Below, one piece after another: positions 1 through 64,000 of a stretch of DNA of 64,000 bases. The position numbers and the translations under genes were made by a program. Positions within the stretch are counted from its first letter, which is position 1. Each line of letters opens with the position of its first letter. The DNA is from an uncultured bacterium (GTDB lineage Bacteria > Chloroflexota > UBA5177 > JANWHV01), in the NCBI GenBank assembly GCA_963729625.1, contig CAVSOU010000010.1, forward strand, positions 1,088,001 through 1,152,000, written 5' to 3'. Under the pieces are notes generated by a model, which saw only the letters and a list, made by a program, of their open reading frames with translations, was not told the DNA's origin and made no database searches.

Positions 1-1237
1 TGAACGCAGCCGTGGCGACCGCGATGTAGGCGGCGGGCGAAAAGCGGTCCAGCAGCTGCAAGTAGGCGCGCCGGATCGCAGGTGCGCCCACCCGGCTGTC
101 CGCCGTCAACGCGTGGAGCGCCGGGAGCAGCGCCAGGGCGATGGCCGCCATGCCACCGACCCAGAGGGCCATGGCGAGCAAGTGTAGCCAGTCGAGCAGT
201 ATCGACGTCACCACCAGTTGTGGCACCGCCGCCGCGTGCCCGGAGCAAGCGATGGCCAGCAAGTAGGCTAGTCCCAGCGTGGTGACGGTCCAACTCACGA
301 TAGCGCCGGGCGCATCGGTCGTCGTCTCGTCGAGCACGCGTCCGCCCGGCAGATGGCGTCGCGAACCCGCGCCTGCACCGGAGACGGGCCGGCGTGCCCC
401 GGTTGCCTGGCGCAGGGGCCGGCCGGCCAGCGCGCCGCCCAGCGTTAACACCGCCAGGAAGGACAGCAGCATGCGTGCTAGCCAGTAGGTGCCGTACCGG
501 GCGCTCAGGATGGCGTCCAGCGTAGTGGACGACGCCACGCCGCTCCAGCCGCTGGCGCCGTAGGCCTGCGTTTCCAGCTCCAGCAACGACGTCACCAGCG
601 AGGCCAGCAGACCCAGCCGGGCCAGCAGCAGGCAGCGGCGACCGGCGGCCCGTGCGAGGGCGACGAGCGCGCCATGACTCGTGGCAGCGCGTGCGGGGAG
701 CAGCACCAACACCAGCAGCAGCAGGGCACCGGTCCAGAGCGCCGAGGCCGCCAGCGCCAGCCAGTGTGCCAGCGCCGCCGCTACCGCTGTGCCGTCCAGC
801 GTGGGGTTTTGCGGCGCGGCGATGGCGCCGACGGCGGCGCTTGGCGTCGTGGCGCCGGGCCCGCCGGCAGTGAAGGTGTAGAAGCCATGCAAGACATGGC
901 CATCTTGCGCCGAATCGCTGGTCCAGAAGACCGAGCAGATCCCATCGGGTAGGGCCGGCAGCGTGACGTCCATCTGCTCGTTGTTCGCCGGGTCGACCCG
1001 GCCGGTATCCTGGTTGATCTGCCGGCCCTCTGCGTCGCGGATCTCGATGCGGGAGAGGGCCGGATTGAGTGCCTCATCGAACCAGAAGTGGTAGGTGGCG
1101 GCCTTCACCACGAGATGGCTATCCGGTGCCAACTCGGCGCGCACCAGATGGGCGTGGGCGGCCGCCTGTCCGGGAATGGCGAAGAGTGCGAGCACCACGG
1201 CGCACGCACTGAGACTCACGCGGCGGCATAGTGTCAT
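1..1237 (-). CDS. CopC-CopD fusion copper transport protein (YcnJ-like), 3' end runs off the window
   Basis: Not in the ORF track. Manual translation from ATG 1237 gives MTLCRRVSLSACAVVLALFAIPGQAAAHAHLVRAELAP...WFDEALNP...FWTSDSAQDGHVLHGFYTF (signal peptide plus CopC domain), then TM segments with CopD motifs (ARYGTYWLAR, SGHAAA, DWLHLLAMALWVGG, LDRFS). RBS-like GAAGGAAGAG upstream. Confidence 0.88.
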   Translation of the reverse strand, partial: MTLCRRVSLSACAVVLALFAIPGQAAAHAHLVRAELAPDSHLVVKAATYHFWFDEALNPALSRIEIRDAEGRQINQDTGRVDPANNEQMDVTLPALPDGICSVFWTSDSAQDGHVLHGFYTFTAGGPGATTPSAAVGAIAAPQNPTLDGTAVAAALAHWLALAASALWTGALLLLVLVLLPARAATSHGALVALARAAGRRCLLLARLGLLASLVTSLLELETQAYGASGWSGVASSTTLDAILSARYGTYWLARMLLSFLAVLTLGGALAGRPLRQATGARRPVSGAGAGSRRHLPGGRVLDETTTDAPGAIVSWTVTTLGLAYLLAIACSGHAAAVPQLVVTSILLDWLHLLAMALWVGGMAAIALALLPALHALTADSRVGAPAIRRAYLQLLDRFSPAAYIAVATAAF

Positions 1238-1339
1238 ACAGGCTCTTCCTTCATGCGAGAGACGCGTGCTTGGGCCCTATCTGGAGGACCGCGGCAGCAG
1301 GCGGATACCCGCCTGCCGCCACATCACGGCGCCGGCCGG

Positions 1340-1726
1340 TCAGATGAGCGAGAAGGTGAACCAGCCTCCGGCGTGGTGACCGTCGTCGGCCGAGATGGTG
1401 TACCAGATCAGGGCATAGGAGCCCTTGGCCAGCTTGGGGACGGTCATGGTCATCTCATGCGCGTTCGAGAAGGAAACCTGGCTGTTCTCGTTATCGTCCT
1501 GACCATGATCGCCCGTGGTCTCGAAGATGCCGATGAAGCTCCCCTTGGGGTTGACCCCCTCGGCGAAAAAGCACTGCACCGCCTTGGGCATGACCTTGAG
1601 CTTGGCGCCGGGTGCGATGTTGCACTTCTGCAGGCTGGCGTGGGCCAGCGCCACGCGCGGCGCCAGGGCGCTCACGCCCAGGACCAAGGCCAGCGCGGCA
1701 AGCCAGCGAGTGAAATGGATGCGCAT
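1340..1726 (-). CDS. copC: Secreted copper-binding protein CopC
   Basis: AGGAGG precedes ATG 1726; signal peptide ending ALA; mature N-terminal His; C-terminal WYTISADDGHHAGGWFTF CopC signature. Confidence 0.88.
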   Translation of the reverse strand: MRIHFTRWLAALALVLGVSALAPRVALAHASLQKCNIAPGAKLKVMPKAVQCFFAEGVNPKGSFIGIFETTGDHGQDDNENSQVSFSNAHEMTMTVPKLAKGSYALIWYTISADDGHHAGGWFTFSLI

Positions 1727-1957
1727 GTGACTTCCTCCTGATCGAGATGCCCTTGAAGGGCTCATGTGAGGCAAGAGACGAGGTAGCCGTTATCGAGCAG
1801 CGCGCTGCCCGTTTGTCAGCCCGAGGTCATCGCGCTGCAGACCCGCAGCGACGCGGTGCAGTCAACCACCGGCCCACGCGATACCGTGCTGAGGCCAGGC
1901 AAATCCTGACCGGCTGCATGTGGCTTGTGTCGGCGGCGAGGGGTGGTGTGGCGACGC

Positions 1958-2737
1958 TCAGACCGGCGGCGGTCGCGAAAGCGCACCGGGGCCGCACAAG
2001 CGACTGAGCTGGGCTTGAAGCGGCACCACGGGGAAGTGAACGCGGCGCGGCGCCTGTAGGGCCCGTCTGAGCAGTCGGCGCAGTGCGCTGATCACTGCCT
2101 GCAGCGCCACCAAACGGTATTCGAGCCGCCAGACTAGCAGCGCAAGCAGGAGTGCCACCACGAGGTGCACGGGCAGGACAGGAAGCGTGCTCTGCACCGC
2201 CATGTCCATGGGCACGCTATGCATGCGCATGGCAACGGTCATCGGCAGGCAGCGCTCGGCGAGCGCGTACAGGGCGACCTGGCTTGCCAGGAGTGTCACG
2301 AACAGCGCAACCAGGCGTCCGCGGTGCAGCGGGGTTCGAGGTAGCGCCGGTGAGAGCACTGGCAGGTTCCGCGCGATCAGGGTGAGGCTGCGCTGCTGGT
2401 GACGCAGCGCGCGCAGTTCGCACCACACGGCGAGCAACGTCAGCAGAGCGGCGACGAACACCACCAGGAGTCCGCCCCGCACCGGGCAATGCGCCAGCAT
2501 GAATGCCAGCGACGCCTGCCGCCCGTCGACAGTACCCAACCCCACGTGGTATTCGACGACGTGGACGAGCGCCGCGCCCAGACCGGCAGAGCACAGCAGC
2601 GCGCCTGTCCCTGCGGTGAGCACAACCGTGCCGGCACCGGCGCGCATGCGCGGCAGCGGGAACCAGACGGCCTGTGCGAAACGGGTGCTTGAAGAAGCCG
2701 GCTCGGAGCGGGAAGGATCCATACTCATAGTATGCAT
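1958..2737 (-). CDS. His/Met/Cys-rich membrane protein with C-terminal RPPP (RAPP-like) motif, upstream of copC
   Basis: About four hydrophobic segments; HVVEYH, AHCP and MTVAMRMHSVPMDM; ends LSRPPPV-stop; same strand as and directly upstream of the copper genes. Start codon uncertain. Confidence 0.7.
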   Translation of the reverse strand: MHTMSMDPSRSEPASSSTRFAQAVWFPLPRMRAGAGTVVLTAGTGALLCSAGLGAALVHVVEYHVGLGTVDGRQASLAFMLAHCPVRGGLLVVFVAALLTLLAVWCELRALRHQQRSLTLIARNLPVLSPALPRTPLHRGRLVALFVTLLASQVALYALAERCLPMTVAMRMHSVPMDMAVQSTLPVLPVHLVVALLLALLVWRLEYRLVALQAVISALRRLLRRALQAPRRVHFPVVPLQAQLSRLCGPGALSRPPPV

Positions 2738-3186
2738 GGTTATCCGTTGTCACTTCGGGCACGCACCCGTGTAGCCTGCGCGAACGGCATCTTCACGGTT
2801 TGCTTGAGACCGCACACCCCCGCCGCGCCGCCGGCTATGCGGCCACATATCGCCCAAGCTTTGGGGCCAGAAAGCGATCAAGGTGACAGGCCGGCGCGTC
2901 CACGGCAGACGAAGACGTCCGCGCCCCCAGAATCGTGCCGTTCGATGGAGATCCCGTCGAGTCTTCACTCTGCCCCCCATGGCAGCGCCCGCGGGCGCTG
3001 CCGCCTCCGCACATGAAAACGCCGCTCGTCCGGCCGCAGCCGGCGAGCCCCCACCGCTGTGAGGATCGACTGCCATCCGCAGCTGGAGGCTATTTTTCAG
3101 CCTCGGCGCCATAGGCCTCCTTGGCAGCGGGTGTGACAGTGCGATAACCTCACCGTGCGCGTTAGAATTCGATTCCAGGGGGTATT

Positions 3187-4221
3187 GTGGCAATTCCACT
3201 GCTCAGCACGACACGAAACGAGGTCGTTGAGCGCCTGGAGCGCGGTCATTGCGTCATTGCCGATGCTTCGGGATCGGTCATCTGGTCCGTGGGCAACCCC
3301 GACCACGTCACGTACCTCCGATCTTCAGCCAAGCCCTTGCAGGCAGCCGCACTTGTGCTGAGCGGCGCCATCGAGCGTTTCGGTCTGGCCGACGCAAATG
3401 TCGCCGTAGCCTGCGGCTCGCACCGCGGTGAGCCGGGCCACGTGCGCGCTGTGCTGGACACGCTCAGCCGGGCCGGTGTAAGCCCCGACGCGCTCGGCTG
3501 CGGGACTCACCCGCTGAATCACGCCGAGGGTTTCCGGCTGGCGGCTGACGGGCAGACTCCCACGCCGCTGCACAACAACTGCTCAGGCAAACACGCGGGC
3601 ATGTTGGCGGCGGCCACCGCGCTTGGCGCTCCTATCGACACCTATCTGGATCCCGCTCATCCTGTCCAGCGGCAGATACTGGACACGGTGGCGACATGCG
3701 CCGGCGTGCCTGCCGCGTCCATACACGTGGGCATCGACGGCTGCAGCGCGCCCAACTTCGCACTGCCGATGCGCACGATAGCCCGCTGTTTCGCAAACAT
3801 CGCCAGGGCGAACGATTTGCCGGCGGACCTTTGCGGGGCGCTTGCGTGTGTGCGATCCGCCATGCAGGCCCAGCCATGGTTCGTCTCGGGCACCGGACAG
3901 TTCGACACGCTGGTCATGGACGCGATGCCGGGTGCAGTCATAGCGAAGGGCGGCGCTGAGGCACTGCATTGCGTCGCCCTGCCGAGCCTCGGCCTGGGTG
4001 TCGCGGTGAAGTTTGAGAGCGGCAGGCCCGACGGCATCGCGTCCATTGTGCTGGCAATCCTGCGTGCCGCAGGCGTCTTCGGGTCCAGTTTGCCCAGCAG
4101 CCTGCAACCCTTCTACCGGCCCGTGGTACTCAACCACCGAGAGATAGTCGTGGGAAGGACGCAGGTGCTCATCGATGAGGCACTGTCGAAACTTCGTGAG
4201 CTAAATCTCGCGCGGGCCTGA
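3187..4221 (+). CDS. L-asparaginase II (Rhizobium etli-type, class 3)
   Basis: RSSAKPLQ, ACGSHRGE, HNNCSGKHAGML, DGCSAP and AKGGAE motifs. Confidence 0.9.
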   Translation: MAIPLLSTTRNEVVERLERGHCVIADASGSVIWSVGNPDHVTYLRSSAKPLQAAALVLSGAIERFGLADANVAVACGSHRGEPGHVRAVLDTLSRAGVSPDALGCGTHPLNHAEGFRLAADGQTPTPLHNNCSGKHAGMLAAATALGAPIDTYLDPAHPVQRQILDTVATCAGVPAASIHVGIDGCSAPNFALPMRTIARCFANIARANDLPADLCGALACVRSAMQAQPWFVSGTGQFDTLVMDAMPGAVIAKGGAEALHCVALPSLGLGVAVKFESGRPDGIASIVLAILRAAGVFGSSLPSSLQPFYRPVVLNHREIVVGRTQVLIDEALSKLRELNLARA

Positions 4222-4359
4222 GTGGGTTCTCTTCGGCAGAATGTTAGGGGCAACCGGTACCAACATGGCGGGGCCATTAGGCTCTAGTGGCTCGCATCCG
4301 GAGTGATACGATTGCCACAGCTATGAGTTCGGCGCTCGAAGCACTGAGGAGGCAGCACA

Positions 4360-5565
4360 ATGTCGCCTGTCTTGTCGCACTCACCGGACGGAGACATTCC
4401 GGCAGTTGTGGAGCGCGGCGAGTTGCCGGCGCTCTTTGAGGCGCTGGTCACGCGTGGGTACGCCCTGATAGGGCCGACCGTGCGCGACAACGCCATTACA
4501 TACGGCGATCTGGCCACGGTCGATGACCTGCCAGTTGGCTGGACTGACGAGCAAAATGCAGGCACGTACCGGCTCGCGCACCGTGACGACGGCGCGCTGT
4601 TTGGCTATACCGTAGGACCCCACAGCTGGAAACAGCTGCTCTGGCCTCCGCGCGTGCAGCTGATGCGTGCCCGCCGTGAGAACGGCGTGCTGTCCTTCTA
4701 TCAGGATGACCCAGCGCCCGCAAAGATGGCCTTTATCGGTGTGCGCGCGTGCGAATTGCACGCGATGTCCATCCAGGACAAAGTGTTCTTGCAGGGGCAG
4801 TACCAGGATCCAATCTATGCGGCGCGGCGCGGCGGCGCGTTTATCGTCGCCGTGAACTGCGGCCTGGCGGGGGGGACCTGCTTTTGTGCCTCGATGCACA
4901 CCGGACCTCGCGCGGACGCCGGTTTTGACCTGGCGTTGACCGAGGTTCTGGAAGCCGGTCGGCACTACTTTGTGGTGGAGACGGGGTCAGACGCGGGACG
5001 CGAGGTGCTTCAGAATATCCCGAACCGCGGCGCGAGTCAGGCCGAGCAAGAGGCGGCCTCAGGTATCGTCGCCCGTACCGCTGAGTCGATGGGCCGCACG
5101 CTCGATATGGACGGCCTCCAGGAATTCCTGTACGCGAACCACGACAACCCGCGTTGGGACGCCGTGGCGGATCGCTGCCTGAGTTGCGCGAGCTGCACGA
5201 TGGTATGCCCGACCTGCTTCTGTATGTCGGTGGAGGATGTGACAGATCTGAAGGGCGGTATGGCCGAGCGTTATCGCGTGTGGGCGTCGTGCTTCAGCAT
5301 TTATTACTCATACATTCATGGCGGCAGCGTGCGACGGTCAGTGAAAGCCCGCTATCGCCAGTGGCTGACACACAAGCTCGCCACGTGGGCTGAACAATTT
5401 GGCGTTCCGGGCTGCGTGGGATGCGGCCGATGCATCACCTGGTGTCCGGTGAGCATCGACATTACCGAAGAGGTGCGAGCTATGCGGCCGAGCTCCGCTG
5501 AGCCGAACCTCGCAGGCCGGCACGGAGGGGCTGCCGCGCGGACTGGAAGGGGGAACGTTCAGTGA
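4360..5565 (+). CDS. hyhB: Group 3b [NiFe] hydrogenase (sulfhydrogenase) Fe-S beta subunit
   Basis: [41 protein letters not shown] and [13 protein letters not shown] motifs; GAGGAGG RBS. Confidence 0.92.
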
Positions 5566-6431
5566 GCACGACCGTGCTGGAAGCTCGACCGGCTGACGCG
5601 GTGCAACCCATGCTGCCCAGACCGTATGTCGTTGCGCGCGTGCACAAGGACACGGCGGACACGTTTACGCTCGAAATCCACTCGCTCGACGGCCAGGGTC
5701 TCGTCTACGCCCCCGGCCAGTTCACGATGCTCTACGCGTTCGGCGTCGGCGAGGTGCCGATATCGATCAGCGGCGACCCCGCCAAGACCGATCCATTGGT
5801 GCAGACGATTCGCGCCGTGGGTCCCGTGTCGAAGGCGCTTACCGATGTAAAGCGCGACGAGATGATCGGCGTGCGTGGCCCGTTTGGCAGTCACTGGCCG
5901 GTCGAGGAGGCCGTGGATCATGATGTGCTGCTCATGGCCGGCGGCATCGGCTTGGCGCCACTTCGCCCTGCCCTCTACTACTTGCTCGCGCACCGCGACC
6001 GCTTCCGGCGTATCACGCTCCTCTACGGGAGCCGCACGCCCGCTGATCTCCTCTACCGTCAGGAGCTGGAGCGCTGGCGCGGACGACTCGATCTGGACGT
6101 GTCTGTGACGGTCGACAACGCCACCACGACCTGGCCGGTGTGGCGCGGCGGTGTCGGCGTGGTCACCACGCTCATCCCAAGGGCGCACTTCGATCCGGAT
6201 TCCACGATCGCCATGATTTGCGGGCCAGACATCATGATGCGCTACAGCGCCAGGGATTTGCAACAGCTCGGCGTGAGCGCTCAGAAGATTTTTCTGTCCA
6301 TCGAGCTCAACATGCAGTGCGGTATCGGCCTGTGCGGTCACTGCCAGTTCGGACCGACGTTTGTTTGCAAGAATGGACCGGTCTACCGCCTCGACAAGGT
6401 GGCCCACCTGCTGGCGAAACGGGAGATTTGA
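5562..6431 (+). CDS. hyhG: Group 3b hydrogenase FAD/NAD(P)-binding gamma subunit
   Basis: [31 protein letters not shown] and the CGIGLCGHC...VCKNGPVY [2Fe-2S] motif; GTGA overlap with the previous gene. Confidence 0.92.
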
Positions 6432-6432
6432 G

Positions 6433-7212
6433 ATGGCACAACAACGCCTGCCCAAACTAGCAGTGTGGAAGTTCGCATCGTGCGACGGGTGCCAGCTCAG
6501 CCTTCTCGACTGCGAGGACGCGCTGCTCGCGGTGGCCGGACAGGTCCACATCGCCAACTTCCCCGAGGCGTCGCGCGCGGTCGCGCGCGGCCCATACGAT
6601 TTGTCCCTCGTGGAAGGGTCGGTGACGACGCCGCACGACGTGGTGCGTGTCAAGGAGGTTCGCCAGTCTTCGCGCTTCCTGGTGGCGATTGGTGCGTGCG
6701 CAAATTCCGGAGGTATCCAGGCGCTGCGCAACTTCAAGAACGTAAAGGAGTTCATCTCTACCGTCTACGCCAATCCCGAGTACATAGACACGTTAAGCAC
6801 GTCCACGGCGATCGCCGACCACGTTCCCGTCGACTTCGAGCTGCGAGGTTGTCCGATTAACAAACTCCAGCTCATCGAAGTGATTAACGCCTTCTTGAAC
6901 GGCCGCAGGCCAATCATCCCTGCGTACAGTGTCTGCGTCGAATGCAAGCTGCGTGGCACCCCGTGCGTGATGGTCTCGCAAGGTACGCCGTGTCTGGGGC
7001 CTGTCACGCAGGCCGGTTGCGGCAGTTTGTGCCCGTCATACAATCGCGGGTGTTTTGGCTGCTATGGGCCACAGGAGACGGCAAACACGACATCTCTGGC
7101 TCACTGCTGGGGCCAGCTGGGCGTAAGTGACAGCGGTATCATGCGCGTATTCCGCACGTTCAACGCCAATGCCGCGCCGTTCAGAGAAGAGAGTAGGGCG
7201 CATGAGCACTAG
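6433..7212 (+). CDS. hyhS: Group 3b hydrogenase small (delta) subunit
   Basis: [39 protein letters not shown] and CFGCYGP motifs; ATG lies one base after the gamma-subunit stop. Confidence 0.92.
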
Positions 7213-8491
7213 AACCATTCTGGTCGATCAACTGGCGAGGGTGGAGGGTGAGGGCGCTCTCACAATCCAGATCAAGGGCAACGTACTGCAGGACGTGAAG
7301 CTCCGCTTTTTCGAGCCGCCGCGTTTCTTCGAGGCGATGCTGCGTGGACGGTACTTTACCGAGGCGCCCGACATCACCGCACGCATCTGCGGGATCTGCC
7401 CGGTTGCGTATCAGATGTGCGCCGTGCAGGCCATGGAGGCTGCCTGCGGCGTCGAGGTGACTGGACCGTTGCGCGCGCTGAGGAGATTGCTCTACTGTGG
7501 CGAGTGGATCGAGAGCCACGCCCTGCATGTCTACCTCTTGCACGCGCCCGACTTTCTTGGCTATCAGGATGCCATCTCCATGGCCAAGGACCACGGCGAT
7601 GCGGTCAAGCGCGGCCTCCAGCTCAAGAAGGCCGGAAATGAAATTGTCAACGTCGTCGGTGGGCGCGAGATCCATCCAATCAACGTGCGCGTTGGTGGCT
7701 TCTACAAGGTGCCAACGCGAAAGGACCTGGCGCCCGTGCTCGAGCACCTCAAGTGGGCTCTCGATGCCGCGTTGGAAACTGTGAAATTGACCGCGGGCCT
7801 CACGTTCCCGGACCTGGAGTTCGATTACGAATTCGTGGGCCTCAGTCACCCGAATGAGTACGCGATCACCGACGGCCGCCTGGTGTCAAATCGCGGACTC
7901 GACATAGGCGTGCACGACTACGAGCTCCACTTCATCGAGGAACATGTCCGTCACTCAACTGCCATGCACTCGCGCATCCGCGAGCGCGGAGCGTATCATG
8001 TTGGCCCGCTCGCTCGCTACAATCTCAACTTCGATCGACTTTCCCCTCTGGCGCAGGACGCTGCGAAGAGCGCGGGGCTTGGACCCAAGTGCATCAATCC
8101 ATTCCAGAGCATCGTGGTCCGGGCTGTCGAGCTCGTGTATGCGTGCGAGGAAGCGATTCGGCTCATTGAGGACTACGACATGCCGGAGGCGCCGGCGATC
8201 AAGGTCGAGCCGCGCGCGGGCACTGGTTGTGCATGCACGGAGGCGCCGCGAGGCACGCTTTACCACCGGTACACCATCGACGAGCAGGGGATCATCCTGG
8301 ACGCCACGATCGTGCCGCCAACAGCCCAGAACCAGAAGACGATCGAGGGCGACCTGAGCCGCTTCCTCGCCACCCGCTTGGGCATGCCCGAGGATCAGCT
8401 TGTCTGGCAGTGTGAGCAGGCCGTACGCAACTACGATCCCTGCATCTCGTGTTCAACGCACTTCCTGCGACTCGAGATCGAGCGCGTGTGA
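7202..8491 (+). CDS. hyhL: Group 3b [NiFe] hydrogenase large subunit
   Basis: RVEGEG, L1 motif [16 protein letters not shown]2 motif DPCISCSTH followed by a 9-aa extension. Confidence 0.95.
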
Positions 8492-8985
8492 CGGAGACCG
8501 GAGCCCCGCTTGGGCCTGGTCTGGAGGGGGCGAGGCGGTTAGCCGCTCATCGCAAGACGGCTCGGCGTGTCTCGTCCTGCTCGTGACTGACTCGCAGTTG
8601 GGCTGAACGGCCCGCGCAGCGACCGCCGCCATCGATTGGAGCAACACGGCCTGCGGTGCACGCGCTGCGTGAGTGCGAACGATCTCACCTGCCTTACGGT
8701 AGCCTGCTTTCTGGGATCGCTGCGCACTCGGTCGCGAAGCACCCGGCCGCGGGTGTCGTGTCCGCTCCCGTCCGGCACACGGACAGGGCCCCGGCGCAGC
8801 CGTCTGCCCGGCAGCCCGCGCTCGCGGCGAACCGCGCCCGCGTGAGTCACGCGGACGCGAAGCCCACGCCACGAGATGCGCCCACGTCGTCGATCACCTT
8901 TCAAGTTAGCCCAGTGGGCGCCGGTCCGTGTGCGCCAACGAGCTCATCGCGCTACGGAGCACGGTGAGCGCGGAAGATGGCGTCG

Positions 8986-9447
8986 CTAGGAGTGCTTTCC
9001 GAAAACGTCCAGGAGCTGGAACTGCGTCGCACGCAGCTGTTCCGCCATAATGGAGGCGAACCGTTGGTGAAACGCGTAGCCAAGGTTGTGGTCCTCCTCG
9101 CATTTGGCCCGCAAGCACTCGCCGTCGAGCGCTAGAGCGCGGGTGAGCTCAACCGCGCGAGCGTCCAGATTCCAGCGATAGGGTGGCACCAGCCAGGACC
9201 ATCCGAAGACATCGCCCTCACCAAACGTCTGAACGACGATCGGTTCCTGCTCCCGCGCAAAGACCTCAAGGCGCACGCTGCCCGCGCGGATAAGGAAGAA
9301 TCGATTTGCGTGTTCGCCCTCTCGAAGTATGTAGTCGCCGGCGTTGAACCGCACATTTGACGCGCAGCCCGCGAGGAGCTGCAGGTAACGTTCTTCGAAG
9401 CCGGCGAAGAAGGGGTGCCGCTCGAGGATCGGTTCCAGGGATTGCAT
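8986..9447 (-). CDS. Cyclic-nucleotide-binding domain protein (no HTH)
   Basis: ILREGEHANRFFLIRAGSV, GDVFGWSWLVPPYRW and ARAVE motifs, the type usually associated with group 3b hydrogenase loci; GGAGG before ATG 9447. Confidence 0.88.
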   Translation of the reverse strand: MQSLEPILERHPFFAGFEERYLQLLAGCASNVRFNAGDYILREGEHANRFFLIRAGSVRLEVFAREQEPIVVQTFGEGDVFGWSWLVPPYRWNLDARAVELTRALALDGECLRAKCEEDHNLGYAFHQRFASIMAEQLRATQFQLLDVFGKHS

Positions 9448-9605
9448 CAACTTCCTCCAATAGCAACGTGAAGCCGGGCTCCGCATGCCGCGATGCTTGT
9501 GTCGATGCCGACCACGCGGTTTCCGCCGAGACTTGAGTTCACACCGGCCATCCCGGACGCGCGGACGACGACACGCATAATGCAGTATAACCGGCCGGAC
9601 AGGGC

Positions 9606-11348
9606 TTACCTGCGCACGATGACCGGGAGGATAAGGCGCGACGGATGCAGCCGATCGTGCCAGACGCGGTTGATTGCTTGCTGCACGTCGCTCTGTCGAT
9701 CCTCGGCTATCGCCCCGCCGCTATTCGTGTTGCGGTCGAACCGAGGAAAATTGCTGCTGGAGACCTCCAGCCGGATGCGATGCCCCGCCGCGAATAGGTT
9801 GGCGGTGGCGCCCACATTGATCGGCATCTCGTATACGGTTCCCGGGTCCATGAGTATCGGAGTCTGGAAGGACTCGCGGTAGCGGGCGCGCAGGATTCCA
9901 TCGGTAAGGATGGTGGCCGTCCCATCGGGCGAAACGTCGACCAGCTTCGCCGTGAAGTCGGTGTCGCGCGCCGTAGATGAACAGAACACGTGCAGCGTGA
10001 CCGGACCGATGACCTCAAGGGCGTGAGTGAGTGGAGGGGATGTGTAGCAGAGCACATCGGCGCGGAGCTCGACCGCACGTTGGTCGCGCGGACCTGAATT
10101 GGCCCCGACCCACAGTCCGGGCAGCAGGGTAGCTCCCCCGCAAGTCGGCACCGGTCGAAGGGGATCATACAGGTACACGTCGGGGTCTTCATCTGCCGGC
10201 ACATCGGTAGTGAGAGCCCCATCTCCGGCCAGGGAATTGGCGTTCCCGCCGCTGTGGAGGTAGTACGAGCGATACGTCGTATCCGGGAGCGGCCAGTCGC
10301 GTTCCTCACGCCAGGTATTGGCGCCCATAACGAATATGCGGACCGGTGCTTCGTGGCTGATCCCGTCGTCTATATCCTTAAGGATGTAATCAAACCACCG
10401 CAACTGAGCGCCGACAAGATCGACATTGACTGCTCGCGTGCCGGCTCGTGGCCCGAAGCTTTGCCAGGGGAACGTGTCCCCATCGACACCATGGGCCCAC
10501 GGTCCCATGATCAGCCGTTGACGGTTGCGGGCGTGAGCGCTTCCGCCCCGCGCCTTCATGCCGATATAGTTGGCCAGGGTGCCGTTCGCAAAGATGTCGT
10601 ACCACCCACCCATGTTGAGCGCTGGAACGGCGATCTGCTCATAATGCCTGCTAGGAGAGATCCGCTGCCAGAAGGCATCGTCTTCGGGATGCTGCAGCCA
10701 GGCGGCATAGTATGGGCTGAGTGATGCCAGCAACGGCATACCGCTGAGGGGAAATTGCTTGTACAGCGAATCAATGGCCCCGGTAGCATCCAGGACGCGC
10801 TCGCGGTCGTCCGGCGTCGCAGTGCCGCGATCGATTCTCCTGAGAGTCTCAGTCAGCGCGAATCCGAGCACCCATTGGAGCGTGAAGCCAAGCTCGAAGG
10901 CCCCGCCCTGGTAGGTCCAGCCTTCATAGTAGTCCGACGCGGTGACCAACGGCGCCATTCCGCACAGGGCGTGGTGTGCGCGGGTGGCGGCCAGCCACTG
11001 CGTGGCGCCGACGTACGAGGCGCCGAAAGTACCGATTCTGCCGCTCGACCATGGCTGCGTTTCCGCCCAGTCCATTGCTGCCGATCCGTCCTCCGCCTCG
11101 CGCACAAAGGGTGTGAATTCTCCCTCGGAGGCAAAGCGGCCGCGTGTGTCCTGGACGACCACGCAGTACCCCGCGCGGGCCATCCGCACGATGTCAGGTA
11201 TCGTCGAGTAGTCTTTATCATATGGCGTGCGCTGCAGCAGCACGGGCAGCGCTGCTTCGGTGCTTGGACGATAGATATCGGTTGCGAGGGCTACGCCGTC
11301 CGCCATCGGCACCATAACATTCTTCTGGATGAGGATACTTTCGGGCAC
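9606..11348 (-). CDS. CocE/NonD family hydrolase (peptidase S15 fold)
   Basis: LATDIYRP, RTPY, QDTRGRFASEG, nucleophile motif GASYVG, GGWYD, GPWAH and SSSNFPRFDRN. Confidence 0.93.
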   Translation of the reverse strand: MPESILIQKNVMVPMADGVALATDIYRPSTEAALPVLLQRTPYDKDYSTIPDIVRMARAGYCVVVQDTRGRFASEGEFTPFVREAEDGSAAMDWAETQPWSSGRIGTFGASYVGATQWLAATRAHHALCGMAPLVTASDYYEGWTYQGGAFELGFTLQWVLGFALTETLRRIDRGTATPDDRERVLDATGAIDSLYKQFPLSGMPLLASLSPYYAAWLQHPEDDAFWQRISPSRHYEQIAVPALNMGGWYDIFANGTLANYIGMKARGGSAHARNRQRLIMGPWAHGVDGDTFPWQSFGPRAGTRAVNVDLVGAQLRWFDYILKDIDDGISHEAPVRIFVMGANTWREERDWPLPDTTYRSYYLHSGGNANSLAGDGALTTDVPADEDPDVYLYDPLRPVPTCGGATLLPGLWVGANSGPRDQRAVELRADVLCYTSPPLTHALEVIGPVTLHVFCSSTARDTDFTAKLVDVSPDGTATILTDGILRARYRESFQTPILMDPGTVYEMPINVGATANLFAAGHRIRLEVSSSNFPRFDRNTNSGGAIAEDRQSDVQQAINRVWHDRLHPSRLILPVIVRR

Positions 11349-11409
11349 CTGCCTTATCCCTCCCTTGACCGTGACCAGCCAGGCTCAGGCACATCACAAG
11401 CTGGATCTA

Positions 11410-11429
11410 GCATACTGTTGACAGTAATC
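11410..11429. promoter_or_regulatory. Candidate operator GCATAC-T-GTTGAC-A-GTAATC in the cocE promoter
   Basis: Matches the recurring (GTNNAC-W)n motif; lies within a minus-strand TTTACT-N18-TATGCT. Confidence 0.6.
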
Positions 11430-11662
11430 ATCAGTAAACACGCCCACATGGGCCGGGCGTGTTCTGAAAGAGTGACCGACGGCGCGCAGCCATCTTCCGG
11501 GTCGCGGACATCGTGTCCGCCCCGTTTTCGGGCGCGCGCGATGCGTGGGGCAGGGGTGCACCGCAGGCGCCGTGCGTACTTGGGAGGGCGCCTCGGCTGT
11601 CGAGATGGCACCGGAACCCTGCCTGCAAGGACCCGGTGCGGACGCCGGCGATGCTTCCTTGA

Positions 11663-12535
11663 TCAGCCCTTCACGGCGCCCGCTGTGAGGCCCGAGATCA
11701 TATAACGCTGGATCACGATATAGAAGACCACAGGCGGCAGCGAGAACACCAGGCCTGCGGCAAGCAGCAGTTGGATGGGCGTATCGTAGAGGCCCATCAT
11801 GGTCGTGAGACCGACCGATCCCGGCAGCAGACCGGAATCAGGTGTAACAAGCGTTGAGGCAAACAGGTACTCATTCCAGCTGAAGAAGAACCCAACCACG
11901 CATACGGCCACCAGGCCCGGAATCGACAGCGGTACGAGGATTCGCCCCAGCACGCCCATCTCACCACAGCCCTCAGTCAAAGCTGCTTCCATGACCTCGA
12001 TGGGCACCGAGTCAAACACATTCTTGAGGATCCAGATGCAGATCGGCAGGGCGAAAGCGGCCTGGACGAATGCCAGTGCCGGCAGGCTGTTGACCAGGTT
12101 CAGACTCCGGTAGAGTCTCAACACCGGGACGATGATGATGGCGCCCGGCATCATCTGGGTGAGCAGAATGAAGAAGCCAAAGGCCGGTTTGGCTCTCCAC
12201 CGCAGCTTCGAGAGCGCGTAAGCGCCGAGCAAGCTCAGGCTCAAGCAAACCGCGGTAACCATAAGCGCCAGCTGGGTGGAGTCCCACAACCACAGTCCCA
12301 TGTCATAGTTGAGAAACACGGTGTGGAACGGCGAAAGGTCCAGGCCCCGTATAAACAGGCTCGGAGTGTAGACGAGCGAGTATTTATACGGCTGTATCGT
12401 GCTCAGCACCATCCAGTAGATTGGAAACATGATCACCGCGCAGACAACCACCAAAACAGCGATCTGCACGGCTTTGCCGCCCTTGAACCGCAACCGCGGC
12501 GGCGTCAGCATCAAGTCGAATGGCTGGCTCGACAT
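11663..12535 (-). CDS. Carbohydrate ABC transporter permease (MalG-like)
   Basis: Six TM segments; EAA loop EVMEAALTEGC; WNEYLFA; GLTAGAVKG end. Confidence 0.93.
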   Translation of the reverse strand: MSSQPFDLMLTPPRLRFKGGKAVQIAVLVVVCAVIMFPIYWMVLSTIQPYKYSLVYTPSLFIRGLDLSPFHTVFLNYDMGLWLWDSTQLALMVTAVCLSLSLLGAYALSKLRWRAKPAFGFFILLTQMMPGAIIIVPVLRLYRSLNLVNSLPALAFVQAAFALPICIWILKNVFDSVPIEVMEAALTEGCGEMGVLGRILVPLSIPGLVAVCVVGFFFSWNEYLFASTLVTPDSGLLPGSVGLTTMMGLYDTPIQLLLAAGLVFSLPPVVFYIVIQRYMISGLTAGAVKG

Positions 12536-13500
12536 TATCGTTCCTCCGCCGCTCTTGCCTGCCGCTCCAGGAAAACGAACAGCAAGGCCGCGACAATCGC
12601 CTGTGCGAAACCAGCAACGCCAATCGTAGCTGCATAGGCAGTGTCGTAGAATTGAAAAGCCTCGTTGTAGATCAGTATGGCGAGGGTCTGCGTAGTTTCC
12701 AGAGGACCTGGGCCGGTTGTCTCCCAGATCAGCGTGTACTGTTGGTAGGAGAAAATAAAGGCCAGCAGCGCGAGCAGCATGAGGGTGGGTTTGATTGCCG
12801 GCAGGGTAACATACCGGAATCGTGTCGGCGCGTTGGCGCCGTCCACGATCGCCGCTTCGTACAGCTCATTGGGAACGCCCTGCAAGGCGGCCAGAATCAC
12901 AAGAGAGTAGAAGGGAAATCCCTTCCACACGGAGATCAGCACGACGGTTGCCAGGGCAAGCTTCGGGTCCAGCAGCCATCTCGGGTTATTGTGAACCCAC
13001 GGTAGCCAGCGCGCCATCTCGCCGAACACCCCGTATATAGGGCTCGCCATCCACACAAAGATGATCGCACTGGGTATGTCCGGGAAGGCCCAGGGCGTCG
13101 TCAAAATGGCCCGGAAGATGCCTCTGCCCCTGAAGGATCGATTCATCAGCAGCGCCGTGCCGAGCGCGACCGAGAGCGCGACCACGATCACTGCCGCCGA
13201 GTACTCGAGAGTGACCTTTACAGACTGCCAGAATACGCTGTCGGTCAACATTCGCTGGTAGTTGGCCAGGCCAACCCAGCTCGACGCCGAGGATCCCGCC
13301 TCGATATTGCTCAGGCTGTACTGAACCCCGACCGCCATTGGATAGAGGATAAAGATGCCTTCATAGATCAGGATGGGCAGGGCGAGTAAATAGGGAAGTC
13401 GATGGCGGGACAAACGGGCGAGGATATGCACCCACCCCGAGGGCATTTCAGGTCGCGGTCCAGGCTCTTGACGCGTTGCCACCTTCACCTGCCTTGACAT
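12535..13500 (-). CDS. Carbohydrate ABC transporter permease (MalF-like)
   Basis: WVGLANY, WKGFPF and ELYEAAIVDGA motifs. Start codon uncertain. Confidence 0.92.
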   Translation of the reverse strand: MSRQVKVATRQEPGPRPEMPSGWVHILARLSRHRLPYLLALPILIYEGIFILYPMAVGVQYSLSNIEAGSSASSWVGLANYQRMLTDSVFWQSVKVTLEYSAAVIVVALSVALGTALLMNRSFRGRGIFRAILTTPWAFPDIPSAIIFVWMASPIYGVFGEMARWLPWVHNNPRWLLDPKLALATVVLISVWKGFPFYSLVILAALQGVPNELYEAAIVDGANAPTRFRYVTLPAIKPTLMLLALLAFIFSYQQYTLIWETTGPGPLETTQTLAILIYNEAFQFYDTAYAATIGVAGFAQAIVAALLFVFLERQARAAEER

Positions 13501-13704
13501 ATTTATCAAATACAATGAATCGCGACTGGCCAAGGGGACGAAGCCGCGTCACGCCTAGCTGCGCCGCTATACCACTCCAGGACCACAGCGGTGTGACCGA
13601 ACCCCCTACGTCCACGGCGGTCGGCAGGTCAGCAGCGAACAAGAGGGCCAATCGCTGGCGGTGGTACTACCCACGTAAACTCGACAGTGCCTAAAGCGCA
13701 CGGC

Positions 13705-13730
13705 TGCCGGACCGCGTGGGCGGTCCGGCA
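13705..13730 (-). terminator. 11-bp stem hairpin between the SBP and permease genes (mRNA-stabilising or partial terminator)
   Basis: TGCCGGACCGC-GTGG-GCGGTCCGGCA, 30 nt after the SBP stop; no U-tract. Confidence 0.55.
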
Positions 13731-13760
13731 CCCGAACGCTTCGACGTGGGTCAGCGAAGT

Positions 13761-15107
13761 CTATTTGAACCAGCGATTTGAAGCATCCTCGACCTGCTGC
13801 TGCGCGTTGTCCATAGCGGCCTTCACCGACAAGTTGCCGAACAGGGCCTGCTCGAAGTTCTGCGTGACGATATTGCCGAACTCCGTGTCGTGAGCAATGA
13901 AGTCACCCTCGCAGGTCGGGAAGGGCACGTGCACGATCTCCTGATAGCCGGTGGCCCAGGTCTGGTTCGCCAGCCATTGCTTAACACCCGGTACCGCCAG
14001 GATCTCCGGGTAGGATGGTATAACGTCCAGGCACAGCATCATGAGCTTGGCATTGTTCGCCGGTGTATACATGAACTCTGCGAATGCCTTCGCGCCATCC
14101 ATCTTCGACGTGCTGGCCACGATCGAAAGGGGGTGCAAGCGCGAGAGAGACTTCTTGGTCGGCCACGGCGGCGGCACACTGCGGATGTAGGGGAAGAGCT
14201 TCGGCGCCGTCACCTTGTACTGATTCACAGCCGCCGAAACATTGAGCGTCTCGGCGATCTGGCCATTGTCGAAGAGTTTTGTCGCCACAGCATCGGTGGC
14301 GCCGACGGCCATGGTGTTCTGGTATTGCTCAAGCCAGACCTCGAGCGCGGCAACAATCTTGGCACTGTTGACCTGCGCCGTTTTGCCAACGGCCCACAGC
14401 GTGTCGTACATCAGGCAGTAATTCTGCAGCTGGAACCACCAGCCAAAGACCTCAGAGGGCGAGTTGGGCTGCCAGATGCCGAACTGATTGGGCTTATGTG
14501 TCAGGGCGTGCAGCTGGGTCTTCCACTCCGTTGGAGTCGTGGCCAGCTTCGTGATTCCGGCCTTGTCGGTCAACTGCTTGTTGTAGACGACCGCGAACGG
14601 CACCTCGACCGTGTTGATGCCGTACAGGTGGCCACCCTTGCGCAGGAAATCATGCGCCGGGGATGGGTGAATGCCGAGTTTGGCGACGATGTCGTCGATG
14701 GGCGAGAGAACGCCCGCCTGCACCAGGCGATAGGCGAGATCGGGGATCAGTGTCATTACGTCGGCGCTGATACCGCCCGATTGCTGCTGAACCAGAACGT
14801 GCGAGGTATATTGCTCGCCAGGCCAGCCGGTCCACTTGATACGGTAGTCATTTTGGGAGGCGTGGAAGTCCTTGATCAACTGGAACCAGGCAGCGTTCCT
14901 CCCAGGTTCGAACTGAAACCACGACATCAGGGTGATGGTCTGTGGGGCGCGAGTTACGATTGCTGGTGCGGCGGCCTCGGCTGTACTCGTCTTGCCGAGC
15001 GTGGCAGCGGCAGCTAGCCCGGCGGCGCCTACAGCACCCGCCTTGAGCGCATCGCGGCGCGAAATCTTCGCGGAACCGGACTCGGCGTCTTTTACTTCGG
15101 ATGCCAC
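13761..15107 (-). CDS. Sugar ABC solute-binding protein with Tat signal
   Basis: GTG start after GAGGAG; SRRDALK twin-arginine motif; family-1 SBP features (YGI...VVYNKQLTDKAGI); upstream of two permeases. Confidence 0.9.
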   Translation of the reverse strand: MASEVKDAESGSAKISRRDALKAGAVGAAGLAAAATLGKTSTAEAAAPAIVTRAPQTITLMSWFQFEPGRNAAWFQLIKDFHASQNDYRIKWTGWPGEQYTSHVLVQQQSGGISADVMTLIPDLAYRLVQAGVLSPIDDIVAKLGIHPSPAHDFLRKGGHLYGINTVEVPFAVVYNKQLTDKAGITKLATTPTEWKTQLHALTHKPNQFGIWQPNSPSEVFGWWFQLQNYCLMYDTLWAVGKTAQVNSAKIVAALEVWLEQYQNTMAVGATDAVATKLFDNGQIAETLNVSAAVNQYKVTAPKLFPYIRSVPPPWPTKKSLSRLHPLSIVASTSKMDGAKAFAEFMYTPANNAKLMMLCLDVIPSYPEILAVPGVKQWLANQTWATGYQEIVHVPFPTCEGDFIAHDTEFGNIVTQNFEQALFGNLSVKAAMDNAQQQVEDASNRWFK

Positions 15108-15479
15108 GAACGTACTCCTCTTTGCACGAAGACCTGAATGCAAATACCTGGGATCGACCAACCGATCGTCCTTTGCTCTCTGTACGCTCCACCTCCCAAC
15201 GTGAACCGGCTGCGCTGGCGGAACACTCGGAGCGCCCGCGTCCACTCCAACAACGCGGGTCTCTCATAGCGCTGAGGTTCGTGGCGATGGAAAGACACGC
15301 CTTATGTTGTGGGCAATACCCGCATCAGACACTTTCCCCGCGAATTCCTCCCCTGATCCCGTAATACCACCGGCATAGTTAAGGTGCAAACACCAGAGTT
15401 TGGTTCCGAAAAGCCACCGACAGTGCCGGTATGCCTCGCTCCCATGGTTATAAGAAGCTATTTACTGTTAGAACATGTC

Positions 15480-15499
15480 GTATACTGTTAACAGTTATG
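15480..15499. promoter_or_regulatory. Candidate operator GTATAC-T-GTTAAC-A-GTTATG between the divergent ABC and dehydrogenase/P450 operons
   Basis: Perfect dyad ACTGTTAACAGT; three hexamers at 7-bp period; includes a -10-like TATACT. Confidence 0.65.
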
Positions 15500-15603
15500 A
15501 TGCGCTTTGCGAACGCTATCTACGACTGATCTGGCGCACGTTTCTATCGAGCGGAGCGCTATGATCCCATTGGACAGACGTGACAACCTAAGGAGGACGC
15601 TCG

Positions 15604-16599
15604 GTGGCGGTCGGGGAGCCTGATGCATGGCAGTTGCTATACACCGATGCCCGCGAATTTCCCCTGCCCGATCGCTATGTGGAGCAGGCGAACCGGGCCG
15701 GGATCCGCATCGCGATGGTCGGTGGGCACGACCCCGAGGAGATCGCCTCCTACGGCGAGCGCTGCCACGGTTTGTTCCTGTTTCGCGCGCGCGTTGACGA
15801 CGCATTGCTCTCGGCGCTGCCACGCTGTCGTATCCTGGCGCGCATTGGCGTGGGCTACGATCTGATCGACGTCGAGGCCGCGCGCCGCAGGCAAGTGCTG
15901 GTGACCTACGTGCCCGATTTCTGCACCGAGGAGCTGGCCGAGCACACGATGGCCTTCATCCTGGGATTCGCCCGCCGGTTCCCCCAGATCCTGTACTACG
16001 CGCGCGATCACCGGTGGCTGGGCGCCCACGAAGTACCGCCGATGCACAGGCTCGTTGGGCGGAGCCTTGGTATCCTGGGCTTCGGCCGCTCCGGACAGCG
16101 TACGGCCGAGCTTGCAGGCGCATTCGGCATAGAGGTGCGCGTCTGGACACGGACGCCGAGACCAGAGGCGGTGGCGCGGGTGGGCGCGCGAGCCGCATCC
16201 TTCGAGGAAGCCGTCGGTTGCGACTTCGTGTCACTCCATCTGCCGCTGACCGAGGCCACGCGCGGCCTGATCGATCGCGCGGCCCTGGCACTGTTCAAGC
16301 CCCACGCCGTGCTCATCAATATCGCGCGAGGCGCCATCGTGGACACCGACGCGCTTGTGGACGCCCTGCGCGAGGGGCGCCTGGCAGGCGCCGGGCTTGA
16401 CGTGGTAAGCCCCTCGCCGTTGCCCCCCGAGCACCCGCTTTGGTCATTTCCCACGGTGTGGGTCACCTCGCACTCGGGCGCATTTTCCCTCGAAGGCAAG
16501 GATGAAGCCCTCTCGACTGCTTTCGAGGACGTCCTGCGCGTGCATGGCGGTCGCCCTCCGCTGCACCTGGTACCAGAGATGCGGGATGCCGGATTCTAG
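15604..16599 (+). CDS. D-2-hydroxyacid dehydrogenase (CtBP-like)
   Basis: GVGYD, GILGFGRSG, SLHLPL, NIARG, GAGLDV and TSH motifs. Confidence 0.9.
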   Translation: MAVGEPDAWQLLYTDAREFPLPDRYVEQANRAGIRIAMVGGHDPEEIASYGERCHGLFLFRARVDDALLSALPRCRILARIGVGYDLIDVEAARRRQVLVTYVPDFCTEELAEHTMAFILGFARRFPQILYYARDHRWLGAHEVPPMHRLVGRSLGILGFGRSGQRTAELAGAFGIEVRVWTRTPRPEAVARVGARAASFEEAVGCDFVSLHLPLTEATRGLIDRAALALFKPHAVLINIARGAIVDTDALVDALREGRLAGAGLDVVSPSPLPPEHPLWSFPTVWVTSHSGAFSLEGKDEALSTAFEDVLRVHGGRPPLHLVPEMRDAGF

Positions 16600-16619
16600 A
16601 CGAGCGGAAGGGTCGGGAT

Positions 16620-17861
16620 ATGGCGGGAATGCCGATCGAACTCGAGGGAACCGTGTCAGATGTGTACCAGACGTACTGCGAAGGGCGACTTGACGATCCG
16701 TACGCCCTGTTCACGTGGTTGCTGGAGACTCACCCCGTTCACTGGAGTGAGCCTCTTGATAGCTGGTTCGTTGTTCGGCACGCCGATGTGGTGAGCGCAC
16801 TGCAGGACCCTCGGCTCTCATCGGAAAGGGCCGACGTGAACATGCGGAAGCTGCCGCCGGATATGCAGACCAGGCTGCACGCGCTCGGCGAGCACGTAGC
16901 CAACTGGCTCGGTTTCATGGATCCGCCGCGCCATACGGAGATTCGCCGTTTGCTGGCTCGAGTCATCACCCCGAAATTGGCGCAGTCCCTGGAAGGTAGG
17001 GTGCGACTGCTTGCGAACGGATTGGTGGACGAGTTGCCGACCCCTCGGGCCGACCTCGTGGCAGGCCTGGCACACCCGCTGCCGCTGACCGTGATTTGCG
17101 ACATTCTGGGCATCCCGGTGGAGGATCGCGACCGGTTCAGGCAAGCGGTGATCAACATCTCGGACTACGTAGCCGAGGCCGGTCCAAGTGCCGTGGCCGC
17201 TGCCGAGCGCGCACACGATGGCGTTCTTGAGCTCACGACATACTTCGGAGCGCTCGTTGAACGCCGCCAGCGCGAGCCCAAGGACGACGTGGTCAGCCAG
17301 CTCGCAACCACCATGCGCGAAGCGGTTGGCATGACTCTGGAAGAAATCCTCGGCATTTGCGTATTTCTGTTCTCCGCCGGCCACGACACGACGACCAGCC
17401 TGATCAGTTCTTCAGCCCTGTTGCTTCTCCAACATCCCGAAGAGCTTGCTCGGCTGCGGGCGGATCCGGCGCTCCTGCCGGCGGCAGTGGAGGAGTTCCT
17501 TCGCTTTGAAACGCCGATTCCCCTTATCTCGCGCGTCGCGCGCGAGAACATGGAGCTTGGCGGACAGCGAATTCGGGCCCGCGACACGGTCGTCCTGTGC
17601 GCGGCGGCGGCAAATCGCGATCCTGCTGTTTTCGCTGACCCAGATCGAATGCACGTTGATCGGGCGCCCGGCAAGCACGTAGCGTTTGGATGGGGCGCGC
17701 ATTTCTGCCTTGGGGCGCCGCTTGCACGCGCGGAGGCACGCTATGCCCTTGCGGCGCTGCTCGACCGACTTTCAGCCAGCCGCCTGGAGAATCCGGTGCC
17801 CGCCTGGCATAACCGAAGCGGCCTTCGGGCGCTCCGCGATCTGTGGACCGTCTGTGCGTGA
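16620..17861 (+). CDS. Cytochrome P450
   Basis: DPPRH, I-helix AGHDTT, EFLR (ExxR), ANRDP and heme motif FGWGAHFCLG. Confidence 0.96.
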   Translation: MAGMPIELEGTVSDVYQTYCEGRLDDPYALFTWLLETHPVHWSEPLDSWFVVRHADVVSALQDPRLSSERADVNMRKLPPDMQTRLHALGEHVANWLGFMDPPRHTEIRRLLARVITPKLAQSLEGRVRLLANGLVDELPTPRADLVAGLAHPLPLTVICDILGIPVEDRDRFRQAVINISDYVAEAGPSAVAAAERAHDGVLELTTYFGALVERRQREPKDDVVSQLATTMREAVGMTLEEILGICVFLFSAGHDTTTSLISSSALLLLQHPEELARLRADPALLPAAVEEFLRFETPIPLISRVARENMELGGQRIRARDTVVLCAAAANRDPAVFADPDRMHVDRAPGKHVAFGWGAHFCLGAPLARAEARYALAALLDRLSASRLENPVPAWHNRSGLRALRDLWTVCA

Positions 17862-18073
17862 CAGCTCTCCTGCCGTGCCTGCTGTCGAGGCGTTGGTTGG
17901 CGTGCAGTGCGCAAAAGCCCCGGAGCCCCCGCTTGAACGCGTATGGCAGGGTGGTAGCCGGATAAGTCCGGTTACGGTAGAAAGCGCGGCGCCCGGGTCA
18001 ACCGGCCTGCAGTAGCTTCTATCCGTCTTCCATACGAAGCCTGTTTTGAACCGCGTGCAGGAAGCGCTGGTTG

Positions 18074-19048
18074 TCACCGGCGCTCCAACGGCACCACCGC
18101 GAGCCGACCAAATCGCCCAGGCCGTCCTTCCAGGTAGTCGAGCATCCCATCGACCGTCGTCGTCCGCACGCGGCGCTCTGCCTCCGTTGAACACCACGCC
18201 AGGTGCGGCGAAAGCACCACGTTCGGCGCCCGCAGGATGGGAGCGTCCGGGGGCGGCGGCTCAGCCTGCAATACATCCAGCCCTGCGGCGCCAACCTGGC
18301 CGTCAATCAGCGCTTCGGCAAGCGCCGCTTCGTCGATCAGTGCGCCTCGGGCTACATTGATGATCGTCACACCGCGTCTCATCAGGGCCAATTCACGCCG
18401 GCCGATCATCGCCCGCGTCTCCTCGGTCAGTGGAGGATGGAGCGTCACGATGTCACTTTCGGCCAGAAGCTCCTCCAGCGTGGCGACCATGCGTACTCCT
18501 TCAGGGGGCGTGGTCACGTAGGGGTCAAAGCCCAAGATAGACTGTGTGAGCGGTCTCAAGCGCTCGATCATGGCGCGGCCGATCCTGCCACAGCCGGCGA
18601 CACCGGCCGTCTGGGTGTACAGCGGCCGCAGAGGAGTCAGAGCACGCCACCCGGACCAGGCATTTCGGGCGAGATGATCACCCTGCACGATCTGCCGGTT
18701 GACCGCCAGGAGCAGGGCTATCGCATGCGTGGCGACCTCGTTCGTGGCGTAGTCGGGGCAGTGCAGTACGGCGACACCCCGTTCCTCTGCTGCCCGAAGG
18801 TCGATAGCATCCAGGCCGATGCCGGCGCGCCCAATGATCCGCATGCGCGGCCCAAACGAGGCAATCGTTTGGGCCGTGAGTGGATGCGTAGTCACGACAA
18901 TGCCGTCGGCATCTGCCGTGGCTTGCCGGATCGCATCCGGCGTGGCCAGCGAGTCCGGCCGCACGCTTACCTGCCGCCCGGCCAGGTGCGCTCGTTCTAT
19001 GTCTACATCTCCGAATCCCGCGATTACGAACGTGTAGCTACCAGCCAT
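18074..19048 (-). CDS. D-2-hydroxyacid dehydrogenase (CtBP-like)
   Basis: GIGLD, GCGRIG, FDPY, NVARG, LDVLQAEP and SPH motifs; GGAGGGG before ATG 19048. Confidence 0.92.
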   Translation of the reverse strand: MAGSYTFVIAGFGDVDIERAHLAGRQVSVRPDSLATPDAIRQATADADGIVVTTHPLTAQTIASFGPRMRIIGRAGIGLDAIDLRAAEERGVAVLHCPDYATNEVATHAIALLLAVNRQIVQGDHLARNAWSGWRALTPLRPLYTQTAGVAGCGRIGRAMIERLRPLTQSILGFDPYVTTPPEGVRMVATLEELLAESDIVTLHPPLTEETRAMIGRRELALMRRGVTIINVARGALIDEAALAEALIDGQVGAAGLDVLQAEPPPPDAPILRAPNVVLSPHLAWCSTEAERRVRTTTVDGMLDYLEGRPGRFGRLAVVPLERR

Positions 19049-19252
19049 TATCCCCTCCGTTTGTGCTTGTCCCACTCTGATGCGATCGCTCGCTTGGAAT
19101 GAAGTCGTCACTTGTTTCGCGCGGTCCTCGGTTCAGGCTCGGCAGAAGCATCTTGACGGCCACATGGCAAATGCGCTTTCGATACGGCGATAGTCGGTCC
19201 GGGGAAACGCCGGTCTCCGTCAGTCGGTGATCGTCTACGGCCATGTTGCCCG

Positions 19253-20308
19253 TCACCCGTACAGGCATTCTTCTCGAGCAGTCTCATACATGGCCAGGAT
19301 GTTGTCCAGCGGAACGTCTGGCAGCAGCGAATGGCTGCAGTTACAGACGTAGCCACCACCGGCGCCCAGATCCAGGAACCGCGCTCGCACTTCAGCCCGC
19401 ACATCTTCCGTGGTGCCAAATGGCAGGGTAGCCTGCACGTCGATTGCGCCGTGAAAAGCCAGCTGGTGACCGAAGCCGCGTTTCAGACCCGCCGGCTCCA
19501 TCCCCGTGGCGCCGACCTGAATTGGATTCAGCAGCTGCAGTCCCATATCGACTAGGTCAGGAATTATGGCACGGATCGCGCCATCGCTGTGAAGCATGAC
19601 GGTCACCCCATGTGACCTCGCGCATGCAAAGAGTCGCTCAAAGTGAGGGCGGACGAGCCTGCGCCACATTGCCGGATTGATCAACAGGCTCTGTTGCGTG
19701 CCGAAGTCGGAAACCATCATCACGATGTCCAGTTCCCCAGGCGCATAGGCGAAGAGACGATCCATGATCGTCTCATTGTAGGTGGTGACTCTGTCCATGA
19801 TCAGGTTCACCAGCTCGGGCGCGTCGTAAAGCCACGTGAAGAATTTCTCGAAGCCCACCATCTCGATTGCGTCGAAAAAGACGCGGCAATCAGGGCCGCC
19901 GAGCCGCGCGTGATCTCCTGCCTGCCGGCAGAGGTCCCGCCACGCCTCGACGTCGACTGCGTCGGGATCGGGCCAAGCGTGCGCCTCGACATCGGCCCTG
20001 GTGGCCGCGTGGGCGAGCGGGTGGTGGGACGTGTATCCACCGTAGGATCCGGAACGGCGAATGCCCCAGATATCTTCGGTCTCGCCTGATCGTAAGATCT
20101 TCGCCTTGCGGCCTCGATCGTGGTAGGGCACAGGGATACGACGCACATCCACGCCAAGCGCCTCGAGGACTGCCTCTTCGTCGACGACGTTCAGCCGGCG
20201 CTGCAATGCGACTGTAACTTCCGACTCGGCGAGGTAGTCCAGAGGCAGACGATCTGGGAGTTCATGTCCGACCGCCGCCATGACACGTTCGCGCGAATTC
20301 ATCGTCAT
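19253..20308 (-). CDS. URO-D/MtaA-CmuA family TIM-barrel protein (1)
   Basis: MNSRERV...PDRLP, DIWG, SDFGTQ, HSDG, NPIQ, GAIDVQATLPFGT and GGGYVCNCSH motifs. Confidence 0.88.
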   Translation of the reverse strand: MTMNSRERVMAAVGHELPDRLPLDYLAESEVTVALQRRLNVVDEEAVLEALGVDVRRIPVPYHDRGRKAKILRSGETEDIWGIRRSGSYGGYTSHHPLAHAATRADVEAHAWPDPDAVDVEAWRDLCRQAGDHARLGGPDCRVFFDAIEMVGFEKFFTWLYDAPELVNLIMDRVTTYNETIMDRLFAYAPGELDIVMMVSDFGTQQSLLINPAMWRRLVRPHFERLFACARSHGVTVMLHSDGAIRAIIPDLVDMGLQLLNPIQVGATGMEPAGLKRGFGHQLAFHGAIDVQATLPFGTTEDVRAEVRARFLDLGAGGGYVCNCSHSLLPDVPLDNILAMYETAREECLYG

Positions 20309-20716
20309 TCCTCAACCTGGTGGCGTTCCTCGACCGAGCCCGGCATAACTGCACCATCTGCATCTGGAGACTGTGGTCAGTCTTCAACCCGCTGGCGCGG
20401 CTCGGCCGAGCGGCAACTAGCCGTCAAATAACGGGCACGCCGTGCGGCGCTACCCCCAGTCGGCCTCGGTTCATCTCGCGCCCAGCCAAGCCGGCGATCC
20501 CGACCCTCTGTCCATGCGTATCCGGAAGGCGTCGCACCCTGTTCGCCGCCGCTCCTGAGGCGATCAACCACTCGATCGCCGATGATGCCGATTGTATATT
20601 GCTGACTCTCAGGTGTCCAGCCACGGTCTGCGCACGGGTGTCCGTCAGATTTCCGGAGACCTTGTGCCGACCGCGCGACAATTCGCGCGGCGTGTGATGC
20701 CCCGGGATTATATCCC

Positions 20717-20753
20717 GTTGACAGTTGACAGTCGCCTGGCTCGGCACTACCAT
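20717..20753 (+). promoter_or_regulatory. Sigma70-type promoter TTGACA-N17-TACCAT overlapped by candidate operator GTTGAC-A-GTTGAC-A-GT
   Basis: -35 at 20725-20730 and -10 at 20748-20753, upstream of the dehydratase gene. Confidence 0.7.
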
Positions 20754-20935
20754 AGGCGGGAATGCGTCGGTCGGCAGGGATGAAGCGCGCAGAGAGGGGT
20801 ACTTCGCTGGCCGCTCGCCAGCGATGGCGGGCACCACGCGGTGGTTCGCGTCGTCATGCACGAACCGCCAGTCCCAGGATCTGGCGCGGTATGCTCGTAT
20901 GAGAGCGTGTTGCAGCCGAGGAAGGTGATCACACA

Positions 20936-22111
20936 ATGAAGATCGCGCGCGTAGAGACCTACACCGTCGGTGTCGATTGGAAGAACTGGCTATTCGTGAA
21001 AGTGATCGCCGATGACGGCTTGCACGGCATCGGTGAGGCGACAATGAACGGCTTTGTCAAAACGACTGAGGCCGCGGTCCACGAGCTCGAGCATTTCGTG
21101 CTGGGAAAGGACCCCAGACAGATTGCCTCGCTGACGGGCACGCTGTTGGAGACCATGCAAGACGGCGGGCACATCCATCGGCTCGCCACTGCCGGCATTG
21201 AAGTGGCCTGCTGGGACATCCTCGGCAAGTCGCTTGGCGTGCCGATATACCAGCTGCTCGGTGGAAAGGTGCGCGACGACGTACCGGCCTACGCGAACGG
21301 CTGGTATCGCGGCGAGCGATCGCCTGAGACATTTCTTGCCCTCGCCGAGAAGGCGGTAGAAAAAGGGTTCCGAGCCCTGAAGCTCGATCCGTTCGGTCTC
21401 GCCCGCGCGACCATCGACGAGCAGAGCCTGCAGCTGGCCTACGACATTCTGCGAGCAATCCGCGACCGGTTCGGTCCGTCACTCAAGATCCTGATCGACG
21501 TGCATACCCGATTCCTGCCCAGCGAGGCGCTGCGCGTCGCGCGTCGCCTGGCGCCGCTCGATCTGTTCTGGTGGGAGGAACCGACCACGGCAGAGCGAGA
21601 GGAGCTGACCAACGAGATCGCTTCACAATGCCCTATACCGGTGGCGACAGGCGAACAGTTCGCCCGCGTCGGCAACTTCATGACGCTTGCCAGAGGCGGT
21701 CACGTCGGCATCTATCAGCCCGAGCCGATGTGTCTCGGCGGCATCTTGAACAGCCTGGCGGTTGCCAATATCGCCCGCGCCAGCGGCGCCACTATCGCTC
21801 CACACCAGAGCGGCGGGCCGGTCGCCACGGCGATATGTCTGCAATTGGCGGCATGCGTGCCGAACTTTTTGATCCAGGAGCACTTCGACCCCTTTAACGC
21901 GCCATGGACTCAAGACCTGGTTACCTGGCATCCGACGCTCAACAGGGATAACGGCCGTCTGTCGCTGCCGGAGGCGCCTGGCCTGGGCCTGGATCTGAAC
22001 CTGGATGTCGCGAGCGCCCACCCCTACGACGCGCGGTCGTTCTTCGACGCCACCAAAGAGGGATGGGAGAAGCGTTTGGGCACCCAGGCTGGTGCCGACC
22101 GGGTGGGATGA
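20936..22111 (+). CDS. Enolase superfamily acid-sugar dehydratase (galactonate dehydratase-like)
   Basis: GIGEA, WDILGK, YANGW, KLDPF, metal ligands DVH/EEP/GEQ, APH, QEH and PGLG. Confidence 0.9.
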   Translation: MKIARVETYTVGVDWKNWLFVKVIADDGLHGIGEATMNGFVKTTEAAVHELEHFVLGKDPRQIASLTGTLLETMQDGGHIHRLATAGIEVACWDILGKSLGVPIYQLLGGKVRDDVPAYANGWYRGERSPETFLALAEKAVEKGFRALKLDPFGLARATIDEQSLQLAYDILRAIRDRFGPSLKILIDVHTRFLPSEALRVARRLAPLDLFWWEEPTTAEREELTNEIASQCPIPVATGEQFARVGNFMTLARGGHVGIYQPEPMCLGGILNSLAVANIARASGATIAPHQSGGPVATAICLQLAACVPNFLIQEHFDPFNAPWTQDLVTWHPTLNRDNGRLSLPEAPGLGLDLNLDVASAHPYDARSFFDATKEGWEKRLGTQAGADRVG

Positions 22112-22266
22112 TCGTTCGCCCAGTACGCGTCGAACCCCAGGTCTTCGGCCCTCAGCACAAAATCCAGTGTCTCCTGCCACTCCTTCAGGAAGATGCCGAC
22201 GACGGCGAAGCGTCTCCTGTTCTTGCCCTCGGCGACCCACGGATGTGCGGGGCGATCGGTGTCCAT
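22100..22266 (-). pseudogene. 5' remnant of an LLM-class flavin-dependent oxidoreductase
   Basis: RBS and ATG right after the SDR stop; about 55 codons ending FVLRAEDLGFDAYWANDHPT (LLM N-terminal signature), then running into the convergent dehydratase 3' end. Confidence 0.75.
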
Positions 22267-22278
22267 GTGCCGTGCTCC

Positions 22279-23118
22279 CTAGCCATCCTGCTTTGGAGCG
22301 GGCCAGGCCACATTGCCCGCCGCGTTCAGGGCCATGTTGCCGCCGTCCACATACAGCAGGTGGCCCGTGACGAATGCCGAGGCGTCGGACGCAAGGAACA
22401 GCGCGGGACCCACCAGATCCTCATCGTGGCCCATCCGACCGAGGGGAATGCCATTGAGAATGTGCTGCTCGAAGGCGACATAGTCCCAGGGCAAGCTCGT
22501 CATGCCCTTGATCCAGTTCTGATTCGCGATCTGGGCGGGCTGGATCGCGTTCACCCGAATGTGGTGCGGTCCCCATTCGACCGCCAGATCGCGGGTCATT
22601 TGATTGACTCCCGCCTTGGCCACGCCGTGCGGCAGATTGCCGCGTCCCATGCCGGAAAGACCGCAGGTCGAGCCGATATTGATGATGCTTCCGCCGGCGG
22701 CTCGCGCGATCATACGCTTCCCGGCCTCGATAGAACACAGGAAGGTGCTCGTCAGCGAGATGTCGAGGACGCGCTGCCACTCAGATAGCGGCAGCTCTTC
22801 CGGCCGGTAGCGCGCGCCCGCACCTACGTTGTTAATCAGAATGTCGATGCAGCCGAACTCGCGATCGAGGACGGCAAAGAGCGCCATGATATCCTCACGC
22901 CGGGCGTTATTGCAGGTGACGCCGACGCCGCGGCGCCCTAACGCTCGGATCTCCCGGCTTGTCTGCTCAGCGCCGGCCGCATCAACGTCGCTGACCAGCA
23001 CGTCCGCGCCGGCCTCCGCCAACCCAATCGCCATAGCGTGCCCTAGCCCGCCGTTCGCGCCGCCGCCGGTCACCAGCGCGACTTTCCCAGTGAGGTCGAA
23101 CCTCTCAGTACTCTTCAT
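22279..23118 (-). CDS. Short-chain dehydrogenase/reductase with HxxxK in place of YxxxK
   Basis: TGGGANGGLG, NNVG, IGS, PHGVAK, RVNAIQP and VDGG motifs. Confidence 0.9.
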   Translation of the reverse strand: MKSTERFDLTGKVALVTGGGANGGLGHAMAIGLAEAGADVLVSDVDAAGAEQTSREIRALGRRGVGVTCNNARREDIMALFAVLDREFGCIDILINNVGAGARYRPEELPLSEWQRVLDISLTSTFLCSIEAGKRMIARAAGGSIINIGSTCGLSGMGRGNLPHGVAKAGVNQMTRDLAVEWGPHHIRVNAIQPAQIANQNWIKGMTSLPWDYVAFEQHILNGIPLGRMGHDEDLVGPALFLASDASAFVTGHLLYVDGGNMALNAAGNVAWPAPKQDG

Positions 23119-23136
23119 TTCCGCGCCTCCAAGCAC

Positions 23137-24792
23137 CTACGGCTTGACAACCTTCAGCGGATCACGCTTGTGGATCAGCACGTCGCTGATCAGGACCATG
23201 GCCGCCCCGCTTACAGCCACCTCAAGCGCCTTCTGAAGCACCGCCACCGGATCCGTTATGCCGGCCTGCCACATCTCGACCACCTGGCCGGCGTTAGCGT
23301 CGAAGCCATGCCAGGGCCCGGCGGCACGAACCTGGGCAATAATCGCGTGCCGATCAAATCCAGCGTTGGCGGCCATGACCCCAATCGGTTCCTCCAGCGC
23401 GGCCTCCAGCGCTTGAAATGCGACGAGCTCATCGGCGGACCTCGCCACATCCTGGAGGGCGTGCTGGCAGCCGAGGTAGGCCGCGCCGCCACCAGGGACG
23501 ACCCCCGAGGCCAGGGCCAGTCTGAGTGCCGTGACGGTTCGCTGGGCCAATGCCTTGCGCGGCTTCTGTTCGCGCTCGCTATCGCCGCCAACGTACAGGA
23601 TGGCAACGCCCCCCATGAGCTTGCCCAGGCGCTCCCGTACCTGCTCTCGCTCCTCCGGTTTGTCCGTTTCGGCCAGCTCGGCTTTCACCCCCGCGATTCG
23701 CCGGCGCAGTGCCATGGGGTCGGCATCGCCGCCATGCACGCCGAAATTGGCGGAGTTCGCCCACACGTGGTTGGCGCGACCGAGGTCGTCAAGGCTGAAG
23801 CTCGCCGCGCGCTCCCCGCTCGCCTCGCTCAACACCCGGCCACCCGACAGCACTGCCAGGTCCTCGAGAATTCGCGCTCGATTGTCACCCTGCGCCGGCG
23901 CGCGGACGGCCACGCAGTGCAGCGTCCCCTGGCGATGATTCGCAACCAGGAGACTCAGTGCGCTGCCACTCACTTCATCCGCGATCACGAGCAGACCTGG
24001 ACAATGTGCGGCCACGAGACGATCCAGAAGCGGTACAAGCTGGTCGGCATCGGTGAAGTGCAGGTCACTGATCAGGATCATGGGGCCGTCAAGCCGCACT
24101 TCCTGCTTGTCCTCATCGGTAATGAAATACGGAGAAAGATACCCTTCGTTCCAGTGGACGCCCTCCACATAGTGCCGGACCAGCCCGGGAGCGTAACCAT
24201 TCTCCACAAGCAAGCACCCGTCGGCGCCAATGATGTCGAGAATTTCGCCCAGCATCTTCGCCAGCGCAGCATCGTGGCACACGGTCTCCGCGGCGCCGGC
24301 AATCTCGACAGGCCCGTGTAGTGGCCTGCTCTGTTTGCCCAGGGCATTCGCGACCAAGCAGAGCCCTCGCTCTAGGCTCCGTCGCACGACAAGCGGATCG
24401 CCGCCCGCCGCGATGTATGGCTCTGCGTGACTGACTATCGCTTGCAGCAACACAGCGGTGGTCGCACCGCCGTCGCCTACCGTGTCGTATGTCTTCCACA
24501 CTGCGTGGCGGAGCATCATTGCTCCCATGTTCACGTAGGGATCGGGCAGCTCAATCACTCGCCTCAGAATCGTAGCGGCATCGTCGAGCACCTCGATCGG
24601 CCGCCCAGAATTGACATCCTCCACGGCAACCGTACGCGGAAGCGGCCCCAAGGTTGGCCGGACCGCAGCCACCATGGCCGCGATGCCGCGGCGCATGGCG
24701 CCCCGCGCTGCTGGCCCGTGGAGAATTCCGGGGCCGATTCCTGAATCCGGTACGGGCCTCGCTACTCTCTGCGCCAGTAACCGTCGAGACAT
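23137..24792 (-). CDS. Divergent chaperonin-60 (GroEL-like) paralogue
   Basis: TLGP, NMGA, GDGGATT, GYLSPYF, LEDLAVLSGG, ERLGKLMGGVA, GVVPGGG and GITDP align collinearly with GroEL; no GGM tail; no adjacent groES. Confidence 0.92.
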   Translation of the reverse strand: MSRRLLAQRVARPVPDSGIGPGILHGPAARGAMRRGIAAMVAAVRPTLGPLPRTVAVEDVNSGRPIEVLDDAATILRRVIELPDPYVNMGAMMLRHAVWKTYDTVGDGGATTAVLLQAIVSHAEPYIAAGGDPLVVRRSLERGLCLVANALGKQSRPLHGPVEIAGAAETVCHDAALAKMLGEILDIIGADGCLLVENGYAPGLVRHYVEGVHWNEGYLSPYFITDEDKQEVRLDGPMILISDLHFTDADQLVPLLDRLVAAHCPGLLVIADEVSGSALSLLVANHRQGTLHCVAVRAPAQGDNRARILEDLAVLSGGRVLSEASGERAASFSLDDLGRANHVWANSANFGVHGGDADPMALRRRIAGVKAELAETDKPEEREQVRERLGKLMGGVAILYVGGDSEREQKPRKALAQRTVTALRLALASGVVPGGGAAYLGCQHALQDVARSADELVAFQALEAALEEPIGVMAANAGFDRHAIIAQVRAAGPWHGFDANAGQVVEMWQAGITDPVAVLQKALEVAVSGAAMVLISDVLIHKRDPLKVVKP

Positions 24793-24878
24793 GTGGCCAA
24801 CTCGCACTTTCCAACTGTCGGGGCCGCACGCGCCGCTACCCGACCATCAAATCCTGGCTACGTACGTAGCCGTCACAC

Positions 24879-24914
24879 AAAGAAATAAGTAGGGCCGGCG
24901 GGTGCCGACCCTAC
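24879..24914 (-). terminator. Intrinsic terminator downstream of the secreted-protein gene
   Basis: Minus strand GTAGGGTCGGC-ACCC-GCCGGCCCTAC (one U-G pair) followed by TTATTTCTTT. Confidence 0.75.
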
Positions 24915-25047
24915 CTACTCGGTGCAGACCTGGAGCCAAATGACCCTGCCGCTCCGCGCGCAGCCTGCCTACTAGGTTGGCATGATGCGACAGGGCTCCT
25001 TGGCTCACTCGCGGACCTGGCACCCGCGCTCTTCGCCGGCGAGAATT

Positions 25048-25809
25048 CTAGCCTTCGCCGATGAACGTTCCGAAATCACCAACGGCCGGGCCGGCGAAGG
25101 TGCCCGTGTATTTGGTAATGCCTACCGCATGCTTGCTCGACGCGACCAGCATCAGAGCGCCAGACTTGGACCAGAAGATGGTAGACGTGACATTACCGTT
25201 TACAACACGACCCTCGGCCGGAAGCACCGTGTCATTGCTCAGGAAGGCGAAGGTACCGTCACCCCATCCATCGGCAGTCAGCTGAAGCGTCAACTGCCCG
25301 GCCAGGGCCAGCGTATCCGCGCTACCCATGCCGCTCTTCCCGCCAATGCTGAAGGTCACTTCCTGGGTCTCAGGTGTTAGCGCCCACGAACCGGCGCTGG
25401 TGTTCGCGCCCAGCGCAACCATACCGCCCCAAACGCCGGACATCTTGTTCAGCAGCTTGCCGGTCAAGCTCATGGTGCCGGCCTTGCCTTTCACCGCGAG
25501 CTGTGCAGTGTCAGCGGCCGTGCCACTGACTGTCGACGTTGCACCGCTGGCCAGAGTTAGCGTTGCGGTGAGGAGGCCTGTGCTGTTGATCGTGCCGGCG
25601 ACCTGGCCCGCGACCATCGCGCCGGCGCTCGGACCCGCCAGGAGTTGCGCCGCCAGATGGAAGGCTACCGGGCTTTCCGTCACCGCCGCTTGGCTGCTGG
25701 AAGCAAATGTGCGGGGAGCGATGCTACCACCAAGAATGGTGGCGCAGACAAGGACGAAGCCTAGTATGGTCTTTCGCATCACTGACGAGGGTAATCGTAC
25801 ACTGATCAT
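25048..25809 (-). CDS. Secreted hypothetical beta-rich protein
   Basis: AAGGAG RBS; signal peptide MRKTILGFVLVCATILGGSIAPRTFA; Gly/Thr/Ala-rich alternating beta pattern. Confidence 0.75.
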   Translation of the reverse strand: MISVRLPSSVMRKTILGFVLVCATILGGSIAPRTFASSSQAAVTESPVAFHLAAQLLAGPSAGAMVAGQVAGTINSTGLLTATLTLASGATSTVSGTAADTAQLAVKGKAGTMSLTGKLLNKMSGVWGGMVALGANTSAGSWALTPETQEVTFSIGGKSGMGSADTLALAGQLTLQLTADGWGDGTFAFLSNDTVLPAEGRVVNGNVTSTIFWSKSGALMLVASSKHAVGITKYTGTFAGPAVGDFGTFIGEG

Positions 25810-26067
25810 GAACTGTCACTCCTTAGCATCGCTGATTGAGAGAAACCTTCGTTGGTGATTGAGAGCTGTCGTCACTGCTAGCACCCCAATAGGGAGCAGA
25901 GCAGCCGTTTCTCGGACCAGGCCCCCATGACCTATGTGACTCGATCCGGCGGTCACTTGTGGCTGACGATGCTTCCGTACTCCCTTCTGCAAGCGGTCTT
26001 GCGTCCGTCAGGATCTGCCGAGATGTAACCACAACTCCATCGTCGCCAGCCGACAAACGCGGCCACA

Positions 26068-26985
26068 TTAAAACTTCATCCCGGTCATGGCGACGCCACG
26101 GATCATGTACTTCGATCCGAAGAGATAGGCCACCATCAGGGGAATTGACGACAACACGCCCGCCGCGATCAGATAGTCGTACCGCGTGATAAACAATCCC
26201 TGCAGACCGCTAAGGAACAACGGCAGCGTTTGGTTACTCGGGCTGGTCAGCACCACGAAGGGCCAGAGGTAGTCGTTCCAGACCCCGAGAAAGATGAAGA
26301 TACCCAGCGCCGCCGCGGGCGAGGCGGAGAGAGGGACCACGAGCTGAGCAAAGATACGCCACTCCGAGGCGCCGTCGATGCGGGCGGCCTCGATCAGCTC
26401 CGTCGGAATGCTTAGCATGAACTGGCGCATCATGAAGATGCCAAAGGTGGAGAAGAAACCGGTCACGATCACCCCGGCCAGGCTGTCTGAAAGCCCCCAG
26501 TCGCTAATCCTGATGTAAAGAGGCACCAGGATGACGACGAAGGGCACCATCAGCGTGGCGAGCAGCAGCACAAAGAGCAGATCCTTGCCGGGAAAGTGAT
26601 ACTTTGCGAATACGTACCCGGCCATGGTCGAGGTGAGAACCGAAACGCTCGTGACGCTCGCCGTCACGATGACCGTATTTCGGAAGCCCGTCCACACGCC
26701 TGAAAGGCCTGTCACGTACTGGTACGCGTCCAGCGTCCAGTGCTTTGGAAACAAAGCACGGGACTCCATGAGCTCCTTGAATGCTTTGAACGAGCCGAAC
26801 ACTGCCCAGATCAGGGGAGCCAACGCTATCAGTACACCAACTGTCAGCACCAGGTAGATCGCGACCTGCCCCGTGCGGAGATGCACATGCCGCCTCCCTG
26901 CCGGCATGGGTGCCGGCATTGGGACGTCATGAGCGCCCGGCAATCGGTCAGAAGGGCGAGCTACGAGCATTGGCTCTCGTTCCAT
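26068..26985 (-). CDS. Carbohydrate ABC transporter permease (MalG-like)
   Basis: ELIEAARIDGASE, WNDYLWP and six TM segments. Confidence 0.93.
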   Translation of the reverse strand: MEREPMLVARPSDRLPGAHDVPMPAPMPAGRRHVHLRTGQVAIYLVLTVGVLIALAPLIWAVFGSFKAFKELMESRALFPKHWTLDAYQYVTGLSGVWTGFRNTVIVTASVTSVSVLTSTMAGYVFAKYHFPGKDLLFVLLLATLMVPFVVILVPLYIRISDWGLSDSLAGVIVTGFFSTFGIFMMRQFMLSIPTELIEAARIDGASEWRIFAQLVVPLSASPAAALGIFIFLGVWNDYLWPFVVLTSPSNQTLPLFLSGLQGLFITRYDYLIAAGVLSSIPLMVAYLFGSKYMIRGVAMTGMKF

Positions 26986-26991
26986 CCAGTC

Positions 26992-27927
26992 CTAATACGA
27001 CCACTGCATCCGTGTCAAGCGCAGGGTCATCAGCGTGAGCACCAGGGTGATAGCAAACTCGATCAGCGCGGCGCTGGAGGCCACGCTGAACTGGAAGTTC
27101 TGGAATGCCAGATCATAGATGTAAAGGTTTAGGGTCAGCGTCGCGTTGGCTGGCCCGCCACCGGTCAAGACCTGCGGGATCGTGAACTCCTGCAACGCCC
27201 CAATCACACCAAGGATCACCACGAGATTGATGGTCGGCTGCACGAGGGGCAGAGTGATGTGACGCAAGCGCGCCCAATCGCCCGCCCCGTCGATCCGTGC
27301 CGCATCGATCAACTCGCTCGGAATGTTGAGAAGCCCCGCTGTCAGGATGACAATCGTGACCCCCAGGCCCTTCCACGTGCCAAAAAGCGCGGAACTGGGA
27401 AGGGCAGCGTTGCCATCGGTCAGGAACCCAGACGTGGGCAAGTGCAAGAAGCTCAAGAAGCCGTCGATCGGTCCGACCACTGGATCCATCAGGTACTTGG
27501 CAATCAGAATGGTGGACAGGAGGGGCACGACGACAGGCACGAACACCAGACCCTGGAGCAGGTTGCGCCCGTGCGCGACGTTTGCCAGGCAGAGCGCTAT
27601 CGCCAGCGCCAGCGGGATACCGACCAGAACGGTGATCGCTCCCCATTCGACGCTGTTCTTCAGCGCAGTACCAAAGAGCGGATCGTCAAACAGCTCCCGG
27701 AAATTGTCCAGTCCGACGTATCGGCCTGGTCCGAGCAGGCGGTAATGAATCAGGGCGATGCGGAACGCCTGGATCACCGACCAGAACGACACCACGGAGT
27801 ACCAAGCGAGCAAAGGGACAAGTATGGCAAAACCAAACCAGAATTGGGGCCTTTGCAGCACTCTGCCGATCTGGTAGACGAGTCCCCTCCTTCGGAACGC
27901 TATCACCCCCGCACCGTTTCGGTCCAT
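26992..27927 (-). CDS. Carbohydrate ABC transporter permease (MalF-like)
   Basis: YVGLDNF, WKGLG, ELIDAARIDGA and LTGGGP motifs. Confidence 0.93.
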   Translation of the reverse strand: MDRNGAGVIAFRRRGLVYQIGRVLQRPQFWFGFAILVPLLAWYSVVSFWSVIQAFRIALIHYRLLGPGRYVGLDNFRELFDDPLFGTALKNSVEWGAITVLVGIPLALAIALCLANVAHGRNLLQGLVFVPVVVPLLSTILIAKYLMDPVVGPIDGFLSFLHLPTSGFLTDGNAALPSSALFGTWKGLGVTIVILTAGLLNIPSELIDAARIDGAGDWARLRHITLPLVQPTINLVVILGVIGALQEFTIPQVLTGGGPANATLTLNLYIYDLAFQNFQFSVASSAALIEFAITLVLTLMTLRLTRMQWSY

Positions 27928-28036
27928 GCCAACCCTCTCGGATGATACTTGTCCACACTGGCCGCCTGCTCGACGGCACGGAGCTCCCTGGCACGCCATG
28001 GTGGCTCCGTGCGCCAGCGGTCGCCCTCAGCATCTG

Positions 28037-29464
28037 CTAGAGGTTTGCGAGATCATTCTGATACTGTTTGTACTGCGCCTCGGCCAGGGTCTGGATGGCC
28101 TGCGCGCCCTGCGCAGCGGTCATCTTGCCCAGCCGAACCGACTGGGACGAGCTGACGATGGCATCGATGATCTTGTTGTAGTAGCCAACCTCGCCGATAT
28201 GCTTGCAAGTCTCGTACATGGTCCTGACTTGCGGAATGCCGTCCACCTGATACGTCGCGTTCGTGGAGTACGGCTTGGCGAAGCGAGATATGTCGTGGTC
28301 GAGAATCGGCTTCCAGGCGACAATGGCCACACCACCATAGATCCGGTCATAGATTATCTGGCCGGCATACGAGCATACCAGTCGCAGGAAGGCATCCGCC
28401 GCGTTCGGGCTATGGGCCTTGGAGGACTCAACCAGGCCCCACCCCTGTCCGGAACCCACCGCGACCGGCACGTTACCGTTCACCTTCGGGCTGCCGGAGA
28501 TCTGGAAGTCGTAACCCAGCGCGGGACCAAAGATCGAGGCTGACCCGTTGGTCAGGCTGATCGCGCATTCGCCCTTCAGCGCCACGTTCTCCACGGCAAT
28601 GTTGTCACCCCATTCGCGCTCGATCCCCATCTTGACAGGGGTCTCTACGTGGAGCTTCATCGCCTCGACGCCGGCCGGAGAATTATAGTTGAACTTCTTG
28701 GTTGCAGGATCGAATACAGGCGTACCCTGGGTCTCGATGAGCATGTTGATGGCCGCATCGTCCCAGCCCTCGCCGCACAGGCCGTAACGGGTGACTTTGC
28801 CGCCGGACGACGCTTGCAGCGCCTTGGCTAGCTTGAACAGCTGGTCATAGCTGTCGAACCAGAACGACCCGTTCGTGGGCGGATACTGGCTGGCCAGGCC
28901 CGCTGCCTTGACCAGGTCGACCCGCACGTTGCAGAACGAGCCCAGACCGCCATCGCATTCCAGCGGCACACCATAGATTTTGCCGCGCCATGAGAACTCG
29001 TCAACCCCATCGCCGACAATATCGCGAGATATGACGATATGGTTGGCGTCGTATACGTTGCTCTTGATATCCTTCAAGGCGCCTTGGGCGGCGAGCAGCG
29101 TGAGGTTCTGGCCGGTGTTCGCACAGATGTCGGGCTGCGTACCCGCGGCGGTTGCGGCAATGAACTTGGTAGCGACAATCGCCGAGTTCAGGGCCGCCGC
29201 TGCTTGCGGTCTGAGGGAGATAGTCGTCCCCGTCTGCTTCTTGAATAGAGCAATTTGCTCGTTGAAGGCATTGATGTGGGGCTGCCACAGCATACACCAC
29301 ATTGTCGCTGTGGATTCGAGGCTTGCCGCACGTACCGCCGCCGGGGCCGCCTCGGCTACCGATTTGACGCCTGCCTCGAGACCGGTGGCCACGGCCATGC
29401 CGGCGCCAACCGTTCCTGCCGCAGCCTTAAGAAAATCACGCCTACTCGTTGGCCTTGCACTCAT
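28037..29464 (-). CDS. Sugar ABC solute-binding protein with Tat signal
   Basis: SRRDFLK, AAGTQPDI and GKIYGVP motifs; upstream of two permeases. Confidence 0.9.
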   Translation of the reverse strand: MSARPTSRRDFLKAAAGTVGAGMAVATGLEAGVKSVAEAAPAAVRAASLESTATMWCMLWQPHINAFNEQIALFKKQTGTTISLRPQAAAALNSAIVATKFIAATAAGTQPDICANTGQNLTLLAAQGALKDIKSNVYDANHIVISRDIVGDGVDEFSWRGKIYGVPLECDGGLGSFCNVRVDLVKAAGLASQYPPTNGSFWFDSYDQLFKLAKALQASSGGKVTRYGLCGEGWDDAAINMLIETQGTPVFDPATKKFNYNSPAGVEAMKLHVETPVKMGIEREWGDNIAVENVALKGECAISLTNGSASIFGPALGYDFQISGSPKVNGNVPVAVGSGQGWGLVESSKAHSPNAADAFLRLVCSYAGQIIYDRIYGGVAIVAWKPILDHDISRFAKPYSTNATYQVDGIPQVRTMYETCKHIGEVGYYNKIIDAIVSSSQSVRLGKMTAAQGAQAIQTLAEAQYKQYQNDLANL

Positions 29465-29623
29465 AGCATTCAACTCCTCTGTGAGGTTCCAGTGTGATGA
29501 CTAAGTGCTAACGATTCCCGTAGGCAGCCGGCTCCTCTCTCTTCACCTCCTACCACTCAGCCCGACCGTCGCAAATGGGCAGCCGAGGCGCCTTCCAACT
29601 CTGACGAGACTGGAACGCATTTC

Positions 29624-29661
29624 ACTCTAGCTCATAATCGCTGCTAGTGTCAACAGTCAGC
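29624..29661 (-). promoter_or_regulatory. Promoter TTGACA-N18-TAGAGT with candidate operator GTCAAC-A-GTCAGC over the -35
   Basis: On the plus strand, TGTCAA at 29648-29653 and ACTCTA at 29624-29629; upstream of the second ABC operon. Confidence 0.6.
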
Positions 29662-29965
29662 AATAGGGCAGGTACGGTCTGCAGATAGTCAAGGAACCCG
29701 CTTGGACTCGGACGAATAGGCTCTCGACTGGCCGATCCGAATGCTGCAGGCGGCCACCACAAGCAGATCAATCCGGCCGCGCGTCTCTTCTAGCCGACTT
29801 CGTCGAAGGCTCCTTGGCCTACGTGCACTCGCCTATCGAGCGTTTCCCTCGCAGAGCCTTCAGTCCGCCCGGCAGATCGTGCGGTGGCATGGGTCCTGAA
29901 AGCACATACTCCCAGCTGACCTCAAGCATATACTCCCTTCTGATCATCGGACCTCAGCGGATTCG

Positions 29966-31441
29966 CTACCCGTACGACCGGATATACACGGCCTTGTGGT
30001 CCGAAAAGAACTGAGCCCCAGCTCTCCCGGCCTCCGGCAGGCCGCGAGCGGAATCCTTCACGCCACCGAACTCGAGCTGCGGCTCCTTCCAGGAAGTCGG
30101 CATGTTGACGTGGCACAGGCCTGCTTCAACTTCTTCGACAAAACGATGCGCCCTTGCCAGATCATTGGTATAGATCGAGGCCGCGAGTCCATAGGTACTG
30201 TCGTTGGCCAGATCGATCGCGTCGTCGAAATCCGCCGCACGCATCACGGAAAGCACCGGGCCAAAGATTTCCTCCTGGGCGATCCTCATGCCCGGAGTGA
30301 CTTCGGCGAAAACCGTGGGCGCTACGAAGTACCCACTCGCACGCGTGCCATCCGTGAGAGCGATGCCGCCGCGGCACAGCCGGGCGCCCTCCCGCGTTCC
30401 AATCTCCAGGTATTCCAGGATCGTCTGATACTGTTTCGCGCCGGCCACTGGCCCCATGCGCGTGCTTTCGTCGAGGCCGCTCCCCACGACGATTTGATCC
30501 ACGCCTGCAGCCAGCCTCTCGAGGAAGGCGTCGTAGATTGGCGCTTCGACGATCGCTCTGCTCGTCGACGTACACCATTGGCCGCTGCAGGAATAGGCGC
30601 CAAGCAGTGTCGCCCCCACCGCCGCGTCGAGGTCGGCGTCGGCGAGCACGACCAGCGGGTTCTTGCCGCCCATTTCCAGCTGCACCCTGGTGCGGCGATG
30701 CGCGACCTTCGCGGCTATGCTCAGACCGACTTCGGTCGAGCCGGTGAACGAGATCGCCCGTACCTCCGGATGCGTCACCAGGCTGTCGCCGATCACCGAT
30801 CCACGGCCCGTCACGAGGTTGATAACGCCTGGAGGGAACCCCACCTGATTGACGATCTCGACCAGGAGCGCCGCCGTCATTGGGGTGAACTCCGCCGGCT
30901 TGAGCACGCAACAATTCCCCGCGATCACGGCTGGGAAGAGCTTGCGGCATGCCACGTTCAGTGGAAAGTTCCAGGGCGTGATCAGACTGACGACCCCCAG
31001 CGGCTGCCGCGTGAGGTAACACAGCACCCCGGGTTTCTCGGAGGGCACGAGGTCGCCTCCCAGTCGGCGCCCTTCCCCAATCTGGAACTCGGCCTCCTTC
31101 ACGGCCGATTCGAATTCCGCACGCGCTTCCCGCAGGGTCTTGCCATTTTCGAGCGTGATGGCGCGCGTAAAGTCGTCCTGGCGCTGCCTGAGCACTCGCA
31201 CTACCTCTTGCAGCAAGGCGGCCCGCGCCGGCACGGGCGTGCGGCGCCAGCCAGGAAAGGCCGCGGCGGCAGCCTCCATGGCATCGCCAACGTCCTCCGG
31301 TGACGAGGCCTGAACTTCGCAGAGGACTTCGTCACGGTCGGCAGGATTGATATCAGGGACCGTTGCGCCTGACCTGCAGCGCATCCAATGGCCGCCGACA
31401 TAGTTCTCAAAGGTTCGCACGCCAATCTGCCCGGCTACCAT
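29966..31441 (-). CDS. Aldehyde dehydrogenase (KGSADH-like subfamily)
   Basis: ITPWNFP, LKPAE, FTGSTEVG, LEMGGKNP, catalytic SGQWCTS, EEIFGPV and FGGVKDS. Confidence 0.93.
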   Translation of the reverse strand: MVAGQIGVRTFENYVGGHWMRCRSGATVPDINPADRDEVLCEVQASSPEDVGDAMEAAAAAFPGWRRTPVPARAALLQEVVRVLRQRQDDFTRAITLENGKTLREARAEFESAVKEAEFQIGEGRRLGGDLVPSEKPGVLCYLTRQPLGVVSLITPWNFPLNVACRKLFPAVIAGNCCVLKPAEFTPMTAALLVEIVNQVGFPPGVINLVTGRGSVIGDSLVTHPEVRAISFTGSTEVGLSIAAKVAHRRTRVQLEMGGKNPLVVLADADLDAAVGATLLGAYSCSGQWCTSTSRAIVEAPIYDAFLERLAAGVDQIVVGSGLDESTRMGPVAGAKQYQTILEYLEIGTREGARLCRGGIALTDGTRASGYFVAPTVFAEVTPGMRIAQEEIFGPVLSVMRAADFDDAIDLANDSTYGLAASIYTNDLARAHRFVEEVEAGLCHVNMPTSWKEPQLEFGGVKDSARGLPEAGRAGAQFFSDHKAVYIRSYG

Positions 31442-32226
31442 ATGGTGAACCCTCCGTCGATATAAAGGACAGAGCCGGTCATGAAGGAGGATGCGCTAGA
31501 TGCCAGGAACACAATCGCCCCTTTGAGCTCGTCGAGCTCCCCGTAACGCTTCATCGGCGTTCCGGCAATAATGCGCTCCCTGATCGCTGCGCTGCTGGCG
31601 CTGACGGCGGTTTGAGGCGTCAGAATATACCCTGGGGCGAGGGCATTCACGCGGATGCCATACCCTGCCCACTCCGCGGCCATTCCTCGCGTCAACTGGG
31701 CGATCCCCGCCTTTGCCACGCAGTAGGTCACGTTATGCCGCGGCAGGATGTTGCTGATCACGGTCGCATTGATCGACGCGATGTTGATGATCACGCCACC
31801 GCGACCCCGGCCGATCATGCGCTGCGCGACTCGCTTACCCACGTAGAACGCGCTGGAGAGATTGACGTCGACGATGTCCCTCCAGAGCTCATCGTCAACA
31901 GTCTCCAGCGCAACACCCTCCGACGGGTGTGCCGCGTTATTGACCAAAATGTCAACAGGCCCCAGCGCATCCTCGACGTCAAGCAGAAACCTGTCGATCT
32001 GGGCGGAGTCGGAGACGTCGGCCCGTCCAAAATAGGCCGGATGGCCGAGCGCTTCCAGCTCTGCCCGCGTGCGCTCGCCCTCGTCGGCGAGCAGATCACA
32101 GATCGCCACGCGCGCACCGGCTTCGGCCAGGGCAAGCGCGTGCTGCCGGCCAAGCGCGCGCGCACCGCCGGTCACCACCGCCACCCGGTCAGTCAGCTTG
32201 AATCGCTCCAGGACGTTCTCGCCCAT
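31435..32226 (-). CDS. Short-chain dehydrogenase/reductase (polyol/sugar dehydrogenase type)
   Basis: TGGARALG, NNAA, IAS, YCVAK, RVNALAPGY and IDGGFT motifs. Confidence 0.92.
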   Translation of the reverse strand: MGENVLERFKLTDRVAVVTGGARALGRQHALALAEAGARVAICDLLADEGERTRAELEALGHPAYFGRADVSDSAQIDRFLLDVEDALGPVDILVNNAAHPSEGVALETVDDELWRDIVDVNLSSAFYVGKRVAQRMIGRGRGGVIINIASINATVISNILPRHNVTYCVAKAGIAQLTRGMAAEWAGYGIRVNALAPGYILTPQTAVSASSAAIRERIIAGTPMKRYGELDELKGAIVFLASSASSFMTGSVLYIDGGFTIW

Positions 32227-32906
32227 CACTCCGCCGGCCACGTGGCTTCGCCAAATACCGCGTGCCAGTCCGCGAGGAATCCATGCATCCGCATGTCGGT
32301 GAAAGGGTGCTCGAACAGCATCTTCAGGAATTCGAATCTGAGCGTGCAGATATCGGTGCCTGCCGCTGCAAAGTCGCCGAAGGAACGAGGGAAGCGCCCG
32401 CACGAGAGGATCTTGGTCGTGAAGCCATAATTCTGGAAAATCTGGCGGATCGGCCTGACCAGCTCCACCGGCTGGTCTACGACCTGGTCGAGCGGCCCGT
32501 TGAAGACGGCGACGATGTCTGCCCCGCATTTGCCGGCCAGATAGGCTTGCGCCACCGACGCGACGGCTGTGATGGCAATCGGCATGGCCGGATCTTCCTG
32601 TTTCAGGGCCTGTAGCGCCTGAATCCCGGCCACGCTCATAGGCAGCTTCACCACGATCTGCTCGGAGAACCGATGTAGCCAGCGCGCTTGCGCTACGAGC
32701 TGTCCGCGTTCATGCCAACCGACTGCCTGGCAGAGGACGACGCCAGGGGCCACGTCGAGGACGCGGCGCAAGGCGCCGCGCATGTCCGGACCCGCTTTGG
32801 CGATGAGCGATGGGTTGGTAGTGACGCCCTGGATAATGCCCCATTCCCTCGCCTGCAGGATCTCCTCTGGATTGGAGCTATCGATGAACAGCTGCATATC
32901 TGTCAC
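32226..32906 (-). CDS. Small transaldolase/fructose-6-phosphate aldolase family protein, atypical active site
   Basis: LFIDS, GVTTNPSLI, Schiff-base VVKLP, C-terminal HPFTD...FLADW. Confidence 0.88.
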   Translation of the reverse strand: MTDMQLFIDSSNPEEILQAREWGIIQGVTTNPSLIAKAGPDMRGALRRVLDVAPGVVLCQAVGWHERGQLVAQARWLHRFSEQIVVKLPMSVAGIQALQALKQEDPAMPIAITAVASVAQAYLAGKCGADIVAVFNGPLDQVVDQPVELVRPIRQIFQNYGFTTKILSCGRFPRSFGDFAAAGTDICTLRFEFLKMLFEHPFTDMRMHGFLADWHAVFGEATWPAE

Positions 32907-34636
32907 CTCTCAAACAAGTCCTCAGCCAGGGTGCCGACGTAGTCAGCGATGCATTGTTGGTAGGCTCGGTAAAACTCGGGCGACAACGTGTAGAACTGCT
33001 CACGGTTAGCCATCTGTCCGTTCGCGGTGCGCCGGCCAACATAGGCAAATCCGTAATGGTGAAACACCATGTGTCTGCGGGACGGTCTTCGGTCGGCACT
33101 CTGCTCGTATGCGCGAAGGCACTCGCTCGCAAAATCGGAACCCGCCTCTGCCTCGTCACGCGCATAGGCAAGCGCGTCGTCCCACCAGCGCTGAAAGAGC
33201 TCCGGGTCATACTCCTGCAGCAGGTCGGCAAACAACAACTGCGGCATGGGGGAGATCTTGTAGTGCAGCCGGCCCCCGGTCGCGCGCCGCAGCGCTGCCC
33301 GCACCGGTGTGGAAAGATCGTCGGCGGAATGGAAATCCAGCATCACGCCGAACTCGCCGGCGATGGCCTGCAACGTGGCGACGCGCCGTTCCAATGCCGC
33401 CAAACCGTCGGCTCCGCGGTAGTCCCATCCCTTCTCAGCCCCGTAGTTCGGCGCCACGTGCGTGACGGGAAGGCCCCGGCGAACGATCTCCCGCAGCAGA
33501 AAGAGCAGCTCTTCCGGGCTGGTCAAACAGTCGAACGCATCGACCTCCACGGGATGCTCGTCCACTGTGAGCTCGAGGTCGAAGGTTTGACCGTCTTTGA
33601 GTGTGCTGATCGCTGTGGACAGGTCCTCGAGAGTGTTCAGCGCATCCCAGTACTTTGCCGCCAGCCGGTTGGTAAGCTCTTCGCTCGAACTCAAGGTCGT
33701 GTCGCCAACCCGGAACGGCGCACGATGAGCGCGCAGGATAGCGTGACGCTCCGCCGCGTCGCCAACGTTTCGCTCGAGGTAGCTCATGTCGGCCGAGCCG
33801 CTCAAAGCCTCATAGTGCAGGATGTCCGCCATGTCCATGGTGAAGAATGTGTAGTAGCGGGAAGCCTCGATCAGCCGCCGAGCGCGCGCAAGGCCATCCG
33901 GGCCACGCTTGACTTGCAGGTGATCGGCGTCGGCGCCGTAGCGCAGCGCTGCCTCCTCCTGCAGGCCCGCCAGGGCGCCCGCGAGCCAGAGCCCTTCGTA
34001 GGTGCTGCCGGTGTAGCCGCTCTCGATCGTGCCGAAGCCGCAGGCGTAATTCCGCTCGGGCGGGCGTCCCGCGAGCACATCCTCCAGGATACTGAGCTCG
34101 CGAACCGAGTTCTGGATTGGATTGGCTGCGAAGCCGTGGGTGCGCATCGCCTGAAAGACTCCCGGCCAGACCGCGGTGGTCATGCGACAGCCTATTCCCA
34201 GGCGAGGAATGGCGCCCAGAGGACTAGGGCCTTTGTGAGGGGCAAGCAGCCGCAAGAAGCGGTCGAGAACCGGCGCGTCGGCAGGATAGGCCGCTACGGC
34301 AAGCCCATCACTCAAGCGCATGGTCCCCAGCGGTCTACCCAGTGTTTGGACGCCTCCGCCAAGGCCGAGCTCGAGCAGGACCTGCTGTCCGTCTGTCAGC
34401 CCAGCCAGGCAAAACGCAGCGGCGCCGCGATGGACGACAGCGGCGCGCGGCAGGCTCACGCCGGTCGACCCACACCAGCCGGCAGTACGCACACCGTGCA
34501 ACGCACTGCGCCACTCTTCTCCGACCTGGCAGATTGCCTGCCAGGCTCGCTCGCGCTCCCACGTCGACGTGGCCAGAATGGCTGGATTCGTGGCCGGGTC
34601 AATGCCCAGCCGCCGATAGTCTTGGTCATTCCCCAT
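32903..34636 (-). CDS. uxaE: Tagaturonate/fructuronate epimerase (UxaE family)
   Basis: LGIGCR, QNSVREL, YGADADHL, YTFFTMD, ELTVDE, HVAP, FHSADD and HYK motifs. Confidence 0.78.
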   Translation of the reverse strand: MGNDQDYRRLGIDPATNPAILATSTWERERAWQAICQVGEEWRSALHGVRTAGWCGSTGVSLPRAAVVHRGAAAFCLAGLTDGQQVLLELGLGGGVQTLGRPLGTMRLSDGLAVAAYPADAPVLDRFLRLLAPHKGPSPLGAIPRLGIGCRMTTAVWPGVFQAMRTHGFAANPIQNSVRELSILEDVLAGRPPERNYACGFGTIESGYTGSTYEGLWLAGALAGLQEEAALRYGADADHLQVKRGPDGLARARRLIEASRYYTFFTMDMADILHYEALSGSADMSYLERNVGDAAERHAILRAHRAPFRVGDTTLSSSEELTNRLAAKYWDALNTLEDLSTAISTLKDGQTFDLELTVDEHPVEVDAFDCLTSPEELLFLLREIVRRGLPVTHVAPNYGAEKGWDYRGADGLAALERRVATLQAIAGEFGVMLDFHSADDLSTPVRAALRRATGGRLHYKISPMPQLLFADLLQEYDPELFQRWWDDALAYARDEAEAGSDFASECLRAYEQSADRRPSRRHMVFHHYGFAYVGRRTANGQMANREQFYTLSPEFYRAYQQCIADYVGTLAEDLFER

Positions 34637-34815
34637 GGTTTCGCTCCAGCACCGCTATCGGCTCCCAGACTACAACGAGCCCACCCGTACTTCGACCAAC
34701 AGCCTTGCCGCCGGGCGGTTCTCAATTTCCACCGAGCACCGAACCGTTGCGTCAAACGCCGGCTTGTCCACCTCACCTTCACCACAGTAGAACCGCGCCA
34801 GTTGGGCCCAATTCC

Positions 34816-34828
34816 GTCAACAGTATAC
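34816..34828. promoter_or_regulatory. Candidate operator GTCAAC-A-GTATAC upstream of the uxaE operon
   Basis: Identical 13-mer at 51671-51683; contains a minus-strand TATACT. Confidence 0.65.
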
Positions 34829-34829
34829 A

Positions 34830-35915
34830 TTACTCCTGGCAGTAGCGTTGCAGCTTCGACTGGAAACCCGGCCGTTCAAGCACGTCCCCGTTCAGGATGT
34901 TGTCAGGCAGCCGGCCATGCGATAATTCCAGCATGCCTTCGATGATCGGCACGATCGTGGCCCTGCCTGCCTGCCGCGTGGAGGCCAGCCAGTGCGGCGT
35001 GAGAATCACATTGTCGAGCTGCAACAGTGAACTGGAAAGCGGCAGCGGTTCTGTCGCGAACACGTCCAATCCGGCGCCGGCAATTCTCCGCTCTCGCAAG
35101 AACCGCGCCAACACCTCTTCCTCCACCAGCTCGCCGCGCGCCACGTTGACGAGATAGGCAGTTTGCTTCATGATGCCAAGCTCGCGCTCGCCGATCAGGT
35201 CCCGCGTCGTCTCCGTCAGCCGGCAGTGGAGACTCAGATAGTCCGACTCGCGCAGAACGTGCCCGAGGCTCCCAACCAAAGTGACGCCGAGGGCGCTTGC
35301 GCTCGCCGGGTCAGCATGGGGCGAATAAGCGATGATCCGCATGCCAAAGGGCGCGATGAGGCGCGCCAACTCCAATCCGGTTTTGCCCAGACCAATGATC
35401 CCCAATGTCTGCCCGGTCAGATCATCGCCGAGCGCCTCGTTCTGCAAATCCCAGCGATAGTCGCGGATAATCCGCTCTTGCAGAAAGTATCGCCTGGACA
35501 GCCCGAGAATCAAGAATAGGGCCGCCGACGCGGTCGAATGCGTGAGGCCGTATGGCGAGTTGAAGACGACGACATCGTTTGCGGTGCAGGCGGCCAGATC
35601 GATCTTGTCATAGCCGATTCCGGCACGCCCGATGCCGATCAGACTGTCAGCTCCGCCGGCAAATGCGCAGGCCTTGACCCACGGACGGCAGACGACGATG
35701 CCGTTTGACACTGCGACATGGTGAGTCTCAATCTGCATCGAATACAGCAGGTCCTGATACGTCGGGTCATTGGATCTCGGCTGCTGATCTACCAGAAAGC
35801 CTCGCCGGACATGAGGTGCGAGGTCAAGCAGGTCCCAGCCCAGCCCCATGGACTGGTCGGAGCTCCCATCACTCATATCTCCAGTGAAATTCAACACGAA
35901 GTCTCGCACAGTCAT
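34830..35915 (-). CDS. D-2-hydroxyacid dehydrogenase
   Basis: GIGYD, GLGKTG, SLHC, NVARG, GLDVFATEP and TPH motifs. Confidence 0.9.
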   Translation of the reverse strand: MTVRDFVLNFTGDMSDGSSDQSMGLGWDLLDLAPHVRRGFLVDQQPRSNDPTYQDLLYSMQIETHHVAVSNGIVVCRPWVKACAFAGGADSLIGIGRAGIGYDKIDLAACTANDVVVFNSPYGLTHSTASAALFLILGLSRRYFLQERIIRDYRWDLQNEALGDDLTGQTLGIIGLGKTGLELARLIAPFGMRIIAYSPHADPASASALGVTLVGSLGHVLRESDYLSLHCRLTETTRDLIGERELGIMKQTAYLVNVARGELVEEEVLARFLRERRIAGAGLDVFATEPLPLSSSLLQLDNVILTPHWLASTRQAGRATIVPIIEGMLELSHGRLPDNILNGDVLERPGFQSKLQRYCQE

Positions 35916-36241
35916 ATCTCCATCCTGCGCCCTGCACGGTGCCGGCACGTAGGAGCGGCCAAGCTCGCACGGTCGGCCACCGCTCCCAGAATGCGCGAGT
36001 ACACCGAAAGAGTCTGCTCGTCGGAAGCGCGATTTCCAAGTTCGATTGCACGGACTTACCGCCAGGCGTCACGGCGCGTCAGCTCGCCTCGTTCGTCTCC
36101 GCGGGCGATCCCTGTCCCTGCGGGCCCGCCACTACTACCGGTTCCTTGACATCCGCTTCAGTGGTAACCTCGATGTGCGCGTCAGTCGCCCACCACAGGT
36201 ATGCAACTATGCATGGCTTGTCACGCGCCACCGACTGCCCG

Positions 36242-36303
36242 ATCCTACGCTCAGCCCCGCACGCTGTCAACAGTTGACGAGAGTCGGAAATCCAGAGTAT
36301 GGT
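36242..36303. promoter_or_regulatory. Divergent back-to-back promoters sharing the palindrome GTCAAC-A-GTTGAC
   Basis: Minus strand TTGACA-N17-TAGGAT (36270 to 36242); plus strand TTGACG-N18-TATGGT (36274-36303). Confidence 0.72.
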
Positions 36304-36347
36304 TATTGCCAGGCTAACAGCGTGTCGCCGGTGCAAGGGAGGTTGCA

Positions 36348-37625
36348 ATGACACTCACGTCTCGCGCGCGCGTTGAGCTGGCGCTGCAGCATCAGGAATC
36401 GGATCGCGTCCCTCTTGACCTCGGAAGCAATACCGAAACCGGGATGCACGTGTCTTCCGTGTACAGGCTGCGGCAGGCTCTTCGACTTGACCCACCGGGC
36501 ACGCCCGTCAGAGTAGTCCAGCCGTACCTGATGCTCGGCGAGATCGGTCATGACCTGGTCGACGTGCTGGGCGTCGACGTCGTCGGCCTGGGCTTGCCGA
36601 CCACGTCGGTCGGCTTCAAGAATGAAGGGTGGAAGCCCTGGACCACGTTTGACGGCACGCCGGTGTTGGTTCCGGCAGGCTTCAACACGGAGCCGGCCCC
36701 AAACGGCGACATACTGATGTATCCGTGCGGCGACAGGTCCGTGCCGGCCTGCGCGCGGATGCCCAAAGGTGGTTTCTATTTCGATGCCATTAGCCGACAG
36801 GCGCCTATCGACGACGACAAGCTGAACGTGGACGACAACCTTGAAGAGTTCGGCGAAATCAGCGACGACGATCTCTCTCACCTGCAACGGGAGAGCGCGC
36901 GATTGGCGGCGACCGGCAAGGCAATCATGGCAAACTTCGGCGGCACGTCGTTTGGGGATATCGGGACGGTGCCAGGGCTCAAGCTGAGACATCCAAAAGG
37001 CGTACGCGATGTCGAGGAATGGTACATCAGCCTTAACTCGCGACGGGACTACATCTACAACGTCTTCGAACGGCAGCGCGACATCGCGCTGAAGAATCTC
37101 GAGAAGATTCACCATGTTGTGGGCGATAGTGTTACTGCCGTTCGCGTGACGGCAGCGGACTTTGGGGCGCAGCAGGGTCCCTTCATCGGGCCAAAGACGT
37201 ACAGAGCTCTCTTCAAGCCGTTCCACGTGCGAGTCAACGACTGGATTCACGCCAACACATCCTGGAAGTGCGTCATTCACTCATGCGGATCAATCTGGCG
37301 ACTGCTTGACGACATCGTGGATGCTGGCTTCGATGCGTTGAATCCGGTGCAGACTTCCGCTGCAGAGATGGACCCGGCGATGCTAAAGCGGCGCTATGGT
37401 GACCGGCTCACCTTTTGGGGCGGAGGAATCGACACGCAGCACGTTCTTCCGTTCGGCACGCCGGACGAGATTCGCGAGATGGTTCGAGATCGCATGCGGA
37501 TTTTTGCTCCCGGAGGCGGCTTTGTATTCAACACCATACACAACGTGCAAGCAGGCATACCTGCGGCCAATCTGCTGGCGCTCTACCAGGCAGTGGAAGC
37601 GTATCGGTCATACCCGGTTGACTAG
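36348..37625 (+). CDS. URO-D/MtaA-CmuA family protein, long type (2)
   Basis: SRARV...DRVPLDLG, ADFGAQ, HSCG, NPVQ, FWGGGIDTQHVLPFGT and NTIHNVQ motifs. Confidence 0.88.
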   Translation: MTLTSRARVELALQHQESDRVPLDLGSNTETGMHVSSVYRLRQALRLDPPGTPVRVVQPYLMLGEIGHDLVDVLGVDVVGLGLPTTSVGFKNEGWKPWTTFDGTPVLVPAGFNTEPAPNGDILMYPCGDRSVPACARMPKGGFYFDAISRQAPIDDDKLNVDDNLEEFGEISDDDLSHLQRESARLAATGKAIMANFGGTSFGDIGTVPGLKLRHPKGVRDVEEWYISLNSRRDYIYNVFERQRDIALKNLEKIHHVVGDSVTAVRVTAADFGAQQGPFIGPKTYRALFKPFHVRVNDWIHANTSWKCVIHSCGSIWRLLDDIVDAGFDALNPVQTSAAEMDPAMLKRRYGDRLTFWGGGIDTQHVLPFGTPDEIREMVRDRMRIFAPGGGFVFNTIHNVQAGIPAANLLALYQAVEAYRSYPVD

Positions 37626-37685
37626 CGCGCCGGATGGAAATGTAGTCGAACTACGTCAAGGACTGACCGGCCTTAGCCGTTGCAA

Positions 37686-38930
37686 CTAAAGTTCGGACAC
37701 GACGGTTGTGGCGTCAGGGCGTCGTCGCACGTCTGGCAGCAGGGCCGTGCCCAACCCCGGCCCGGTCGGTGCGAGTATGTGACCGCCCTCCACGATTATG
37801 GGCTCGGTCACCATCTCGGGGTACGTGACATGCAGATAGGCCCGCACCGTCTCCTGATAGACTGCATTCGTCGCATTGATTGCCAGGTGGATGCCCGCCA
37901 TCATGGTGAAGGGACCGGTGCAATCGTGGAAGGCGACAGGGCGTCGATATGCTTCCGCCATCGTGGCAATCTTCTTGCTTTCGGTGATACCGCCCGCCCA
38001 GGTCGGATCAATCATGACAATGTCGACCGCTTGTTGCTCGAATAGCGCCTTGAACTCGTAGCGCGTCGTCAAGAACTCGCTGGCCAGGATAGGGGTGGAG
38101 GTGCTCCGCCGCAGCTCCGCGAGAGAGGAGATGTCGTCAGCACGCATCAGGTCTTCGAGCCATGCCGGCTGGAACTCTTCCACGGCGCGTGCGATGTGCT
38201 TCGCCGCCGGAAGCGACCAGAGACCATGCCCTTCTAGCATGATGTCCATCTTGTTGCCTACCGCGGCGCGGATTTTGCGAAACGGCTCCAGCCCGCGCTC
38301 GAGATCGCCCTCGTCGATGCGCTGGCCGCCAAGGGTGCGCAGCGCCGGGTCGAAGGCGCCGCGAAAGTCGCGCCACTTGTCCCAGGAACCTGGCGCGTGC
38401 ACGCCGGGATCGAAGGGCCAGATTTTCATCCCCGTAATGCCCTCTGCCAACAGGTCGAGCGCGAGCTCGTCGGCCCGCGTCATGAAGGCAATCAGGTCTT
38501 CGTAGCGGCCTGCACTTTCCTTCAGCGTGCCGCCGAGCGTGGACCGTCCATAGGCCGGGCCGCCACAGGTGTTGTAGGTCTTGATGCGATCGCGGGCCGC
38601 GCCCCCGAGCAACTGCCACACCGGCATGCCGGTGGCCTGACCGAATATGTCCCACAACGCTACGTCGAGCGCGGACAGCCCGCGGATCTCCGCGCCCTTA
38701 CCGACAATATGCGTAATGATCTCGTAGAGCCGGCGCCAATGCAGTTCGATCGCCAGGGGGTCGTGGCCCAGCAGCAGCGGCGCCGCAAACCTGTGGATAT
38801 ATCCACGCACGGCGTCCGGCATGTAGAAGGTGTCGGAATAGCCGACGAGCCCCTCGTCGGTGTGCACGGCGATGAAGAGGATATGCGGGTAGTCGGCCAG
38901 ATGGATCGTCTCGATCTTGGTCAGCTTCAT
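37686..38930 (-). CDS. Mandelate racemase/enolase superfamily protein (probable dehydratase)
   Basis: DVALWDI, YNTC, KIWPF, ligands EGH/WLED/ASE, HDCTG, QET and PGLG. Confidence 0.9.
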   Translation of the reverse strand: MKLTKIETIHLADYPHILFIAVHTDEGLVGYSDTFYMPDAVRGYIHRFAAPLLLGHDPLAIELHWRRLYEIITHIVGKGAEIRGLSALDVALWDIFGQATGMPVWQLLGGAARDRIKTYNTCGGPAYGRSTLGGTLKESAGRYEDLIAFMTRADELALDLLAEGITGMKIWPFDPGVHAPGSWDKWRDFRGAFDPALRTLGGQRIDEGDLERGLEPFRKIRAAVGNKMDIMLEGHGLWSLPAAKHIARAVEEFQPAWLEDLMRADDISSLAELRRSTSTPILASEFLTTRYEFKALFEQQAVDIVMIDPTWAGGITESKKIATMAEAYRRPVAFHDCTGPFTMMAGIHLAINATNAVYQETVRAYLHVTYPEMVTEPIIVEGGHILAPTGPGLGTALLPDVRRRPDATTVVSEL

Positions 38931-38971
38931 TGTTCTCTCTCCCATCGTTCACGCATTGACCGCTCCGGGCG

Positions 38972-39973
38972 TCAGACCACGGATATGCCCTCGTTTGCAA
39001 AACGCCAACCGGATAAATTGCTGGTCGACCGAAGCACGCCACTCTCCGCGAGGCCCGCCAACACGAGGCTGTTGGCCGGGAATGTCGGTGCTACGGCGAT
39101 GCACAGGACGCCCGAAGCCTCCACGCGGCGCGACCAGGTCTCCCCCCCATCGTGCGAGACGCATACATCGGAATCGGTGGCCATCAGCATCGTGTGGTCA
39201 TCACCAAAGCCGGGCGAGAGCACGATGGCGTTGACACTGACCTCGCCCAGCCCCGGCGCCAGCGGTTGCCACGTGACGCCGCGATCTCGCGAGCAGAACA
39301 AGCCGGCTCCCTCCGTGCCGGCGAAGAGAGTATCGTCAGCGCTGAAGTCTGGCGAGATGGCCAGGCATTGCACGGCGACGCCTTCCGCGGGCGTGCCTAT
39401 CTCGCGCCAGGCCCGCGCGCCATTCGGACTGCGAAATATGCCCGTGGCTGTGGCCGCGAACAGCGTTTCGTCCTGCTCGAACGCCGGAGACACTGCCAGC
39501 GACAGCACGTCAAGATCGAGGAGTCCAAAGGTGCCGGTCTCCCACCTCCCACCTCCGTTTCGCGAGACGAGCACACCGCCGGACATGACCGCGGCGAACG
39601 CCACCCCATCGCGCGCAAAGGCGGGCGACACGGCAATCGCGGCAAACCCGCCCGCACGCCTTGGCAGATCGGCCACGGACCATTCCGCTCCGTCGCCGAT
39701 TACGCGATAGAGGCTGCCTTCCAGGCTTGCCGCGAGAAGCACCCGATCGTGACTGAAACCAGGGGAAATCGCCAGGGCGCTGAGGGACGGCTTCCCGCTA
39801 TCGGGGCCTACAGGCCGCCAGGTTCGCCCAGCGTCGGTCGAGGTGAAGAGGCCGGCAAGGGTGGCCGCAAACGCCGTTTGATCGTTGTCGAAGTTCGGTG
39901 ATAGCGCGATGGCAGTGACGCTGGCGGCCGGTGGCGCTGCCATGAGTTCCGGGTTGCTTTCAGTTTCCGACAT
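38972..39973 (-). CDS. Cytoplasmic seven-repeat BNR/Asp-box beta-propeller protein
   Basis: Seven AxSPxFxxD repeats, several followed by S-x-D/N-x-G-x-x-W Asp-boxes; no signal peptide. Confidence 0.85.
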   Translation of the reverse strand: MSETESNPELMAAPPAASVTAIALSPNFDNDQTAFAATLAGLFTSTDAGRTWRPVGPDSGKPSLSALAISPGFSHDRVLLAASLEGSLYRVIGDGAEWSVADLPRRAGGFAAIAVSPAFARDGVAFAAVMSGGVLVSRNGGGRWETGTFGLLDLDVLSLAVSPAFEQDETLFAATATGIFRSPNGARAWREIGTPAEGVAVQCLAISPDFSADDTLFAGTEGAGLFCSRDRGVTWQPLAPGLGEVSVNAIVLSPGFGDDHTMLMATDSDVCVSHDGGETWSRRVEASGVLCIAVAPTFPANSLVLAGLAESGVLRSTSNLSGWRFANEGISVV

Positions 39974-40495
39974 GAAGACCCATCCTTGCTGAGCGAATGA
40001 CGTTGACGTTCCGGTTCCTGTCTATGCGGCGCCGATACCGGATCAAGACACGGTAGTCCCTTCAGCCGACCACAGCCCGGGACGGCGCCGCTGCGGCGGT
40101 GGCGTCCCGGCGGATGTTACGTCGAGCGCGCGTACAACGGGCCACGGCCCGGGGTGCCACGAACCGCGCTTCGCGCCGGTACCCGGTGAGTCGCCTTCCC
40201 CTTCCGCCGCGGCTGGAGGTCAATATCCTGGAAGACCGCGATGGCGCCGCCGCGATGGTCCACGACGCTGGTCGCGGACCATCCCGATGGACGAAACGCC
40301 TGTGGCACGCGCAACCGGCCACAGCCGCGGTGTGCCCGCGATTCGGGTCGCCTTCCATCCGCGATCCGGCCCGGCAGGTACCCCGGCTGGAGGTCGATTA
40401 CCTGGACGCCGGCAATCCTGCATATGGCAGCTAGCTGGGCTCGATGCCGCACTGAATAGGCAAGCGTATGTGCGCACGCGTCTGCCGCTACCTCG

Positions 40496-41371
40496 TCACG
40501 CCTCCGCGGTGACGGGATTCACCAGCGTGTCCAGCCCCTGGATCTCCACGCGCACTACGTCACCCGGTCGCAGGAATCGTTGCGGCTTCCGAGCGGCGCC
40601 GACCCCTTCCGGCGTCCCGGTGGCAATGACGTCGCCTGGCTCGAGCGTCATCGCGGCACTGATGTAGGCGATAAGTGTCGCAATCGGGAAGATCATCTTC
40701 CTTGTGTTCGACGACTGCAGTACCTCATCGCCAATCGTCAGGCGCAAATCCAGGATCTGCGGATCCGGTACTTCATCTGCGGTGACCAGCGTGGGGCCCA
40801 TGGGTCCGAAGGTGTCGAAGGTCTTGCCGATCACCCATTGGCTGGTTCGGGACTGGAAGTCGCGGGCGCTCACGTCGTTGTAGGGGGCATAGCCGCCAAC
40901 AAATCGAAGTGCTTCATGCGCCGCCACGTTCTTGGCGCGCCGGCCGATCACGACGGCTAGCTCGCCTTCGTAATCCACCTGCGTGCTGATCTTGGGTAAC
41001 ACGATGGCATCACCCGACGCAATCATGGTGTTCGCATACTTGGCGAAGATGATCGGGTATGTCGATGGGGCTGCATTGGATTCCGACGCATGCTCGACAT
41101 AGTTCTGACCAATGCAGACGATCTTTCCCGGTCGCGGTACAGGTGACAGCAGCCTGACCTTCTCAAGGGGTAGACGCACTTGAGGGCCGGCGTGCTCTGC
41201 TGCCGCGCGCGCTCGCGCCAGTACGGCGTCTCCACCCTCGAGGAACGCTATGATGTCTGACGGAATGCTGGGATCGGCTCGATTAAGGTCGATGACCTCG
41301 TCACTGCCGTGAGCCTGTTGCATGGCGCCTAGCCGAGTTCCACCCTCATGGACAAAGCTTACCAATCGCAT
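40496..41371 (-). CDS. Fumarylacetoacetate hydrolase family protein
   Basis: KIVCIGQNY, DYEGEL, NDVSARD, GKTFDTFGP and TGTPEGVG motifs. Confidence 0.95.
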   Translation of the reverse strand: MRLVSFVHEGGTRLGAMQQAHGSDEVIDLNRADPSIPSDIIAFLEGGDAVLARARAAAEHAGPQVRLPLEKVRLLSPVPRPGKIVCIGQNYVEHASESNAAPSTYPIIFAKYANTMIASGDAIVLPKISTQVDYEGELAVVIGRRAKNVAAHEALRFVGGYAPYNDVSARDFQSRTSQWVIGKTFDTFGPMGPTLVTADEVPDPQILDLRLTIGDEVLQSSNTRKMIFPIATLIAYISAAMTLEPGDVIATGTPEGVGAARKPQRFLRPGDVVRVEIQGLDTLVNPVTAEA

Positions 41372-41810
41372 GTCTTCCTCTCCCTTTCTTGCCCGGTCGC
41401 CAGGTTCTGACCTGAGCGTTCTCCCGCGAAGCGGCGCCTAGTGGGTCGCTTGTCACGTTCATCGCCGTTCAACAGCGGCCTGAAGGCCACAGTTAGCTCA
41501 GCACGTGAGGACACCCACTCTTGTGGGTACCCGCGGCCTGAAGGCCGGAGTCTCACACGAAGCGGCAATGGCCAAGAGCAACGCACTTGACCCGCTAGTT
41601 CACACATCCGGCCCCGCCCAACGTTGCGATCAGCGTATCACTGTCGGGGCCACGCCTTACACGATACCTCCCTCTTCCGCGATCCCGAACGGAATTGCCG
41701 GCTACGCTCGGTACGCAACCACAGGCCGGCCGTCAATGCGCGGATGCCGACGACCGATACCGGCAGCAGCGCGCCAGCGGGCATCGCTTCCACCTTCCAT
41801 GGCACAAACG

Positions 41811-42773
41811 TTACGCGTGAACGAATGAAGCTTGGGCCGCTACATCTTTCAGCAGTCCGTGCCTGCGCAGGACGGTCCTGATCTCGTCCCGCTGTGCAGT
41901 GTTGGGCGTCGAATAGGGCTCGGACGGACGGCCGCTGCCAAAGCCGAGATCGCCACAGGCGGCGATGAGCGCTGCAAGCAACTGGCCCTGAAAGAACAGG
42001 GAATAGAGATCGGTGATACGCTCCTGCAACTGCAGGCACGTCTGAATGTCGCCGCGGTGGCCCGCTCGCACGAGATCCACGAAGTAATGCGGAGCCACGT
42101 TGGCGAGGCCCGCGATCACCCCGTCGCCGCCCAGCAGCATGCTGGCCGCCATCACGCGCTCCGCCCCTTGCAGCACGCGGAAATCCGGGCGCTGCCGCTT
42201 GAGCGCAAGGTGGCTCTGGAAGACGGTCATGTCGGCAGAAGTGTCCTTGATCGCCAGGACGCGGGGCTCGCGAGCCAGCCCGGCAACGGTATCAGGGTAA
42301 ATAGGGTAGCCCGTGCACTGCGGAATATTATAGAGCACCACCGGGAGCTTCACCGCGGCCAGAATGGCCTCGACATGTCGCAGCTGTTCCGCGGTCGCCA
42401 CCGAATTGTAGTAGGGGGTACCGGCCACGATCGCGTCGGCACCCTCTGCCTCTGCCCGACGCGCGGCTTCCCGCGCGGGGCCGGTGGCCGGCAGCATGCA
42501 GCCGGCCAGCACCGGAACGCGCCCGTCCGTGGCGGCAACCACCGCTCGCAGCGCAACGCTGCGCTCCTCGGTGGTCAGCCACGGTCCCAAGCCGCAGCCG
42601 CCGATCGCGAAGATGCCGCTGCAGCCGGCCTCCAGCACATGGTTTACCAGGGCGCCTGCCGCGCCCTCATCCACTTCTCCGTTTTGCTTGAGCGGCGTGA
42701 TGACTGGAGGTACCACGCCACACAGCGCCTCGGTCCACGTCCATTGCTTGGTTTGCGGTTGTGCCAAACTCAT
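41811..42773 (-). CDS. DapA/NAL family aldolase or dehydratase
   Basis: PPVITP, GRVPVLAG, PYY, LYNIPQ and Schiff-base IKDTS; GGCGLG replaces GTTGE. Confidence 0.88.
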   Translation of the reverse strand: MSLAQPQTKQWTWTEALCGVVPPVITPLKQNGEVDEGAAGALVNHVLEAGCSGIFAIGGCGLGPWLTTEERSVALRAVVAATDGRVPVLAGCMLPATGPAREAARRAEAEGADAIVAGTPYYNSVATAEQLRHVEAILAAVKLPVVLYNIPQCTGYPIYPDTVAGLAREPRVLAIKDTSADMTVFQSHLALKRQRPDFRVLQGAERVMAASMLLGGDGVIAGLANVAPHYFVDLVRAGHRGDIQTCLQLQERITDLYSLFFQGQLLAALIAACGDLGFGSGRPSEPYSTPNTAQRDEIRTVLRRHGLLKDVAAQASFVHA

Positions 42774-42955
42774 GCTTCTTCCATCTTTCTATCTGAACTC
42801 TGTGTCACACTGTCAGCCGCGTATGTCCAGACCGCGCCAACCATCCTGATCAAGACCAGCCTGTCAGCTACAAAAGGTCACGCTCGCCGCGACCACAGTT
42901 CCCAATGGCGCCGATACGACTCGACTCATGCTGCAACGAATCATTGCTGGCATAG

Positions 42956-43945
42956 CTAAGAGGAACGGCCCGTGCCCACGCGCTTTTCCCACACAGCAGG
43001 ATTGACAAGACCTATCGGTCGCTTGCCACGCAAGATGGCCAGTACCGCCTCCGCAGCCATCGTTCCTCCCGCCACCCGCATCGCTTCAGTGCGGCCGGCA
43101 GCATGCGGAGTCAGCACAACATTGTCCAGTTCGGCAAAGCGCCCCCCCGTGCTGGGCTCGACTACCCGCACGTCAAGTCCTGCACCGGCAATCCGTTCGT
43201 TTCGCAGAACGTCGTACAACGCATCCTCATCGACAAGACCACCCCGTGCCGTGTTGATCAAATACGCTGTCGGCTTCATCAGGGCGAGACGACGGGCGTC
43301 GACAAGGCCGGCAGTGCTTGCCAGGAGCGGCGCATGCAGTGAAACGAAATCACTCTCGCGGAACAGGTCGTCAAGATCGACCAACTCGACGCCAAATTCT
43401 GCCACAAACGCGGTATCGGGCGCCGGTTCGAAGGCGAGTACGCGCATGTCGAACCCTTTGGCCCGGCGAACAACTGCCTTCCCGATACCACCCAGGCCGA
43501 CCACACCCAGCGTCTGGCGAAAGACGTCCGCGCGCACCAGCCCCAGCCACGCTCCCCGGCGTATTGCCTGGTCGTCGCGGATGATGCGGTGTGCCAACAC
43601 CAGCATCAGACCGAATGTGTGGTCGGCAACCGGCTCCGTGTTTGCGCCGGGCGTGACGGTGACGATGACTTCACGTTTCGTCGCTGCCTCGACGTCGACC
43701 GAGTTGTAGCCGACGCCGTGACGGGCAACGTGTCGCAGCATGGGGACGGCTGCGAAGATCTCGTCCGTATACGGCTCGTCTCCACAAATCGTCGCCACGC
43801 AGCCACCTGCCAGCTCGATGAGCTCCGCAGAATTGGCCGGCCTTCGCGGCGCATAGCGCAGGTCAACGCCCCCCTGCTCGAGCATGCTGACGCCGCCGCT
43901 GTCGCCAGGCTTCAGCATGTCAGTCGTGATCAGGACCGTCGGCAT
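42956..43945 (-). CDS. D-2-hydroxyacid dehydrogenase (PGDH-like)
   Basis: GVGYN, GLGGIG, NTARG, GLDVRVVEP and TPH motifs. Confidence 0.92.
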   Translation of the reverse strand: MPTVLITTDMLKPGDSGGVSMLEQGGVDLRYAPRRPANSAELIELAGGCVATICGDEPYTDEIFAAVPMLRHVARHGVGYNSVDVEAATKREVIVTVTPGANTEPVADHTFGLMLVLAHRIIRDDQAIRRGAWLGLVRADVFRQTLGVVGLGGIGKAVVRRAKGFDMRVLAFEPAPDTAFVAEFGVELVDLDDLFRESDFVSLHAPLLASTAGLVDARRLALMKPTAYLINTARGGLVDEDALYDVLRNERIAGAGLDVRVVEPSTGGRFAELDNVVLTPHAAGRTEAMRVAGGTMAAEAVLAILRGKRPIGLVNPAVWEKRVGTGRSS

Positions 43946-43969
43946 AAGCCACCCTCCCTAAGCCGCTCG

Positions 43970-44962
43970 CTACACCGAAATGGCGGGACGTGCATAGCGG
44001 CCAAAGCGCTCGCCCGCAGCCAGGTACGCCCGGTAGTTGGCCTCCGGCATCGTAATCAACGTGTCCGGCGCCAGAATGAATCCGCCCCCTGGGGCGAGCA
44101 GGTCGATGCGAGCCTTCACCTCGGCCTCGACCTCCTCAGGCGTGCCGAGCGTCAAGATTCGCTGGGTGTCCATGCCACCCAGCAGGCACAACCGGTCGCC
44201 ATAGAGACGCTTGGCTGCAGCCTGATCGTTGGCCATCACCTGCACGGGGTCCAGGATGTCCACGCCAATCTCGACCAGGTCAGGCAGGATCTCCATGACT
44301 CGACCGCATGAGTGCAGCCAAAAGAGAGCGCCACCATCCTTCGCGGCCCTAACGATGCGCGCCAGCTCGGGTTTGATGAACGTGCGCCAGAGACGTGGCC
44401 CCAGAAGCATAGAGCGCTGCGTCCCGTAGTCGTCCAGGCCACGGATAATATCGACGCCCATGGCCAGGTAACGCTGGATGATACCGATCTGATAGTCGGC
44501 GATGCGCTGCAGGAGCACGTGCATCTGTTCCGGCCGATCTATCAGCGCGAGGAGGAAGTTATCCATGCCCATCAGGGTGTGCGCCCGATCCTGGACCGGA
44601 AACATTAGCTCGCCGGTGACAAGCACCTGACGTCTATCCACACCGTCGTAGAGACCGTCCATCATGCCCGGTTCATCCGGATCCGGGAACGAATAGGAGT
44701 CCAGACGGTCCAGGTCCTGCAGCGGATGGTGCACAGGGTAGCCCTGGATCTCGGGTTCAAAGTCGGATTTCGCGGCAATGCCGCCGGCCCAGGTCACGCC
44801 CCAGCGATCGGTTCCACTGAGCAGCGCCCGGCTGTTCCGGTAGATCAGGCGAACCATGCCGGGAACACTGCCGTCCAGCCGCCGAACCGGAACGTACTCT
44901 GGGTCGTTGTGCATGATTGCTCGCAGCAAGTTTTCGCGCTCGCTCAGGTTCGTGTTCGTCAC
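43970..44962 (-). CDS. URO-D/MtaA-CmuA family protein (3)
   Basis: SERENL, DRWG, DDYGTQ, HSCG, DPVQ, GGMDTQ and GGGFILAPD motifs. Confidence 0.88.
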   Translation of the reverse strand: MTNTNLSERENLLRAIMHNDPEYVPVRRLDGSVPGMVRLIYRNSRALLSGTDRWGVTWAGGIAAKSDFEPEIQGYPVHHPLQDLDRLDSYSFPDPDEPGMMDGLYDGVDRRQVLVTGELMFPVQDRAHTLMGMDNFLLALIDRPEQMHVLLQRIADYQIGIIQRYLAMGVDIIRGLDDYGTQRSMLLGPRLWRTFIKPELARIVRAAKDGGALFWLHSCGRVMEILPDLVEIGVDILDPVQVMANDQAAAKRLYGDRLCLLGGMDTQRILTLGTPEEVEAEVKARIDLLAPGGGFILAPDTLITMPEANYRAYLAAGERFGRYARPAISV

Positions 44963-45043
44963 GCGCCCTCCGCTCCGCCGTCACCAGTCATCGCTCGCTC
45001 CCCACCTGGACCAATCCTTGCATCCACGCATTCCCAGCATCGA

Positions 45044-45788
<745 letters not shown>

Positions 45789-45891
45789 TGCTCACCATCT
45801 CCGTTCGCAATGACCTTGACCGGATGATTGCGCGAGATATGGGCAGTACCAGGCGCTCCGTCGCAACGCTTGACGCGCCAGGGAGCGAGAC

Positions 45892-47034
45892 TCATCCGCC
45901 ATTGGCGGTCTCCTCAACGCGCACCGGATACGTGCCGAACTGTTCGACCAATTCGGTAATGCGCTCTATGCGTTCGATGAGGCACAAAGGCATCGTGTTG
46001 TCCGCCACACCCAGAATGAAGCTATCGCCCGGCGCGACCGTGCGGAACACGTTGCGAACAAACTCCTCGAACTCCTCCCATGGCGTCGTCGCCTCCAGCA
46101 GGATCGACGGCACTCCGCCCCAGATGATTACGTCATTGCCCCAGGATTCGCGTGCCTCGGCGAGGGTGCAACGGACCATCGGCTCCGTCGTGAAGCACTC
46201 AGCCATATCGAAGCCTGCTTCCTTGATATGAGGCAGAATTCGACGCGAGTTGTTGTCGGCATGGAACGCCAGCGACTTGCCGTGCTGGTGCAGAATGGCG
46301 GAGAACTCCCGGTAGTATGGAGTGATATATGGCTCGAAGTAGTGGGGAGGCGTCATTTGCGAGTCGAAGTGCACGCCGTGCAGGATCAGTCGGGCATCCG
46401 AGGCCGCGACCACCGGCCAAAGGCGCTCCCGCTCACAGTCGGTCATCACGCGTAACAGGCGCTCCACGCGCTGCGGCCGATCGAACAACTCAAGATAGGC
46501 GTGCTGGTACCCGGCAAGTGTCATCAAGTAGTTGTGGAACGGACAGTCACCCGCGTCGACCAGCGGCAAGCCGTCATCGCCGATCCATGCATCGTAGTCG
46601 CGGTAGGCTTCGGGCGTGGGATCGTAGAACGTGTGCTCGGCTACGTATTCCCAAATGTCGTAATCGTGTTCATCTTTGATCGGGAACTCGACGTCCATGG
46701 CGTCATCCGCGTAGCCAACCAGAGATGCCGCCAGCTCGGCCCTCTTGGTCGCGGTTCCGTGCGGCGTAACATACCGGGTAGTCCTGACTCTCCCCCTGTT
46801 GGTTGTTATGACCTCCATGCCCTCATAACGCACGACAAAAATGCGTCCCTCGCGCGCCGGTGTGCCTACCCCGAGAGCGCGCTCCACCTCTCGGAGTGAC
46901 ATGCCGGCGAAGCGCTCAGGCAGGTTGCCCTCGGCGCGGCGCGCGTTATACCAGAGCTGCAGCCGCGGAATCCACGGGATGCGATCGGGACTCTTGCGGT
47001 CGAGAATAGCCAGGAGCCGCTCACGATTTGTCAC
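45892..47034 (-). CDS. URO-D/MtaA-CmuA family protein (4)
   Basis: MTNRERL...PDRIPW, TPHG, HADN, IIWGGVP and FILGVADN motifs. Confidence 0.82.
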   Translation of the reverse strand: MTNRERLLAILDRKSPDRIPWIPRLQLWYNARRAEGNLPERFAGMSLREVERALGVGTPAREGRIFVVRYEGMEVITTNRGRVRTTRYVTPHGTATKRAELAASLVGYADDAMDVEFPIKDEHDYDIWEYVAEHTFYDPTPEAYRDYDAWIGDDGLPLVDAGDCPFHNYLMTLAGYQHAYLELFDRPQRVERLLRVMTDCERERLWPVVAASDARLILHGVHFDSQMTPPHYFEPYITPYYREFSAILHQHGKSLAFHADNNSRRILPHIKEAGFDMAECFTTEPMVRCTLAEARESWGNDVIIWGGVPSILLEATTPWEEFEEFVRNVFRTVAPGDSFILGVADNTMPLCLIERIERITELVEQFGTYPVRVEETANGG

Positions 47035-47116
47035 GGATCCGTTCCCTCGGGAACGCGACGTGTATTCGGAGCAACGTCTGGCAAGATTCGCCCACTCGGC
47101 CTGATGCGAAGCGCCC

Positions 47117-48238
47117 TCAACTGCCTGCTCGCACGCTGTTAAGCTGCTGGGCGGCGCGCATCATGGCCATGTAGTTGGCGTGCTGAACGCCGACCATCAC
47201 GCTATTGCCACACGTGAGCACGAGGCCGCCGGAACGCGGCGCGCTCTCGAATGCCACGCGCACCTCCTCCTCGACCTCCGCCTCGGTGCCGGCGACCAAA
47301 GTATCGACGTCCACGCCGCCCCAGAAGCAGAGACGGCCGCCGTAGCGCTCTTGCAGCGCGGGAAGGGTCATGCCAAGGCGTGGCTGTATTCCTTGCCAGC
47401 CGTCAATCCCCGCCTCGACCAGCATGTCCAGTAAGGCCCACATATTGCCATCGGTGTGCTTGATCAAGTACTTGCCCTTGGCGTGCGCGGCATCGCACTC
47501 GGCCTTGAGCCAGGGAAACATGAACCTGCGAAACATCCGCGGGGACATAAACGGGCCGCTATTGCCGGCCAGATCGCTGGTAGGCAGCACGGCGTCACAG
47601 CCGGCGTCCAGGAGTGCGTCGGCTACGGCAATGCAGTGCTTCGTCTCCACTTCGACGATGCGGGCCACGACGTCAGGATGGTCCACCATGTTGCGCAGCA
47701 CGTACTCGAATGTATAGCGCACGATCGGGAATATGCCGTCGCCGGGCCGCCCCAGGATGAAGTGGGTGCCACCCATCTCCTTCACCACGTACCGCACCAG
47801 TTCCAGCTCCGACTCGTCGGGCTCAAAGGGGATCTCCTGGATATCGTCCACGGTCACGTCGGGTTGATCCACGAGCATTGCGTGGCCCTGGCTTTCGGGC
47901 GAGTAGACGAAGACGCGCCCATCTGGATCCCGCCACTTGTAGGTATCCAGGAACTCTGGCACGACCGGCGGCTGGAGACAGGACGGCACCAAGAAGGCTG
48001 GAACAACGTCGTGGTCGAGCGCTCGGGCTAGGTCGACGATGTCACGCTTGCATGAGTCGACATAGTCATCTCGCCTGCCTTGCCACAGCGCGGTGAACTC
48101 CTTCCACTTAGCTCGGTACAGCGTGGGGTGGCCGAGCACCTGCTCGGTGATGGCAAAATCAATGCCGGTTTCTCCGACCGGAATGCGATCCGGGTGACCA
48201 AAGTCCAGTGCGGCTATCACGCGTTCCTTGGGCAGCAT
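47117..48238 (-). CDS. URO-D/MtaA-CmuA family protein (5)
   Basis: PKERV...PDRIP, SDLAGNSGPFMSP, KHTDGN, FWGGVD and LTCGNS motifs. Confidence 0.85.
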   Translation of the reverse strand: MLPKERVIAALDFGHPDRIPVGETGIDFAITEQVLGHPTLYRAKWKEFTALWQGRRDDYVDSCKRDIVDLARALDHDVVPAFLVPSCLQPPVVPEFLDTYKWRDPDGRVFVYSPESQGHAMLVDQPDVTVDDIQEIPFEPDESELELVRYVVKEMGGTHFILGRPGDGIFPIVRYTFEYVLRNMVDHPDVVARIVEVETKHCIAVADALLDAGCDAVLPTSDLAGNSGPFMSPRMFRRFMFPWLKAECDAAHAKGKYLIKHTDGNMWALLDMLVEAGIDGWQGIQPRLGMTLPALQERYGGRLCFWGGVDVDTLVAGTEAEVEEEVRVAFESAPRSGGLVLTCGNSVMVGVQHANYMAMMRAAQQLNSVRAGS

Positions 48239-48260
48239 AGTACTCTCCAGTGCTCGACCG

Positions 48261-49001
48261 CTAACCTGGGTTTCGGCCAGCCTTCGCCGGCAGGGCATCG
48301 CGCCCCGACCGATTCGGCTTCAGCCGCTCATCCATGCTGGTAAAGTGGGGAACCAGGAGTCGGCTGGCCGCCTCACCGTCCCTGGCCTCCAGCGCGTGCA
48401 AGATCTGCTCGTGGCTCTGGGCCTCCTGGTGGGGGTCCCGCACCTCAAGAAGGGAGCGATCTCGCAGGTGCTTGTATACATCCCAGAACACATCCAGGAG
48501 TTTGATCAGCAGCCGATTGCCGCCCGCCCCGTAGATCGTGCGATGAAAGGCGATGTCTTCCTCGAGGAAGATGCGGCCCTGATCCGCCCTGCGATACATC
48601 GCTTCGACCAACGCACGCAGGTTATCCAGCGTGCCCTCATTCATGGCGGCCGCGGCGTCGGCAATGAAGCTTATCTCCAGTCGTTCACGTACTTCCAGCA
48701 CTTCACGGACGTCTTCGACGTCAAAGAGCATGCTGTAGTTCAGGTTCTGCACGATAGGATCCAGGTTGAAGCTGTTGACGTAGTGACCTTCCCCGCGCCG
48801 CGACGTGATCACGCCTAACGACTGCAGCGATCGCAGGGCCTCGCGCACACCGGAGCGACTCACGCGGAGCTGCGCGGCCAGCCGTGCTTCGGTGGGCAGC
48901 GGGTCTCCGGCCCGGAGCCTGTTCGTGATGATGTAGTCCTTGACGCCAGCGACAAGGGCATCATGGACTGTCGGCATCTCGATCTGTCTCAACGTTTCCA
49001 T
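48261..49001 (-). CDS. GntR/FadR family transcriptional regulator
   Basis: LPTEARLAAQLRVSRSGVREAL wHTH; FCD domain with EVRERLE, DIAFH and HEQIL. Confidence 0.93.
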   Translation of the reverse strand: METLRQIEMPTVHDALVAGVKDYIITNRLRAGDPLPTEARLAAQLRVSRSGVREALRSLQSLGVITSRRGEGHYVNSFNLDPIVQNLNYSMLFDVEDVREVLEVRERLEISFIADAAAAMNEGTLDNLRALVEAMYRRADQGRIFLEEDIAFHRTIYGAGGNRLLIKLLDVFWDVYKHLRDRSLLEVRDPHQEAQSHEQILHALEARDGEAASRLLVPHFTSMDERLKPNRSGRDALPAKAGRNPG

Positions 49002-49091
49002 CGGCTCGTCACTTACCCTGGAACACGACATCCTGCTAGGCGGCGGCACGCCAGCCACTCCTGGTCCGGCACAACGCGACTGGAGCGAACC

Positions 49092-50276
49092 TCACGCATC
49101 AACGCCTTCTTGTCCAAGCCCCCATGCGAATTTCGACAGGATCTCCGGACCGTCCGCTGTGACCAGAACCATCTTCTCTGTCCGCGCGCCTGTGCTCCCG
49201 CCCTGGCCTGCGTACGCGCCCGGCTCGACGGCGAAGACCATGCCGGGCTCGATCGGCGTGTGGTCGTGTGGGACCAATCGAGGCAACTCGTTGACGCACG
49301 CACCGATGCCGTGACCGGCATAATGCGCGACTGGTAGACCGTGGCGCGCCAGGCTCGCCCGTGCCGCCTCGTAGGCATCCAATGCACGATTGCCCGGACG
49401 AAGGGCAAGCATCGCCGCCTCGCAGGCGTCTCGTGCCGCGGTAAAGTAGCGCAGCTGATCCGCCGTGGGATCACCGACAACCAACGTGTTGCAGCAATCG
49501 GCATAGTAGCCATTCACCCACGGACTGATGTCGCAAATGATGGTATCGCCGTGCTCGACGTTCCGCGCCCGCGGCCCGCCCGGGTATTCAACGACCGCCG
49601 TGCGCGTGCCGGCCACCAACTCGCCGGTAATGGGCACCGCTCCGCCTGCCTCCGCTTCAATTGCCGCACACAGCGCATTCCACAGGCTGAGCTCGCTGAC
49701 GTCGCCTCTCGCCTCACGCATCAAGGCTTGTTGTCCCGCGTCTGCAGCCCGTGCAGCCCGGCGTAGCAGCGCAATCTCACGCGGACTCTTCACCATTCTG
49801 GCCCGCGCGATAGCCGCGCTGGCATCACGCAGCGCAACCTGTGGATATCGCTCGGCCACGTGCGCCATCGTCAACGCCGGAAGACTGCGCGGCTCGAACC
49901 CCAAGACTACCGGGGCGTGACGAGGCAGCACACTCTGCAGAAGCTTGTCGAATCCGGAGAGGTATTCTGAACGCGCATTCAGCGATGTGAGATGATCGAA
50001 CGCCGAGTAGACAGTGAGGACGTCGACCCGGCCGTCGATTCTTGCGGCGCCGGCTTCCGATCCGGATACGAGCAGTCCAGATGCATCTGCCCCTATCGCG
50101 GCGAGGACCGGCCCGCCGGCGAACGCGTTGCCTGCGCCGATCGGTAGCGGAACGGCGAAACCCGTAGCGAAGCAGATGCTTCCCGGCTCGGAAAGCAGCG
50201 CACCGTGAAGACCTTCCGCGGCAAGCGCTTCCCTCAATCGAACCACTTCCATCCCGAAGCCTGGCAGCCCATCCAT
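49092..50276 (-). CDS. M24 family (Xaa-Pro peptidase fold) metallohydrolase
   Basis: Ligand set CDIS, YYADC, GHGIG, VEPG and RTE. Start codon uncertain. Confidence 0.88.
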   Translation of the reverse strand: MDGLPGFGMEVVRLREALAAEGLHGALLSEPGSICFATGFAVPLPIGAGNAFAGGPVLAAIGADASGLLVSGSEAGAARIDGRVDVLTVYSAFDHLTSLNARSEYLSGFDKLLQSVLPRHAPVVLGFEPRSLPALTMAHVAERYPQVALRDASAAIARARMVKSPREIALLRRAARAADAGQQALMREARGDVSELSLWNALCAAIEAEAGGAVPITGELVAGTRTAVVEYPGGPRARNVEHGDTIICDISPWVNGYYADCCNTLVVGDPTADQLRYFTAARDACEAAMLALRPGNRALDAYEAARASLARHGLPVAHYAGHGIGACVNELPRLVPHDHTPIEPGMVFAVEPGAYAGQGGSTGARTEKMVLVTADGPEILSKFAWGLGQEGVDA

Positions 50277-50298
50277 AGCCATCCCCCGAACAGTTACG

Positions 50299-51591
50299 TC
50301 AGTGATCGAAAAGGTTTCCGTCGTCATCAAACCGTGGAGGCGCGAGCGGGCTGTCGACCCTCAGCTGCCCATTGGCATGCACGTCGTCCAGCAAGGCCTC
50401 CGACACCCAGAAACTCTCGAGATGGAGCGTATCCTCCAGGCGCAGCAGGCGTTTCTCCCGGTCGACGACGTTGCAGGTCTGCAACGCCGCAGCGAGCGCC
50501 AGGCGGTCTGACGGCAGCACCATAGGCATGGCCACGGGCCGCACCACGGTTGACGTCAGGGCATTCGCGTACATGGCAGCAAGCGACATCTTTCGCGCAG
50601 CATGTATTGTAGTAAAGTCCGCGGTGCCGAGGCCGCACGCGTTTCCGTGCGTGGCCTCAGTAAGATCGAGCACGACCTGCTTGGTCACCGAAGGTCCGCC
50701 GCGCGCATATGGCGTAGGATAGCATCCGGTGATGTTGGGGTCGGCTCCGTCCCCGCTGATGTCCTTACCAATGCGATCGATCACAAGCACGTCGAGTTGA
50801 TCAAATGGGATGTGGGCCATCGCGGCGCGTGCTTCATCGAGTAATGGCGGCTCTGCCTCGAGGATACGGTTAGCCGGCACGAGTTCCACCCTGAACGGCT
50901 GGTCATAGGCGTTCTCGAGCACCGCAAGGGCAAACCTGAAGGGCGCCTTGGCCAGTGCAACGGCCGCGAGTGCCGGTACATGCCGGTGCATCTCGCCGAA
51001 TCCCTCCGCATGGCAAGCCGAGGCGCCCTCCTGCTTGCCAAAGCCGATGGCGATCATTTTGGCAAGTCCACTCTCATAAGGCCCGCGGAAGGACGTGTGC
51101 GGCTTGACTCGCGCCACAAAGACGATACCATCCGCTGCCGCTGCCAGACGATCGAGTCTCACCGGCGTGCCGTCTGGCGTGATGCCAACCTGCACCGTCT
51201 CCATCTGAGCGCGGATGGGCGCGCCGACGCGATCTTCCGTTACGCCCAAACTGTGCAGCATCTCACGCTGTCCTGCCGCCGTTGCCCCGGCATGACTTCC
51301 CATGGCTGGGACTATATAAGGATCGGCGCCGAGATCACGAAGGCTCCGCACGAGCGCGGCGACAAGCTCGGGCAAGCGCGCGATGCCTCGACTACCGACC
51401 CCGATGGCAATACGCTGTCCGGGAGCGACCATCGAGCGCGCGGCGCGCACCTGAGCACAGACCAGCGCATCGACGTCGCCCAGTGCCGGAGGCGTCACCA
51501 TGTCATAGTGCACCCGCGCCATGAGCGGCATCGGCACGGCGCCGAGCAGCTCGTGGAGCATCTGGTCCGGCGTTTCAATCTCAAGCTTCAT
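50299..51591 (-). CDS. LarA-like (lactate racemase domain) protein
   Basis: GSRGI, PAMGSHAGA, RVKPHTSF, ESGLAKMIAIGFGK, GKDISGDG and HGNACGLG motifs. Confidence 0.8.
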   Translation of the reverse strand: MKLEIETPDQMLHELLGAVPMPLMARVHYDMVTPPALGDVDALVCAQVRAARSMVAPGQRIAIGVGSRGIARLPELVAALVRSLRDLGADPYIVPAMGSHAGATAAGQREMLHSLGVTEDRVGAPIRAQMETVQVGITPDGTPVRLDRLAAAADGIVFVARVKPHTSFRGPYESGLAKMIAIGFGKQEGASACHAEGFGEMHRHVPALAAVALAKAPFRFALAVLENAYDQPFRVELVPANRILEAEPPLLDEARAAMAHIPFDQLDVLVIDRIGKDISGDGADPNITGCYPTPYARGGPSVTKQVVLDLTEATHGNACGLGTADFTTIHAARKMSLAAMYANALTSTVVRPVAMPMVLPSDRLALAAALQTCNVVDREKRLLRLEDTLHLESFWVSEALLDDVHANGQLRVDSPLAPPRFDDDGNLFDH

Positions 51592-51670
51592 GCATCGCCC
51601 TCGGCTACCTTCCGCGCCCGATCAGAGATTGCAACCCCGCGCGAAGCCGCCGACCTTCCACGGGACCTTT

Positions 51671-51753
51671 GTCAACAGTATACTAGTCGAACAAGCGGCG
51701 TCAACCCACCGATTCTGTCAACAGTTGACCACGGTGCAATTCTGCGGTATGGT
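51671..51753. promoter_or_regulatory. Divergent promoters, each with a candidate operator
   Basis: Minus strand TTGACG-N16-TATACT (51704 to 51677) overlapping GTCAAC-A-GTATAC; plus strand TTGACC-N17-TATGGT (51725-51753) overlapping GTCAAC-A-GTTGAC. Confidence 0.72.
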
Positions 51754-51872
51754 TAGGGCTGCATTGCCGAGGCAGGGCGCATGTGTTGCCCCGCGTTGCC
51801 TGCGCCGACCGCGCCGGTCCATTCGTTCTGCCTGGAAGTCATCAGCAACGCGAGCCCGAGGGACGAAGAGCT

Positions 51873-52973
51873 ATGCACGACAGTGAGACTATCGTTCCGC
51901 GCGATATCGTCGTGTCCGCGGACAGCCTGCGCAGCTTCGCTACGGCGCTGCTCGCAGGCGCCGGCATGCCCGGAGATGAGGCGGAACTGGCGGCGCGTGT
52001 GATCATCGATGCCAATTTGCGCGGCGTGGACACACACGGCGCCTTCAATCTCAGGCCATATGCACGAAGACTCCACGCGGGGTTGATTAACCCCACACCG
52101 CATATGACGTTCGATCGACCGCGTACCGCCGTCGGCGTGGTCGACGCGGATGGGGGAATGGGGCAGGTTGCTACCATGCGCGCCATGGAGCATGCGGTCG
52201 ACATGGCGCGCGAAACCGGGGTCGCAACCGTCCTGGTCAAGAACTCCAATCATTTCGGCGCCGCGGCATATTACGTCAACTGGGCAGCGCAGCGGGACTG
52301 TATCGCCATGGTTTGGTCTCCCGCTGAATCCAGCGTGGTTCCCTTCAACGGCCGCAAACGCTTTTTCGGCACCAATCCTATTGCCATCTCAGCTCCGAGC
52401 GGAATCAAGTATCCTGGCTTCACCGTCGACATGGCCACAAGCGTCGTGGCCGGGGGCAAGTATCATAAGGCCGCGCTCGAGCACAAGTCTATCCCGGAAG
52501 GTTGGGTGATCGACAGCGATGGTCGACCGGTGACGCAGCCATCGGATGACATGACCGTCTTTGCCACCTACGCGGGCCTGCCAATGGGTGGCGCCAAGGG
52601 CTACGGCCTGGCGACGATGATCGAGTTCACCACCTCGCTTCTGATGGGAACCCAATGGGGACCGACCATTGTGCGATGGGGCGAGGACTACGATCACAAG
52701 GTGAGCTTGTCGCACTACGTGCAGGCGATGGATGTCGAGGCTTTCGAATCGATCGACGTTTACCGCGATCGTGTCGACGAGTTCTGCGCTGCACTCAAGG
52801 CCATTCAACCTATCGACGGGGTGGCCGAGGTGCTGTTGCCGGGTGAGCCAGAGCTCCGGATCTCCCGCAAGCGCTCCGTTTCCGGATGCCCACTGACGGC
52901 AAATACCGTGAAGATCTTGGAAGATGTCGCGGCAGAGCTCGGCGTGCCGTTCACGCTTCGAGATGGTAACTGA
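51873..52973 (+). CDS. Ldh_2 family (malate/L-lactate/sulfolactate-type) oxidoreductase
   Basis: RGVDTHG, NSNHFGA, GTNPIA, DMATS, GGAKGYGL and LPGEPE motifs. Confidence 0.92.
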   Translation: MHDSETIVPRDIVVSADSLRSFATALLAGAGMPGDEAELAARVIIDANLRGVDTHGAFNLRPYARRLHAGLINPTPHMTFDRPRTAVGVVDADGGMGQVATMRAMEHAVDMARETGVATVLVKNSNHFGAAAYYVNWAAQRDCIAMVWSPAESSVVPFNGRKRFFGTNPIAISAPSGIKYPGFTVDMATSVVAGGKYHKAALEHKSIPEGWVIDSDGRPVTQPSDDMTVFATYAGLPMGGAKGYGLATMIEFTTSLLMGTQWGPTIVRWGEDYDHKVSLSHYVQAMDVEAFESIDVYRDRVDEFCAALKAIQPIDGVAEVLLPGEPELRISRKRSVSGCPLTANTVKILEDVAAELGVPFTLRDGN

Positions 52974-53041
52974 ACCTCAGACACGCTGATTCGGCAGCCA
53001 CGACGGCTGCAAGAGTACAACACGCAGAGTTGGAGGCGATG

Positions 53042-54010
53042 ATGGCAGTACCGAAGGTCGTGGTGACCGATTACTCGTTTGCCGAGCTTGATCTGGAAAA
53101 GCAGCTTCTGGAGCCCTTGGGGTGCACGGTTGTAGGGGCTCAATGTCGAACCGACGATCAGGTCATCGAGTGTACGGCAGATGCCGACTATGTGATCACA
53201 CAATTCGCGCCGGTCACCGGTCGCGCCATTCAGGCCATGAAGAAGGCCCGCATCATCGTGCGATACGGCATCGGCGTCGACAACGTCGATCTCGCTGTCG
53301 CAAGATCGCACGGAATCCCGGTGTGCAACGTCCCAGACTACTGCATCGACGAGGTGGCGGACCATACACTGGCGCTCGTCCTGGCAATCACGCGCCAGGT
53401 CGCCCGCATTTCTAGCACTATTCAGGCCGGCGGCTGGAATCCACAGCTGCCACTTGAGGCGTATCACACACTGAAGGACATGACGACGGGCGTCGTCGGG
53501 TGCGGTCGAATCGGCCGCGAGGTCATTCGGCGCCTGGTGCCGTTCAAGACGAAGATTCTGGCATACGATCCACTCTTGACCGATGAGGCAGCCCGAGCGC
53601 TGGGCGCCGAGCGCGTGTCTCTGGAGACGCTTCTCACTACGAGCGACCTGATCTCGCTGCACTGCCCGAGCACTCCGGAGACCCAGAAGATGGTCAACGT
53701 GGCGTCCCTTGCGCGCATGAAGGACGGCGTCCTGCTGGTCAACATGGCCCGCGGTAATCTTGTCGATACTCCTGCGCTCATCGCCGCGCTGCAATCCGGC
53801 AAGGTGGCCGGGGCCGGGCTGGACGTCACGGATCCGGAACCGCTCCCCGCCGACAGCCCGCTTCGTGCGATGGGATCCGTAGTCATTACCAGCCACGTCG
53901 CCTCTGCCAGCGTCAAAGCAGTCACGACCCTCCGCACGAGCGTCGCCGACACTGTTGCCAAAGCGTTTCGCGGCGAAAAGGTGCCGAACTGCGTCAATGG
54001 CGTGGTCTAG
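53042..54010 (+). CDS. D-2-hydroxyacid dehydrogenase (CtBP-like)
   Basis: GIGVDN, VPDYC, GCGRIG, YDP, NMARG, LDVTDPEP and TSH motifs. Confidence 0.93.
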   Translation: MAVPKVVVTDYSFAELDLEKQLLEPLGCTVVGAQCRTDDQVIECTADADYVITQFAPVTGRAIQAMKKARIIVRYGIGVDNVDLAVARSHGIPVCNVPDYCIDEVADHTLALVLAITRQVARISSTIQAGGWNPQLPLEAYHTLKDMTTGVVGCGRIGREVIRRLVPFKTKILAYDPLLTDEAARALGAERVSLETLLTTSDLISLHCPSTPETQKMVNVASLARMKDGVLLVNMARGNLVDTPALIAALQSGKVAGAGLDVTDPEPLPADSPLRAMGSVVITSHVASASVKAVTTLRTSVADTVAKAFRGEKVPNCVNGVV

Positions 54011-54160
54011 GCAGGCGCAAGCGCGAGGATTGGTTGTGGCGACCAGCCGAAGACTGTGAGCAGGAGGCGGACCCTGGCTGCCGCGGCGAGCCGCGGGTCA
54101 GGGGCGCCGCAAGTGCGATCGACAATGACGGACAGTGACGATAGAAAGGGACTGACGACG

Positions 54161-55093
54161 ATGGCGGCCAACGGCGCAGCAGCGAAGAAGGACGGCGGGT
54201 CAATAACTCTTGGAGGCGTGATTCCGCCCATGATTTCGCCTCTTGACGAGCTCCGCGAGCCCGACGCCCAAGCAATCCACGGCCTGGTAGACCATATCCT
54301 GCGCGGAGGCTGCCAGGGCTTGTTCGTGCTCGGGGGCTTTGGCGAGGGCGCCTGGCTGACCGGGTCGCAGCGCGGGGCAGTGCTCAAGGCCGCCGTCGCG
54401 GCGACTGCCGGTCGCGTCCCAGTCCTGGCGGGCGTGATGCTGCCTGGCACCGGGGCAGCATGCGAGGCAGCGAAACAGGCCGAGGCGGAAGGTGCCGATG
54501 TCCTGGTCGCCGGCTCACCGTATTACTTCGGCGTAGCCGGTGACGATCAACGCCGGCATATCGAGACGATCCTGAGTACCTGCTCTCTGCCAATCGTGCT
54601 CTACAACATCCCGCAGTGTACGCACAACGCTATTTTGCCTGAGACTGTAGCCCTGCTCGCCCGCGACTCACGCGTGATCGGTGTCAAGGACTCGGCAGCG
54701 GACCCGGAAGCATTTCAGCGCCTCTTGGCCATTAAGGATGAGCGACCCAGTTTCCGGGTGTTGCAAGGAAGTGGCCTGATGATCACAGAGACGCCGCCAC
54801 CCGTGGGCGACGGCCTCGTCGCCGGTCTGGCCAATATTGCTCCACACCTCTTCGTGGATTTGTTCGAAGCGACGAAGGCCGGCGACCTGGAGAAAGTCAT
54901 CCATCTGCAGGAGCAGGCCAGGCATCTGGCGCAGCTGGAACAGTTCGGGCACTTCCTCCTGGGCGTGAAGCTGGCGATCGCCGCTCTGGGTTTCGGAAGT
55001 GGCACGCCTGCGTTGCCCCTTACAAGGCCCGATGCTGCAACGCAGCGCGCGGTCGCGGCAATCGTCTCTCGGCATCAGCTGGTTGTAGCCTAG
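54161..55093 (+). CDS. DapA/NAL family aldolase or dehydratase (paralogue of 41811-42773)
   Basis: PPMISP, GGFGEG, LYNIPQC and VKDS motifs. Confidence 0.88.
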   Translation: MAANGAAAKKDGGSITLGGVIPPMISPLDELREPDAQAIHGLVDHILRGGCQGLFVLGGFGEGAWLTGSQRGAVLKAAVAATAGRVPVLAGVMLPGTGAACEAAKQAEAEGADVLVAGSPYYFGVAGDDQRRHIETILSTCSLPIVLYNIPQCTHNAILPETVALLARDSRVIGVKDSAADPEAFQRLLAIKDERPSFRVLQGSGLMITETPPPVGDGLVAGLANIAPHLFVDLFEATKAGDLEKVIHLQEQARHLAQLEQFGHFLLGVKLAIAALGFGSGTPALPLTRPDAATQRAVAAIVSRHQLVVA

Positions 55094-55240
55094 CAACAAG
55101 AGAGCACGAGGTAGGTGCCAAGCATGCGCCGTCGCCGACGCGAGGCGCATGTTTGGCCCAATGGCAACGGAGCCAGCGCTGAGGTGTGACGGGAAAAGGA
55201 TTGACACTCGCTGAGCCAACTAGACCTTGAAAAGGAGGGC

Positions 55241-56269
55241 TTGATGCGGTCACTTGTCAACGTCGCGCCGGGAACAGTCGAGCTGCAGCAACGGCCGATT
55301 CCCACGCCCGGCACTGGAGAAGTGCTGCTGAAGGTGCGCGCGGTTGCCGTATGCGGAAGCGACCTGCACCAGTGGCGAGGCAAACAGTCGTGGAAGGTCA
55401 ACTGGCCGGTAACACTCGGACATGAGTTCTGCGGGGAGATAGCGGAGCTCGGATCCGGCGTGCAGGGCTGGAGTGCAGGCGACCGTGTCGTCTCCGAGAC
55501 TGCGGCCCGGATCTGCGGCGTGTGCCCCATGTGCCGGACCGGCCATTACAATTTGTGCCCTTCTCGGCTCGGTTTCGGATACGGCCTCGACGGCGCTGCT
55601 GCTGACTACGTGGCTGTTCGAGCCGGAGTGCTGCACCACGTACCTGCCAACCTCTCATGGGAGGTTGCCGCGTTGACCGAGCCCTGCTCCGTCGCGATAA
55701 GCGCGGTTCTGGAACAGTCATCGCCTCGCCCAGGAGACGTCGGCGTGGTTATCGGGCCGGGGCCGATTGGCCTGCTCGCCACGGCCGTGATTGCCAATAC
55801 ACATCCCGCCCATCTGCTCGTGATCGGACTTGCGCGGGACGAGCCCCGCCTGGAGATCGCCCGGGCCTTTGGCGCGTCAAAGGTGTCCATGGCAGACCAC
55901 GAGAATCCCGTGGACACTATTCGTGAAATGGGAGACGGGCTTGGCGCTCACCTCGTGATCGACGCGGCGGGCGTCTCCGCCACCCTTCGGACGGCACTCG
56001 ATCTGGTGCGGCCTGCCGGCCAGATCACGAAAGTCGGCTGGGGGCGAGAGCCGCTCAACTTCTCGCTCGATCCGCTTGTCGCCAAAGCGGCCCGTCTGCA
56101 AGGGTCGTATAGTCATACGTGGGCAACCTGGGAACGCGCACTGACGATGCTCGGGAACGGATCACTGGATGTGCAGCGGCTCGTGACTACCTACTCGTTG
56201 GAGGCGTGGCAAGCGGCGTTCGACGACATGGAAAGCGGCCGGGTCGCCAAGGCCGTATTGATTCCGTAA
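55241..56269 (+). CDS. Zinc-dependent MDR alcohol/polyol dehydrogenase
   Basis: VCGSDLH, GHE, CGVCPMC...C, TEP and GPGPIG motifs. Confidence 0.94.
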   Translation: MMRSLVNVAPGTVELQQRPIPTPGTGEVLLKVRAVAVCGSDLHQWRGKQSWKVNWPVTLGHEFCGEIAELGSGVQGWSAGDRVVSETAARICGVCPMCRTGHYNLCPSRLGFGYGLDGAAADYVAVRAGVLHHVPANLSWEVAALTEPCSVAISAVLEQSSPRPGDVGVVIGPGPIGLLATAVIANTHPAHLLVIGLARDEPRLEIARAFGASKVSMADHENPVDTIREMGDGLGAHLVIDAAGVSATLRTALDLVRPAGQITKVGWGREPLNFSLDPLVAKAARLQGSYSHTWATWERALTMLGNGSLDVQRLVTTYSLEAWQAAFDDMESGRVAKAVLIP

Positions 56270-56314
56270 CGTGCTGCTCGAGCCATTGGCTCGACACTGT
56301 GGAGGTGACGCCAG

Positions 56315-57109
56315 ATGGGACGGATGATCGGCAAAGTGGCCGTTGTAACAGGCGCGGCGCGAGGAATCGGGCGCGGTGTTGCCGTTCGACTTGCTCAGGA
56401 AGGAGCGCGAGTCGTCGTTGCCGACGTGCAAGATGAACTGGGTCGGTCCGTAGTGGCGACTATTCAGGCATCAGGACACGAAGCGGTGTATTGCCATGCC
56501 GACGTGGTTTCGGAGGAGCAGTGCGCCGCCTTGATCGAGTCGGCCGTCTCGAGCTACGGGCGCCTTGACGTGCTCGTGAACAGTGCAGGCCGCATGTCGC
56601 GCGGCACCCTGGAAGGCACGTCGACCGACCTGTGGGAGGACATTATCAAGGTCGACCTTCGTGGGGCCTTCTACTGCTGCAAATACGCTGTACCTCAAAT
56701 GCGTCGAAGCGGCGGTGGCAGCATCGTCAATATCGGTTCGATCGCCGGTGTTCAAGGGCTGCCCAACATGGTTGCCTATGCAAGCGCCAAGGGCGGCCTG
56801 CTCACGCTCACGCGTACCCTGGCTGGGGCGTTTGTACGAGACCACATCCGAGTCAACTACGTGATCCCCGGTTGGGTGCTGACGGAGGGCGAGCTCGAGT
56901 TGCAGCACGGCAACGGAGTCACCGACGAAGCGCTCAGCGCGGTCGCAGCCACGATGCCGACGGGCCGCCACCAGACCGTCGAGGATACTGCCAATGCCGT
57001 GGTCTACTTGACATCCGACGAATCCACGCAGCTCACGGGCACCGTGCTGCACCTCGACGCAGGCGCTTCGGAGCTTCCGGTACAACCGACTGCGTCCTAC
57101 ACGGCTTAG
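56315..57109 (+). CDS. Short-chain dehydrogenase/reductase
   Basis: TGAARGIG, NSAG, YASAK and PGWV motifs. Confidence 0.94.
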   Translation: MGRMIGKVAVVTGAARGIGRGVAVRLAQEGARVVVADVQDELGRSVVATIQASGHEAVYCHADVVSEEQCAALIESAVSSYGRLDVLVNSAGRMSRGTLEGTSTDLWEDIIKVDLRGAFYCCKYAVPQMRRSGGGSIVNIGSIAGVQGLPNMVAYASAKGGLLTLTRTLAGAFVRDHIRVNYVIPGWVLTEGELELQHGNGVTDEALSAVAATMPTGRHQTVEDTANAVVYLTSDESTQLTGTVLHLDAGASELPVQPTASYTA

Positions 57110-57151
57110 CGCCGGTTATGCGCTTGTTGAAACAGGAATAGGAGTGAGGGT

Positions 57152-58096
57152 ATGGCTCTGGGGCCTTCGTCCAAGATTTCGGCGTTCCCGAAGTGCTTCA
57201 TGGATGCGCTCTGCGTCACAGGGACCATGACCGTCACGGAATGGATCGAGATGGCCTCCACCTTGGGGGTCGATGGTCTCGAGATGTACCCGGGTTTCTT
57301 CACCTCACTCGACCACGAGTACCTGGGATCCGTGCTTGCGGCGCTCAGGCAGCACAGGTTTGTGATGCCGATGCTGTGTGCATCTCCTGACTTCACCACA
57401 CCCGTCAAGGCCGACCGCGATGCGGAGGTTGCGCGCATGCGCGAGATGATCGACCTTGTGGCATTCTTCGACGCGCCGGCGCCGAGAACCTGCCGGGTGC
57501 TCTCGGGCCAACGCCGCCCGGAGATCTCTGAGGATGACGGCGTGGCAATGGTGGTCGAGGCGATCGAGTCGTTGCTGCCGCACGCCGCGAGTCGCGGTGT
57601 CATCCTGGTGATCGAGAACCATTACAAGGACAACTACTGGACGTATCCCGAGTTTGCCCAACATCTGCCGGTCTTTCGCCGGATCGTGGAGGCGGTGGAC
57701 TCGCCCTGGTTCGGCGTCAACTTCGATCCCTCGAACGCGATATTGGCCGGGGACGATCCCTTGGTCGTGCTCGACGCGGTGAAGCATCGCGTCGTCTGCA
57801 TGCACGCCAGCGACCGGGGTCTGGTGCCCGGGCACACCCTGGAGGAGCTTCGCACGTTGGAGGACACGGTGGGTTATGCCTCGATCCTTCACCATGGCGA
57901 AATTGGCACCGGGCTCAACGACTATCCTGCGATCTTCCGCGTGCTTCAAGGTGTCGGATTCGACGGATGGATCTCGATAGAGGACGGGATGAATGGCCTG
58001 GACGAGATCCGGCGGTCGGTGGAGTTCCTGCGTGCCACGCTGGCAGACTACTCAGTCCCAGTGCCAAAGTCGGCTTCGAAAGGCAGTGTCTCTTAG
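57152..58096 (+). CDS. Sugar phosphate isomerase/epimerase (xylose isomerase-like TIM barrel)
   Basis: IENH, NFDPSN, MHASD and SIED metal-ligand pattern. Confidence 0.88.
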   Translation: MALGPSSKISAFPKCFMDALCVTGTMTVTEWIEMASTLGVDGLEMYPGFFTSLDHEYLGSVLAALRQHRFVMPMLCASPDFTTPVKADRDAEVARMREMIDLVAFFDAPAPRTCRVLSGQRRPEISEDDGVAMVVEAIESLLPHAASRGVILVIENHYKDNYWTYPEFAQHLPVFRRIVEAVDSPWFGVNFDPSNAILAGDDPLVVLDAVKHRVVCMHASDRGLVPGHTLEELRTLEDTVGYASILHHGEIGTGLNDYPAIFRVLQGVGFDGWISIEDGMNGLDEIRRSVEFLRATLADYSVPVPKSASKGSVS

Positions 58097-58252
58097 CTGC
58101 GGCAGCTTGCTGTGGCCCAGCGGTCAAGGACCCTGCATCAGGTCAGGCGCACGCGTGCACTCGGCACAACCCACGCCGGTCGATGTCGTCGCTCGGCAAT
58201 GGCGAGCTACGTTGGCAACCCGACGCGGCCCTTGGCAAGGAGCGCGTCCCAT

Positions 58253-59527
58253 TCACCCGCAGGGATAGTCGCGATAGTCGGCGATCGCCTGGCAAAGGGC
58301 CATCAGGTTGCCCACCGGGATTCGTGCCTGCACATTATGAATCGTCGCGAATACAAAGCCTCCTCCAGGCCCCAAGATTCGCATACGCTCGCGCACCATG
58401 GCGCGAACCTGCTCGGGGGTGCCGAAGGGCAATACGTGCTGCGTGTCGATCCCGCCGCCCCAGAAGGTGATCTGCTCGCCATACTTCTGCTTCAGCGCCA
58501 CAGGGTCCATGTTCGCGGCGGACGTCTGCACCGGGTTGAGAATGTCGAAGCCGGTGTCGACAATGTCGTCCATCAGTCGCCAGATTGACCCGCATGAGTG
58601 CAAGAGCACTTTCCACATGGTGTGCTCGTGAATCCACGCCGTCATGCGCATGAACAACGGCTTGTACAGCTCGCGATAATCCTTCGGCGAGATGAGTGGT
58701 CCGTTCTGCGCGCCGAGATCGGTGCACGTGATCTGAGCGACCGTCAGTCTGTCTCCAACCACTGCGTGGATCCTGGCCAGATTCTGAATACCGCGCTCAC
58801 ATTGACGATCAAAGAGGTCATACAGATAGGAGCGGCGTGTGTGATGGCTGACATAATACTCTTCCACATCACGGATACCTCGTGGGTGCGGAAGGTCGAC
58901 ACCCGGAACTTCTCCAACATGCCCGAGCGCCGTGAATGGGAAATAGCAGAGCACAGCCTTGCCACTGGCCGCGAGCCGATCGATCTCCTGGCCCATATAC
59001 GCCAGGTCCTCCCTGGAAATAGGCGGGTACTGCTCGAGGTTGTCTTCCACGTCGAGACGTTCGTCGTCAATAGGGTCCTGCCGAGTGATCGCATCGAAAA
59101 AGCATTCGCCAGCGGGCATCCGAGCGCTGGCCGGCGCCGACAGATCCCCACGCGGGTATTGCAGCAGATCGCCGTTCGCCTCGGGCACCGTGTTGAAGCG
59201 GCCGGGGACGAGTACCGGCGTCCCGGTCGGCGTCGTCCACTGCTTCCAGTCGACATTCTTGAAGCCCAGGTTCGTTCTTGGCGGGAACAGCCTCACCACG
59301 TCCACGCCCAGCACGTCCTGAAGGTCAGGCGCGATTTCGCCGAGCATTTGCAAGGGGTCGACCACGCGAACCGGCGTGCCCGGACGATCGAGCGCCAGAG
59401 CTTGCCTGAGCGCGTACACTGAGTCCACGTGCATCCCGGTAGCACCTGTAGCACCCAGGTCGAGCGGCACTCTGTCGGCTTCACGGTGCTCGAGTGACAG
59501 CATGACGCGCTCGAGTGAGGTGACCAT
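58253..59527 (-). CDS. URO-D/MtaA-CmuA family protein, long type (6); close paralogue of 36348-37625
   Basis: DRVPLDLG, TDLGAQ, HSCGSIWRL, FWGGGIDTQHVLPFGT and ATIHNVQ motifs. Confidence 0.88.
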   Translation of the reverse strand: MVTSLERVMLSLEHREADRVPLDLGATGATGMHVDSVYALRQALALDRPGTPVRVVDPLQMLGEIAPDLQDVLGVDVVRLFPPRTNLGFKNVDWKQWTTPTGTPVLVPGRFNTVPEANGDLLQYPRGDLSAPASARMPAGECFFDAITRQDPIDDERLDVEDNLEQYPPISREDLAYMGQEIDRLAASGKAVLCYFPFTALGHVGEVPGVDLPHPRGIRDVEEYYVSHHTRRSYLYDLFDRQCERGIQNLARIHAVVGDRLTVAQITCTDLGAQNGPLISPKDYRELYKPLFMRMTAWIHEHTMWKVLLHSCGSIWRLMDDIVDTGFDILNPVQTSAANMDPVALKQKYGEQITFWGGGIDTQHVLPFGTPEQVRAMVRERMRILGPGGGFVFATIHNVQARIPVGNLMALCQAIADYRDYPCG

Positions 59528-59539
59528 CGATGACGACTC

Positions 59540-59745
59540 CTTCGAACAAAGGGCTTTGCCTGTCGACACCCGCGCCCCAGAATGTCAATCGCCCGCCGTA
59601 GCCTCCGCTTGAGCGCGGAGGGATCCATGTTGCCCGCAGGGGTCTGCACCGGATTGACGACGTCGAAGCCGGCTTCGACGATGTCGTCGAGCAATCGCCA
59701 GATCGAGCCACATGAGTGCATGAACGCCTGCCACGGCGTGCCCAA
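59540..59745 (-). pseudogene. Internal fragment of a further long-type URO-D protein
   Basis: WQAFMHSCGSIWRLLDDIVEAGFDVVNPVQT...LKRR, then a +1 shift to YGGRLTFWGAGVD; no N-terminal part. Confidence 0.85.
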
Positions 59746-59766
59746 ACTCTTGCGCCAGACCCAGCT

Positions 59767-59829
59767 AGTGTAGCATCGGCGCGACGAGCACTGTCAACAG
59801 TTGACCATGGGCGGAGACCGTCCTATGAT
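59767..59829. promoter_or_regulatory. Divergent promoters around ACT-GTCAAC-A-GTTGAC
   Basis: Plus strand TTGACC-N17-TATGAT (59801-59829) toward dhaK; minus strand TTGACA with an extended -10 TGcTACACT. Confidence 0.7.
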
Positions 59830-59944
59830 AAATGGCGATGTCCATCCTGGCTCGGAGGCGCCCAGGGTCACACTCCAGGGTGGATGCGGCGGGATGGTTG
59901 CGTTCTGCGGATTCGGCAGTGATGCCGGTAGGGAGAGCTGAATC

Positions 59945-60949
59945 ATGAAGAAGATCATTAACGAACCCATGGCGGTTGTCGACGAGATGCTCCAGGGCTT
60001 GTTGCTCGCGCACCCCAGCTCACTCCGTGCTGCCGGAACTCCGCGCGCGATAGTGCGTGCCGACGCCCCGCTCAAGGGAAAGGTAGCTTTGGCCACGGGG
60101 GGCGGCTCGGGCCACCTTCCGGTGTTCCTCGGCTATGTCGGCAAGGGCCTGCTTGACGGATGCGCTGTCGGCAATGTCTTTGCCTCGCCGAGCGCGGAAG
60201 TGATGCTCGATGTCACGAAAGCGATCGATGGCGGTAAGGGCGTGCTGTACATTTACGGCAACTATGGCGGCGATGTGATGAACTTTGACATGGCCGCCGA
60301 GATGGCTTCCCTGGAGGACATCGAAGTGCGAACCGTGTTGGTGGCCGACGACGTCGCTTCTGCGCCGCCCGGCGACGCACGGAGACGGCGCGGCGTGGCA
60401 GGCATGGTTTTTGCCTTCAAGGTCGCCGGCGCCTGCGCCGCGGCCGAACGTTCTCTCGATGAAGTGGAACGGGTGACACGCCACGCACTCGCCAGCACGC
60501 GTACAATGGGTGTCGCCCTGTGGCCCTGCACTATTCCTGCCGCCGGCGTCCCCACCTTCACTATCGGAGACGACGAGATGGAGATCGGTATGGGCATCCA
60601 CGGTGAGCCGGGCGTGCGCCGAGGCAAGCTCGAGCCCGCTGACTCCATCGCCGATCGACTGTTTGACGCCACCGCAGCCGAGCTTGCGCTCGACAATGGC
60701 AGCCGTGTGGCCGTAATGGTCAACGGTCTCGGCGCCACGCCGCCCGAAGAACTGTATATCCTCTATCGAAGGGTCCACCAGCGACTTGCGCAGGCAGGCG
60801 TCGGCGTCCACCGTGCCTACGTCGGTGAGTTCGCGACTTCCATGGAAATGGGCGGAGCGTCGGTCACGCTGTTGCGATTGGACGACGAGCTTACCCACTG
60901 GCTTGACGTACCGGCTGAGTCGCCATTCTTCATCCAGAATGCGCGTTGA
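59945..60949 (+). CDS. dhaK: Dihydroxyacetone kinase family subunit K
   Basis: [39 protein letters not shown] and TSMEMGG motifs. Confidence 0.92.
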
Positions 60950-60979
60950 GCGAGGCAGCGGCCTGAAGGAGGAATCGCA

Positions 60980-61630
60980 GTGAACGAGACGCTCTCCCCT
61001 GCCCAGATCCGTGACGCTATCGCCGCGATGGCCGTGGCGCTTATCGCCCACGCCGATGAGCTCAATGCCCTCGACGCGGCTCTTGGCGATGGCGACCTTG
61101 GGATCACGATGCGCCTCGGTTGCCAGGCGGTGCTCGACGATCTGGCGGGGCAGGCGGACGCAGATGTCTCGGTGACCTGCACACGCTCAGGCATGGCGTT
61201 CAACCGGACAGCAGCCTCCACCATGGGGGCCCTGATCGCCACTGCCGGCATGCGTGCCGGGAAAGAGGCAAAGGGCGCCGGCGCCATCGACCTTGCCCTT
61301 CTGGCACGCATGGTGACAGCGTGTGAAGCCGGCATACGCGAGCGAGGCAAGGCACAACTGGGTGACAAGACGCTTCTTGACGCGCTAATCCCGGCCGCGG
61401 AAGCGTTGCAGCAGGCGGCCGCTGAGGGGGTCGGGTTCACGGAGGCAGGACGGCGTGCGCTCCTGGCGGCGCGACAGGGCTGCGCGGCGACGATTCCCAT
61501 GCGCGCAAAGGTTGGCCGCGCTAACTGGGTGGGCGACCGCACTGTCGGCCATGTGGACGCCGGAGCGACCGCGCTGGTGACTGCAGTGGCTGCACTCGTC
61601 GAGCCAGAGGTGGGCGCTCCGCCAGCGTAA
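60980..61630 (+). CDS. dhaL: Dihydroxyacetone kinase family subunit L
   Basis: [23 protein letters not shown] and DAGA motifs. Confidence 0.92.
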
Positions 61631-61666
61631 AGCGGCCGAAGGCTCGACCGGCGGTTAAGGGGTTAA

Positions 61667-61716
61667 GGGGCGCCGTTATCGGTGCCGGAGGTCATGGAGA
61701 CACCTATCGGCGCCCC
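61667..61716. terminator. Imperfect hairpin between convergent genes
   Basis: GGGGCGCCG...CGGCGCCCC arms with an inner GGTG/CACC pairing; no U-tract. Confidence 0.4.
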
Positions 61717-61734
61717 GTGAGCCGAAGGCCGGTG

Positions 61735-62882
61735 TCACTCGCACCGGAGAGGATAGCGCCCAGCGGTGTTGGCTTCGTCGAGCATAGCGTGCACGTTCTC
61801 CACCGGGACGTCCGGCTGGATGCAGTGCACGGCTGCCAGAATGTAGCCGCCACCCTGTCCCAGGTCGCAGATTCGTCGGCGCACCTCGCGGCGCACGTCC
61901 TCAGGCGTGCCGAAAGGAAGGACGGTTTGCGTGTCAATGGCGCCGCAGAAGGAGAGCTTGTCGCCAAACTGCCGTTTCAGGCGGGCGGTGTCGCCCATTT
62001 GGCGCGCCGATACTTGCACCGGGTTGAGCAGATCCACGCCGATGTCGATGAAGTCGCCGATCAATGGGAACACATTGCCGTCGGAATGGTAGAAGATCTT
62101 GGCGTCCGTCTTCTGCTTGATGGCAGCGATCAGGCGGGCATGATGGGGCTTGATCAGCGCGCGGTACAGGCTCGGAGAAATCAGCGGCCCATGCTGGCTG
62201 GCCTGGTCGTCGGCCATGACCAGCACGTCAACGTACTCGCCCCACTTCGTCCAAGGAGTGCCTCAACGCCGGCAAGCATCAGGTCCGTGACCAATCCAAG
62301 CAGCGCGCGAGCGAACTCGAGGTTCTCGACAAGATCCACGAGCCATGTGTCGAGGCCGCGCAAACCCCAGATCTGCTCGATGGGATTCACGCCGCTTAGC
62401 GCTACCACCGCGAAGCCCTGCCGGCGCACGGCGTCTGCTTCCGCGGCCAGGCCTGCGAAACGACTGGCGTGGGCAAGGTCGGGCCAGGGGTACGGCGCAA
62501 GATCGCTCAGCGTGGCGCGGCGTAATGGACAATCGGCGATCTCGTAGTAGAGCGTCCCCGGCTTCATCCGCCATGTCGTGCCCCATTCGTCCACCAATGT
62601 GTGTTGATCGATCTCCTGGCGCAGCGTGGAGGGCGCAGGGCCCGGCAGGAGTGGTCTGCCGTCGACCCCGTAGCGGAGCATGACTTCTTCATCCAATCGG
62701 GCGTACTGCATGGTCCTGGAGAGCAGCCTGGGCGCGCTCCTGACGCCAAGATAGTCCGCGAAGCGCGCGTAGCCGGGGACCAGCATCGTGGTGGCGCCAG
62801 TCGTGCCAAAGAAGATGGGCACGCGATCCGGCTCTTCATGATTCAGTGCACACAGCACTCGCTCTCGCGGTGTCATGGCCAT
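61735..62882 (-). pseudogene. URO-D/MtaA-CmuA family protein (7), frameshifted near 62240-62255
   Basis: The N-half (MTPRERV...PDRVP, DEWG) and C-half (DDQASQ, HSDG, NPVQ, GAIDTQ, AVHCIQ) are in different frames. Removing one T and one G restores LLDEVGEYVDVL. Confidence 0.85.
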
Positions 62883-63102
62883 AGCGTCCTCCTCCATACG
62901 GCGCGAGGGAGGGAAACGTCCACCGTGCCAGTGCCACACCCATCAACACTGATGCCTCGTTGATGGCGATCGGGATAGTCGTCCTGGCGGTTCGCCCAGT
63001 ACGTCTGCCAGGTCACCTGTCCTGGCGCGAACCGCATCGGGTTCCTCCCCTGGCGGAACGCGATCGGCAGCTGAAACGGCCATCGATCGAACAGCATAAC
63101 CG

Positions 63103-63122
63103 GTCAACTGTCAGTAGTATAC
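63103..63122. promoter_or_regulatory. Candidate autoregulatory operator GTCAAC-T-GTCAGT-A-GTATAC upstream of gntR
   Basis: Three hexamers at 7-bp period, about 95 nt before the GntR ATG. Confidence 0.6.
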
Positions 63123-63216
63123 AATGATGATCGGATCTGGCACATAGGGTGCGGGAGCGACGAGTTACCCTCGGGCGTCGACGCGTTCAGATGTGTGAAA
63201 CGGAGGTACGCGAAGG

Positions 63217-63996
63217 ATGTTGAGTGCCACCAGGCTTGAGATCGTACATGTCCAGGCGCTCTGGGAACGTGTGGCCGCAACCTTGCGACGCGCCATCGTG
63301 CTGGGCGAATTTGCCCCTGGCGACCGCCTCAAAGAGCCGTCACTGGCCAAGCAGTTTGGCGTCAGCAGGCTTCCCATACGCGAGGCGATCACGCAGCTTG
63401 AACGCGAGGGTCTCGTGCGCAGCGAACCGAGGCGGGGCGCTTACGCCGTCGGCGTGACGCAACAGGATATCGCGGACATCTACGAGTGCCGGCTGACGCT
63501 CGAGACGCTCGCCATCCAGCGCGCAGCCATGCGTGTGACTCCCGACGAAGCCGCCGATCTGTATCGCGATATCGCGGAGATGGAAGACGGTGTATCGACC
63601 GGCCGGGTCGGCGCTTTTGCCGCGGCCGACATGGAGTTTCACCGCGCGCTCATTGTGCTGTCCGGCAACCGAGCGCTGCGCAGCGCGTGGGAGCCTCTGG
63701 CGCCACTTATCGAGACCACGCTGGATATTGCCGACACCAGCGTCGAGGATATCTTCAAGGCCATAGCCGGCCACCGCCCAATTGTGGAGGCCCTTGAGCG
63801 CCACGATCCCGCTACCGCCAAGGCGCTCCTGTACGACCACCTCGCCGGCGGTGAAGGAATCACTCTCGCAGCGATACTGAGCAAAGCGATTGCTCCGTCA
63901 AAGCGCAAGAGAGCCACGCCTCGGCAGGGTGCAGCGCAGCATCCAGCCGGTCCCGCGTTGACCGTACGCGCGGCATCAGACACCCAGACGCAATAA
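63217..63996 (+). CDS. GntR family regulator with FCD domain (VanR-like)
   Basis: PGDRLKEPSLAKQFGVSRLPIREAI, PRRGA, YECRLTLE, DMEFH, SGN and H-x-x-I motifs. Confidence 0.93.
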   Translation: MLSATRLEIVHVQALWERVAATLRRAIVLGEFAPGDRLKEPSLAKQFGVSRLPIREAITQLEREGLVRSEPRRGAYAVGVTQQDIADIYECRLTLETLAIQRAAMRVTPDEAADLYRDIAEMEDGVSTGRVGAFAAADMEFHRALIVLSGNRALRSAWEPLAPLIETTLDIADTSVEDIFKAIAGHRPIVEALERHDPATAKALLYDHLAGGEGITLAAILSKAIAPSKRKRATPRQGAAQHPAGPALTVRAASDTQTQ

Positions 63997-64000
63997 CTCG

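Follow-up and report, generated by a model that had tools for sequence, protein, structure and literature searches.

GroEL is the textbook ATP-driven folding machine capped by GroES. Its eukaryotic counterpart CCT/TRiC acts on WD40 propellers such as G-beta. The chaperonin described here is likewise tied to a seven-bladed propeller, the link being genetic only. CCT/TRiC belongs to group II, is built from different subunits, carries its own lid and has an active ATPase; the present protein is a group I derivative. For the mycobacterial Cpn60.1-type paralogues we know of no loss of either Asp398 or GDGTTT and of no conserved propeller neighbor. These and other non-essential paralogues resemble the present gene in being second copies whose C-terminus is not of the GGM type and for which a specialized role has been proposed (PMC5904260 and PMC13673040, in their accessible parts). 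The chlamydial GroEL2 and GroEL3 belong to another phylum and are, as here, diverged stand-alone paralogues outside the groES operon and heat-shock control; the accessible part of the same review reports no propeller partner for them (PMC5904260). The D398A mutant of E. coli GroEL binds ATP normally and retains 3% of the ATPase activity, and it still encapsulates and folds proteins, so that the loss of Asp398 alone does not abolish folding in E. coli (PMC3326522, accessible part). A weakened ATPase would thus not by itself imply that the protein has acquired a new function. The present protein shares with this mutant the group I fold, the preserved nucleotide pocket and apical groove, and the absence of the catalytic Asp398. 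In contrast to the mutant, however, the change is natural, goes from Asp to Arg, is fixed in a whole clade and is accompanied by additional changes at positions 34, 35, 50, 51, 89 and 90, while a short basic tail ending in Pro is present instead of the GGM tail, and both groES and CIRCE are missing.

The gene was found in an uncultured member of the Chloroflexota, in the 64,000-nucleotide stretch of contig CAVSOU010000010.1 that was analyzed as a whole (the window). It occupies positions 23137..24792 on the minus strand, with the ATG at 24792 and a TAG stop at 23139-23137, and encodes 551 amino acids without a single internal stop. Profile searches and structure prediction identified the product as a diverged GroEL/Cpn60 paralogue: it matched Cpn60_TCP1 (PF00118) with 143 bits and passed the GroEL subfamily model NF009487 (424.7 bits against a cut-off of 352), but failed the GroEL equivalog model TIGR02348 (399.4 against 582.1). 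Its identity to solved GroELs in the HMMER alignment was 31-35%, and the nearest clusters in a protein-cluster search were Cpn60 of Chloroflexota. The AF2 model (pLDDT 91.2, pTM 0.86) had the three-domain Cpn60 fold and was superimposed by Foldseek on the GroES-bound cis ring of Thermus Cpn60 (4v4o) with a TM-score of 0.90 and an rmsd of 2.1 Å. This GroES-bound-like conformation was not taken as a sign of a locked state, since the modeling covered the diverged chaperonin without a canonical GroEL for comparison. A group II or III identity was rejected, as no thermosome or CCT model exceeded 59.4 bits (cut-offs 400-800) and the matches covered the C-terminal part only; membership in the chlamydial GroEL2 or GroEL3 groups was rejected as well (142.8 bits with NF038370 and 160.5 bits with NF038369, cut-off 600). 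The apical GYLSPYF motif is intact and helices H and I of the apical groove are also kept. The C-terminus reads ...IHKRDPLKVVKP, with the tail ...HKRDPLKVVKP and no GGM repeat.

The substitutions listed in the initial annotation from a manual alignment (GPLPR, LDDA, GDGGAT and Arg in place of Asp398) hold in both an HMMER alignment to solved GroELs and a MAFFT alignment to the canonical GroELs of the same genome. TLGPKGRN is changed to TLGPLPRT (L51 and P52 in the protein's own numbering), T-K/N-D-G to L69-D70-D71-A72, and the GDGTTT phosphate loop to G106-D107-G108-G109-A110-T111, while R418 in KALAQRTVTA stands opposite the Asp of the canonical VEDAL. The aligned Asp is D396 in the solved chain 9rwr_A, which we take to correspond to D398 in E. 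coli numbering. These changes are not private to the genome. Among the 112 rows of the close-family alignment, K34 is replaced by L or T in 79, G35 by P or A in 101, T50 by L in 111, K51 by D in 108 and T90 by A in 104; position 398 is occupied by Arg in 91 rows and by Asp in 11. Asp52 has also been lost in part of the Arg398 group (approximately 20 of 66).

The remainder of the nucleotide pocket has been preserved. T30-P33, D87, G414-416 (own G434-436) and D495 (own D514) are all present in the protein, and their conservation in the close family is almost complete: T30-P33 is found in all 108 rows without a gap at this place, and of the 112 rows in total, 107 have D87, 111 have D495 and every one has G88, G414 and G416. 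D87 was kept in 134 of 138 wider-family representatives. Since these residues are nearly invariant in the family, nucleotide is probably still bound; the earlier suggestion of an ATP-independent holdase is thus not supported.

All family members with an organism name belonged to the Chloroflexota, and the family is large. In the phylogeny, the chaperonin and its congeners formed a clade with a support of 1.0 inside an Arg398 crown clade of 95 tips, 93 of them with Arg (support 0.94). The protein carries the complete family signature, i.e. LGPxPR, L50-D51, GDGxAT, a replaced Asp398, a C-terminal Pro and no GGM tail. A GGM-like tail was found in none of the 112 close-family rows and a C-terminal Pro in 93, the family tail being short, conserved and basic with Pro at its end. 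The wider family was sampled as the best 150 representatives at 50% identity, for which the family profile gave scores of 484 bits or more throughout; among the 137 of these measuring 450-640 amino acids, 112 were without Asp398 and no more than 10 looked canonical. No paper describing the family was found by screening titles and abstract openings, and the list of five phyla with multiple chaperonins in the accessible part of a review does not include the Chloroflexota (PMC5904260).

The recurrent neighbor of the family is a seven-bladed BNR/Asp-box beta-propeller, and the pairing is frequent but not constant. In the window this gene (38972..39973, minus strand) encodes a cytosolic protein of 333 amino acids and is located 14.2 kb upstream of the chaperonin, whose immediate downstream position is taken by a gene for a short-chain dehydrogenase/reductase (SDR) instead. 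The propeller model was confident (pLDDT 91.4, pTM 0.91), matched halves of GH74, Ycf48 and WD40 proteins in Foldseek, and gave a TMq of 0.65-0.73 with G-beta/WD40 structures. The propeller is a 58% orthologue of the gene directly downstream of the chaperonin in L012, the locus of the closest relative, and the chaperonins of the adjacent pair in L012 and of the separated pair in the window are 75% identical. In our reading, a local rearrangement split the pair in the window while both genes were kept. The regions upstream of the chaperonin and of the distant propeller had no word of 9 nt or longer in common that could serve as a shared operator.

Of the 18 other loci inspected, 11 had the propeller directly after the chaperonin and one had it one gene away, while the remaining six (L013, L046, L052, L053, L060 and L061) were without a propeller in the stretch covered. 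A broader sample comprised 34 chaperonin loci with at least 380 bits, a cut-off of our own choice, in 300 Chloroflexota genomes. Here the propeller was directly downstream in 10 loci and one gene away in one, two loci were not assessable, and 20 had no propeller next to the chaperonin. Nine of the 20 came from a single basal genus in which GDGTTT and Asp398 persist and groES is found 1.3 kb upstream (L053). At the genome level, a propeller homologue was detected in 26 of the 32 genomes with a chaperonin of at least 380 bits as compared to 44 of the 268 others, and six of the 32 had no propeller at E ≤ 1e-15; these linkage counts include related genomes and are not independent. In six cases a chaperonin hit and a propeller hit could be paired by an identical length of the longest contig. 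In five complete genomes of another family (f19), none of the 20 chaperonin matches was within 100 kb of a propeller among the matches listed.

With a probability of roughly 0.55, we read the protein as a specialized offshoot of GroEL that binds nucleotide, is impaired in its hydrolysis, works independently of GroES and most likely serves the propeller. It has retained the three-domain fold, the nucleotide pocket and the hydrophobic apical groove, and has given up the catalytic Asp398 (to Arg), part of the phosphate loop (TTT to GAT), Lys34/Gly35, the GGM tail, any linked groES gene and control through CIRCE. Nucleotide would be bound and hydrolyzed very slowly or not at all, and its binding might serve to capture the propeller as a single dedicated client that is then held or folded, or else to build a durable chaperonin-propeller complex, in the context of sugar and sugar-acid utilization loci. 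Such a mode would be comparable to the single-turnover action of GroEL D398A and, by analogy, to that of CCT on WD40 propellers. Besides the observed family, conservation pattern, purifying selection, gene linkage and folds, the reading includes an impaired ATPase, assembly into rings and a physical interaction between chaperonin and propeller, which we infer.

The absence of groES and CIRCE from the window, reported in the initial annotation together with the intact GYLSPYF and the missing GGM tail, proved correct on all four points. No Cpn10 gene was present within the window and no CIRCE-like site was detected there with up to four mismatches to the consensus. The three groES genes of the genome all lie outside the window, each beside a canonical groEL, and CIRCE-like sites with 2-3 mismatches precede all three of these operons, the only places where such sites occur. 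An ordinary extra chaperonin, which hydrolyzes ATP by means of compensating residues, receives GroES in trans and performs general folding under specific conditions, would agree with the conserved pocket and with the conserved groove, the site at which canonical GroEL also takes up GroES, as well as with the GroES-bound-like AF2 conformation; stand-alone groEL genes are, moreover, common (770 of 4,861 genomes according to the accessible part of PMC5406781). This explanation nevertheless appears unlikely, since Asp398, the catalytic residue, was replaced clade-wide together with part of the phosphate loop, accompanied in some Arg398 members by the loss of Asp52, the GGM tail and CIRCE are absent, the score is under the equivalog cut-off, and a general folding machine would not be expected to stay linked to a single gene family.

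The surroundings of the gene correspond to a sugar or sugar-acid utilization locus with an ABC importer, an SDR and the enolase superfamily, and similar settings were found in L012, L047, L049, L050, L054, L058 and L062. The SDR gene (22279..23118, minus strand) starts with an ATG at 23118, 18 nt past the chaperonin stop, and the spacer (23119..23136, minus strand) contains GGAGG; the spacing is as given in the initial annotation, which did not state the strand, and the two genes are probably co-transcribed. The SDR is a 67% orthologue of the second SDR in L013, whose distance from the chaperonin there is 3.3 kb on the downstream side. On the other side, a terminator-like hairpin (24883..24920, minus strand) of 17 pairs with a T-rich tail, recognized by consensus match only, stands at the boundary with the upstream gene, and similar hairpins precede the chaperonin orthologues in L012 and L013. 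As this hairpin (24920-24883) parts the chaperonin from the upstream ABC-transporter genes, the chaperonin and SDR look like a separate transcription unit inside a catabolic island. Of the claim that the gene is embedded in a catabolic operon, therefore, the catabolic setting stands, while a common operon is put in doubt by the hairpin.

Upstream of the hairpin, a gene at 25048..25809 (minus strand) encodes a protein of 253 amino acids that belongs to no known family and begins with a hydrophobic, signal-like segment. In both of the closest orthologous loci it is likewise the gene immediately preceding the chaperonin (64% identity to L013:1168-2004, and readable in frame +1 of L012), and a protein-cluster search with it gave zero matches. 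It is followed further upstream by a binding-protein-dependent ABC importer (26068..29473, minus strand) that lacks an ATPase gene and is syntenic with L012 at 73-77% identity; it consists of two permeases (26068-26985 and 26992-27999, minus strand) and a solute-binding protein with a TAT signal (28037-29473, minus strand). A perfect 16-bp palindrome upstream of the chaperonin gene is unique in the genome and absent from the orthologues, and was for this reason not taken as a family feature.

The island's many TIM-barrel enzymes, enolase-superfamily, DHDPS-type and others, had initially been proposed as clients of a holdase or as the content of a cage or scaffold. The TIM-barrel fold is overrepresented in the set of obligate GroEL clients. 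Enolase-superfamily genes are located in the window at 20936-22111 and at 37686-38945, the latter (MR_MLE, minus strand) 26 nt downstream of the propeller gene, and they also adjoin the chaperonin-propeller pairs in L047, L058 and L062; SDR genes are near family members in the window, L012, L013, L049 and L058, and in L013 the chaperonin is followed by a gene of the DHDPS type. The three closest orthologues do not, however, agree in what lies downstream, this being SDR in the window, propeller-S15-SDR in L012 and DHDPS-Ldh_2-SDR-SDR in L013, which leaves the idea of a TIM-barrel holdase unsupported. The family loci L051, L052, L057 and L060 are devoid of catabolic enzymes, and enzymes of these families are plentiful all over the genomes concerned, while the propeller is the only neighbor with a fixed position and orientation. 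A role for the island enzymes as clients or cargo is consequently improbable, and the neighborhood analysis points to the BNR propeller instead.

The genome contains six Cpn60 genes, and the second diverged copy overlaps its own propeller gene by 4 nt. A mixed ring, in which the present protein joins canonical GroELs or this second paralogue as a non-hydrolyzing subunit of regulatory or specificity-giving function, in the manner of chloroplast Cpn60 alpha/beta, could make use of such a set, and tandem two-module Cpn60 proteins are present in the wider family (P0242 and P0244). The other Cpn60 genes are dispersed, however, and none of them is in or near the window, which makes such a ring quite improbable. 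Equally tentative is the possibility that the propeller is not a client but a ring partner, whose pseudo-sevenfold symmetry would fit the sevenfold axis of a heptameric chaperonin and which would cap or plug the ring in place of GroES, with the non-hydrolyzing site acting as a switch. The non-repeat loop N148-F-G-L-L-D-L154 of the propeller (window protein numbering) is invariant and could be a docking element. None of 13 long forms of the family was a fusion of chaperonin and propeller. A decaying or non-functional copy, to which the lost catalytic residues and a Pfam score low for a GroEL (143 bits) might point, is hardly tenable with an intact frame, a confident AF2 model and replacement residues that are themselves conserved across a large clade; the pseudogene reading was rejected by a dN/dS of 0.12-0.19 against three orthologues, and the gene is under purifying selection, in agreement with its earlier description as full-length and repurposed.

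If the specialized, propeller-serving offshoot is the correct reading, the family would represent a bacterial chaperonin dedicated to one client or one partner and a natural experiment on chaperonin function with nucleotide binding alone; should the propeller turn out to be a ring partner, the sugar-utilization loci of Chloroflexota would encode a machine of two proteins that derives from a chaperonin and was unknown before. What the window itself adds is modest, namely one more family member and a split chaperonin-propeller pair with both genes retained. In public annotation the family proteins appear plainly as 'chaperonin GroEL', and genome-based counts of folding capacity in the Chloroflexota are therefore probably inflated.

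The chaperonin gene (window 23137-24792) is an uninterrupted minus-strand ORF, running from an ATG at 24792 to a TAG at 23139-23137, and encodes a diverged GroEL/Cpn60 paralogue of 551 aa. The protein scored only 143 bits against Pfam Cpn60_TCP1 and passed the NCBIfam subfamily model NF009487 (424.7 vs. a cut-off of 352 bits); it missed the cut-off of the GroEL equivalog TIGR02348 by a wide margin (399.4 vs. 582.1 bits) and, among the NCBIfam GroEL models, was far under the cut-offs of the chlamydial GroEL2/3 and thermosome/CCT models. Its matches to solved GroELs were full-length (E of about 1e-100 to 1e-80), and its identity to the canonical GroEL of its own genome was even by domain: 0.35 in the equatorial, 0.29 in the intermediate and 0.37 in the apical domain. 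The AlphaFold2 model (m222d9a3e7934), built on an alignment of 72 family sequences, was confident (pLDDT 91.2, pTM 0.86) and resembled GroES-bound, nucleotide-bound rings (TM 0.90, rmsd 2.1 Å for 4v4o; also 8wuc, 5opx and 3wvl) more than apo GroEL (TM only about 0.60), although this preference is not read as a state of the protein.

The substitutions listed in the initial annotation were all recovered in HMMER and MAFFT alignments: TLGPKGRN is replaced by TLGPLPRT, T-K/N-D-G by L69-D70-D71-A72, GDGTTT by G106-D107-G108-G109-A110-T111, and the catalytic Asp398 by R418 within KALAQRTVTA. By count in the alignment, the residue opposite R418 is D396 of chain 9rwr_A, which we take to be D398 in E. 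coli numbering. The apical GYLSPYF motif was likewise found intact, with helices H and I of the apical domain keeping their hydrophobic residues, and the Gly-Met tail was indeed missing, the C-terminus reading ...HKRDPLKVVKP.

These changes extend well beyond a single genome. A search of 5.8 billion proteins gave 1731 matches at E<=1e-20 among 8000 candidates scored, and all of the best 120 of these, from 77% down to 43% identical, had the altered motifs. In the residue tallies, made on 112 family rows of at least 480 aa, the pocket residues were almost invariant: T30, G32 and P33 (108 of 108 non-gap rows), D87 (107/112), G88 (112/112), T91 (104/112), G414 and G416 (112/112 each), N479 and D495 (111/112 each). 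The catalytic and neighbouring positions carried new, conserved residues: T50 was replaced by L in 111 rows, K51 by D in 108 and T90 by A in 104, K34 mostly by L (41) or T (38) and G35 by P (76) or A (25), while position 398 was R in 91 rows, followed by D (11), A (4), G (3), E (2) and T (1). A GGM-like tail was present in none of the 112 rows, 93 of which ended in a short basic stretch and a terminal Pro. When 1.84 billion cluster representatives were searched with a profile, the best 150 matches, all of at least 484 bits, included 137 representatives of 450-640 aa with R (66), D (25), Q (13), S (10), A (8), K (6), N (4), E (3), G (1) or T (1) at position 398, and only 10 of the 137 had the canonical look (KG/TTT/D); D87 was kept in 134 of 138. 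All matches with a named organism belonged to Chloroflexota (6/6 in the protein search, 4/4 clusters), and public annotation of these named members does not go beyond 'chaperonin GroEL' or 'hypothetical'. Architectures in the wider family extend to tandem proteins of about 1080 aa with two Cpn60 modules and to fusions of Cpn60 with a caspase domain in one case and with CHAT in another (among P0242, P0244, P0293 and P0382).

In a tree of 145 sequences, built with FastTree and with a canonical copy as the root, the family formed a ladder leading from canonical copies through clades with TTT and Asp398, then TAT and Asp, then Ala/Phe at 398, to a crown clade of 95 tips (support 0.94) with Arg398 in 93 and Gly in two; ladder shapes can reflect rate effects, and the support for the whole family against four canonical-like copies was only 0.63. 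The chaperonin and its congeners formed a subclade with a support of 1.0. A basal clade, exemplified by locus L053 (G213:C1:953000-971000), has LGPKART, GDGTTT, Asp398 and a tail ending in NVNP, with groES 1.3 kb upstream, a DUF2752 gene in between and no adjacent propeller gene; possibly this is an intermediate stage. Purifying selection acts on the chaperonin gene of the window: dN/dS (Nei-Gojobori) was 0.129, 0.124 and 0.186 against three orthologues of 75, 73 and 64% amino acid identity, at a dS of 1.3-1.6 that is near saturation. The possibility raised in the initial annotation, that the substitutions are private to this genome and evolve at dN/dS near 1, is at odds with these values and with their clade-wide occurrence.

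The ATP site is remodelled rather than decayed: judging from sequence, the family appears to retain the features for binding nucleotide and clients and to replace those that hydrolyse ATP. The E. coli mutant D398A, which lacks the catalytic Asp as does the chaperonin with its R418, is described in PMC3326522 as binding ATP normally, retaining 3% of the ATPase and still encapsulating and folding. Together, these features point to a slow- or non-hydrolysing chaperonin that would be gated by nucleotide binding, and the most economical reading is that it works in this way with neither a GGM tail nor heat-shock control nor a groES gene linked to it; its ring assembly, ATPase, use of GroES and physical interaction are all what we infer. 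The earlier idea of an ATP-independent holdase for TIM-barrel enzymes is, though conceivable, unsupported: the nucleotide pocket shows conservation, and the enzymes encoded nearby differ from locus to locus. We found no published description of this diverged Chloroflexota GroEL-like family in the literature, and an excerpt of a review on atypical type I chaperonins (PMC5904260) names five phyla with multiple chaperonins, Chloroflexota not among them.

The source assembly (21 contigs, 87% complete) contains six Cpn60 genes. Three are canonical, each adjoining a groES gene, and all three groES operons are preceded by CIRCE-like elements with 2-3 mismatches to the consensus. The reported lack of CIRCE in the window held at up to 4 mismatches, and none was present near the other two non-canonical copies. 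One of these (C10:512618-514225) stands alone between a DUF2089 and a MarR gene with neither groES nor CIRCE at the locus; it keeps KG, TTT and Asp398, has no GGM tail and is placed by the tree between the diverged family and the canonical copies. The other (C10:713037-714677, outside the window) is, like the chaperonin, diverged, and more so, with GDGSAT, Arg at 398 and VPGAG. Its stop overlaps the start of a gene for a 596-aa BNR propeller (L047, G000:C10:713037-716452), with SBP and permease genes ahead of the pair and genes for DUF2961, SnoaL, enolase, URO-D and amidohydrolase proteins behind it.

Upstream of the chaperonin, on the same minus strand, lie genes for an SBP with a TAT signal (28037-29473) and two permeases (26992-27999 and 26068-26985), assigned by Pfam/NCBIfam, and a 253-aa protein whose hydrophobic N-terminus resembles a signal (25048-25809). 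Synteny with L012, one of the two closest orthologous loci, covers the SBP, the two permeases and the chaperonin (73-77% identity). The 253-aa protein, a single copy in the source genome with no Pfam, NCBIfam or Atlas match, directly precedes the chaperonin in L012, where it is readable, and in the other closest locus, L013 (64% identity to L013:1168-2004); a terminator-like hairpin between the two genes (24920-24883, minus strand) is found at the same place in both loci. Between the hairpin and the chaperonin start lies a perfect 16-bp palindrome, GGCTACGTACGTAGCC (24856-24871), which occurs nowhere else in the source genome, is missing from the upstream regions of the orthologues and may be a local operator. 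Downstream, the three congeners differ. In the window, an SDR (22279-23118, minus strand) follows after the 18 nt noted previously, which contain GGAGG; in L012 the order is propeller - S15 peptidase - SDR, and in L013 DHDPS - Ldh_2 - SDR - SDR, the second SDR being the orthologue (67%) of that in the window. The orthologues of the L012 propeller (58%) and S15 peptidase (68%) are dispersed within the window, at 38972-39973 (minus strand) and 9606-11348; a rearrangement has evidently taken place here.

The propeller protein has 333 aa, no signal peptide and repeats of about 46 aa, six clear and one degenerate. Its model (pLDDT 91.4, pTM 0.91) shows seven four-stranded blades and resembles halves of GH74 xyloglucanases, Ycf48 and WD40 proteins including G-beta, a likeness also seen by sequence; homologues carry the public label 'photosystem II stability/assembly factor-like'. 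A nearly invariant non-repeat loop, N-F-G-L-L-D-L, at residues 148-154 between blades 3 and 4 (alignment A1, 64 sequences) had high model confidence and makes a candidate site of interaction.

A BNR/Sortilin-like gene directly follows the chaperonin in L012 and the second diverged copy of the source genome. Of 18 other loci of the family, inspected with Pfam and/or tblastn and partly non-independent (L054/L055 and L060/L061 from the same genus each, L049/L050 and L052/L062 from the same genome each), 11 had the propeller directly downstream and on the same strand (L012, L047, L049, L050, L051, L054-L058 and L062), L059 had it one gene away, and six lacked it in the stretch examined (L013, L046, L052, L053, L060 and L061). 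A sample of 300 Chloroflexota genomes gave 34 loci in 32 genomes at or above 380 bits against the chaperonin, a cut-off of our own choice that exceeds the 348 bits reached by the source genome's canonical copies. The propeller was directly downstream in 10 of these, one gene away in one and 14.3 kb away in one (G190), two ended at a contig edge, where adjacency was not assessable, and 20 were not adjacent, nine of them from the single basal genus with GDGTTT, Asp398 and groES 1.3 kb upstream. A propeller homologue (E<=1e-15) occurred in 26 of the 32 genomes with such a chaperonin vs. 44 of the 268 others; these counts take in four unpublished genomes, and related genomes cannot be treated as independent. 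In five complete genomes of another family of organisms (f19), none of 20 chaperonin matches was within 100 kb of a propeller among the propeller matches listed, and none of 13 long family forms was a chaperonin-propeller fusion. The pairing is not constant, and the window, which adds a member with the pair split, gives a more tempered count of its frequency. The gene linkage suggests a chaperonin that works for a single propeller protein, its possible dedicated client or partner, in loci of sugar utilisation.

Two further features were observed in the window. Seven URO-D/MtaA-like paralogues (19253-20308, 36348-37625, 43970-44962, 45892-47034, 47117-48298, 58253-59569 and 61735-62226) form an unusually dense expansion within 64 kb; between them lie genes for 2-hydroxyacid dehydrogenases, enolase-superfamily and DHDPS-family proteins, SDRs and GntR/FCD regulators. 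A plus-strand cluster at 4360-8491, possibly a module of a soluble [NiFe] hydrogenase and unrelated to the chaperonin, encodes Fer4_22, NAD_binding_1/DHODB Fe-S and NiFeSe hydrogenase large-subunit-like domains.
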